Of a stretch of DNA of 34,271 nucleotides, positions 1 to 34,271 are shown one piece after another. The position numbers and the translations under genes are program-made. The notes under the pieces were generated by a model. It worked only from the letters and a program-made list of their open reading frames with translations, had not been told where the DNA came from and searched no databases. Where the stretch lies: the IMG/VR virus record IMGVR_UViG_2734482775_000003, positions 1 through 34,271 of that record, one strand, 5' to 3'. The DNA comes from a virus (lineage: Duplodnaviria; Heunggongvirae; Uroviricota; Caudoviricetes). Position 1 is the first letter of the stretch. Each line of letters begins with the position of its first letter.

Positions 1-1023
1 TTATGTGGATGAAATGTGGATACCTCCTTTTAACGGATTAAGTGAAATTGCATCCTGGAGGAAATCAGGAGCGAGGTGCGCATAGGTCATAGTTTGCTGG
101 ATCGTGGCGTGCCCCATAATTCGCTGGAGCGTAAGTATATTTCCTCCATTAATCATAAAGTGAGCTGCAAAGGTATGGCGTAGAACATGTACAGCCTGCC
201 CTTTCGGTAGGTCAGGCTTAACACTGCGAAGCACCTTGCGATATTCCTCATAATTGACGTCAAACAAAAGGCCGGATTTCTTTGTTTTGATCTCACTAAC
301 AACTTCATCAGAGACAGGAATAATTCGAACTTTTCCGTTTTTAGTTTTGTTAAACGTCACGCGGTTATTGATGATGTGTTCCGCGCGCAGATTTTTCGCT
401 TCTCCCCATCTCGCACCAGTACTGAGACAAAGTAGCGTAATCCGCCGGGCATCACCGCTTACTGCATCCAGTAATTTGGCGATTTCTTCCGTGGTGAGAT
501 ACGTCATTTCGGGTGATTTTCGTTTCAAAGAGGGGAGGGCGCGGAGCGGATTTTCTCCGTGAAATTCCCCGGCATTTGCCAGGAGTGTAAACATTCCTCC
601 GAGATCCGACTCATCACGCCGAACAGTAGACTCTTTTACTCCCAAGGATAAACGGGAGCTTCGATAAGCGGCCATGAAACGAGCATTAATCTGGCTAACC
701 CTTGGATCATTCATTTCTTTGATGATTTTTTTCAACCTGGTTAGAACGCCGTTAGCATATGGCTTATTGCGTCCACCCAATTCCCACCATAACGGAAGCA
801 GATCTGAGAGATGACGTTGCTCTGTTGGCTTTTCAAGCCATTCCTTATCGTGCATGTGGCTGAGAACATAACGCTCAAAGGCCACTGCATCTGCCTTTTT
901 CTTAAAAATCCGCTGAATCCGACGTCCACTTCGGCCACGCGGTCTAACATCCACTTTATACCGTCCACCATCGAGCGCTTTAATTGCCATTGGCAAGCCC
1001 TCCGGTGAAACGAGGAAAGACAT
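1..1023 (-). CDS. int: Tyrosine integrase, P2 Int-like; stop codon is the first three bases of the window
   Basis: 340-aa ORF with C-terminal catalytic-region motifs typical of phage integrases (HVLRHTFA...H...GH...Y); sits downstream of the repressor gene on the same strand, as in P2. Confidence 0.9.
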   Translation of the reverse strand: MSFLVSPEGLPMAIKALDGGRYKVDVRPRGRSGRRIQRIFKKKADAVAFERYVLSHMHDKEWLEKPTEQRHLSDLLPLWWELGGRNKPYANGVLTRLKKIIKEMNDPRVSQINARFMAAYRSSRLSLGVKESTVRRDESDLGGMFTLLANAGEFHGENPLRALPSLKRKSPEMTYLTTEEIAKLLDAVSGDARRITLLCLSTGARWGEAKNLRAEHIINNRVTFNKTKNGKVRIIPVSDEVVSEIKTKKSGLLFDVNYEEYRKVLRSVKPDLPKGQAVHVLRHTFAAHFMINGGNILTLQRIMGHATIQQTMTYAHLAPDFLQDAISLNPLKGGIHISST

Positions 1024-1056
1024 TTCCAGTTTGTAAAACGTAAGAATAATAAAGGG

Positions 1057-1359
1057 TTAACCAATTTTCCTTTCGGATGGGGGTAAGTCCGTTGGCTCTT
1101 GCCCATAGTGTGCGAGAGCCGGAGCTATCTGCCCGGATTCAGGCGCAATTTTTCCAGTCATAAACCACAACGCATATTTCTCAAATCTGGGGTTGTTTAG
1201 TATTTGCTCAATTACTTCAGCATTAGGGATAGTTTTACCGCTTTCATATCTCCACAGAGCATCACGGTTTAAACCAAGCATTTTTGCTGTATCCGGGAGG
1301 CTAGTAAGTCTCTCGCTTTCACGCATGATTTTTATGCGCTCTCCAATAGTCATACGCAT
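1057..1359 (-). CDS. C: Immunity repressor, P2 C-like
   Basis: Translation contains WFMTGKIAPESGQIAPALAHYGQ, matching the P2 C repressor as I recall it; start placed at the ATG (MRMTIGERIKIM) preceded by GGAG, rather than the track's upstream TTG. Confidence 0.85.
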   Translation of the reverse strand: MRMTIGERIKIMRESERLTSLPDTAKMLGLNRDALWRYESGKTIPNAEVIEQILNNPRFEKYALWFMTGKIAPESGQIAPALAHYGQEPTDLPPSERKIG

Positions 1360-1454
1360 GTTGCAATTCTCCAACGTCTGTATTAATGTTTATACAAATG
1401 AGTTTGATTTGGGGCATCCGTCGCAAGAAATACCCCAAACAGGGAGATTATCAC
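1360..1454. promoter_or_regulatory. Divergent C / early-operon promoter-operator region
   Basis: Intergenic stretch between divergent repressor and first early gene; contains inverted repeat TTTGGGG-N18-CCCCAAA and AT-rich -10-like hexamers. Confidence 0.45.
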
Positions 1455-1781
1455 ATGAATGAAGAACTATTGAGGGCATTGTTTAAGATCCCAGACCCCA
1501 TCACCGTCGATGAATTTGCCCGCCGCACGGGCAAGACCGAATCAGCCGTAAGAAAGTTGGTGGAACGTCGGCTCATCCCTCTGGCTACTGAGCGTGAAGT
1601 TTTAGGCGAGGAAGGAAGTTCACGCCGCCTCCTCATCTTATGGAACGAGTGGCTCGAAATGGTCTATGACGCAACGAAACAGCTTCCTCCTGAGCGTAAA
1701 GATTGGCGCAACCACTGGCTTAATAAAGCTAAGAAGCTGGCGGAAGATTTGGGATTAGGCTTTCTTAATTTTGCTGCATGA
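1455..1781 (+). CDS. First early-operon gene; Cox/Apl-like small DNA-binding regulator (positional call)
   Basis: Good RBS (AGGGAG) before ATG at 1455; first gene divergent from the repressor, the position Cox/Apl occupies in P2/186; sequence similarity to P2 Cox not evident by eye. Confidence 0.4.
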   Translation: MNEELLRALFKIPDPITVDEFARRTGKTESAVRKLVERRLIPLATEREVLGEEGSSRRLLILWNEWLEMVYDATKQLPPERKDWRNHWLNKAKKLAEDLGLGFLNFAA

Positions 1782-1799
1782 GATGCAGGGAGTTTTGAT

Positions 1800-2141
1800 A
1801 TGAAACAGCAACGTAATTCACGCTTTCGTAATGGTGCTGAACGCCACGCTAACCGTTTCGCTACCAGCGCATCACGCAGCAACATCCGCTACAGCCTGAG
1901 TGATACACACGCAACGCCGGATGGCTACCCAGTAAAACAAATCGGCGAGCATGCCTGGCTGATTGAGAAAGCTGGAATCGTGGTCCGCAAATGTCCACGC
2001 AATCCGTTTACCGGAAACCGCATTTTTGCATTGAGCTGCGGCGACAATCAGTTCGGGCAGGATTTCACATTATACGAAGCACTACGCACGGTTGATCGTC
2101 TGCTTCGCGGGCAAAGTTTTATTAAACAGGCTGATTTATAA
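1800..2141 (+). CDS. Hypothetical early protein
   Basis: 113-aa ORF in the early operon, same strand, compact spacing. Confidence 0.45.
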   Translation: MKQQRNSRFRNGAERHANRFATSASRSNIRYSLSDTHATPDGYPVKQIGEHAWLIEKAGIVVRKCPRNPFTGNRIFALSCGDNQFGQDFTLYEALRTVDRLLRGQSFIKQADL

Positions 2142-2151
2142 CAGGTGCTTT

Positions 2152-2430
2152 ATGACCAAAGAGCATGCACAAGGTGTATTTATCCGTTTTATTGATTTTC
2201 GCGGTGAACTGTTATTACGCGCATCAGCCATTGACGGAGTTGTTCCATCCGAAAAAAACGCAGCTACTTACGTTTATCTGAACGGTACGCGCTTGACTGT
2301 GGAGCTTCCGTACCAGACCGTGCGAGAAATCATTAGCGAAGCTGAAAAGGCACGTCAGGTTAATGGCGATGAACCATATATCGAAATTATTTGTATGGAT
2401 TCAGAAGCTGAAATTCAGAAAGCAGATTAA
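2152..2430 (+). CDS. Hypothetical early protein
   Basis: ATG at 2152 in frame with track ORF 2092..2430; ordinary composition. Confidence 0.45.
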   Translation: MTKEHAQGVFIRFIDFRGELLLRASAIDGVVPSEKNAATYVYLNGTRLTVELPYQTVREIISEAEKARQVNGDEPYIEIICMDSEAEIQKAD

Positions 2431-2441
2431 AGGGCGTTGCG

Positions 2442-2684
2442 ATGGGCAAAGAATATAAAACTCTCATTAACAAAGCACTTGAGCGTTTTTATTTTCGCTT
2501 AAGTGCATCAGGCGCTCATGCTGAACGTGCAGCCCGTGACTCATTGACCAGGGCAATCCGGAGTCTGTATGACGTGGCTTTTTACGCTGATGATCTGGAT
2601 GCACTTAACGAACTTTCCGAGCTGATCTGTGCCGCAGAATGCGGGGAACATATTGAACCGTATAAGCTGGGGAATATCGCATGA
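2442..2684 (+). CDS. Hypothetical early protein
   Basis: 80-aa ORF, compact operon spacing. Confidence 0.45.
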   Translation: MGKEYKTLINKALERFYFRLSASGAHAERAARDSLTRAIRSLYDVAFYADDLDALNELSELICAAECGEHIEPYKLGNIA

Positions 2685-2818
2685 GTATATTTATCTCATG
2701 GCTTGTTCTGATTATTTCGGTGGCCTGCGCTATTGGAATTATGCGAATTATTCATTCAGTAAAAAAGATTGAACGTTTTTCACTGGTGAATAACGATACA
2801 AATAAAACATCAAATTAA
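2681..2818 (+). CDS. Possible small single-pass membrane protein (45 aa)
   Basis: ATG overlaps the upstream stop (ATGA); hydrophobic core LVLIISVACAIGIM; below the ORF-track size cut-off. Confidence 0.3.
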   Translation: MSIFISWLVLIISVACAIGIMRIIHSVKKIERFSLVNNDTNKTSN

Positions 2819-2886
2819 ATAAGAAAACGAGAAAACCATCCGTATTAACGGAGGTATTCGCACACGCAAATAACGGAGATACAAAA

Positions 2887-3297
2887 ATGCACGCAAAAGA
2901 AGAAGGTATCATCAGAGCACTGAAAGAAATTTCAAAGACAGAAAACGTAGTAGCGAAAAAAGCCATAGCAAATAATCATATGGACGTCGCAACCCACACA
3001 CTGATAGTCGCAAGAGTCACGGCAGAAGCAGCCGAAATTATCGCAAAACAGGATGCTGAACTGGCGGTTCTCAGAACACAACCCGTCACCGGACTGGATT
3101 TGTCTAACACCGGACGCCTTATTTACACAATTGGCTCGGAGCTACAGCGATACACCATTATCGCCGGGTTACAGGATAAATACCTGATCACTCCTCACCC
3201 CATAAGGGAATCAGAAATTCTGACAAATCTCCGCCTGATAGAGCGCTCTCAAGTCGCATTCATTGATGACGCACAGTGCACCGTATTTAACGCATAG
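2887..3297 (+). CDS. Hypothetical early protein
   Basis: 136-aa ORF with a purine-rich RBS upstream. Confidence 0.5.
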   Translation: MHAKEEGIIRALKEISKTENVVAKKAIANNHMDVATHTLIVARVTAEAAEIIAKQDAELAVLRTQPVTGLDLSNTGRLIYTIGSELQRYTIIAGLQDKYLITPHPIRESEILTNLRLIERSQVAFIDDAQCTVFNA

Positions 3298-3320
3298 GGT
3301 TACTGGACAAAGGGGGCGCA

Positions 3321-3524
3321 ATGGCAATTAAGCATTTTCCCGTCGTTCGCTTTACCTCCAGAGGGCGCGAATACGAGGTCGACGAACGCCTGATTACCAC
3401 TATCGACAAACATCGTTCGGAAAAGGATGCACACCACATCTACCTCACTGACGGCACTTACTTCTGCGCCACTAATGTGGCGCGGGTAAACCTTATCCGA
3501 CAGGTACAGGAGCAGCGTAAATGA
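3321..3524 (+). CDS. Hypothetical early protein
   Basis: 67-aa ORF; start/stop coupled to the next gene. Confidence 0.45.
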   Translation: MAIKHFPVVRFTSRGREYEVDERLITTIDKHRSEKDAHHIYLTDGTYFCATNVARVNLIRQVQEQRK

Positions 3525-3739
3525 GCAGAAGGCGAATCACACGCAGGCATCGCCGCACACACATGAATTCCTTACCGACGCTGAAAGAACTCATTCAACA
3601 CGAGATCGCTGATTTCTGCGCACCGCTGGGGTCGCCTGGTGAACCGGAAACACCAGAAGCGATGCAGCGCGAACTCATGATGCGCATCGATAACGTTTTT
3701 GACTTTTTCCTGAATAACAAAAGAGAGCAATCAACATGA
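3521..3739 (+). CDS. Hypothetical early protein
   Basis: ATG overlaps the upstream stop and the downstream start (ATGA couplings). Confidence 0.4.
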   Translation: MSRRRITRRHRRTHMNSLPTLKELIQHEIADFCAPLGSPGEPETPEAMQRELMMRIDNVFDFFLNNKREQST

Positions 3740-3939
3740 ACAAAAAGACCTGGTTTCGCGCATACATGTGGGCGCTGGTATGCGTCCTCGTCTCTTTCAT
3801 TCTGTATGCAGGACTACTCCCCCGAATGATTTCATCAGACAGCTCCTTCCTGGTATTGCTGGGCATTTTCATTGCCATGCTGTACCCGGCAGGCGTTGTT
3901 CGCCTTTTCAGTAAGTACATCAAGGAAATCAAGCAATGA
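3736..3939 (+). CDS. Small two-helix membrane protein
   Basis: 67 aa with two hydrophobic stretches (WALVCVLVSFILYAGLL and FLVLLGIFIAMLYPAGVV); translationally coupled to the SPFH gene. Confidence 0.55.
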   Translation: MNKKTWFRAYMWALVCVLVSFILYAGLLPRMISSDSSFLVLLGIFIAMLYPAGVVRLFSKYIKEIKQ

Positions 3940-4766
3940 AGAAATTCAAACTCTTTCAGATTCTCCCGCTTTTTGCCGCCATCCTGCTGGTTGGTTGCGA
4001 TCGCGTTGAGCCAGGTAATGTGGGAATCAAAGTCAACAAACTGGGCGACGACAAAGGCGTCGGCGAAGTAGTTGGCGTTGGCCGCTACTGGACAGGCTGG
4101 AATACAGAGGTTTACATCTTCCCGACTTTCAAACAAATGAAGACTTACGATGAGCCGTTCAACTTCCAGATGAGTGACGGCACAACCATCGGCTATCACA
4201 TCGGCGTGGCCTACAAAGTTGATCCATCCAAAGTTACCACGGTGTTTCAGACCTACCGCAAAGGCGTGGACGACATTACCGACACTGACCTGCGCCAGAA
4301 GATCGCCGACGCACTCAACCGACTGGCCAGCAAAATGACCACCGATAAATTCATCGACGGTGGCAAGTCTGAACTGCTGGATTCAGCACTTAAAGATATT
4401 CAGGCAGAAATGACACCCATCGGCATTCAGGTAATGAGCCTCTCTTATGTCGGTAAACCGGAATATCCGCCAACCGTTATCGACAGCATTAACGCCAAAG
4501 TCACGGCAAACCAGAAAACCCTGCAACGCGAACAGGAAGTAAAACAGCGCGAAGCAGAAGCCAACATGTTGCGCGCAGAAGCTGCCGGACAGGCTGATGC
4601 CATTCGCACAAAAGCCCAGGCTGAAGCCGACGCCATTCGTTTACGCGGCGAAGCTCTGCGCCAGAATCCCGGCGTTATGGAGCTGGAAGCGATCAACAAA
4701 TGGAACGGCACGCTGCCGCAATACATGACCAGTAACACCGCTGTTCCGTTCGTTCCCGTGAAGTAA
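3936..4766 (+). CDS. SPFH/band-7 (stomatin/prohibitin/HflKC-like) lipoprotein
   Basis: Lipoprotein signal with lipobox LLVGC; central SPFH-like domain followed by an Ala/Glu/Gln-rich coiled-coil (QREAEANMLRAEAAGQADAIRTKAQAEADAIRLRGEA), the usual architecture of bacterial band-7 proteins. Confidence 0.7.
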   Translation: MKKFKLFQILPLFAAILLVGCDRVEPGNVGIKVNKLGDDKGVGEVVGVGRYWTGWNTEVYIFPTFKQMKTYDEPFNFQMSDGTTIGYHIGVAYKVDPSKVTTVFQTYRKGVDDITDTDLRQKIADALNRLASKMTTDKFIDGGKSELLDSALKDIQAEMTPIGIQVMSLSYVGKPEYPPTVIDSINAKVTANQKTLQREQEVKQREAEANMLRAEAAGQADAIRTKAQAEADAIRLRGEALRQNPGVMELEAINKWNGTLPQYMTSNTAVPFVPVK

Positions 4767-4928
4767 TGACACCCGGCCAGTGCAAACCGCTGGCCGGAGC
4801 AGTATCAGGATTTTTTAGTATGCCGTTCTCACAAAAAAACCGCTTGCCATGCCGCAATCAGTCAGGTTACATTTTCGCTGCACCTCATAAAACGGGTGCC
4901 GGGTTTCGCAGCCTGCTGACTACAAGAG

Positions 4929-4958
4929 CGCACAACCGCGCCAGCGGTTTTTTTGTGC
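4929..4958 (+). terminator. Putative intrinsic terminator inside the early region
   Basis: GC hairpin CCGC-GCCA-GCGG followed by a T7 run, flanked by CGCACAA / TTGTGCG. Confidence 0.4.
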
Positions 4959-5133
4959 GTACTGTATTGCCACGTTTTTTTCGCGTCAGAATTATGGCGG
5001 GGCGTACGGGGCCGACTTCGGTCGGGCCGGGATCTCTTGTAGCCGGTACTGCGAACCTCGTACGTCTCGCCACCCACAGTTTCGCAGCTCTGGATGGTGA
5101 GCTTTCACAACTTACTACAAGAGGCCACATATC

Positions 5134-5364
5134 ATGGCAAACCGCAAACAGCACCGCGCTATCGCGGAGCGTCGTCACATCCAGACTGAAATCAACCGCA
5201 GACTTTCCCGCGCATTCCGCGTCGCTAAAATCATGCACATCAATATGCTGCATGAGCGTAGCTGCGAACTTTCAAACCTCTACTCATCCGCTGTTTTCAG
5301 TTATCTGGCGGATGATCTGCGCGAGCTTCAGCAGCTCATCCAGCAGCAAAACAAACTCCATTAA
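5134..5364 (+). CDS. Hypothetical Arg-rich small protein
   Basis: 76-aa ORF directly after the structured non-coding stretch. Confidence 0.4.
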   Translation: MANRKQHRAIAERRHIQTEINRRLSRAFRVAKIMHINMLHERSCELSNLYSSAVFSYLADDLRELQQLIQQQNKLH

Positions 5365-5436
5365 TTCCTGTTCCGGGCCTTTCCTGCACCTTGCGGCGGG
5401 AGGCCTTCGCACATCTGTAACCAGAGGATTGCCGCA

Positions 5437-5802
5437 ATGATTCTCGCCAACGACTTTCTTGAATACCTGCTCAACACAGAGCGTGATCTTGCCGTTCGCG
5501 TGCGTGAACGTTATGACATGTACCTGAAATCCCTGCCTGTACCGCAGCTCGCTGACGGAAAGATTGTTATTGATGGTCGCTACATGATTGACAGCCACGA
5601 GGGAAATTACAGGCTTTACCGCATTGAAGGTGGCACCCCGTCCGTTATTGGCATTTACCAGCGCCCATCCTCTGCAATCGTCGATGTGATTGCCGACAGC
5701 ATCCGCATCACACATCGCCATGCCGACACAGAAGACACCGTGCTGGAAATTCAGCGGCTGGCTACAGTCTGCCGCGACACCCTGAATGGCATGACGAAGT
5801 AA
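5437..5802 (+). CDS. Hypothetical protein immediately upstream of gpA
   Basis: 121-aa ORF, same strand, 6 bp before the gpA start. Confidence 0.5.
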   Translation: MILANDFLEYLLNTERDLAVRVRERYDMYLKSLPVPQLADGKIVIDGRYMIDSHEGNYRLYRIEGGTPSVIGIYQRPSSAIVDVIADSIRITHRHADTEDTVLEIQRLATVCRDTLNGMTK

Positions 5803-5808
5803 ATCACT

Positions 5809-8631
5809 ATGACGGCAGAGTACATCAGGGACTGGCAACAACCGCGCCACGCAGTAGGACGTGAAGGAACGGGGATCCCCGCACCTGAATCCGCACTTTC
5901 CTCCTGGCTGGATGCCTACCGGGCAGAGAACGAGCGCCGCCAGGAAATGGCTGACGCGGCGTTCTCCGCCACACCGCTGGGCAACCTGATTAATAAAAGC
6001 CTGGACGCACAGGAAAAGCAGGACAAAACCATCACACTGGCCAGAGAAGCCAGAAAACAGGCACGCGGTGCGGTGGATGAAGCCATGGCCTCGCTGCGCC
6101 TGCTGCCGTCCTATCTGCGCGATCCGCTTATTCGCCACCTCTCCTTCCTGCGCAAAAAACAGGAAGCCGATCGCCGGAAAGGCAAAAAGAGCTGGCAGGC
6201 GGAACGCTATGCACGCGGAACCCTGCGCAAAATATTGGAACGTCTGGCCCGCACTGACGGACGCTGGCTGACTCCGGGTTATCGCTCCCTTGCCGGACGT
6301 GAACGTCTGGACGATTTACTTTACCTGCCGCAGCTCAACAAACACCAGATACAGACACTGGCCGTCATGACGGCGGCAATGTTCAGCAGCACCTTCGAAA
6401 AACTCTGCGATGGCTTTGGCGCGACCGATGGCGAGCTGACCATGGATATAACGCTGAAGGCGTATCAGCTGCTGGCTCGCATGGCGTTACATCTGCACAC
6501 AGTGCCTCCGCATTATGACGCACTGACAACAGACAAAGACCGGAGGAACGAACCGGACACAGAACTGCTGCCGGGTGCAATCCTTCGCCTGACCTGTGCG
6601 GACTGGTGGAAACGCAAATTGTGGCTTTTACGTTGCGAATGGAGAGAGGAACAACTCCGCGCTGCCTGTCTGGTTTCCAGAAAAACATCCCCCTATCTGA
6701 GTCAGGATGCATTAAGTGAATTTCGCGCACAGCGCGAGAAAACACGCGATTTCCTGAAAAGTTTCATGCTGGAAAATGAAGACGGGTTCACGATTGATCT
6801 CGAGACGGTGTATTACGCAGGTGTCAGTAACCCGGTCCACCGTAAAGCAGAAATGATGGCCACCATGAAGGGACTGGAACTTCTGGCCGAAGCCCGTGGC
6901 GACAAAGCGGTGTTTCTGACTGTCACCTGCCCGTCAAAATACCACGCCACAACAGAGAACGGTCATCCGAATCCCAAATGGAACGGGGCCACCATGCGCG
7001 ACTCCAGCGATTACCTGGTTAACACGTTTTTTGCGGCGGTCCGCAAAAAACTGAACCGCGACGGCCTGCGCTGGTATGGCATCCGCACGGTGGAGCCTCA
7101 CCATGACGGCACCGTGCACTGGCATATGATGGTCTTTGCTCATCCGGAAGAAATCGACAGCATCGTGGCCATCACCCGCGATATTGCCATTCAGGAAGAC
7201 CGCCACGAGCTGGGCAATGATATTACTCCGCGCTTTAAGGTGGAGTACGTCGACGGCTCCAAAGGCACGCCAACCAGCTACATCGCCACCTACATCGGAA
7301 AAAACCTGGACAGCCGCGCCGTGGATGGAATCGACCCGAAAACGGGCAAACCACGCGTTGACCACGAAACCGGAAAATCAATGGCCGAGAGCGTGGAGCG
7401 CGCCATCGGCTGGGCGCGCCTTCATCGGGTCCGCCAGTTCCAGTTCTTTGGCATCCCCTCCCGTCAGGTGTGGCGTGAACTGCGCCGCCTTGCCAGCCAG
7501 ATGGCACGCAACCCGGAAGGCCCGCAACGGCTGAAGGATGACGCAATGGATGCGGTACTCGCTGCCGCTGATGCCGGATGTTTTGCCACCTACATTGAAA
7601 AACAGGGTGGCGTACTTGTTCCGCGCAAGGACTACCTGATTCGCACAGCCTACGACCTCGCAGATGAGCTGAACGATTACGGCGAACAGAGTGTACAGAT
7701 TTACGGGATCTGGTCGCCATTCATCGGGGAATCCTCCCGTGTGTGCACGCATCCGGATAACTGGAAGCTGGTAAGACGTAAACCGGAAGCGGAAGACAGC
7801 GCCCGCGAAAATGGTTTTGACCTTCAGGGCGGCCCTGCCGCCCCTTGGACTCGTGGCAATAACTGTCCCCGTGTACAGGAAACGGACAACAACGGGACAG
7901 AACAGCCGGAAGAACGGCCAGCACCGTGGCCGCAGCTCCCTGACGGCGTTGAAGTGAACGAATGGATGCGCTCACTGAAACGGCACGAACGCCGGGCGCT
8001 GATGCGTTCGCTTCGTGACAAACAGGCAAAAAACAGCAGTGATGAAATGCAGAGCTGGACACAGAGCCGCAAACAGCAGCGGCCTTTGCCTGATAACCAC
8101 GAATTACTCGCTAAAGAATGGCGGGAGTCTGCTGAATCTCTCGGCCTGCATATCGGTGAACAGCAGATGCAGCACCTGTTACGGGGCGGCAGTCTGTACG
8201 TTGACGGCAGCATCATTGCACCGCAGGGATTTGAAATTGTACGCAAACCGGATACCCGCCCGGACAGCCGAATCACGCAGCTCTGGCAACGCCTGAGCCG
8301 TAATCACGGCGTAAGCAGCACGGAGATCCGCCATAACCCGGTCGCCAGCTATCTGGAACAGCTTGGGGTATCAGACCCTGAAGCCGCCGCACGCCTGGCA
8401 TCCACACTTCAGCAAGACCAGAACACCATGAAAACACCCGTTACCGTGCTTTCTGACATGCTGCGCGCCATCCGCGACGCAGAGCACGCACAGAGAATCA
8501 GTGAAACCACTGAACGCGCCCGCCGCAAAGCAGACCTGCTGCGGGGTGGCCTGACCAGTGGAAACAAAAAACAGACAAAAACGGGATTCACAAATCCCGT
8601 AAATGAGCAAAAAACGCGCCGCGATATATGA
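5809..8631 (+). CDS. A: Rolling-circle replication initiation endonuclease, P2 gpA family (HUH relaxase-type)
   Basis: HUH-type motif TVHWHMMVFAH and paired catalytic tyrosines in SYIATYIGKN; position between the early operon and the packaging genes; about 180 aa longer than P2 gpA as I recall it. Confidence 0.9.
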   Translation: MTAEYIRDWQQPRHAVGREGTGIPAPESALSSWLDAYRAENERRQEMADAAFSATPLGNLINKSLDAQEKQDKTITLAREARKQARGAVDEAMASLRLLPSYLRDPLIRHLSFLRKKQEADRRKGKKSWQAERYARGTLRKILERLARTDGRWLTPGYRSLAGRERLDDLLYLPQLNKHQIQTLAVMTAAMFSSTFEKLCDGFGATDGELTMDITLKAYQLLARMALHLHTVPPHYDALTTDKDRRNEPDTELLPGAILRLTCADWWKRKLWLLRCEWREEQLRAACLVSRKTSPYLSQDALSEFRAQREKTRDFLKSFMLENEDGFTIDLETVYYAGVSNPVHRKAEMMATMKGLELLAEARGDKAVFLTVTCPSKYHATTENGHPNPKWNGATMRDSSDYLVNTFFAAVRKKLNRDGLRWYGIRTVEPHHDGTVHWHMMVFAHPEEIDSIVAITRDIAIQEDRHELGNDITPRFKVEYVDGSKGTPTSYIATYIGKNLDSRAVDGIDPKTGKPRVDHETGKSMAESVERAIGWARLHRVRQFQFFGIPSRQVWRELRRLASQMARNPEGPQRLKDDAMDAVLAAADAGCFATYIEKQGGVLVPRKDYLIRTAYDLADELNDYGEQSVQIYGIWSPFIGESSRVCTHPDNWKLVRRKPEAEDSARENGFDLQGGPAAPWTRGNNCPRVQETDNNGTEQPEERPAPWPQLPDGVEVNEWMRSLKRHERRALMRSLRDKQAKNSSDEMQSWTQSRKQQRPLPDNHELLAKEWRESAESLGLHIGEQQMQHLLRGGSLYVDGSIIAPQGFEIVRKPDTRPDSRITQLWQRLSRNHGVSSTEIRHNPVASYLEQLGVSDPEAAARLASTLQQDQNTMKTPVTVLSDMLRAIRDAEHAQRISETTERARRKADLLRGGLTSGNKKQTKTGFTNPVNEQKTRRDI
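8577..8606. repeat. Palindromic 30-bp repeat, copy 1 (inside the gpA 3' end)
   Basis: caaaaACGGGATTcacaAATCCCGTaaa, internal palindrome ACGGGA/TCCCGT. Confidence 0.6.
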
Positions 8632-8649
8632 AGCGCGCATAAAACAGGC

Positions 8650-8680
8650 AAAAACGGGATTTCAGAATCCCGTAAACGAT
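8650..8680. repeat. Palindromic 30-bp repeat, copy 2 (upstream of parM); candidate operator or centromere element
   Basis: Near-identical to copy 1 (caaaaACGGGATTtcagAATCCCGTaaa), about 73 bp centre to centre. Confidence 0.6.
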
Positions 8681-8707
8681 TAATTAATCAACATAAGGAA
8701 AAACGAC

Positions 8708-9667
8708 ATGAAAATTTGTATCGACGACGGCTCCACCAACATCAAGCTGGCATGGACTGAGAACGGCGAACGCCGCAACGCCATCAGCCCGAACAGCTTC
8801 AAGTCGGAATGGTCTGCGCCGTTCTGTGGCACGCAGCCCGCGAACTATATGCTTGATGGCGTGCGCTATGGTTTTGATCCGGTCAGCGATCGCTTTGTCC
8901 AGACGACCGACACGCAATACCAGTACAGCGATGTGAATGTCATTGCCATTCATCACGCGCTGGTCAAATCAGGCATCACGCCACAGGAGGTGGATGTGGT
9001 TGTCACCCTGCCACTGAGCGAGTATTTCGACACAAACGCACAGCCGGACATGACCAACATCAACCGCAAAAAAGCGAACGTTATGCGCCCGGTGGAGTAC
9101 CAGAACGGCGAAGCATTCACTATCCGTAACGTACGGGTTATGCCTGAATCCATTCCGGCTGGCTTTAAGGCACTGGCTGACATGAGTCCGTTTGAATCCC
9201 TGCTGATTGTGGATTTGGGCGGAACCACGCTGGATGTGGCAAAGGTTCAGGGGCAACTGGCAGGTATCAGCCAGATGTTTTGCGATCCACACGTAGGCGT
9301 TTCTCTGATGGCCGATGCCGTACTGTCGGTGATGGCCACTAACGGTATGCGCACCAGTCACCACATCGCCAATACCATTATCGAACATCGCCATGATGAA
9401 GCCTGGCTGCGCCAGCACATCCACAATGACGCGCATTACGCCAGCCTGATGGCGGTTATTCGTGAAAAGGAAGAAACACTGAAACAACGCGTGATCCGCG
9501 CGCTGGCGGGTTTTTCGGGTTACGGGCGGGTGATGGTTGTCGGTGGCGGGGCGGAGATTGTGGCACCCGCTATCCGCGAAGCCTGCGGAGTTAATGCGAC
9601 TTTCATCGCGGACGGGGTGCCACAGTTTGCTCTGGTTAATGGGCTGTACGCAATGGACAAGGAGTAA
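8708..9667 (+). CDS. parM: ParM/StbA-family actin-like segregation ATPase
   Basis: N-terminus MKICIDDGSTNIKLAW, plus YSDVNVIAIHHAL, VMPESIPAGF, LLIVDLGGTTLDV and GYGRVMVVGGGAE, all closely matching plasmid R1 ParM motifs as recalled. Confidence 0.85.
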   Translation: MKICIDDGSTNIKLAWTENGERRNAISPNSFKSEWSAPFCGTQPANYMLDGVRYGFDPVSDRFVQTTDTQYQYSDVNVIAIHHALVKSGITPQEVDVVVTLPLSEYFDTNAQPDMTNINRKKANVMRPVEYQNGEAFTIRNVRVMPESIPAGFKALADMSPFESLLIVDLGGTTLDVAKVQGQLAGISQMFCDPHVGVSLMADAVLSVMATNGMRTSHHIANTIIEHRHDEAWLRQHIHNDAHYASLMAVIREKEETLKQRVIRALAGFSGYGRVMVVGGGAEIVAPAIREACGVNATFIADGVPQFALVNGLYAMDKE

Positions 9668-9671
9668 ACCA

Positions 9672-9986
9672 ATGACGACACCAACCAGACGGATAAGTTT
9701 CTATCTGAAGCCAGTCGCCGTCAATAGTGAACGGGAGGCGTGTAATTACCTCGACAGCCTGCCAGCCTCTGAACGCAGCCGCGCGCAACGCGCGGCCTTT
9801 CTGGCCGGGCTGGCACTCATAAAACGCGATCCTGCATTTGCCTATTGGTTGGCCGAATGGCCGGAAGAAGGAGCTGCGCCAGCCAAGAATAATATTCAGA
9901 GTAAATATGCCAGCGCACCTGCCACCGGAAGCAATCACAGCACTAGCGAGATAAGAAAGAACATTCAGTCATTTTTCCCAGAGTGA
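9672..9986 (+). CDS. parR: ParR/StbB-family centromere-binding adaptor
   Basis: N-terminal region RRISFYLKPV...DSLPASERSRAQRAAFLAGLAL parallels R1 ParR (DSIPQGERSRLNRAALTAGLAL); AAGGAG RBS; directly follows parM as in par operons. Confidence 0.75.
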   Translation: MTTPTRRISFYLKPVAVNSEREACNYLDSLPASERSRAQRAAFLAGLALIKRDPAFAYWLAEWPEEGAAPAKNNIQSKYASAPATGSNHSTSEIRKNIQSFFPE

Positions 9987-10005
9987 AAACAGGAGAGGAG
10001 CATCT

Positions 10006-10437
10006 ATGGCAACTATCCCCAAAAAATGGTTACAACGCAAAATTGCAGACCTTGAATCGTGTCGTGAAGACATCCCGTTTGGCCTTGATGAAAACGATCA
10101 CAATATGTTAATCGCACTGAAAATCGCACTCACATCGCTGGAAGCGAAACCTGTTGCATGGACTGATGATGAGGAACTGCGTGATGTCAAGCAGTATGGT
10201 TTCGGTGAGATATTTCAGTGTCCGCCAGATAAATACGCGGACCCGCGACGTGTTATCCCTATGTATCGAGAGCCGCCAGCGCCAGCAGTACCAGATGGAC
10301 TGGTTAGAGCGGTGCGTTTCTATGAACAGGTAAAGCGTGAGAATCCGCCAGTCGAAACTGGAGTATGGAAAGACGCTATTGACTGGGTGACCAAAGAGGC
10401 TTGCCAAGCTGTAGACATTGGCATCAAAGGAGAGTGA
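10006..10437 (+). CDS. Hypothetical protein, co-operonic with parMR
   Basis: Strong RBS AGGAGAGGAG before the ATG; 143 aa; no motif recognised. Confidence 0.55.
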   Translation: MATIPKKWLQRKIADLESCREDIPFGLDENDHNMLIALKIALTSLEAKPVAWTDDEELRDVKQYGFGEIFQCPPDKYADPRRVIPMYREPPAPAVPDGLVRAVRFYEQVKRENPPVETGVWKDAIDWVTKEACQAVDIGIKGE

Positions 10438-10438
10438 T

Positions 10439-10702
10439 ATGGCAACTTTGACAAAAAAAGAACAAGCATGGTTGAGCGAATTACAGGACGTTCTTGATCG
10501 CTGTCCATCACCGAAAAAAATTGGTTTTTACACCATTGGCGATAAAAACATTTACCTGTATGACCTACGCCGCATGGATGAAATCATGGAGGCTCTTGAT
10601 AATCGTTCGTCAATGGATTGGTGTGTTGCTGTCCATGATATGAATGCAGGGTTTGATGAAAAGATTTTGTTCCCCTCATCAGTTGAAAGCACAGCAGGAT
10701 AA
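10439..10702 (+). CDS. Hypothetical protein, co-operonic with parMR
   Basis: ATG 1 bp after the upstream stop; 87 aa; followed by a terminator. Confidence 0.5.
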   Translation: MATLTKKEQAWLSELQDVLDRCPSPKKIGFYTIGDKNIYLYDLRRMDEIMEALDNRSSMDWCVAVHDMNAGFDEKILFPSSVESTAG

Positions 10703-10736
10703 GGACCCAGCCAATATACACAACCTATAAAACACT

Positions 10737-10763
10737 AAAGCGCCTCAGGGGCGCTTTTTGTTT
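10737..10763 (+). terminator. Intrinsic terminator closing the parMR-orf143-orf87 operon
   Basis: Hairpin GCGCC-tcagg-GGCGC followed by TTTTTGTTT. Confidence 0.7.
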
Positions 10764-10789
10764 GCACAAAAGTGCACAAATTTGCACAA
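10763..10789. repeat. Three direct TGCACAA repeats at 10-bp phasing
   Basis: tTTGCACAAaaGTGCACAAatTTGCACAAttttttt; helical-turn spacing suggests an array of protein-binding sites. Confidence 0.5.
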
Positions 10790-11288
10790 TTTTTTTGAAC
10801 GACTTTTTACCCTTCCGGCCCGCATGGCGGCTGGATCCGTCAAGGATCCGTGCGTGCACAAAAAAACGCGCTTTTTCTGCGCGCAGGTGACGGGGGAACA
10901 GCCCGCGTTTCAGGGGGTAAACAGCATTCCCTGAACGATGTCGCAGCGACACAACGGAATGGCTGTCTTTCTCTCGCTGAGCGTGAAAAATACGTGAGGG
11001 CTTTTGATTTGATGGGGTGACTGATAAGGCCGTCAAAATCGCACTGAGGCGACGAGAACATGCAGTCAGCACGGCGGGATTGCGTAAGAGCCTGACCGTC
11101 GATGATGACAATAAGCTGGAAGGCGTCGTGAAATTATCTGATTGATACAGGAGCTGGAGAGTCGGGGCATAAATTTTTTATGCCCCGGCGAAGCAGCAGA
11201 CAAGCGAAGCGCGTCAGCGATACGGCACCTTGCCGACCATACTTCATAAGTGCAAAATACGAGCAAAGAAATCAATGGAGGCTGTCTT

Positions 11289-11813
11289 ATGGTCATTAAT
11301 TACAAGCAGTTAAGAGAAAAACGGGAGCAGGTAAAGGAGAGCTTTCGCCGCAATGAAGATCTGACCCCGCTTGTACGCCTTGCCCAGGGCATTGTTGATG
11401 CTTATGAAATCTCGCTGGAGCTGCCATCACAGACCTGGACAGATAGCGACGGTAATCGCCAGCATTACGTTTCATGTGGACTGGAAGCAGCCGAAGGATT
11501 TCGCAGAATGCCTTTATCCCAGATCCCTGCCGCTACCCCCAAAGCACGAGGCAGCAATGATGAGCGAAAACTGACTTTTAGTATTGAAACGGTGGTTGAC
11601 GACACACCTGGCGAAGTCGCGTTCGTACACACTCCTGTTTCGATCGCAATGTATAACGATGAAATACAGGTTCGCGTTAATAATAATATCGTGCCACTTA
11701 AAGAAGGTAATTCACCCTACACCACCGTTTGTGAAGCCATTCAATATTACGTTCTCTCTGAAATTGATAATCTCAAGCCTGACGGCACCCAGAAAATGGT
11801 TCAACTCTGGTAA
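11289..11813 (+). CDS. Hypothetical protein (about 174 aa), orphan accessory gene between hotspot and portal
   Basis: ATG at 11289 in frame with track ORF 11250..11813; followed by a strong terminator; no motif recognised. Confidence 0.5.
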   Translation: MVINYKQLREKREQVKESFRRNEDLTPLVRLAQGIVDAYEISLELPSQTWTDSDGNRQHYVSCGLEAAEGFRRMPLSQIPAATPKARGSNDERKLTFSIETVVDDTPGEVAFVHTPVSIAMYNDEIQVRVNNNIVPLKEGNSPYTTVCEAIQYYVLSEIDNLKPDGTQKMVQLW

Positions 11814-11845
11814 AAAGGACAGCCCCATCACGGGGCTGTTTTTTC
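11813..11845. terminator. Bidirectional intrinsic terminator between orf175 and portal Q
   Basis: A-run, hairpin ACAGCCCC-atca-GGGGCTGT, T6 run; overlaps the Q 3' end. Confidence 0.7.
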
Positions 11846-12874
11846 ATCAAGAAGAGCATAAGAGTTAAAACGGATCACCTCTTCGCCAAGCCAGTCATTG
11901 ATGTGCTTCATAGCCTCCATGACGGGCATCAGCTCGTTAATTGCGTAAACCCGCGCGGCCTTCTCCACATCACCAAACGCACTTTTTTCGCCCGGCATCG
12001 CCCCCATCAGTTGCGGCGGAACGCGGTGCGCAGCCAGCACATCATCACGGGATGCCGCCTTAACATTCATGAACTCATCTTTTGCGGTGATCTGCTGGAA
12101 CGGCAAAATTTGCACCCCCTCTTTGCCCCCGTTGGGCGCATGAATGAGCACGTTTTTAAACGCACCACCACCACGTGCCCCCTGTAGCGTTTCTTTCAGG
12201 GAGTCCATGCTTTCGCGGTTTACCTGCGCTGCACCGATGTAGATGATGCACCCGGCGTGGGATCCGTTGTCGTAGTACAGTTTTCTGAACATGTCCGCCG
12301 AATGAGACAGGCTGGCCGAGAGTAATGCGCCAAGATATTCCGGCATGCCGTAGATTTCCTGGTTAATGTCCGGATTCATCAGGTGGCACACTTTGCCAGG
12401 GCGAAACTGGAACGCGTCCTTGCCATCATGCACATACCACCATGATTCAAGATCGCTTCCGCGTCGCATGTATTTCGCCAGGGCGTGCCGTAATTTAAGT
12501 GGTTCGCCGAGCATATTGCTTCGAAGCTCAAGGAATGCGTTACCGAACACAAACCAGTCCAGCGCCAGCGCCGAGAAATCCTGCCGGGAAAGCAGCGGGT
12601 GCGGGATGTAGCAACCGAGTAATACATTGCGCTTAAAGTAAAGCGCAGACTGATGCCAGGACGTTTGCCGGGCAGCTCTTGCCAGACCGTACCAGTCCAC
12701 CGGGGTTTCATACCACCGCCCGTTATCAGCACAGTACATATTGTCCAGCAGGTCATGCCCGGTCAGGCGATAAGGACCATCAAATGTGAATGCACTGAGC
12801 GATGATTCTTTCCTGAGCGCATCAGCGAGATCAATGCGTGAACTCATGCGCACTTTTTTATTTTTTCTGCTCAT
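11828..12874 (-). CDS. Q: Portal (capsid vertex) protein, P2 gpQ family
   Basis: 348 aa; position and orientation (leftward, adjacent to terminase ATPase) as in P2; recognised by overall similarity to P2 gpQ. Confidence 0.85.
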   Translation of the reverse strand: MSRKNKKVRMSSRIDLADALRKESSLSAFTFDGPYRLTGHDLLDNMYCADNGRWYETPVDWYGLARAARQTSWHQSALYFKRNVLLGCYIPHPLLSRQDFSALALDWFVFGNAFLELRSNMLGEPLKLRHALAKYMRRGSDLESWWYVHDGKDAFQFRPGKVCHLMNPDINQEIYGMPEYLGALLSASLSHSADMFRKLYYDNGSHAGCIIYIGAAQVNRESMDSLKETLQGARGGGAFKNVLIHAPNGGKEGVQILPFQQITAKDEFMNVKAASRDDVLAAHRVPPQLMGAMPGEKSAFGDVEKAARVYAINELMPVMEAMKHINDWLGEEVIRFNSYALLDEKTAP

Positions 12875-14625
12875 CAGAACTCCATAACCGTGAAACGCTC
12901 GTTTTCTCCTTCGCCGCCAATCGGTTCGTTAATGACAGCAAGCATGGTTGCCCACGCAAGGTCGCCGTGGCTGATCCCCCTCGCGCGGTCCGTTTCGTAA
13001 GTGATAAAGCCGCCCGGTGTTTTCACCTTACGCACGGCGTTAAAGGCCGCGACCAGCTCGCGTTCGGCGCGATCGTATTCCCACCGCCCGGCACGCATTA
13101 TTTGCAGCATTTTCAGTACCAGCGACCGTTTTGATGACAGCGTGAAGGTGTACGGAATAGCAGCAGGGAAAAACCGTTTCACTATCTGATAAACAGCCTC
13201 CCCGTTCCCGCCCGTCACATCAATGCCGATGTGTTCCACGTTGTAGCGATACGTGAACTCTTCAATGACTCTGGCCTGTTCTTCAAACTCCAGCCCCTGA
13301 ACGCGTCGCGTCTCCACCGTTCGAAAACGGCCACCAGGAACAGCCGGAGGAACCACCACGGACACAGCGCCGCTGTCGCCGTTGCCGCTGCTGCCGTTTG
13401 CGTCATACCCAATCCATACCGGACGATTCCCCATCGGGCGGGGAGCAAAAGGTTTCCAGTCTTTCCAGTCGTCGTACCCGTCAACGCCGCAGCCAATCAG
13501 GATATTCAGGTTAAATGCCGATTCCCCTTCGCGGACAAACTCACACATATAGAGATTGAGAAACTCGTCTTCGGTGTTTTCATCACGAATTTCGTCGATA
13601 TCGGTGTGTTTCCAGCCGTGATTAACCACATCTTCCAGCGTGACAATTTGCCGCCACGTCCGGTCAGGACAGATAAGCCCGTTATGCAGCGTTTTCCAGT
13701 CCACAGAAAAACGCTGGCGTTTATGCGTGGCCTTTTTCTCATTCCAGCGGTCGCCGTTCCAGTAGGCGTATGCCTCGTGCGTTTCGGTGGATGGCGTGGA
13801 GAAGTAGGTGCGCCGCAGTCCGCTGAGGGTTGCCATCGCGCCAGCCACCTTGCGCAGTTCAGCAAAGCGACTGACCCAGAAAAATTCATCAAAATAAAAA
13901 TTGCCCGTATAGGACTGTGCCGACGCAGCAGAAGTGCCGAGAAAATGCAGCTCTGCGCCGTTTGAGAGGATGATTTTATCGCCCCCTTTCAGCTCCACAT
14001 CAACTTCAGCCGCGGCCTTCTGAATAATGCTTTTAAACTGGAACGCCTGACGACGCGACGCAGACAAAAAAATCTGGTTACGCTGGTAAGGTTGCGCCAC
14101 ATCGTCACGCAGCGCCATCAGCAGTGCTTCCTGTGCAAAATACCAGGTCGCCCCAATCTGTCGGGATTTCAGGATCATCCTGTTACGTATCCCGGCTTCC
14201 CTGCAAAGGGTAAGGGAGTCAAACCAGCCACGCTGATGCCACTCCAGCCTGCTGATGATTTTTTCCCGCAGTGCGGCAATCTGTTCCGGCGTGAAATGAT
14301 TTTTGAGTTTTTTCGCCCGGCCTTTCTTTCCTGCGGCCATCACATCCGGCTGGCCATCATGCAGCTTTTTAAGCTGCCGGGTCAGCAGGTCTATTTCCTT
14401 AAAGTCACCGCCTGTTTTATTCTGTTTTTCAGTAAGCTGGATGAGGCGCGCATCGATGGACTGCGTGACACGCTGCACGGGTGGCGTTTCATCCCACTGG
14501 TCACGTTTTTTCCACGCATAAATCGTGTTCGGGTTTATTCCCATCAGACGTGATATTTCTGCGGGCGGATAACCCTGCCAGTAAAGTTGCCGCGCACGCT
14601 GGCGCACAAAAGCGTCCTGAATCAT
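12874..14625 (-). CDS. P: Terminase large (ATPase) subunit, P2 gpP family
   Basis: 583 aa, overlaps the Q start; divergent from the O-N-M capsid operon as in P2. Confidence 0.9.
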   Translation of the reverse strand: MIQDAFVRQRARQLYWQGYPPAEISRLMGINPNTIYAWKKRDQWDETPPVQRVTQSIDARLIQLTEKQNKTGGDFKEIDLLTRQLKKLHDGQPDVMAAGKKGRAKKLKNHFTPEQIAALREKIISRLEWHQRGWFDSLTLCREAGIRNRMILKSRQIGATWYFAQEALLMALRDDVAQPYQRNQIFLSASRRQAFQFKSIIQKAAAEVDVELKGGDKIILSNGAELHFLGTSAASAQSYTGNFYFDEFFWVSRFAELRKVAGAMATLSGLRRTYFSTPSTETHEAYAYWNGDRWNEKKATHKRQRFSVDWKTLHNGLICPDRTWRQIVTLEDVVNHGWKHTDIDEIRDENTEDEFLNLYMCEFVREGESAFNLNILIGCGVDGYDDWKDWKPFAPRPMGNRPVWIGYDANGSSGNGDSGAVSVVVPPAVPGGRFRTVETRRVQGLEFEEQARVIEEFTYRYNVEHIGIDVTGGNGEAVYQIVKRFFPAAIPYTFTLSSKRSLVLKMLQIMRAGRWEYDRAERELVAAFNAVRKVKTPGGFITYETDRARGISHGDLAWATMLAVINEPIGGEGENERFTVMEF

Positions 14626-14779
14626 TGCTCCCCCTGAGTAATTACAGGAAGATTACCCGCGCGCGAAACTGTTCTCCTTAACCCCCTGTTCTGGCCGTTT
14701 TCTTACAACAAAAGCCCTTTGTATCAGCCTGTTACGCTTTGCCATCATGACTGAAGAACCAGTCAGAGGGGCAAAAACT

Positions 14780-15616
14780 ATGGCTAATGAAAAAAAGACA
14801 TCCCGCAAAAAGTTTCGCGTGGCTGTCTCCGGATCAACTGTTGATGGCCGTGAAATCAGTCCGGTGCATCTGCGTGAAGCCGCCGAGAACTTCAACCCGG
14901 ATGTTTACGCTGCCCGCGTGAACGTTGAGCACTATCTCTCGCCATGCCCGTCAAGCGAATTTTCCGCAATGGGCGATGTCACCGCACTGAGTACGGAAGA
15001 CATTACGGAAGGTCCGCTGGCCGGACGTACTGCGCTGTATGCAGAAATCGAACCGACCGAGCGCATGAAGCAGCTTGTCGCGGACGGCAAGAAAATCTAT
15101 TCCAGTATCGAACTGCACCCGCAGTTCTCCGTTAACGGGCGCGCCTATCTGGTCGGGCTGGCGATGACCGACACCCCGGCAAGCCTGGGCACTGAGCGCC
15201 TGAAATTCACGGCACAGCAACGTCAGGCGGTAATGACGTTCAACAGTGTCCAGGGTGAAGCGCCGCTTATCTCCGAAGCCATCGAGTCTGAAATCATCGA
15301 AATGGCAGAACAACGCCAGGAAGAAGGCACCCAGTGGTTTAACCGCGTAATGGGGATTATTGGCCGTGGCCGCAAAGCGGATGACGCCAGTTTTTCCCGT
15401 ATTCAGGAAGCGGTGGAAGGCGTCGCAACGTCACAGGCCGACATTATCGACCGTTTTAATGTGCTGGAAACCCGCCATCAGCAGGACCGCCAGAAAATTA
15501 CGTCACTGACCACAGAGCTGGCAGCACTGAAGGAAAAACTGCGCACGCAGGACGGCGATCCGCAGAACCGGTTCACCGCAACGGGCGCAGCCTCCGACCA
15601 GCTGGCTGACTTCTGA
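14780..15616 (+). CDS. O: Capsid scaffolding protein, P2 gpO family
   Basis: Start MANEKKTSRKKFRVAVSGSTVDGREISPVHL parallels the P2 gpO N-terminus; ATG at 14780 chosen over the track's upstream start. Confidence 0.85.
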   Translation: MANEKKTSRKKFRVAVSGSTVDGREISPVHLREAAENFNPDVYAARVNVEHYLSPCPSSEFSAMGDVTALSTEDITEGPLAGRTALYAEIEPTERMKQLVADGKKIYSSIELHPQFSVNGRAYLVGLAMTDTPASLGTERLKFTAQQRQAVMTFNSVQGEAPLISEAIESEIIEMAEQRQEEGTQWFNRVMGIIGRGRKADDASFSRIQEAVEGVATSQADIIDRFNVLETRHQQDRQKITSLTTELAALKEKLRTQDGDPQNRFTATGAASDQLADF

Positions 15617-15639
15617 TAAGACAAAGGAGCAAATTTTTT

Positions 15640-16692
15640 ATGAATCTGGTGATGTCAGATATTACCCGCAACAAGCTGGGTTGCTATATGGCGCAGCAGG
15701 CGTCGCTTAATAATATCCCGGTTTCTGCGCTGGTATCGCGATTTACCGTTGAACCCTCGGTGCAGCAGCGTTTTGAAAACGCCTCAAAGGAAAGCACCGA
15801 ATTTACAAAAAGAATTAACGTGATCGGCGTGACCGACCAGAAAGGCGAAAAAATCCTCCCGGATACCACAGGACCGATTGCGCGCACGAATACCAGTTAT
15901 GACGGCACAAAACGCCGTAACCCGAATAACGTGGTTGATCTGAAAAACCGCAAATACCAGTGCGAACAGGTGAACTACGACACGTTTATTTCATATCCGC
16001 AGCTTGATGCCTGGGCGGCACATCCTGATTTTCAGTCCCGCATCAGCGCACAGATTGCCCGGCAGGTGGCGCTTGACCGCATCATGATCGGTTTCAACGG
16101 CACGTCTCACGCGGATGAATCCAACTTCAGCACCAACAAGCTGCTTCAGGACGTTAACGTGGGATGGCTGGAGCACATCAGAACCGACGCCAGCGAGCGC
16201 GTTATGAATGACGTGACGCTGACCTCCCGCAACATGGACAACACCGTGGCGCACGCGGGTAAGTATGCGAACGCTGATGCACTGGTACAGGACGCGCGTT
16301 CATCCCTGCTGGATGAATGGCACAAGGAAGCTGACGACCTCGTGGTGATTATGGGGCGCAACCTGTTTAACTCGCTGCGTCTGCCCGTGCTGAACAGCAT
16401 CAGCGGCCAGAATCCCAATGCGGAATTACTTGCCGGGCAGCTCATCCTGTCATCGCGCACCATTGGCGGGCTGGGCGTGTTCCTTGCGCCGTTCTTCCCG
16501 GATGCAACGATGCTGATCACCTCGTTCAACAACCTGTCGATTTACTGGCAAAAAGGTTCAATGCGTCGTCTGATGAAAGACGAACCGGAATACAACCGCA
16601 TCGCCACCTATCAGTCCATCAATGACGCTTATGTCGTTGAAGACTATGGCAAGTGCGCGATGGTCACTGGCCTGAAGTTCGCCGACAGCTAA
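15640..16692 (+). CDS. N: Major capsid protein, P2 gpN family
   Basis: 350 aa; conserved blocks FTVEPSV, IMIGFNG, LLQDVNVGWL, DLVVIMGR, YVVEDY that I recall from P2 gpN. Confidence 0.9.
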   Translation: MNLVMSDITRNKLGCYMAQQASLNNIPVSALVSRFTVEPSVQQRFENASKESTEFTKRINVIGVTDQKGEKILPDTTGPIARTNTSYDGTKRRNPNNVVDLKNRKYQCEQVNYDTFISYPQLDAWAAHPDFQSRISAQIARQVALDRIMIGFNGTSHADESNFSTNKLLQDVNVGWLEHIRTDASERVMNDVTLTSRNMDNTVAHAGKYANADALVQDARSSLLDEWHKEADDLVVIMGRNLFNSLRLPVLNSISGQNPNAELLAGQLILSSRTIGGLGVFLAPFFPDATMLITSFNNLSIYWQKGSMRRLMKDEPEYNRIATYQSINDAYVVEDYGKCAMVTGLKFADS

Positions 16693-16701
16693 TCAACTCA
16701 C

Positions 16702-16720
16702 GGCGGGCATCATGCCCGCC
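16702..16720 (+). other. Perfect hairpin between N and M (no T-run)
   Basis: GGCGGGCAT-c-ATGCCCGCC; candidate mRNA stability or processing element. Confidence 0.4.
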
Positions 16721-16737
16721 TGTAACGGAGAGAAAAA

Positions 16738-17538
16738 ATGATTACTCCTGCACAGCAACACTGGCAGAACGTGATGGCACAGCGCGCAGGCCGGGCGAAT
16801 GAAGGCGTGGACCACGCCGCGCGTACCGCGCATGAAGAGGTGCTGTATCGTCTGCGTCTGGCACAGGCCCGGCTTAAGGGCGTACAGGCCAGAAGCGCGA
16901 AAGCCGCCATCAAAAAAGAGTTGTTGCCGGACTTTTCCGGCTGGATTGAGGGAACGCTGGAGGCTGACGGTGGGCAGCAGGATGAAGTGATTGCCACGCT
17001 GATGGTGTGGGCGATTGACTGCGGCGATCTTCCGCTGGCGTTGCGTATTGGTGCGTATGTGGTCCGTCATAACCTCATTATGCCGGATAACTTTGGCCGT
17101 ACTGCTGCCACAGTGCTGACCGAAGAAATCTGCAACCCGGTACTGACGCAGGCCGGGGCGGATGTCGACGCGGATTTGTCCGCCTTTATCGAACCACTGG
17201 ACACCCTCCGGAAGATTGTCACCGACCAGGACATGCCGGACGAAGTACGCGCCAAATTATGCAAGGCGTGCGCCTTTGCCCGTCGTGGTCTGACCGATGC
17301 AGACAACATGGCCTTATCACTGAAGCTGCTGCGCGAAGCGATGCACCTGAACCCGAACGCAGGTGTGAAACGCGAGATTGCAACCCTTTCCCGCGCCCTG
17401 AAAAAAGCCGATTCCGCAGCCGAACCAGAAGACGCCAGCGCACAGCAGGCGCAGGACGAAAGCAGCAAAAGTAAAAAGACAACGCGGAAGCCTGCAACAC
17501 GAAAAACCACCGCGACGCAGAAGGCGAAGCGCGGTTAA
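16738..17538 (+). CDS. M: Terminase small (endonuclease) subunit, P2 gpM family
   Basis: 266 aa directly after the capsid gene; basic C-terminal tail. Confidence 0.85.
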   Translation: MITPAQQHWQNVMAQRAGRANEGVDHAARTAHEEVLYRLRLAQARLKGVQARSAKAAIKKELLPDFSGWIEGTLEADGGQQDEVIATLMVWAIDCGDLPLALRIGAYVVRHNLIMPDNFGRTAATVLTEEICNPVLTQAGADVDADLSAFIEPLDTLRKIVTDQDMPDEVRAKLCKACAFARRGLTDADNMALSLKLLREAMHLNPNAGVKREIATLSRALKKADSAAEPEDASAQQAQDESSKSKKTTRKPATRKTTATQKAKRG

Positions 17539-17553
17539 CGACTGACCCCGTCA

Positions 17554-17627
17554 GCGGGCGGCGTGCGCGGTGTTCCGGTTTGACTCCGTGACCGTTTACA
17601 CCGCGCACCCACCGCCCGATTTTTTTC
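17554..17627 (+). terminator. Long imperfect hairpin plus T-run between M and L (terminator or attenuator-like)
   Basis: GCGGGCGGCGTGCGCGGTGT ... ACACCGCGCACCCACCGCCCG followed by ATTTTTTT. Confidence 0.4.
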
Positions 17628-17640
17628 AGGAGTGAACCCC

Positions 17641-18135
17641 ATGAGTATGGTTGCCAGAAACAACCCCGGACCCGCAGAGGACGACATCACCGATACCGAT
17701 GATGGTGATACCCGTATTTCAGCGGGCGCATTCTGGCCGGATATTGTGCTGCGTGAGCTGCGTCTGGCGATACGACTGCCGGGCCGTGTGACCACCTCCC
17801 GCCTGCTGCATACCGCCACCGGGGCCGTGGCACACGTTACCCGCGAGCTGGAAGCGTGGCAGCAGGAACAGCAGGCGGCTGGCCATCAGACGCTGGCCGA
17901 TGTTCCGGCACCCGTAATTAACGGAGAAAGCGTCAATCTCTGGCACTGGCGCAATGCTGTTTATACCGCCACACGCGCCCTGATTCTGGAGCGTTACCGC
18001 GATGCGGACACAACGGACAAGGGCGACCGCCGGGCGGACGCACTGGATATACAGACATCGGATTTGTGGCGTGATGTGAGCTGGGCCATCTCTGACATTC
18101 TGTGCCGCCCACGAATCTTTGCGGAGTTGTGCTGA
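17641..18135 (+). CDS. L: Head completion/stabilisation protein, P2 gpL family
   Basis: ATG with CAGGAG RBS; size and position match gpL. Confidence 0.8.
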   Translation: MSMVARNNPGPAEDDITDTDDGDTRISAGAFWPDIVLRELRLAIRLPGRVTTSRLLHTATGAVAHVTRELEAWQQEQQAAGHQTLADVPAPVINGESVNLWHWRNAVYTATRALILERYRDADTTDKGDRRADALDIQTSDLWRDVSWAISDILCRPRIFAELC

Positions 18136-18335
18136 TGAAAGTAAAGGCACTGGAAGACGACACCGTGGATTCGCTCTGTTTCCGGTACTACGGCACGACG
18201 CAGGGCGTCACCGAAAAGGTGCTGGATGCCAACCCCGGACTCTGTCAGCAGGTATTTCTGGACGCCGGGCAGGAAGTGGAGATGCCGGAGCCGGAGAAGA
18301 AGAAACGAGAAATGATTCAGTTGTGGGGGGAGTAG
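18135..18335 (+). CDS. X: Tail protein X (P2 gpX-like, 66 aa)
   Basis: ATG overlaps the L stop; size and position as P2 X. Confidence 0.7.
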   Translation: MKVKALEDDTVDSLCFRYYGTTQGVTEKVLDANPGLCQQVFLDAGQEVEMPEPEKKKREMIQLWGE

Positions 18336-18337
18336 CA

Positions 18338-18661
18338 GTGAGCACCATTCAAACAGGGATCACAGAGCAGGTTATTGCGTGGCTCTTTGACCACCTGCCA
18401 ACGGTGTATGCAGTAGGCGCAGCGGTCAGCATTTCCGCGCTGATGAGTCTTTATGACGGACGAACGCTGGTTCAGACCGTAACGGGGTCGCTGGCGTGCG
18501 GCGTTCTTGCCATGACCGTGGCCGGGTCGTTGCGCTTCTTCGGGGTACCTGAAGGTGCTGTGACGTTTATCGGCGCATCTATCGGTTTTATGGGCGCAGA
18601 AAAAGCACGTGACAAGATTATTGCGGCCTTTAATCGCAGGGTGAAGGAGAAGGACGAATGA
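18338..18661 (+). CDS. Putative holin
   Basis: GTG start; about 108 aa with hydrophobic segments and a charged C-terminus (KARDKIIAAFNRRVKEKDE); immediately upstream of the endolysin. Confidence 0.6.
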   Translation: MSTIQTGITEQVIAWLFDHLPTVYAVGAAVSISALMSLYDGRTLVQTVTGSLACGVLAMTVAGSLRFFGVPEGAVTFIGASIGFMGAEKARDKIIAAFNRRVKEKDE

Positions 18662-19050
18662 GCAACACATTTAAATTCAGCAGCCGGAGCGAAAAGAATT
18701 TGCAGGGCGTAAATCCTGATCTGGTGAAAGTGACCCGACGGGCACTGGAAATCTCGGAAGTAGATTTTGGTATCACCGAAGGGTTGCGCAGCCGTTACCG
18801 CCAGAAGCAACTGGTGGCCACGGGTAAGAGCCAGACCATGAACAGCCGCCACCTTACGGGACATGCCGTGGATGTTGTGGCTTATATCGGCAGCCAGGTG
18901 TCATGGGAATGGCCGCTGTACGAAAAAATCGCAGCAGCATTCAGACAGGCCAGCCGGGAACTGAATATTCCGGTGGAATGGGGCGGCGACTGGAAGACCC
19001 TGAAAGACGGACCGCATTTTCAGTTACCACACGGAGCCTATCCGGCATGA
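18658..19050 (+). CDS. Endolysin, peptidase M15 family (L-alanyl-D-glutamate peptidase-like)
   Basis: Zn-ligand-like motifs SRHLTGHAVDV and DGPHFQL; 130 aa; located between holin and spanins. Confidence 0.75.
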   Translation: MSNTFKFSSRSEKNLQGVNPDLVKVTRRALEISEVDFGITEGLRSRYRQKQLVATGKSQTMNSRHLTGHAVDVVAYIGSQVSWEWPLYEKIAAAFRQASRELNIPVEWGGDWKTLKDGPHFQLPHGAYPA

Positions 19051-19454
19051 AGCTCTGGCCCACGCTGGGCGTCGCTTTCCTTCTGATTGCCGCATGGGGA
19101 ACATCCATGCGTCTGTCGTGGTCGCTGGGCCGGGAGAACGCCAGAAACGAAGCGCAGGCCAGCGCCCTGAAAAGTACCGTCGACACCCTGAATATCATCA
19201 GCACCGGGGTGCAGGATATGCAGCAGGTGCTGGCGCAACTCCGCGTGGAAAATCAACAGCGAAATCAGGACGGAGAGGTCAGACGTGAACAGCTACGCAA
19301 CGATATTGCAAAAGATGAATGCGCCCACGCTTTGCCTGACGCTCGTTTTACTGACAGGCTGCGCAGGCACGCAGAACGCGCCACGGCCAGCGCCGTCAGT
19401 CCGGCTTATACCGCAGACGCTGACCATACCGGTAACGCCTCCCCCCTTCCCTGA
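19047..19454 (+). CDS. i-spanin (Rz/LysB-like)
   Basis: N-terminal transmembrane segment LWPTLGVAFLLIAAWG then coiled-coil-like region; start overlaps the endolysin stop. Confidence 0.55.
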   Translation: MKLWPTLGVAFLLIAAWGTSMRLSWSLGRENARNEAQASALKSTVDTLNIISTGVQDMQQVLAQLRVENQQRNQDGEVRREQLRNDIAKDECAHALPDARFTDRLRRHAERATASAVSPAYTADADHTGNASPLP

Positions 19455-19605
19455 TACTCCCACATGGGGAAATTTCGGTATATGGGGCGACCGCCTTCTG
19501 GATGCACTGGAAACCTGTAACGCGGATAAACGGGCCATTGAATTACTGGAACAGCGCAGGCTGCAACGACTGAACAACGAGGATAACAACCATGCTGAAA
19601 ACTGA
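19315..19605 (+). CDS. o-spanin (Rz1/LysC-like lipoprotein), overlapped arrangement
   Basis: Lipobox LLTGC, Pro-rich; starts inside the i-spanin gene in another frame and extends past it. Confidence 0.5.
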   Translation: MNAPTLCLTLVLLTGCAGTQNAPRPAPSVRLIPQTLTIPVTPPPFPDTPTWGNFGIWGDRLLDALETCNADKRAIELLEQRRLQRLNNEDNNHAEN

Positions 19606-20059
19606 TTCCCTGCGTGAAGCCATGACCCGTTCATGCCGATGGTGTCAGGCCAACCCGGAAAAATTCACCATTTTCGTGGAGAGCGGCAACATTGAAACGA
19701 CCGGAGAAACTCCCTCGTTTGTTTACCGCTATCAGATGGTGATGTTTGTCATGGATTACGCCGGGGAGCTGGACGACCTCACGCTGCCGCTGCTGGCGTG
19801 GTTATCCGAAAATCAGCCACAGTTGTTGCTCAACCCTGAGCGTAATCAGGACATCAAATTCTCCGCCGTTATCAATGACGATGACAGCGCCGATCTCCTG
19901 TTTATGCTCCCCCTGCGGGAACGCGTTCGCATCACGCGCAGCAGTCAGGGCACACCGCAGGCAGAACACCTGCCGGAGCCAAAACCCCGCCTGCCATCTT
20001 CCGAAGGCGACTGGTCGCATGTATTCCAGGATGTGACGTGGGGTGAAAGCGATGGATAA
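19592..20059 (+). CDS. R: Tail completion protein, P2 gpR family
   Basis: 155 aa, position between lysis genes and S as in P2. Confidence 0.75.
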   Translation: MLKTDSLREAMTRSCRWCQANPEKFTIFVESGNIETTGETPSFVYRYQMVMFVMDYAGELDDLTLPLLAWLSENQPQLLLNPERNQDIKFSAVINDDDSADLLFMLPLRERVRITRSSQGTPQAEHLPEPKPRLPSSEGDWSHVFQDVTWGESDG

Positions 20060-20687
20060 GGCATTCACCCGCGTGGATGAAACCTTTGAGGCTATCCGCG
20101 ACAGCCTGAATCAGCAGGCCATCAATAACATCGCCAGAAAGCTGGCACAGGATTTACGTCGCGCCCAGCAGGCACGTATCCGGTCACAGAAAGCGCCGGA
20201 CGGGACTGCATGGACACCACGCAGACGCCGCGTAACCCGGATACAGGAGCGCATTCGCTTTATCTGGAATAACGAAGCACGCACGCTGAAAAACTGGCAT
20301 CACGACACGGGGAAATACGGGCGAACCATTACCGGGTGGGATGAGGATAAAAACAATATCCGCACGTTTTACCGGGATGACATCGACCGTTTTCTGGAAA
20401 TACGCACCAGGCGCATCAACCAGGACAGCACAAAGCGCGTCCCCATGTTCGTAAAACTGCGCACCGCCCGCTACCTGAAAGCCCGTGCAGATGCTTCCGG
20501 TGTGACGGTGGGTTACAGCGGCGTGGCCGCACGTATTGCCCGCGTTCATCAGTTCGGTGAGCGCGATCAGGTTGCGCCGGGCATTTTCACCGATTACCCG
20601 GTACGTGAGCTGTTGGGTATCAGCCAGGCAGATGAGCGCCTGATTTATAACACGGTGCTGGGCCGGATTGCGGAGGCTGTACGGTGA
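20052..20687 (+). CDS. S: Tail completion protein, P2 gpS family
   Basis: ATG at 20052 overlapping the R stop; position as in P2. Confidence 0.7.
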   Translation: MDKAFTRVDETFEAIRDSLNQQAINNIARKLAQDLRRAQQARIRSQKAPDGTAWTPRRRRVTRIQERIRFIWNNEARTLKNWHHDTGKYGRTITGWDEDKNNIRTFYRDDIDRFLEIRTRRINQDSTKRVPMFVKLRTARYLKARADASGVTVGYSGVAARIARVHQFGERDQVAPGIFTDYPVRELLGISQADERLIYNTVLGRIAEAVR

Positions 20688-21265
20688 GCGCTGAACTCAT
20701 GCGACTGCTGAGCAACATCATCCGTACCGGGATCATCTCTGAAGTTGATGAGGAATCCTGGTGCGTGCGCGTTCGCAGCGGCGAACTGGAAACAGGCTGG
20801 CTGCGCTGGAACACCACGCGCGCGGGTGCCTTCAATGTGTGGTTGCCGCCATCACCCGGCGAACAGGTGGTAATTGCCTGCATCGGCGGCAACCCGGAAA
20901 CCGCCATGATAATTGGCAGTCTGTGGAGTGATGCCATTCCGGCACCCGGCAAAAGCCTGAAAGAAATCGTGGTCAGCGCGCCGGATGGCGCGGTGTTCCG
21001 CTACGACGCGGACGCAGGCGCACTGAGCGCCAGCGGCATGAAAACGGCCACCCTGCAGGCATCCGTCAGTGTGACACTGGACACACCTGTCGTGGAATGC
21101 ACAGACCTTCTGAGAACAGCGACGCTTGACGTCACAAAAGGAGGAAAGATGAGCGGCAATATCACGCACAGCGGCGGCAACTTCACCTCAAACGGCATTA
21201 CCGTGCATACGCATAAACACGGTGGCGTGAAAGGCGGCAGCGATTCGACAGGAGGCCCGCAGTGA
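20684..21265 (+). CDS. V: Baseplate assembly/spike protein, P2 gpV family
   Basis: 193 aa, overlaps S stop; precedes W-J-I as in P2. Confidence 0.85.
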   Translation: MSAELMRLLSNIIRTGIISEVDEESWCVRVRSGELETGWLRWNTTRAGAFNVWLPPSPGEQVVIACIGGNPETAMIIGSLWSDAIPAPGKSLKEIVVSAPDGAVFRYDADAGALSASGMKTATLQASVSVTLDTPVVECTDLLRTATLDVTKGGKMSGNITHSGGNFTSNGITVHTHKHGGVKGGSDSTGGPQ

Positions 21266-21612
21266 CAACCCGCTACACAGGAATGAATCCGGACGGGACG
21301 GGAAACCTGAACGATATGGAGCACCTGAAACAGTCAGTCAGGGATATCCTGACCACCCCGCTGGCAAGCCGGGTTATGCGACGGGAATATGGCAGCCTTG
21401 TGCCTGATTTGATTGACGAACCCATGAATAACACCACGCGTCTGCAATGCATGAGTGCTGCCGTGATTGCGCTGACACGATGGGAACCCCGCATTGCCCT
21501 GGATGCCATCGACGTTGTCTGGAAAGCGGGAGGCCGCGCCGGGGTGACGCTGTCGGGCACTGTCATGCAGACCATGCAGAATGTTGAGTTAACCATCACG
21601 CTGAGGGAGTAA
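21262..21612 (+). CDS. W: Baseplate protein, P2 gpW (gp25-like)
   Basis: 116 aa; position. Confidence 0.8.
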   Translation: MTTRYTGMNPDGTGNLNDMEHLKQSVRDILTTPLASRVMRREYGSLVPDLIDEPMNNTTRLQCMSAAVIALTRWEPRIALDAIDVVWKAGGRAGVTLSGTVMQTMQNVELTITLRE

Positions 21613-21615
21613 ATC

Positions 21616-22512
21616 ATGCCCGCCGTTGACCTTTCCCAGTTACCGGAACCCGCCATCATCGCGGAGCCTGACTTTGAGGCAATTCTGGCTGACACAAAGG
21701 CCATGATGATTGCGGCTTATCCCGCCGAACAGCGTGAAGCCGTCTCCGCCGCGCTGGAGCTGGAATCGGAACCCCTGAACGTTATCGCTCAAACCATGTC
21801 GTTTCGTGAAATGCTGTTACGCCAGCGGGTCAATGAGGGTGCACGCGCCTGCATGTTAAGCCACAGCGCCGGGACAGACCTGGACAACCTCGCGGGCAAT
21901 ATGAACACAAAGCGCCTGGTTATCACTCCGGCAACGGATACCACCGACGCGGTGATGGAGAGCGACACCTCGCTGAGACTGCGGGCGCAGCGGGCGTACG
22001 ACGGCCTGAGTGTTGCTGGCCCGTCAGGTGCATACGAGTATTTTGCCCGCAGCGCCAGCGGTCTGGTGCGCGATGCGCGGGCTATCAGTCCGTCTCCGGC
22101 CTGTGTGACGGTTTCCATCCTGTCCACTGAAGGCGACGGCACAGCAACGGAGGCGTTGCTTAATACCGTTCGCGCCGTTCTGAATGCAGAGGATACCCGC
22201 CCGGTGGCCGACCGCCTGACCGTACAGAGCGCCAGAATCGTGACATGGCGGCTGAATGCAAAACTGTACTTTTACCCCGGCCCGGAATCCGAACCTATTC
22301 TGGCCGCGGCTGAATCGTCGTTCAGGAAGTGGCTGGCTGAACAGGGGCTTATCGGTCAGGACGTGGCGTTGTCCGCCATTGCTGCCGCACTGCATGTGCA
22401 CGGTGTGCAACGCGTGGAGATAATCGAACCCACACAGAATATGGCCATCAGCGACATACAGGCGGCGCGCTGTGAGTCATTCACCATCAGCGAAGGTGGA
22501 CGCAATGAGTAA
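21616..22512 (+). CDS. J: Baseplate protein, P2 gpJ family
   Basis: 298 aa; position. Confidence 0.85.
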   Translation: MPAVDLSQLPEPAIIAEPDFEAILADTKAMMIAAYPAEQREAVSAALELESEPLNVIAQTMSFREMLLRQRVNEGARACMLSHSAGTDLDNLAGNMNTKRLVITPATDTTDAVMESDTSLRLRAQRAYDGLSVAGPSGAYEYFARSASGLVRDARAISPSPACVTVSILSTEGDGTATEALLNTVRAVLNAEDTRPVADRLTVQSARIVTWRLNAKLYFYPGPESEPILAAAESSFRKWLAEQGLIGQDVALSAIAAALHVHGVQRVEIIEPTQNMAISDIQAARCESFTISEGGRNE

Positions 22513-23113
22513 TTCGTTGTTACCACCATCAGCCAGCAATTTCATGCGTTGTGCCGAAGCCGTCGGAACACGCATTACAGACATTCCGGTAGACCTCAAC
22601 ACGCTGTGGTCGCCGGACACCTGCCCGGTGCATCTGCTGCCTTATCTCGCCTGGGCGTTTTCCGTTGACCGCTGGGATCGCAACTGGCCGGAAGAGACAA
22701 AGCGACAGGTGATTCGTGATGCATGGCTGATACACCGACACAAAGGGACCATCAGCGCACTGCGAAGAGCCGTGGAGCCTCTCGGCTACCTGATTGAAGT
22801 AAAGGAGTGGTGGCAACTCAACGAGGAGCCAGGAACATTTCGCATTGTTGTCGGAGTACTTGATCAGGGCATCACCGATGAAATGTATCAGGAACTTGAG
22901 CGCCTTATTGCGGATGCAAAACCAGTAAGTCGCCATCTGACGGGGCTGGCGATCAGCCTGAGTGTGAACGGAAAGATTTTCGTTGGTACGGGATGCTATC
23001 ACGGCGATGCCCTGACGGTTTATCCCTACACCCCGGAGTCCATTATTGTCGAAGGGGATTATTTCCCTGCCCCGGCCATTCATTTAATTGATAATCTGAG
23101 AGTAAACGCATGA
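22505..23113 (+). CDS. I: Baseplate/tail-fibre attachment protein, P2 gpI family
   Basis: ATG at 22505 overlapping the J stop; position. Confidence 0.8.
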   Translation: MSNSLLPPSASNFMRCAEAVGTRITDIPVDLNTLWSPDTCPVHLLPYLAWAFSVDRWDRNWPEETKRQVIRDAWLIHRHKGTISALRRAVEPLGYLIEVKEWWQLNEEPGTFRIVVGVLDQGITDEMYQELERLIADAKPVSRHLTGLAISLSVNGKIFVGTGCYHGDALTVYPYTPESIIVEGDYFPAPAIHLIDNLRVNA

Positions 23114-24723
23114 CAGTGAAATACTACGCCATTCTGACTAATCAGGGCGCGGCACGACTGGCTAACGCGACGATGCTCGGCAGTAAGCTGAATCTGACGC
23201 AAATGGCCGTTGGTGATGCAAATGGTGTGTTACCAACACCAGACCCTGCACAAACAAAACTGATTAACCAGAAACGCATTGCACCGCTGAATCTTCTGAG
23301 TGTTGACCCTAACAATCAGAGCCAGATTATTGCGGAGCAAATCATCCCTGAAAACGAGGGAGGATTCTGGATCCGTGAGATTGGTCTTTATGATGATGAA
23401 GGTGTACTCATTGCGGTGGCAAACTGCCCGGAAACGTACAAACCGCAGTTGCAGGAAGGCAGTGGACGCACCCAGACTATCCGCATGATTCTGGTTGTCA
23501 CGAACACCGAAGCCATCACGCTGAAAATCGACCCGTCTGTGGTTCTGGCAACCCGCAAATATGTGGATGATAAAATCTCAGAGCACGAACAGTCACGACG
23601 TCACCCGGACGCCTCGCTGACCGTAAAAGGTTTTACTCAGTTAAGCAGTGCAATTAACAGTGAATCAGAAACACTGGCCGCAACACCGAAAGCGGTTAAG
23701 GCTGCATATGACCTGGCTAACGGGAAATATACCGCCCAGAACGCCACCACTACACAAAAAGGAATTGTTCAGCTCAGTAGCGCCACGAACAGCACGTCTG
23801 AAACGCTGGCAGCGACACCAAAATCTGTTAAGGCGGTAATGGATGAAACGAACAAGAAAGCACCATTAAACAGCCCGGCACTGACCGGAACGCCAACAAC
23901 ACCAACAGCGCCACAGGGGACTAATAGTACCCAGATCGCAAGCACGGCTTTCGTTATGGCCGCGATTGCCGCACTTGTAGATTCGTCACCTGATGCACTG
24001 AACACGCTGAACGAACTGGCTGCGGCGCTGGGCAATGACCCGAATTTTGCGACCACCATGACTAACGCGCTTGCGGGTAAGCAACCGAAGGATGCCACCC
24101 TGACGGCGCTGGCAGAGCTTGCTACATCAGCAGATAAACTCCCATATTTTACAGGGGCAGATCGTGCCGCGTTAACCGCGTTGACAAGTGTTGGACGTGC
24201 CATTCTTGGTAAAACCAGCACTCAGGGAGTTCTTGATTACCTTGGTTTAGGGGAAGGCTCTGCGCTGCCTGTTGGTGTGCCTGTTCCATGGCCTTCAGCC
24301 ACACCGCCAACAGGCTGGCTGAAATGCAACGGTGCGGCTTTTTCTGCTGAAGATTACCCTAATCTGGCAAAGGCTTACCCGACGTTAAAATTGCCTGATT
24401 TACGCGGTGAGTTTATTCGTGGCTGGGATGATGGAAAGGGAGTGGATAGTGGGCGAACTCTGCTTTCAGCACAAGGAGATGCTATCCGAAACATTACCGG
24501 GGTGGTTGGCTACAGTTCAATTGGCGATTCACAAGGGTTATTAGGATACGTGTCAGGGGCCTTTTCGGCTTCGGAGTCAAAAGCTCCCGCATTAAGTGGT
24601 GCATCAGCATCCGGGTATCAACGCTCCCTGTATGCGAATTTTAATGCTTCAGCCGTTGTCCCAACCGCAAATGAGAACCGCCCACGTAACATTGCCTTTA
24701 ATTATATTGTGAGGGCTGCATAA
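23110..24723 (+). CDS. H: Tail fibre protein, P2 gpH family; C-terminal part lies inside the invertible segment
   Basis: N-terminus and repeated SSATNSTSETLAATPKAVKA blocks match P2 H as recalled; hix-like crossover site lies within the codons for LDYLGLGE. Confidence 0.9.
   Translation: MTVKYYAILTNQGAARLANATMLGSKLNLTQMAVGDANGVLPTPDPAQTKLINQKRIAPLNLLSVDPNNQSQIIAEQIIPENEGGFWIREIGLYDDEGVLIAVANCPETYKPQLQEGSGRTQTIRMILVVTNTEAITLKIDPSVVLATRKYVDDKISEHEQSRRHPDASLTVKGFTQLSSAINSESETLAATPKAVKAAYDLANGKYTAQNATTTQKGIVQLSSATNSTSETLAATPKSVKAVMDETNKKAPLNSPALTGTPTTPTAPQGTNSTQIASTAFVMAAIAALVDSSPDALNTLNELAAALGNDPNFATTMTNALAGKQPKDATLTALAELATSADKLPYFTGADRAALTALTSVGRAILGKTSTQGVLDYLGLGEGSALPVGVPVPWPSATPPTGWLKCNGAAFSAEDYPNLAKAYPTLKLPDLRGEFIRGWDDGKGVDSGRTLLSAQGDAIRNITGVVGYSSIGDSQGLLGYVSGAFSASESKAPALSGASASGYQRSLYANFNASAVVPTANENRPRNIAFNYIVRAA
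24230..24255. other. hix/gix-like recombination site (left), inside H
   Basis: TTCTTGATTACC-TT-GGTTTAGGGGAA; 12-2-12 architecture; reverse complement has central AA matching the right site. Confidence 0.65.
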
Positions 24724-25325
24724 TGGATAACGCTGTATTAAATAGCGAGATTATTGCCACGAAGGCAGGGAATATTACCGTCTATAACTATGATGGTGAA
24801 ACACGGGAATATATTTCCACTTCAAATGAATATCTTGCCGTTGGTGTTGGTATCCCGGCATATTCCTGTTTAGATTCACCAGGCACATATAAGGCTGGTT
24901 ATGCTATCTGCCGTTCTGCAGATTTTAACTCATGGGAATATGTGCCAGACCATCGCGGTGAAATCGTCTATAACACCGAAACGGGAGAAGCCAAAGAAAT
25001 CACAACTCCGGGTGATTACCCTGAAAATACAACCACTATCGCCCCGTTAACGCCATACGATAAATGGGATGGTGAGAAATGGGTGACCGATACTGAGGCA
25101 CAGCACGGCGCAGCAGTAGATGCAGCAGAAGCACAGCGCCAGTCGCTGATTGATACTGCAATGGCCTCCATCAGTCTGATTCATCTGAAATTACAGGCCG
25201 GACGGAAGCTGACGCAGGCAGAAACAACCCGCCTTAACACTGTGCTGGATTACATTGACGTGGTGACGGCAACAGATACCAGCACAGCGCCGGACGTCAT
25301 CTGGCCTGAACTGCCGGAGGCGTAG
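24723..25325 (+). CDS. G: Tail fibre assembly protein (P2 gpG-like), active orientation
   Basis: 200 aa; start overlaps the H stop. Confidence 0.8.
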   Translation: MDNAVLNSEIIATKAGNITVYNYDGETREYISTSNEYLAVGVGIPAYSCLDSPGTYKAGYAICRSADFNSWEYVPDHRGEIVYNTETGEAKEITTPGDYPENTTTIAPLTPYDKWDGEKWVTDTEAQHGAAVDAAEAQRQSLIDTAMASISLIHLKLQAGRKLTQAETTRLNTVLDYIDVVTATDTSTAPDVIWPELPEA

Positions 25326-25737
25326 GCCATTCAATATCTGGCGCACCGGAAGTATCGACCAGTTCCAGTGCGTCCAGATAATCCAGCCACAAATTATATT
25401 GCGCCAGTTCCTCACCTTTCAGGCGACCAATCGCCGCTTTACCAGGCCATTGCTTACTGTTTATGTATTCGTTGACCTGATTAATCAATTGCTGCTTTTC
25501 CAGTTCGGCTGCGGCAATTTGTTCCTCATGAGTTGGCGGTGGAATATCAATCCATGCAGGCATTCCGTCGATGACACCTCTGTATTTTCCTTCTGGTGCT
25601 TCCTTCATAAATTCGGCGGCAACAGTGTCGTCAATTTCGATTCCATCATCGGGCCATTCGCCGGATTCCTGATAAGCGATTTTAAGCTCCACAGGGAAAA
25701 ACGCATTTTTATCGGCACTGAAAATATATTTCTGCAT
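25297..25737 (-). CDS. Alternative tail fibre assembly protein (G'), silent orientation
   Basis: 146 aa on the opposite strand, convergent with and overlapping G; tail-fibre-assembly-like C-terminus (DTSGAPDIEWP, compare G: DTSTAPDVIWP). Confidence 0.7.
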   Translation of the reverse strand: MQKYIFSADKNAFFPVELKIAYQESGEWPDDGIEIDDTVAAEFMKEAPEGKYRGVIDGMPAWIDIPPPTHEEQIAAAELEKQQLINQVNEYINSKQWPGKAAIGRLKGEELAQYNLWLDYLDALELVDTSGAPDIEWPTPPAVQAR

Positions 25738-25739
25738 TT

Positions 25740-26096
25740 CTACCGTCCTATCGAAATATAACTGAATCTGTATTGCTGTGAGATATCACTGGTTGCCACA
25801 CGCCACGCTGAATTACTGATATGTTCAAAATTTACAGACAAAACCTGCGGGGCAGGATTCGACGGGTCTGACTGAACGGCATCAGACATAACACTGACTG
25901 AAACCATCGGCTGATTAGGGAATGGTATAGGGAAGTGTCCACTGATAAAGCGGGTCGTGTTTCCTGAAAAAGTGCCAAACTGAACAATATATCCACCTGG
26001 TAGCCTGAACCATCCCGAACCAGAAGCGAATGCTCCCATATCCGGTATCTGATTATCTCCTGTGCCCACATCCCTTTTCGCCGCTTCTCCCAAACC
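25740..26096 (-). CDS. Alternative tail-fibre C-terminal cassette (H' variable part); promoterless, expressed only after inversion
   Basis: Minus-strand reading frame continues through the right hix site encoding ...NVGLGEAAKRD..., in frame with H ...YLGLGE at the left site; track ORF 25740..26138 covers it. Confidence 0.65.
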   Translation of the reverse strand, partial: GLGEAAKRDVGTGDNQIPDMGAFASGSGWFRLPGGYIVQFGTFSGNTTRFISGHFPIPFPNQPMVSVSVMSDAVQSDPSNPAPQVLSVNFEHISNSAWRVATSDISQQYRFSYISIGR

Positions 26097-26109
26097 AACG
26101 TTTAAGAAA
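26084..26109. other. hix/gix-like recombination site (right)
   Basis: TTCTCCCAAACC-AA-CGTTTAAGAAAA; resembles Hin hixL TTCTTGAAAACCAAGGTTTTTGATAA as recalled. Confidence 0.7.
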
Positions 26110-26165
26110 ATGCAGAGATTACGGCTAACTGGCATCATCCCCGGTTTTTATTCAGGGGATCCATC

Positions 26166-26765
26166 ATGCTTATTGGCTATGTCCGCGTATCAACAAATGA
26201 CCAGAATACAGAATTGCAGCGTAACGCGCTGGAGTGCGCAGGATGTGAACTGATTTTTGAAGATAAAATCAGCGGAACGAAATCAGCCAGACCGGGATTG
26301 AAAAAACTGCTCAGAACGCTATCAGAAGGAGATACGCTGGTTGTCTGGAAGCTGGACAGACTGGGCAGAAGTATGAAACACCTGATCACGCTTATTGAGG
26401 AATTGCGGGAAAAAGGTGTTAATTTCCGTAGTCTGACGGACAGCATTGACACATCAACACCCATGGGGCGTTTCTTTTTTCACGTCATGGGAGCTTTAGC
26501 CGAAATGGAACGTGAATTAATTGTAGAGCGTACACTGGCCGGGCTGGCAGCAGCACGCGCACAAGGACGCATTGGCGGACGTCGCCCGAAGTTGACAAAA
26601 GAACAACACGAGCAAATAGCGAGGCTGATTAAAAACGGTCATGACAGGAAACAACTGGCGATCATTTACGACATCGGCATATCGACGATTTATCGTTATC
26701 ACCCTGTAGGCGATATACAGGCTGAAGAAACAACCAGGCAGATTCAGGAAAATGAAAACCGCTAA
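26166..26765 (+). CDS. Serine DNA invertase, Hin/Gin/Cin/Pin family
   Basis: N-terminus MLIGYVRVSTNDQNTELQRNALE with catalytic Ser; LDRLGRS motif; C-terminal HTH (GISTIYRY); 199 aa. Confidence 0.9.
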   Translation: MLIGYVRVSTNDQNTELQRNALECAGCELIFEDKISGTKSARPGLKKLLRTLSEGDTLVVWKLDRLGRSMKHLITLIEELREKGVNFRSLTDSIDTSTPMGRFFFHVMGALAEMERELIVERTLAGLAAARAQGRIGGRRPKLTKEQHEQIARLIKNGHDRKQLAIIYDIGISTIYRYHPVGDIQAEETTRQIQENENR

Positions 26766-26791
26766 TCTGACCATTAGCGGTTTTGCGTTAA

Positions 26792-27286
26792 TCAAAACAG
26801 CCCTTTAACGGAGCTGGCCGCGCTGTTAAGGGATGATGTGACCTTATCTTTGAAGCCGGACAGCATATCACTGAACGATGAGGATTGCAGGCGCTCCCGC
26901 AAATCCTCATCACAGCGTTCAAGAGTCAGTGAAAATTCTATCTTTTTCGCCTTACCGTAGCGATCAAACTCGGAGCGGGTCGTATTCGTTTCAGTCAGTA
27001 CATACATGCCGTAAATCTGTCCGACGCCATCAATCAGAGGCCAGGGGCGTCCTGTATACGCCTGCGTGGTCAGCAGCGACAGCGACACTTCGCCACCTGT
27101 GATTTCAGGATAAAGCACACCAGAAAGCACGATGCGATCATCGCCTGCCCCGATATACTGCCAGCTTGCTGAACGGTTAACGCGTTCATTTTTCACATGC
27201 CGCCAGCTTTTATTTTGCTGTAACTGCTGATGCGGCAATGTGCGCAGCTCAAAAACAAACATGCCGTAGATCATCATCATGGCCAT
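26792..27286 (-). CDS. U: Tail protein, P2 gpU family
   Basis: 164 aa starting MAMMMIYGMFVFELRTLPHQ, the characteristic gpU N-terminus. Confidence 0.8.
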   Translation of the reverse strand: MAMMMIYGMFVFELRTLPHQQLQQNKSWRHVKNERVNRSASWQYIGAGDDRIVLSGVLYPEITGGEVSLSLLTTQAYTGRPWPLIDGVGQIYGMYVLTETNTTRSEFDRYGKAKKIEFSLTLERCDEDLRERLQSSSFSDMLSGFKDKVTSSLNSAASSVKGLF

Positions 27287-27292
27287 GACTCC

Positions 27293-30109
27293 TCAATCTT
27301 TATCGTAAAAACTGCCACGTCCGGCACGGTCGCGTCGTTCCAATTCTGCCCTGACCATTTCACCGACCAGTTTCGCCAGTTCGCGGGGATTCTGCGTAAC
27401 AACGTTATGCAGATGAACATGAATTTCACCGCCAAATCCGGAGACAGCAGGCTCCCGATTACGGGAAGCTGCAGGAACTGATGCCACTGGCGATCGTATG
27501 GCCTCCGCCACCGGGCGGGAGCTGGCCGCAACAACAGGGACCAGCGCCGGAGGCAGAGGAGTCGGGACCACGGGTGTGATGTTGATTGCGGAAGCAGGCT
27601 TACTGACCTGCGCAATCTTCCGCTCCTGCCACTCCCCACGAACGGCAAGTGCGCGGGGCAGGTTCTTAAAGACAATATCGCCGGGGCCAATACGTTTTTT
27701 CGTCTCATCAACCAGCTTACCTGTGTTATCAGCAATTTTGCTGAGTCTGCGTAGCGTACCGGTATTGCTGTCTGTGAGCGGTTTGTTGTCTTTGGGTTTA
27801 TCACCTCCGGTGCCATTGCCATTTTCCACAGGCTTCGGCGGATTGATTTTCGCCAGGTCCCCCTGAAGCAAGGCAACCTTGTCCTGAAGAATGGCCGCAC
27901 GCTGTGCGTCTTCGATTTTCTTGCGCGCCCTTTCCGCTTCATCCGGAAGCACACCGAGCTTTTCAAGTATCCACGCCAGCGTATCCAGCAACATTTTTGC
28001 AGGTGTCAGAACAAGTTGTAACGCACCGCCAAGAACGTTACCGAATATCTCGCCAGCACTGGTACATTTATCCAGCGTTTCCTTGCTGGACTCCATCGGT
28101 GACAGCAGCGATTTAAACCAGTTAAACACCTGGCTGATCCCGCTTCCGATTACGTCAAAAACAGGGCCAAACCGTTCAAAGGTTTCGCGCAACGGGGTCA
28201 GCCTTTCCATAATCCCGCCGAACACCCCGGCAAAAAATGCCCTGATGGGATCCCAATATTTCCAGATAAGAATGGCAGCTCCGGCAAGCGCAGCCACGAT
28301 AAGACCAACCGGACTGAACAGCGCCCCGATAGCACCTCCCAGCAAAGAAACGGAACCCGTCACCATTCCCCATAGTGCTGGCAGGACCCTGACAGCATTC
28401 ATTGATCCGGTCAGGAGGGAAAAACCAAGACGCAGTTTTGCCAGCGGACCAGCAAGCACACCAATAGCCAGCGACAACGAGCCAACCGTTGCAGTCATTG
28501 CCAGCAACGCACCGCCTGCTATCAGTAGCTGGCGCGTCAGTGCGGGATGGGCCTGCGCCAGCGCCGTCACCTTTGATACCACACGCGTGAGCCACTGCGT
28601 GACAGAACGCAGCGGACCGTCAATCAGATCTGCAATGCGGATGCGCAACCCTTCCCATGCACTGCCGAGTGATTTCAGATCGCCGTCAAGGTTGTTGGCC
28701 ATAACCTTTGCTGTGCGTTCAGCCTCACCGCGCGCGCCTTCAAGTTCTTTTCTCAGTTTGGGTAAGGACCCGTCACCCGCTGCATCAACGAGCGCCATAA
28801 ACGATGTGAAAGCCTCTTCCCCGGCGATGTCCTTAAAGAAGGATACCCGGTCAACTTCCCCGTATTTGCGGGTGGCTTTATAAAGGTCGGCCAGCACATC
28901 CTCCATCGGGCGCATTTTGCCGTTCGCGTCAGAAACTGCCACACCAAGCTCTTTCAGCGCCTCTGCTGCTGCCTTTGGCGGTGATGCCAGACGAGCCAGG
29001 CTGGCACGCATTGCCGTCCCGGCATCACTCCCTCTGATACCCATATTCGCCAGCACGCCCGCCATCGCTGCGGCCTGCTCCAGCGATATTCCCAGCTTAC
29101 CCGCCACCGGACCTGCATATTTCATGGTTTCGCCCAGTGCGCGAAGGTCAGTGTTGGTACGGGTAAACGCTGCGGTGAGTGTGTCACCAACCCGGTCCAT
29201 CTGGTCAGCAGAAAGGCCGAACTGCGTCAGGATATTTGAGCCAATATCCGCCGTCTCGCCGAGATCCATGCCGCCAGCCGTTGCCATGCTCAGCACGCCC
29301 GGAAGCGCAGCCTGAATGGCCTGCGGTGTGAAGCCAGCCATTGCAAGAAATGCCTGTCCACTGGCGGCATCGCCTGCGGTGAACTGCGTTTCAGAGCCAA
29401 GTTTTAACGCCTGCTCACGCAGCGCCTTAAACTGTGGGCTGTTCTGATCGATTCGCGTCAGTGCCTGAACGCGGGACATCTCTTTCCCGAACCCGATCGC
29501 AGGCTGCAAAAAACGCCCGGCAGCATAGCCGCCAGCCGCTGCCGCACCAATTGCCAGCGCACCACCTGTTTTCAGTTTTCCAGCAGTTTCCTGCGCGCGC
29601 GAATACCGCTCACGCGCCCGCGTTACACGCGCAAGCGTCTGCCGTTCGCGTTCAAGCTGGTTGTTGTACTGTTCGGTGCGTCTGATGGCCTGCTGGATGG
29701 TGTTATCGCTGCCTGTCAGGGAAATGCCGTGGCGTTTCAGCTCTCCGCCAAGCTCCCGCATTTTCTGAATTTCCCGTGTGCGCGATTCATTCAGGCGTTC
29801 AAGCCGGGTGCTTAACTGCTGCATCAGCTTTTGTTGTTTTTCGCTGAGCACTGTACCCGTGCGTTGTAACTGATTAAGGGCGTTAAGCTGGCGTCGTGCT
29901 TTCACGATGCTCGCATCCGCTTTACTGACAGCGTCACGGGCGCGCTCAAATGAACGCGCCTGACGCTCGAGATTTTTGATCGCCCCCTGCGTTCGCTGGA
30001 TGGAGTCACCAAACTGCCCCATCAGGCGGCGGGCGTTTTCGGCAGGCCGGGTCAGTCTGTCAACGGCGCTGAAAGCGACCCGGATATCAAGAGTCTTCAT
30101 TGTCTGCAT
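27293..30109 (-). CDS. T: Tail tape measure protein, P2 gpT family
   Basis: About 940 aa, Ala/Gly-rich with multiple hydrophobic segments; start uncertain (ATG at 30109 or the track's GTG at 30136). Confidence 0.85.
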   Translation of the reverse strand: MQTMKTLDIRVAFSAVDRLTRPAENARRLMGQFGDSIQRTQGAIKNLERQARSFERARDAVSKADASIVKARRQLNALNQLQRTGTVLSEKQQKLMQQLSTRLERLNESRTREIQKMRELGGELKRHGISLTGSDNTIQQAIRRTEQYNNQLERERQTLARVTRARERYSRAQETAGKLKTGGALAIGAAAAGGYAAGRFLQPAIGFGKEMSRVQALTRIDQNSPQFKALREQALKLGSETQFTAGDAASGQAFLAMAGFTPQAIQAALPGVLSMATAGGMDLGETADIGSNILTQFGLSADQMDRVGDTLTAAFTRTNTDLRALGETMKYAGPVAGKLGISLEQAAAMAGVLANMGIRGSDAGTAMRASLARLASPPKAAAEALKELGVAVSDANGKMRPMEDVLADLYKATRKYGEVDRVSFFKDIAGEEAFTSFMALVDAAGDGSLPKLRKELEGARGEAERTAKVMANNLDGDLKSLGSAWEGLRIRIADLIDGPLRSVTQWLTRVVSKVTALAQAHPALTRQLLIAGGALLAMTATVGSLSLAIGVLAGPLAKLRLGFSLLTGSMNAVRVLPALWGMVTGSVSLLGGAIGALFSPVGLIVAALAGAAILIWKYWDPIRAFFAGVFGGIMERLTPLRETFERFGPVFDVIGSGISQVFNWFKSLLSPMESSKETLDKCTSAGEIFGNVLGGALQLVLTPAKMLLDTLAWILEKLGVLPDEAERARKKIEDAQRAAILQDKVALLQGDLAKINPPKPVENGNGTGGDKPKDNKPLTDSNTGTLRRLSKIADNTGKLVDETKKRIGPGDIVFKNLPRALAVRGEWQERKIAQVSKPASAINITPVVPTPLPPALVPVVAASSRPVAEAIRSPVASVPAASRNREPAVSGFGGEIHVHLHNVVTQNPRELAKLVGEMVRAELERRDRAGRGSFYDKD

Positions 30110-30308
30110 TCCCGCTGCGAAGTGCCGCCCGCTCACGCCAGCTAACCACTTCGCCGGGCGTCATCATGAAGATTTCGGCGGGCGACCAGTTAAAAATGGC
30201 GGCAATATCCGCCACCAGATCTTCGATGTGCTCAAAGCACACCAGGGTGATTACGCTGCCGTCTCCTGCACGCTCTTCGCGCCAGAGTCTGGCTCGCTCA
30301 TAAAATTT
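30087..30308 (-). CDS. E' extension reached by -1 programmed frameshift from gpE (E+E' fusion)
   Basis: ORF in the -1 frame overlapping the E 3' end; slippery heptamer A-AAT-TTT (minus strand, about 30302..30308) lies after the last -1-frame stop. Confidence 0.6.
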   Translation of the reverse strand, partial: KFYERARLWREERAGDGSVITLVCFEHIEDLVADIAAIFNWSPAEIFMMTPGEVVSWRERAALRSGNADNEDS

Positions 30309-30625
30309 ACAGCCACAGCGCACAACTGAATAAAATCGCGTGACGACATTTTTTTAATCATCACTTCATCCAGTCGTGGCGAGGTCACGCGAGGCAACAG
30401 CGTGAACATGGTATCCGCTTTCAGATTCAGCACATCAGACAGCGACAGACCACGCAGAGATCCAGCCTGCTCAATAGCCCCGGTAATTTCCACATACGTG
30501 ATTTTTTCGCCACCGCGCTCAATTGGTCGGGCCAGTTTTACGCCACGTTCGACAGCCATATCCTCACCTGCCGTCACATCATCCGCCACGGCGTTATTCC
30601 GGGTTTCAGTATTGATGTTTTGCAT
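30251..30625 (-). CDS. E: Tail assembly chaperone, P2 gpE family
   Basis: 124 aa; position between FII and T; motif GSLRGLSLSDVLNLKADTMFTLLPRV resembles P2 E. Confidence 0.75.
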   Translation of the reverse strand: MQNINTETRNNAVADDVTAGEDMAVERGVKLARPIERGGEKITYVEITGAIEQAGSLRGLSLSDVLNLKADTMFTLLPRVTSPRLDEVMIKKMSSRDFIQLCAVAVNFMSEPDSGAKSVQETAA

Positions 30626-30681
30626 CAGTTGTCTCCTTTTTCAGTCAGAGGCGACGCACTGCGCCGCCTGCATATTACTTA

Positions 30682-31194
30682 TCAGCCAAGCCCAAGCGCG
30701 GAACGGATGCGATCAGGCACGATGTCCTTGCCGTCCTTCCGGTAGATGTGGTTCAGCAGGTCGATTTCCCACAGCGGACGATCGTTAACGCTCAGCTTGT
30801 AGTAGGTGTTTTTGACAGCGTAAGTGTGTGATGTGGCTTCGCCCTGTTTGGCTTCCCCCATATCAATTTCCGTCACACGCCCGCGCATCTCGATTTCATA
30901 CAGATCACTTTCTGCATCGGTGTAGTATTCACCCGCAAAACGCAGCAACGTGCCGTCAATCGTGCCGCCATATTTAAGGAACAGCTCACGAACTGCGCCC
31001 CCCATGACAAAACTCGCATCAAGCGCAGAATCATCAAGACCGAGGTCGATACTCACCGCCCCCATCATGCCACCGCCACGATAGCTTTCAGTTTTGCGCG
31101 TCAGTTTAGGTGGAGTGACGGACGTCACCTTACCCACTTCGTTTTCACCATTCACAAACAGCGTAAAAAAGCGAAGATGTTTTGGTACAGCCAT
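30682..31194 (-). CDS. FII: Tail tube protein, P2 gpFII family
   Basis: 170 aa directly downstream of the sheath gene. Confidence 0.85.
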   Translation of the reverse strand: MAVPKHLRFFTLFVNGENEVGKVTSVTPPKLTRKTESYRGGGMMGAVSIDLGLDDSALDASFVMGGAVRELFLKYGGTIDGTLLRFAGEYYTDAESDLYEIEMRGRVTEIDMGEAKQGEATSHTYAVKNTYYKLSVNDRPLWEIDLLNHIYRKDGKDIVPDRIRSALGLG

Positions 31195-32378
31195 CAGACA
31201 CCTCCCAACACCGCAAATGCGGGATCAAAGTATTCATCAGTAAACGTCTGGTAAAGCTCCATATCTTCCAGCGGAGGAACAGGCGTATATTTGTAGCGAA
31301 TACGCACACGCCCCTGACGTAAATCCGTGGTGCTGTTATCCACCACGTCATACCAGCACGACGCGCCAATCAGTTTCCCGGCAGTAACCAGTGAATCCAG
31401 TTTTGCCCTGATGGCACTGATAACATCCTTCACGTTCGCAGGCGTCAGTGGACTGTCGATGGTTTCAAACTGCGCTTCCGCAATTGAATCAGCCAGTACC
31501 TGTGCGGTTCGGGTATACACCTCAAAGATGTAGGCGTTCGTTTCCGGTGTGCGGTTGCCCCAGAAGCGGAACCCGTTGCGACGAATAATGGTCGTGATTT
31601 CTTTGTTGTTAAGGCTGTTGGCATCGCTGTCTTCGGCCTGCAACGACCAGAACACATGCCGGGACATCCCCAGCACATTTTTAACCGGAACGTTGGACAG
31701 TGATTTGTGCCAGCCCTGCTCATGGTCAATGTACGCACGAAGGCCGCACGCATAAGCAGGCGCGGGGAACGTTTCGTTTTTGCCACTTTTCGGGTTGTAG
31801 GCGATGAAGTCCGGCCATAAGAGCATCACCTCACGTTCGTTGAATTTCTGGCGGTAGGTAATTGCCTCTGCCATCGTGTTACAGCCATGACATGAGGCAT
31901 ACACAAACGCGCGCAGCTTACCCGCAATCACGCACAGGGATTTTGTCACCGCCTCCGTGTCCAGCTCCGGCGCGGCCAGAATACGCGGACGGTATCCGAT
32001 GCTTTCATCCTGCTCTGCAACAAGCAGCGCATACATTCCCGTATAGCTGCCGTCATCCTCAGAACCACCGATAACCAGTTGATCCTGCGTCTTTCCGTCT
32101 TCTTCTTTGTGTTCAGCCACGCGAACGACGATCACCTTTGTGCTCACCTGGTCTGCGATGGCCTTAAGCGCACGATAAAGCGTCCCCGTTGTCCCGCATT
32201 TCCCCAGCACGTCATTGACGCGGGTCAGCAGTGTGGGCTTGTTCAGCGGGAACAGCTTCGCGTCCGCATCATCCGCCGTTGCCACGATACCGATAACGCT
32301 GGAATCAACATCGTTAATCGCTGTTACCAGGTCGGTATTTTCCGTAACACGGGCACCATGAAAACGAGTTTCACTCAT
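31194..32378 (-). CDS. FI: Tail sheath protein, P2 gpFI family
   Basis: 394 aa; first gene of the leftward tail operon. Confidence 0.9.
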   Translation of the reverse strand: MSETRFHGARVTENTDLVTAINDVDSSVIGIVATADDADAKLFPLNKPTLLTRVNDVLGKCGTTGTLYRALKAIADQVSTKVIVVRVAEHKEEDGKTQDQLVIGGSEDDGSYTGMYALLVAEQDESIGYRPRILAAPELDTEAVTKSLCVIAGKLRAFVYASCHGCNTMAEAITYRQKFNEREVMLLWPDFIAYNPKSGKNETFPAPAYACGLRAYIDHEQGWHKSLSNVPVKNVLGMSRHVFWSLQAEDSDANSLNNKEITTIIRRNGFRFWGNRTPETNAYIFEVYTRTAQVLADSIAEAQFETIDSPLTPANVKDVISAIRAKLDSLVTAGKLIGASCWYDVVDNSTTDLRQGRVRIRYKYTPVPPLEDMELYQTFTDEYFDPAFAVLGGV

Positions 32379-32535
32379 AGCTTCAGCCCCTTGTATCCGT
32401 TAAATGATTCGGCAACAATCATCACCCACCACGCGCGTAATCTCACCCCTGCGCCGTTCTCCCGCCACGGCGACAACAAAAAGCAGTAACCCCCTCCGCA
32501 CGCACATGCGACCATGCCGCACAGGGAGGGAACAG

Positions 32536-33636
32536 ATGACCGACACCACCATGCAATTGCTCAGTCAGGGCACAGACCCCGTGAAAATGCCGGATTTTGA
32601 TATTCTTGCGGAGGGTAAAGCGCTGTCAGGCGTGGCAGAGCGCCTGATGAGCCTGTCACTGACCGACAACCGGGGATTTGAGGCGGACCAGCTCACCATC
32701 ACGCTGGATGATGCGGATGGTCAGTTGCAGCTACCGCCACGGGGCGCGCGTCTGACGGTTCTCATTGGCTGGAAAGGGGAACCGCTGACAGAAAAAGGCA
32801 CTTACATTGTTGATGAAATCGCTCACGAAGGACCGCCGGACAGGCTGACTGTTTCAGCCAGAAGCGCAGATTTTCGGGATGAATTTAACGTTAAACGTGA
32901 GGTGTCCTGGCATGATGTGACCGTTGAGCGCGTGGTATCTGCCATCGCTCATCGGTACGGTCTGAAACCGCAAATCAGCGAAATGCTGATGGATATCGAA
33001 ATCGACCACGCCGACCAGACCGAAGAAAGCGACATGTCCTTCCTTACGCGCATGGCGGAAATGCTGGGCGCAATCACCACGGTAAAAAGCGGTAATCTGT
33101 TATTCATCATGCCAGGCGGTGGCGTGAACGCACTGGGCCAGCCGTTGCCATCGTTCGCCATCACACGCAGCAGCGGCGATCGCCATCAGTTCCGCATTGC
33201 TGACCGCGAAGCGTATACGGGGGTACGCGCTTACTGGCTTGATCTTAATTACGGGAAAAAGAAAAAAGTCAGCGTGAAACGCCGCAAACCGAAAAAAGAG
33301 AAAAGCAGCAGCCGTGAAGGTGATTATATGGAAGGCGCGGAAGGCAATGTGTTTGTATTACGCAAGACTTATCAGAACGAGCAGGCAGCAAGACGCGCAG
33401 CAGCGGCAAAGTGGCAGCAGCTACAACGCGGAGCCGCAGCGTTCTCCATCACACTGGCACGTGGACGCGCAGAACTCTACCCCGAAATGCATGGTGCGGT
33501 AACAGGATTTAAAAGCGAGATTGATAATCAGGACTGGATCATTGCAAAAGCCGAGCACACCATTGATAACAGCGGCTTTACCACGCAGCTTGAGCTTGAG
33601 GCAAAAATCCCGGAATGGATAGCAGAAACAGAGTGA
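32536..33636 (+). CDS. D: Tail protein / late control gene D family
   Basis: ATG at 32536 with AGGGAGGG RBS (the track's longer 32404 start was rejected); about 366 aa; precedes ogr as in P2. Confidence 0.85.
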   Translation: MTDTTMQLLSQGTDPVKMPDFDILAEGKALSGVAERLMSLSLTDNRGFEADQLTITLDDADGQLQLPPRGARLTVLIGWKGEPLTEKGTYIVDEIAHEGPPDRLTVSARSADFRDEFNVKREVSWHDVTVERVVSAIAHRYGLKPQISEMLMDIEIDHADQTEESDMSFLTRMAEMLGAITTVKSGNLLFIMPGGGVNALGQPLPSFAITRSSGDRHQFRIADREAYTGVRAYWLDLNYGKKKKVSVKRRKPKKEKSSSREGDYMEGAEGNVFVLRKTYQNEQAARRAAAAKWQQLQRGAAAFSITLARGRAELYPEMHGAVTGFKSEIDNQDWIIAKAEHTIDNSGFTTQLELEAKIPEWIAETE

Positions 33637-33678
33637 GCAACTTAGAATAGCGGCAGCACCACGTTAAGGGAGGTCGCT

Positions 33679-33939
33679 ATGTTCCGTTGTCCGCTTTGTG
33701 GCGCATCTGCCCGTATCCGCACCAGTCGTCCGGAAAATGATTCAAACACCGTGCGGCAAAAGTATTACCAGTGTAACAATCTGGAATGCGGCGTATGCTT
33801 CTCAACACTGGAAGCTTTCCATAAATTCACATCAAAACACGCCTCCGGCGTTCACTCTTCAGAAGGTATCCCGTGGCATGAGCTGCCAGCTTCACACAGG
33901 GGAAACAATCAGATGAGTTTGCCTTTATCTCAGAATTAA
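33679..33939 (+). CDS. ogr: Late transcription activator, Ogr/Delta zinc-finger family
   Basis: N-terminus MFRCPLCGASARIRTSR...YYQCNNLECGVCFSTLE; four-Cys zinc-finger pattern as in P2 Ogr (MFHCPLC...QCQNVNCSATF). Confidence 0.85.
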   Translation: MFRCPLCGASARIRTSRPENDSNTVRQKYYQCNNLECGVCFSTLEAFHKFTSKHASGVHSSEGIPWHELPASHRGNNQMSLPLSQN

Positions 33940-34130
33940 CAGGCAGAATTGCCGGAGTAACAAAAAAGCGATAGATTACGCGCGGGTGCCTTTCGGCTGA
34001 TGGTCGGAGGGAATACCCGAAGGCCAGATGTGGAAAGGCCCCGGAAAACATTTCTGTTTAACCGAGGCCCTAACATATCTACCTTAAGCAAGTGATAGGT
34101 TAGCGCCTCTCCAACAAAGGAGCAAGCGCT

Positions 34131-34271
34131 ATGTCGCAAAAATCGCTTACAGCCATCACATTCTGCGTGACGGTAATCCTCATCATCTGGATGCTGCACG
34201 GTTCGCTGTGCGAAATACGGATGAGCTTCTGGGGAGCGGAGTTTGCGGCGTTCTTACAGTGTAAGCAGTAA
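34131..34271 (+). CDS. Hok/Gef-family membrane toxin (type I toxin-antitoxin); stop codon is the last three bases of the window
   Basis: 46-aa ORF MSQKSLTAITFCVTVILIIWMLHGSLCEIRMSFWGAEFAAFLQCKQ: hydrophobic helix then SLCEIR...AAF signature of Hok proteins; not in the ORF track (below size cut-off). Confidence 0.7.
   Translation: MSQKSLTAITFCVTVILIIWMLHGSLCEIRMSFWGAEFAAFLQCKQ

Follow-up and report, generated by a model that had tools for sequence, protein, structure and literature searches.

A probable Gin/Cin-type inversion switch of the tail-fibre tip in a P88-type P2-like prophage of E. coli

The window analysed here is the whole 34,271-nucleotide stretch of DNA, and it carries an E. coli prophage of the P2-like, P88-related kind (Peduoviridae). 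The morphogenesis and replication genes typical of P2 (gpA, Q, P, V, W, J, I, H, G, FI, FII, E, T, U, D, ogr, int, and cox) are represented, with Pfam matches that include Phage_GPA, Tail_P2_I, Baseplate_J, Phage_P2_GpU, Phage_GPD, and Phage_Cox. With int at one end, ogr at the other, and a full set of P2-type morphogenesis genes, the prophage seems complete, and its DNA is 95.8% identical to that of P88 across 77% of the first 25 kb. In the tail module, two alternative ends of the fibre gene and their chaperone genes lie between a pair of 26-bp sites, beside a serine DNA invertase gene (Table 1).

Table 1. Features of the tail-fibre inversion locus, with positions counted in the window
Feature	Position	Strand	Remarks
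Constant part of tail-fibre gene H	23110..24242	+	aa 1-378, ends ...GVLDYL; fixed in both orientations
Left 26-bp recombination site	24230..24255		TTCTTGATTACC-TT-GGTTTAGGGGAA; core TT at 24242-24243
Variable fibre C-terminus A	24243..24723	+	aa 379-537, 159 aa; Pfam Collar domain at aa 389-436
Tail-fibre assembly protein G (cassette A chaperone)	24723..25325	+	200 aa; Pfam Caudo_TAP, E 2e-31
Second assembly protein G' (cassette B chaperone)	25297..25737	-	146 aa; Pfam Caudo_TAP, E 1e-34
Variable fibre C-terminus B	25740..26097	-	118 aa, GLGEAAKRD...SYISIGR; Pfam Gp53-like_C
Right 26-bp recombination site	26085..26110		TTCTCCCAAACC-AA-CGTTTAAGAAAA; core AA at 26097-26098
Serine DNA invertase, Gin/Cin/Hin subfamily	26166..26765	+	199 aa, intact; just outside segment
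Candidate recombinational (Fis) enhancer	26236..26311		putative; 5' part of invertase gene
Perfect 12-bp-stem hairpin	26755..26784		between converging invertase and gpU genes

The gpH open reading frame (23110-24723) encodes 537 aa, and its constant part, which contains the Pfam Phage_tail_fib N-terminal domain and fibre repeats, is 99% identical among relatives of either orientation. Being fused to H at present, cassette A is the expressed form in this orientation, and cassette B is silent until inversion joins it to H. The start codon of G overlaps the stop codon of H, and G' shows only 33% identity to G over 80 aa. The B tip is 100% identical in Salmonella and Klebsiella P2-like phages. The A tip is a less common variant, whose best full-length match in the phage collection, the HK106/HK97 side tail fibre, reaches 69%. 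No specific family was found in NCBIfam for the fibre or chaperone proteins, and PADLOC found nothing in the cargo open reading frames. Since the two tips come from unrelated families (Collar and gp53-like_C), they are likely to recognise different receptors.

It had been proposed that inversion would join the constant N-terminal part of gpH in frame to an alternative C-terminus and swap in a second assembly protein. When the segment was inverted in silico at its core dinucleotide, exactly such a product resulted, an in-frame alternative fibre H' of 496 aa, and a second Caudo_TAP gene does lie in the opposed cassette. The native junction sequences are CACTCAGGGAGTTCTTGATTACCTTGGTTTAGGGGAAGGCTCTGCGCT and CTTTTCGCCGCTTCTCCCAAACCAACGTTTAAGAAAATGCAGAGATTA, and those of the flipped form are CACTCAGGGAGTTCTTGATTACCTTGGTTTGGGAGAAGCGGCGAAAAG and AGCGCAGAGCCTTCCCCTAAACCAACGTTTAAGAAAATGCAGAGATTA. 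As in the Mu G and P1 C segments, the constant fibre N-terminus lies outside the segment and two opposed in-frame C-termini lie inside it, each alternative tip having its own chaperone encoded by one of two opposed Caudo_TAP genes.

The sites were located by direct reading and by a search with the consensus TTNYNNNAWACCNNGGTWTNNNRNAA, which was built from the Mu gix and P1 cix sites only and allowed at most one mismatch. Exactly two matches were found in the 34-kb window, both of them these sites, compared with 0.01 expected from shuffled sequences. The sites are gix/cix-like with cores TT and AA and are therefore inverted; the two cores are mutually reverse complementary, as religation requires. 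The left site lies within gpH and spans the codons V-L-D-Y-L-G-L-G-E, the minus-strand reading of the right site is ...FLNVGLGEAAKRD, and the core of the latter is 68 bp upstream of the invertase ATG. The spacing between the two centres, which equals the invertible segment, is 1855 bp. The original prediction of a ~1.85 kb segment with inverted 26-bp hix-like sites, the left one in gpH at the LDYLGLGE codons and the right one read on the minus strand as ...NVGLGEAAKRD, was borne out in its coordinates, its readings, and the proposed alignment to the gix/cix consensus. A repeat search seeded at 9 nt missed the two sites, the exact stretch common to both being too short for it. A shufflon-like (Rci) arrangement, which needs a tyrosine recombinase and at least three sfx repeats, was considered and rejected, as only two sites and no third are present in the window and the recombinase is a serine enzyme.

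The invertase gene is transcribed away from the segment, as is gin in Mu. The expectation of a serine invertase adjoining the segment proved right: its product combines a Resolvase domain (Pfam, E 6e-52) with HTH_7 (E 1e-12), has the nucleophilic Ser9, and is not a pseudogene product. Residues S9, R42, K46, K47, R50, M114, Q150, R153, and L154 are all present. The protein matches the Gin structures 4m6f and 3uj3 over residues 1-186 with an E value of 1e-91 (4m6f: 1.4e-91), whereas the match to gamma-delta resolvase reaches only 1e-31, placing it closer to Gin, Cin, and Hin than to the resolvases. It is ~75% identical to P1 Cin and 97% identical to an invertase of EPEC E2348/69. The Fis/enhancer-contact residues uniquely conserved in dependent invertases have been reported as Hin K47, K/R48, K/R51, Q151, R154, and L155 (PMC3798978), and all of these are found in the present enzyme as K46, K47, R50, Q150, R153, and L154 (Hin numbering minus 1). 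Moreover, M114 is the wild-type residue and not the enhancer-independent M114V. Nucleotides 71-100 of the gene form a DNA block that is nearly invariant across the window, gin, cin, and P88, and a profile of 22 non-redundant invertase genes shows a weak dip in synonymous diversity at codons 25-36 (0.26 vs. 0.38 overall). A strict Fis-motif regular expression had no match in the window's invertase gene, and a relaxed G-N13-C scan returned many candidates, with no conserved pair at 48-bp spacing. Dependence on Fis and the enhancer is inferred, as are the rate of inversion and a host-range difference between the two forms. The hairpin between the converging invertase and gpU genes is likely a bidirectional terminator.

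The original prediction would have fallen had only one orientation ever been detected across many reads or isolates; both were found. Queries of 4.2 kb in native and flipped form matched 23 and 21 complete E. coli genomes, respectively, at a coverage of 80% or more; in close relatives, the two orientations are about equally frequent. A contig of GCA_033870015.1 is 100% identical to window positions 17110-30000. The O157:H7 genomes FRIK944 and BB24-1, both complete and closed, are identical over 10,234 bp except for a precise inversion of 1884 bp, with 0 mismatches after flipping and with breakpoints inside the homologous sites; the O157:H7 prophage is 96.6% identical to the window across the switch. 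In flipped relatives, the strand-switch boundary maps to window positions 24242-24256. The predicted 496-aa H' is present verbatim in 1 public genome, on an NCBI contig of 167,620 bp, with an identical constant part and an identical B tip, and 8 public contigs encode the native 537-aa H without any change. As expected for the Din family, the segment thus inverts in identical or near-identical relatives. An exact search of IMG/VR for the A-cassette junctions (native left and flipped right) found none, as the cassette A variant is itself absent from that collection. One candidate for an exact-flip pair, L007 and L029, was rejected in favour of the O157:H7 pair, as 1380 mismatches remained after flipping and cassette A differs.

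With all structural elements and both orientations confirmed, the interpretation by analogy with Mu G and P1 C is supported, and the locus is very probably a Gin/Cin-type (Fis-dependent "Din" family) inversion switch of the receptor-binding tip of the tail fibre in a P88-type prophage. In the proposed mechanism, invertase dimers would bind both 26-bp sites and bring them into synapsis; both sites would then be cut at the central TT/AA dinucleotide, and rotation by 180 degrees followed by religation would flip the 1855-bp segment. In the present orientation, H aa 1-378 would continue into the Collar-type tip of cassette A, followed by chaperone G, and after inversion the same N-terminus would continue in frame into the gp53-like tip of cassette B, followed by chaperone G'. 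A lysogen population could in this way release two kinds of virions with different receptor specificity. Judging from identical or near-identical relatives, the switch is almost certainly active in this prophage.

There is a slim chance that the locus is a frozen relic, in which the architecture has been inherited, the sites or the invertase are dead, and orientation A alone is produced. The left site invites this reading, as its inner half carries two synonymous differences from the form of most relatives (GGTTTAGGGGAA vs. GGTTTGGGAGAA) and its outer half ATTACC, a weak match, is one base off the AAACC core, as is AAACG in the outer half of the right site; the excess of contigs with native H over the single flipped H' points the same way. 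However, both substituted inner-half bases (A at +3 and G at +6) occur in functional Mu gix and P1 cix sites, the deviating outer halves of the two sites likewise have counterparts among functional sites of Mu or P1, and the same weak outer half ATTACC is found in the cleanly inverted O157:H7 pair. In addition, the invertase has its full length and retains every catalytic and regulatory residue, 100%-identical copies of its gene adjoin segments of both orientations in IMG/VR relatives (L006 and L007 vs. L011), and the exact H' fusion exists in a sequenced genome.

Even less probable is that the two orientations arose by RecA-dependent recombination between short inverted repeats, or as assembly artefacts, with no involvement of the invertase. 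Draft contigs that often break within the segment, and an odd join in contig L088 that is not at a site, would fit such an origin, but the inverted sequence that the two sites share spans only about 14 bp. A stretch of this length is too short for efficient RecA recombination. Moreover, the breakpoints lie exactly in the 26-bp sites of complete closed genomes, and the cores covary in 32 of 32 related site pairs (TT/AA in 28 and TC/GA in 4), a constraint specific to serine-recombinase religation. More than 30 related loci have this right site at an unchanged spacing from the invertase, an intact Gin-like invertase always lying 81 bp from the right-site start.

Cross-action among Din invertases is established. 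A role that mainly serves the host, either by trans action on other invertible segments or through fibre-derived proteins that block superinfecting phages, has some precedent in Fin of Fels-2, which has the Salmonella H segment as a target (cited in PMC12529663), in the PinQ-driven inversion of cryptic-prophage fibre genes that inhibits T2 adsorption (PMC12529663), and in the several related loci that most E. coli genomes hold (median 2 places per genome). It is nevertheless the least credible of these readings, as the prophage looks complete and shares 96% identity with P88, an inducible phage, and the cassettes lie within a structural gene, that of the fibre, in a tail module that is functional, so that a role in the virion is the simplest and any host role would be additional.

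Apart from the fibre-tip switch itself, it is conceivable, though improbable, that the invertase and its sites recombine with invertible segments of other prophages in the same chromosome, thereby shuffling receptor-binding cassettes between unrelated phages (P2-like and Mu-like) or rearranging the chromosome. In contig L088 (GCA_021213515.1), which may be either a chimera or a true inter-prophage recombinant, a hybrid 26-bp site links the B cassette of the window prophage to Mu-type genes and another Gin-like invertase. By analogy, such inter-prophage activity might also give the lysogen a defence against phages, as reported for PinQ (PMC12529663).

The closest classical parallels are the G segment with Gin in Mu and the C segment with Cin in P1. 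In Mu, the elements follow one another as in the window (5' constant part of the fibre gene, site, Sv-U, opposed U'-Sv', site, and invertase), and its sites and those of the window fit the same 26-bp consensus. However, at 1.86 kb the segment of the window is shorter than that of Mu (about 3.06 kb), its sites have a TT/AA (cix-like) core dinucleotide instead of TC/GA, the Collar and gp53-like tips are unrelated in type to those of Mu, and the carrier is a P2-like myovirus and not a transposable phage. With P1, the window shares the TT/AA core, nearly identical inner half-sites (TTCTCTTAAACC in P1; TTCTCCCAAACC and TTCCCCTAAACC in the window), and alternative fibre ends that are each paired with a chaperone. 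The P1 C segment is about 4.2 kb and has long inverted repeats (PMC12529663). Unlike the invertase of the window, which points away from the segment, cin is transcribed toward it, with cixL overlapping the cin 3' end.

Among P2-like phages, P2 itself lacks the switch, as had been correctly stated, whereas P88 (Xuanwuvirus, Peduoviridae) has the same layout, J-I-H-G-G'-H'-invertase followed by an inverted U-T-E-FII-FI block. The P88 segment is larger and Mu-like, with site starts about 3.07 kb apart, cores of TC/GA, and a right site identical to gix, and its cassettes differ from those of the window. For P2-like prophages of EPEC E2348/69, Goldberg et al. 2014 (PMC4272514) measured the coexistence of both orientations by PCR and sequencing; one locus of this strain has three sites and four variants, compared with only two sites in the window. 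Inversion at the fin locus of the P2-like prophage Fels-2 is likewise described (PMC7953296). The device is already known from published work (PMC4272514, PMC7953296, and bioRxiv 10.1101/2024.10.15.618418), and the switch in the window leaves current understanding unchanged. The original description of a notable module was overstated, the module being common in P2-like (Peduoviridae) prophages, annotated in P88, and previously reported.

The locus represents a textbook bet-hedging device, which would provide two receptor specificities among the virions of one lysogen. The two tip-plus-chaperone cassettes offer ready-made swappable modules to those who engineer tailocins or phages for therapy. 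For annotation, the minus-strand 132-aa "gp53-like" open reading frame should be read not as a gene of its own but as the alternative, silent end of gpH, and the state that was sequenced may decide whether H is called as 537 aa or 496 aa. For assembly, such segments break short-read contigs, and draft contigs often end inside the segment.

The segment bounded by the two sites contains two distinct tip-plus-chaperone cassettes, as the assembly proteins (chaperones) G and G' are only 33% identical across 80 residues and tips A and B belong to different Pfam families. In the window, H ends in the tip of cassette A (tip A and G), and cassette B (tip B and G') lies on the minus strand. The original prediction had placed a serine invertase beside a segment of about 1.85 kb bounded by inverted hix-like sites; the invertase was recovered as an ORF, and the centre-to-centre spacing of the sites is 1855 bp. 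By using a consensus built from Mu gixL/R and P1 cixL/R alone (the window's sites were left out to avoid circularity), exactly two matches with at most one mismatch were found when both strands of the 34 kb were searched, where 0.01 would be expected, and these are the left and right sites at the predicted places. Their plus-strand cores indicate that they are inverted relative to each other.

Features of the switch region and of the prophage ends
Feature	Position	Strand	Description
int	1-1023	-	one end of prophage
H, tail-fibre gene, 537 aa	23110-24723	+	ORF; Pfam P2-type fibre N-terminal domain, fibre repeats, Collar domain
Left site	24230-24255		TTCTTGATTACC-TT-GGTTTAGGGGAA, over H codons V-L-D-Y-L-G-L-G-E
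G, assembly protein, 200 aa	24723-25325	+	ORF; Pfam Caudo_TAP
G', assembly protein, 146 aa	25297-25737	-	ORF; Pfam Caudo_TAP
Tip B ORF, 132 aa	25740-26138	-	ORF; Pfam Gp53-like_C fibre tip
Right site	26085-26110		TTCTCCCAAACC-AA-CGTTTAAGAAAA, minus-strand reading NVGLGEAAKRD
Invertase, 199 aa	26166-26765	+	ORF; Pfam Resolvase + HTH_7
Ogr-like zinc-finger gene	33679-33939		other end of prophage
Third site-like match	about 6475 (L062, L065, L070, L071, L074, L079, L083); 3936 (L073)		in some relatives

Among relatives, the cores were reverse complements in all 32 site pairs (TT/AA in 28, TC/GA in 4), and religation of the 2-nt overhangs needs complementary cores (mechanism summarised in PMC1904230). 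In its inner half (window 24247-24255, GGTTTAGGGGAA), the left site shows two synonymous differences from the GGTTTGGGAGAA of most listed relatives, and both variant bases are also present in Mu or P1 sites. In some relatives, a third weak site-like match (two mismatches, core TT) lies downstream of the invertase, at a distance of about 1.4 kb. Besides, in some E. coli genomes (matches H82-H84) the matched region spans 5-8 'phage tail protein' genes, which suggests multi-cassette variants resembling the three-site EPEC locus (PMC4272514).

When 24243-26097 was inverted in silico with the cut at the core dinucleotide, residues 1-378 of H were joined in frame to the minus-strand tip, generating a 496-aa fibre (H'), and G' started 2 nt after it. 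Both the proposed fusion of the constant N-terminal part to an alternative tip and the swapping in of a second assembly protein were reproduced in silico. A Gin/Cin-type conservative site-specific inversion, which would switch the receptor-binding tip together with its chaperone, is the best explanation and very probably correct, and the tip switch may be expected to affect host range.

Mu Gin crystal-structure sequences match invertase residues 1-186 (E 1e-91; resolvases are far weaker, 1e-31), and identity to P1 Cin is about 75%. S9, R42 and wild-type M114 are all retained. So are K46, K47, R50, Q150, R153 and L154, six positions that McLean et al. (PMC3798978) report to be uniquely conserved in Fis/enhancer-dependent invertases, and this signature is therefore present at the protein level. 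At the DNA level, a conserved block was found at gene nt 71-100, synonymous diversity shows only a weak dip at codons 25-36, and a scan for Fis motifs gave many candidates but no convincing pair. The window's switch is predicted to depend on Fis and an enhancer.

The window molecule is known as one sequence, and both states were sought in public sequences. The native 4177-bp query was found in 23 complete E. coli genomes with coverage of 80% or more on a single strand, and the query flipped in silico in 21 by the same criterion. Both orientations were also common among 80 IMG/VR contigs retrieved by the invertase. That the switch is a frozen relic in this prophage is unlikely; a 100%-identical invertase gene occurs in two window-like contigs (L006, L007) and in a flipped one (L011), and an exact look-up in a public protein collection found H' itself verbatim, encoded on a single NCBI contig (167,620 bp), with native H (537 aa) in eight. 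A prophage with 96.6% identity to the window is present in O157:H7 strains FRIK944 and BB24-1, and over 10,234 bp the sole difference between the two strains is an 1884-bp inversion, with no mismatches once flipped and with breakpoints within the homologous 26-bp sites. In the IMG/VR contig L029, the strand switches at window 24242-24256 and 26084-26101, the positions of the left and right sites. Neither RecA-dependent recombination nor an assembly artefact is a likely source of the two orientations. Three draft contigs with an identical H gene (L089, L090, L091) end within the invertible segment, and about 20 of the 80 IMG/VR contigs (loci L008-L078) terminate no more than 2 kb upstream of the invertase; such breaks could arise if the sequenced cultures contained both orientations or if cassettes are repeated.

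The switch was correctly read, yet it was already known. Inversion has been experimentally measured in P2-like prophages of EPEC E2348/69, which has one locus with two sites and another with three (PMC4272514), and an invertase of this strain is 97% identical to that of the window. Fels-2 shows the same tail-fibre inversion with an adjoining fin (PMC7953296), a recent survey described DNA invertases in the P2-like Z/fun hotspot, together with inversion of neighbouring genes (bioRxiv 10.1101/2024.10.15.618418), and homologous genes are annotated by RefSeq in thousands of E. coli genomes. The one feature particular to this element is the pairing of the rarer Collar-type tip A with the recurrent tip B.

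The window comprises a whole prophage with P2-type genes throughout, and a mainly host-directed role of the switch is unlikely. Its host is E. coli, as window 17110-30000 recurs at 100% identity in one contig (L087, GCA_033870015.1). Among named phages, P88 (Xuanwuvirus, Peduoviridae) is the closest, with 95.8% identity across 77% of the first 25 kb; its annotation shows the same gene order J-I-H-G-G'-H'-invertase and inverted U-T-E-FII-FI block. As proposed, the layout matches the Mu G segment; the invertase gene lies beyond the segment and is transcribed away from it. P2, in contrast, has Z/fun at the corresponding position, and neither an invertase nor a site was found in its 14-30 kb region, in agreement with the original prediction, which took P2 to have no such switch. 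The tail module FI-FII-E-E'-T-U (26792-32378, minus strand) is inverted relative to H-G, to gpD (32404-33636, plus strand) and to the P2 order. The same inversion in P88 and the O157:H7 prophage indicates a lineage trait, and a consensus search of the window found no hix-like site at the module borders. Two cargo genes are present. One, at 8708-9667, lies between gpA and the portal gene and encodes a ParM-like plasmid-segregation ATPase (StbA_N and ParM C-terminal domain, E 1e-81); the other, at 3936-4766 within the early region, encodes an SPFH/Band 7 protein. PADLOC defence models gave no match to either.

The best full-length phage matches of tip A (159 aa) are the lambdoid HK106/HK97 side tail fibres (66-69%), with none above 69% in the phage collection, and megablast matched its distal part (window 24459-24669) to nothing in L006 and L007, the closest relatives in IMG/VR. 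Tip B occurs at 98-100% identity in about twenty phage records from E. coli, Salmonella and Klebsiella, including P2-like phages. This distribution is typical of horizontal cassette exchange, that is, ordinary cassette mosaicism. One further contig (L088, GCA_021213515.1 ABEHSD010000027.1) tracks window 17110-25091 and then, around positions 7980-9730 of the contig, carries a different Gin-like invertase (193 aa, minus strand), a hybrid site (TTTCCAAAAACC-TT-GGTTTGGGAGAA) and window 25082-26115 in reverse complement, along with Mu-type Mor/GemA genes. The contig represents either a chimeric assembly via shared chaperone sequence or a cassette exchange between prophages.

Follow-up and report, generated by a model that had tools for sequence, protein, structure and literature searches.

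We identified a hok/sok type I toxin-antitoxin (TA) cassette, which is most probably cargo of a P88-like (Xuanwuvirus, P2-family) prophage, at the right end of a 34,271 bp stretch of viral DNA (the whole analysed stretch, here referred to as the window). For this reading as a whole, that is, identity, cargo status and outline of the mechanism taken together, we estimate a probability of roughly 85%. The cassette was filed as such since it combines a Hok gene with a homologous leader, a tac-fbi lock, a sequestered start codon and a position inside the phage. It is an uncharacterised member of a well-known family and is ordinary save for its missing mok; literature searches on hok in P2-like phages returned no specific study.

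The window has a P2-type layout, spanning from the stop codon of the integrase to that of hok, with structural genes filling the layout that remains beside the genes listed in Table 1.

Table 1. Features of the hok cassette and of its surroundings in the window
Feature	Position	Strand	Description
Integrase	1-1023	-	P2 layout of the window
gpA	5809-8631		P2 layout of the window
ParM	8708-9667		Directly after gpA; StbA_N 272.9 bits, ParM_N (ParM C-terminal domain) 229 bits
ParR	within 9537-9986		After gpA with ParM; Plasmid_stab_B 86.8 bits
ogr	33679-33939	+	Late-gene activator; Pfam Ogr_Delta 52.4 bits; directly upstream of the hok module and outside it
Putative hok promoter	33949-33977	+	-35 TTGCCG (33949-33954), 17-bp spacer, -10 TAGATT (33972-33977)
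hok mRNA leader	33984-34141	+	Untranslated regulatory region including the Sok target; Rfam RF01794
hok mRNA 5′ end / tac element	33984-33998	+	GGGUGCCUUUCGGCU; pairs with the 3′ fbi beyond the window
Leader ORF, 31 codons	34000-34095	+	ATG at +16; no Pfam match; not conserved, not mok
Leader ORF, 19 codons	34028-34087	+	ATG at +44; stops at TAA 34085-34087
Predicted Sok antisense RNA gene	about 34028-34088	-	Length about 60 nt, both ends approximate; located by positional homology with K-12 sokC
Putative sok promoter	34097-34125	-	-35 TTGCTC (34125-34120), 17-bp spacer, -10 TAACCT (34102-34097)
Anti-SD and hok Shine-Dalgarno (SD)	34106-34122	+	CCUCUCC (34106-34112) and AGGAG (34118-34122); local hairpin in MFE folds
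hok toxin CDS	34131-34271	+	46 aa, MSQKSLTAITFCVTVILIIWMLHGSLCEIRMSFWGAEFAAFLQCKQ; single hydrophobic helix at about residues 6-23
dcb-like element in hok CDS	34243-34251	+	UUGCGGCGU; pairs with the hok start region AUGUCGCAA (34131-34139)

A Hok/Gef family gene downstream of ogr

The sequence-only reading of the window had described a Hok/Gef ORF of 46 aa adjoining ogr, lying about 190 bp after it and ending exactly at the window end, and this description proved accurate. A gap of 191 bp separates the ogr stop codon from the hok ATG, and the stop codon of hok is the final triplet of the window (last base 34271). The ORF scored 30.1 bits with the Pfam family PF01848 (HOK_GEF), for which the cut-off is 22 (E 3.7e-7; positions 5-42 of the 42-position profile), and it matched PHROG 251 with an E value of 2.5e-23. 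When it was aligned with HokA, HokC, R1 Hok and three members of its own clade, residues C12, T14, C27, E28, E37, A39 and F41 were invariant, and the family features were aligned, namely the transmembrane cysteine, the C-E of the LCE motif and the E..A.F pattern. By these comparisons, the ORF is a genuine Hok/Gef-family gene and a chance ORF is ruled out.

Among named proteins, K-12 HokA, whose gene is interrupted by IS150 in that strain, came closest, with 43% identity over 40 aa, and it was also the best NCBIfam match. However, the score against the HokA equivalog model NF007290 (35.8 bits) fell far below its cut-off of 89, as did that against the generic Hok subfamily NF007279 (23.6 bits, cut-off 73). 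Thus, with Pfam and PHROG matches but NCBIfam scores far below the cut-offs, the protein belongs to the Hok family and is not an orthologue of HokA or of any other named Hok. In comparisons with 12 other protein variants of related loci, which included variants with the same leader type, dN/dS ranged from 0.00 to 0.30, and the variable sites of hok were distributed over the three codon positions as 24/16/36. This pattern indicates that the hok coding region is under purifying selection.

RefSeq already labels the gene "Hok/Gef family protein", and in P88 it bears the name "MokW-like host killing". The latter, which is merely the PHROG family name, suggested an identity with hokW that we rejected, as HokW is a different protein of 51 aa. 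Two antisense ORFs of the region (33936-34199 and 33827-34051) were without any family match and were dismissed.

The window end and the sequence expected beyond it

The coincidence of the window end with the hok stop codon is a trimming artefact. The same end base was found in 39 of 130 related loci from IMG/VR and genomes, mostly IMG/VR prophage calls, and in four relatives (L001, L002, L005 and L022) the locus continues for about 120 nt past this point. All complete relatives have a 3′ UTR that contains fbi and a terminator. The cut at the hok stop codon leaves this region outside the window, and for the window's own copy both elements are deduced from the relatives L022 and UTI89. L022, an IMG/VR locus, was the best 3′ match, being identical to the window over the last 332 nt and 97.7% identical over 6.3 kb, while the UTI89 copy was 99.4% identical over 632 nt. 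Judging from such relatives, the sequence GGAAACCGCGACGGGG...GGCACCC (fbi) is expected within about 85 nt beyond base 34271, and past it either the terminator or a block of TM2, com and methyltransferase genes with the att core of the raiA terminator. Since the window runs from the integrase stop to the hok stop, neither att site lies inside it. Three genomes had an integrase region 100% identical to that of the window, and in these the integrase and hok are not 34,271 bp apart.

Promoters, leader and Sok antisense RNA

The -10 box of the putative hok promoter aligns with the TATAAT of K-12 hokC. Counted by hand, this promoter has 8 of the 12 consensus positions. Consensus promoter scans of both strands at a threshold of 9/12 gave no match for either the hok or the sok promoter, so both calls are made by homology only. 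A terminator scan found no terminator-like site on the plus strand between the ogr stop and the hok promoter.

The leader matched the whole of the Rfam model RF01794 (positions 1-157) with 47.9 bits and an E value of 1.3e-9, a score below the gathering threshold of 59, and at gathering thresholds nothing in Rfam passed for a complete relative either. Model position 1 maps to 33984, which places the 5′ end of the mRNA, and the leader up to the hok start measures 147 nt. As a control, the K-12 hokC leader scored 118.3 bits on the hokC sense strand, and RF01794 therefore represents the hok-sense leader. The hokC leader can be aligned with the present one from end to end, including the -10 box, the tac region, the Sok region and the SD.

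It was by alignment with the annotated K-12 sokC (L007, 553-611) that the predicted Sok gene was placed. Its minus-strand transcript would form a long hairpin (-32.3 kcal/mol, z -4.9). Nowhere is the module more variable than in the leader segment opposite the Sok 5′ tail (about 34070-34095), as expected of a specificity determinant. The -35 box of the putative sok promoter overlaps the hok SD, an arrangement that is the same in the sok promoter of R1. Among 63 distinct modules its -10 box was invariant, and the -35 variants were limited to TTGCTC, TTGCCT, TTGTCT and TTGACT. The sequence-only reading, which had found neither Sok nor mok by eye, had proposed a search of the leader for the sok promoter and for the tac and fbi elements. 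Sok could be placed by positional homology, and mok is absent; tac and fbi were recovered in the 63 modules and in the relatives, and the sok promoter was placed by homology and went undetected in the consensus scan.

Folding of the hok mRNA

The full-length UTI89 transcript was predicted to fold with an MFE of -176.8 kcal/mol (z -7.7), in which nucleotides 1-15 pair with ...GGUCGAAAAGGCACCC in a 15-bp tac-fbi helix that is followed by the terminator hairpin. Across the 63 distinct modules, 99.5% of the cells of the consensus fold were paired, compared with 36-47% in slid controls; nine pairs showed compensatory changes, and on four of five measures none of 500 shuffles matched the observed value. 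The consensus fold retains the pairing of the two ends, the helix between the hok start and the coding region and the hairpin after the stop codon. Its three tac-fbi helices were paired in 99.5-100% of the cells, and nearly all changes on the fbi side were from G-C to G-U or from U-A to U-G. IMG/VR had been scanned with the 20 nt of the 5′ end, which recovered more than 120 loci, and since the search pattern held these 20 nt constant, the tac-fbi pairing could show one-sided (wobble) variation only.

The helix of UUGCGGCGU with AUGUCGCAA (columns 157-165 with 273-281) was 99.8% paired and belongs to the inactive full-length fold, where it would sequester the hok start. The 41 nt around UUGCGGCGU are identical in P88-type and Stx-type modules, whereas the rest of the CDS has diverged.

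Close to the start codon, the hok SD is a good one (AGGAG, 8 nt from the ATG). Its hairpin with the anti-SD was paired in 94% of the cells of the 63 modules, with zero compensatory changes. An alternative pair of local hairpins, made of a Sok-target stem and the SD/anti-SD stem, was compatible with the alignment (92.6% paired) and showed no covariation beyond that of the shuffles on three of the five measures. When fbi was removed in silico, tac re-paired inside the leader and the accessibility of the Sok target rose from 0.26 to about 0.4. In silico 3′ truncation left the hok SD mostly paired, with an unpaired probability of about 0.2 in every truncated fold computed.

Leader ORFs and the lack of a conserved mok

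In K-12, mokC extends hokC in frame on the N-terminal side and starts with ATG; here, this ATG aligns to ATC at 34077 and is followed by a TAG in the hok frame at 34101. A search for mok in all three frames of the window leader and across 55 leader variants revealed no ORF that is conserved. The two leader ORFs of the window end before the anti-SD/SD hairpin, and their lengths are erratic, as the one at +16 measures 4 to 87 codons among the 55 variants and the one at +44 measures 6 to 79 codons in other alleles, where only some read into hok. Beyond its TAA, the frame of the +44 ORF stays open through hok, and this ORF may be a relic or a variant of a mok-like frame. In one locus (L094), the leader is broken by inserted DNA. 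From these alignments, we conclude that the clade is without a conserved mok and that no leader ORF of the window allele extends as far as the ribosome-binding site of hok.

The mok of R1 begins at nt 116-118, and Hok can be synthesised only if mok is translated as far as the hok SD (PMC9841398). With no mok ORF running to the hok ribosome-binding site, Sok would have to act here via mRNA cleavage or a folding switch and not via translational coupling. The allele could also be poorly translatable, given that mok is absent and that the hok SD is mostly paired in the truncated folds. We tentatively suggest, as a possibility only, that mok plays no part in the regulation of the 46-aa Hok clade of P88-like and Stx phages, which would proceed either by RNase III-mediated decay alone or by a three-way folding switch. 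In such a switch, the leader segment GAGGCCCUAAC would pair with GGUUAGCGCCUC and keep the anti-SD off the hok SD, and binding of Sok to GAGGCCCUAAC would free the anti-SD, which would then close the SD.

Proposed mechanism and role

By analogy with R1 and K-12, hok mRNA would be made constitutively from its putative promoter and would be stable and translationally inert as long as tac and fbi are locked. Slow 3′ trimming would remove fbi and refold the leader, and the short-lived Sok of about 60 nt would pair with the refolded leader and trigger RNase III cleavage. Once sok transcription stops, upon prophage loss, upon host transcription shut-off by an infecting phage or upon induction, Sok would decay first; Hok would then be translated, insert in the inner membrane and kill or depolarise the cell. 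The role is most likely selfish retention of the prophage by killing of cured cells, and abortive infection or assistance of lysis could be by-products of retention or alternatives to it. Sequence alone cannot separate the three roles of addiction, abortive infection and lysis help.

With the same mechanism, the selected role may instead be abortive infection, in which superinfection by a lytic phage would stop host transcription and let Sok decay, so that Hok kills the cell while the invader's cycle is still incomplete. P2-like phages are known to harbour anti-phage systems in their accessory slots (PMC9122126, PMC13586616), and other accessory genes share the slot after ogr. However, neither of these papers on P2 hotspots mentions hok or the ogr-att slot, which differs from the described defence hotspots of P2-like phages (gpA-portal, tail region and int-att). 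Although R1 hok/sok lowers T4 plating, the effect needed a high-copy plasmid, both points being given here as they are cited in PMC8621323. A PADLOC search gave no match for the cassette, but PADLOC contains no Hok model. We regard abortive infection as the selected role as unlikely, though a reading to be taken seriously.

Rather unlikely, in our view, is a selected role in lysis or phage release after induction, which would follow the example of hokW-sokW of the Stx2 prophage Sp5. That locus is, like the present one, a hok/sok cassette on a temperate phage, and it was shown experimentally to be a type I TA system responding to prophage induction (Takada et al. 2021, PMC8621323). After induction its Sok RNA vanishes and HokW appears, and when the locus is deleted, Sp5 releases half as much phage after mitomycin C (PMC8621323), which is only a two-fold effect. 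HokW, however, is a HokC-like peptide of 51 aa (MKQQKAM...DYESEK, from primers, PMC8621323) outside the 46-aa clade, and the Sp5 result is thus not automatically transferable. Besides the hokW-sokW type, Stx2a phages also carry a separate copy of the present module with 84.7% identity. With no terminator parting hok from the late-gene region at ogr, late transcription could perhaps read into hok, a speculation that fits lysis help; against a need for it, the phage has its own holin and endolysin, which are annotated in relatives.

It is improbable that the cassette is a decaying, non-toxic relic whose Hok is untranslatable without mok, in the manner of several K-12 hok loci inactivated by insertion sequences or mutations. 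In favour of such a relic, no ORF reaches the hok SD in the window allele, where TAA at 34085 interrupts the frame that in some relatives runs from the ATG at +44 through hok. The sequestration of the SD in all computed folds, the disrupted leader of L094 and the mandatory translation of mok in R1 (PMC9841398) also agree with decay. On the other hand, the dN/dS values of Hok remain at 0.00-0.30 even among variants of the same leader type, the RNA helices keep pairing via compensatory and wobble changes, and the ATG is still preceded by a good SD at proper spacing. The mok-less leader type is moreover abundant, which is unexpected for a dead locus.

Insertion sites and cargo status

The sequence-only reading had left it undecided whether hok is prophage cargo or the host gene flanking attR, and had proposed a comparison with unoccupied sites, which settled the question for cargo. 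In UTI89, the prophage lies between serS and dmsA, where the serS terminator AAAGCGCCCGCAGGCGCTTT forms the direct repeat, with its right copy about 255 bp past the hok stop. In L022 and in ETEC4075, TUM1880 and 23CRST001, the three genomes with the identical integrase region, it lies between pheL and raiA. The repeat at that site is the raiA terminator ACAAAAAACGCGCCCGAAGG[C/T]GCGTTG, and attR is 1.7 kb past hok, after genes for a TM2-domain protein, Com and a DNA methyltransferase. The corresponding empty sites of K-12 (serS/dmsA and raiA/pheL) have one att core each, with the flanks joined and no hok. Furthermore, a circular record of 34,461 bp runs from int to ogr, hok, com and the methyltransferase gene and back to int around the circle. 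Taken together, the att cores beyond hok at two sites, the hok-less empty sites and the circular copy place hok between ogr and attP; as mapped in these relatives, the hok cassette is phage cargo and not a host gene.

In the P2 prototype, the ogr-int interval contains only a terminator and attP, and the attP core is 102-129 bp after ogr, in line with the distance of up to about 200 bp given by the sequence-only reading. This short distance, and the end of the window at hok, which leaves its own attR out of sight, speak for hok as the first host gene outside the prophage. This reading can be dismissed as hardly credible, as the ogr-hok block is present in genome records of P88-type phages and in the circular 34.5-kb copy, the att repeats lie beyond hok at both sites, the two K-12 intergenic regions are without hok and the module accompanies ogr at more than one chromosomal site.

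Distribution of the module

Over the 632 bp spanning ogr and hok, the window was 98.1% identical to phage P88 (Xuanwuvirus, Peduoviridae) and 93.7-97.5% identical to ten other P88-type phage records, PhiR44_2, Chuche and Shae_phiSM among them. The ogr-hok block was found at a coverage of at least 80% in 1179 of 5426 complete E. coli genomes, about a fifth. Among GTDB species representatives, the exact 20-mer of the 5′ end was confined to Salmonella enterica, Escherichia albertii and three odd assemblies. Out of 128 related loci with enough upstream sequence, ogr was immediately upstream in 95, and the remaining 33 were in other phage contexts. One such context is that of Stx2a-converting phages, in which the module is surrounded by unrelated genes. 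The similarity between P88-type and Stx-type modules sets in exactly at the -35 box of the hok promoter (33949) and breaks off at GGCACCC, some 80 nt past the window end, and these limits, from the -35 to fbi, delimit a mobile unit of about 430 bp. The slot after ogr also houses other accessory genes, encoding a TM2 protein or Com and a methyltransferase.

The sequence-only reading was right to place parMR elsewhere in the element, and it had compared the pair with parA (parMRC) and parB (hok/sok) of plasmid R1. As gene content the analogy holds, with homologues of ParM, ParR and hok/sok in one element; the resemblance goes no further than gene content. In this phage lineage, parMR is a lineage-wide feature that is conserved in relatives.

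Comparison with known systems

The layout of R1 hok/sok (parB) is shared by the present cassette in the following points. Both encode a small Hok with a single helix and the LCE...AAF signature (33% identity). Both have a leader of about 150 nt, in which the 5′ tac is paired to a 3′ fbi that is followed by the terminator (fbi being known here from relatives), and in both the hok start region is locked by long-range pairing. An antisense RNA gene lies within the leader with its -35 overlapping the hok SD, which is a prediction for the present cassette. R1 Hok has 52 aa, compared with 46 aa here, and R1 has a mok, unlike the P88-type allele. R1 is also a plasmid, whereas this cassette is on an integrating phage, and its leader scores below the Rfam gathering threshold. 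Part of the R1 layout used in this comparison follows PMC9841398.

As a non-essential and self-contained cassette that brings a promoter of its own and is inserted where two parts of the conserved backbone meet, here between ogr and attP, the module resembles the P2 morons old, tin and Z/fun. It differs from them in that there is no known anti-phage activity for the hok cassette.

Implications

Public annotation already labels the gene as Hok/Gef, and in this respect the picture is mostly unchanged. The trimming of prophage predictions at gene boundaries, as in the present record, routinely drops fbi and the terminator, and cloning or modelling from trimmed records would yield a mis-regulated construct. 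The absence of a conserved mok makes the cassette a natural test case for the need of translational coupling in the control of Hok. If the tentative suggestion of mok-less regulation is true, mok coupling, which has long been treated as part of the definition of hok/sok, would be dispensable in a highly abundant natural lineage.

Accessory genes and attachment sites

Between hok and attR, prophages whose integrase is of the window's type carry genes for a TM2-domain membrane protein, a Com-family zinc-finger regulator and a DNA methyltransferase, whereas the UTI89 prophage and phage P88 either lack these genes or have different ones. The ogr-attP interval is thus a variable accessory slot. At both of the sites used by these phages, host transcription terminators serve as att cores; as integration duplicates the terminator, the host gene retains one copy after the phage has integrated.

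Coordinates of attachment cores, accessory genes and partition genes
Feature	Sequence	Position	Remark
att core, raiA/RaiZ terminator	L141	1000-1050	empty K-12 site
att core, serS terminator	L140	1240-1275	empty K-12 site
TM2 / Com / methyltransferase block	L005	1227-2664	
TM2 / Com / methyltransferase block	L022 (IMG/VR relative)	6492-7930	
TM2 / Com / methyltransferase block	L135, L136		
ParM and ParR-like genes	window	8708-9986	directly 3′ of replication gene gpA (5809-8631)

Transcription and strand of the hok/sok module

No terminator-like hairpin was found between the ogr stop codon and the hok promoter (window 33940-33983), so late-operon transcripts may read through into the hok/sok module. 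In P2, on the other hand, a rho-independent terminator is annotated 11 bp 3′ of ogr. Although named "sok antitoxin", the Rfam model RF01794 does not represent the antisense Sok strand: when tested on the K-12 hokC/sokC locus (L007), it matched 502-654 on the minus strand, which is sense for hok, and the match extends from the 5′ end of the mRNA as far as the start codon of hok. Strand calls made with this model should be interpreted with that in mind.

Other occurrences of the hok leader

In a 65.6-kb Stx-like IMG/VR contig (L094), the hok leader is broken at +41 by unrelated DNA, from position 8475 on, that starts TGAAGTGGTCAACAAAAACTGGCC. The intruding DNA resembles the terminus of an insertion sequence, and the broken leader is reminiscent of the K-12 hok loci inactivated by IS elements (hokA/IS150). 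The enterobacterial hok 5′ 20-mer was also present in two genome_contigs matches (L010 and L013), one an 857 bp contig labelled Xanthomonas pisi and the other labelled Vagococcus sp.; L013 carries the full module, with a leader type identical to that of P88. Both are probably E. coli or phage DNA contaminating those assemblies.

A circular record and the ParM/ParR pair

The circular record NZ_CP148288.1 (34,461 bp), deposited as an E. coli "plasmid", is, over its whole length, a P88-like phage genome, and a complete one, with int, cox, gpA, ParM/ParR, structural genes, ogr, hok (protein 100% identical), com and the methyltransferase gene. It could represent an episomal state, or an excised circle picked up in assembly.

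In the window, ParM matched StbA_N with 273 bits and the ParM C-terminal domain (Pfam ParM_N) with 229 bits, and the adjoining ParR-like protein was identified by its match to Plasmid_stab_B. Since the pair is also found in phage P88, the UTI89 prophage and the circular 34.5-kb copy, ParM/ParR is a feature of the whole P88-like phage lineage.
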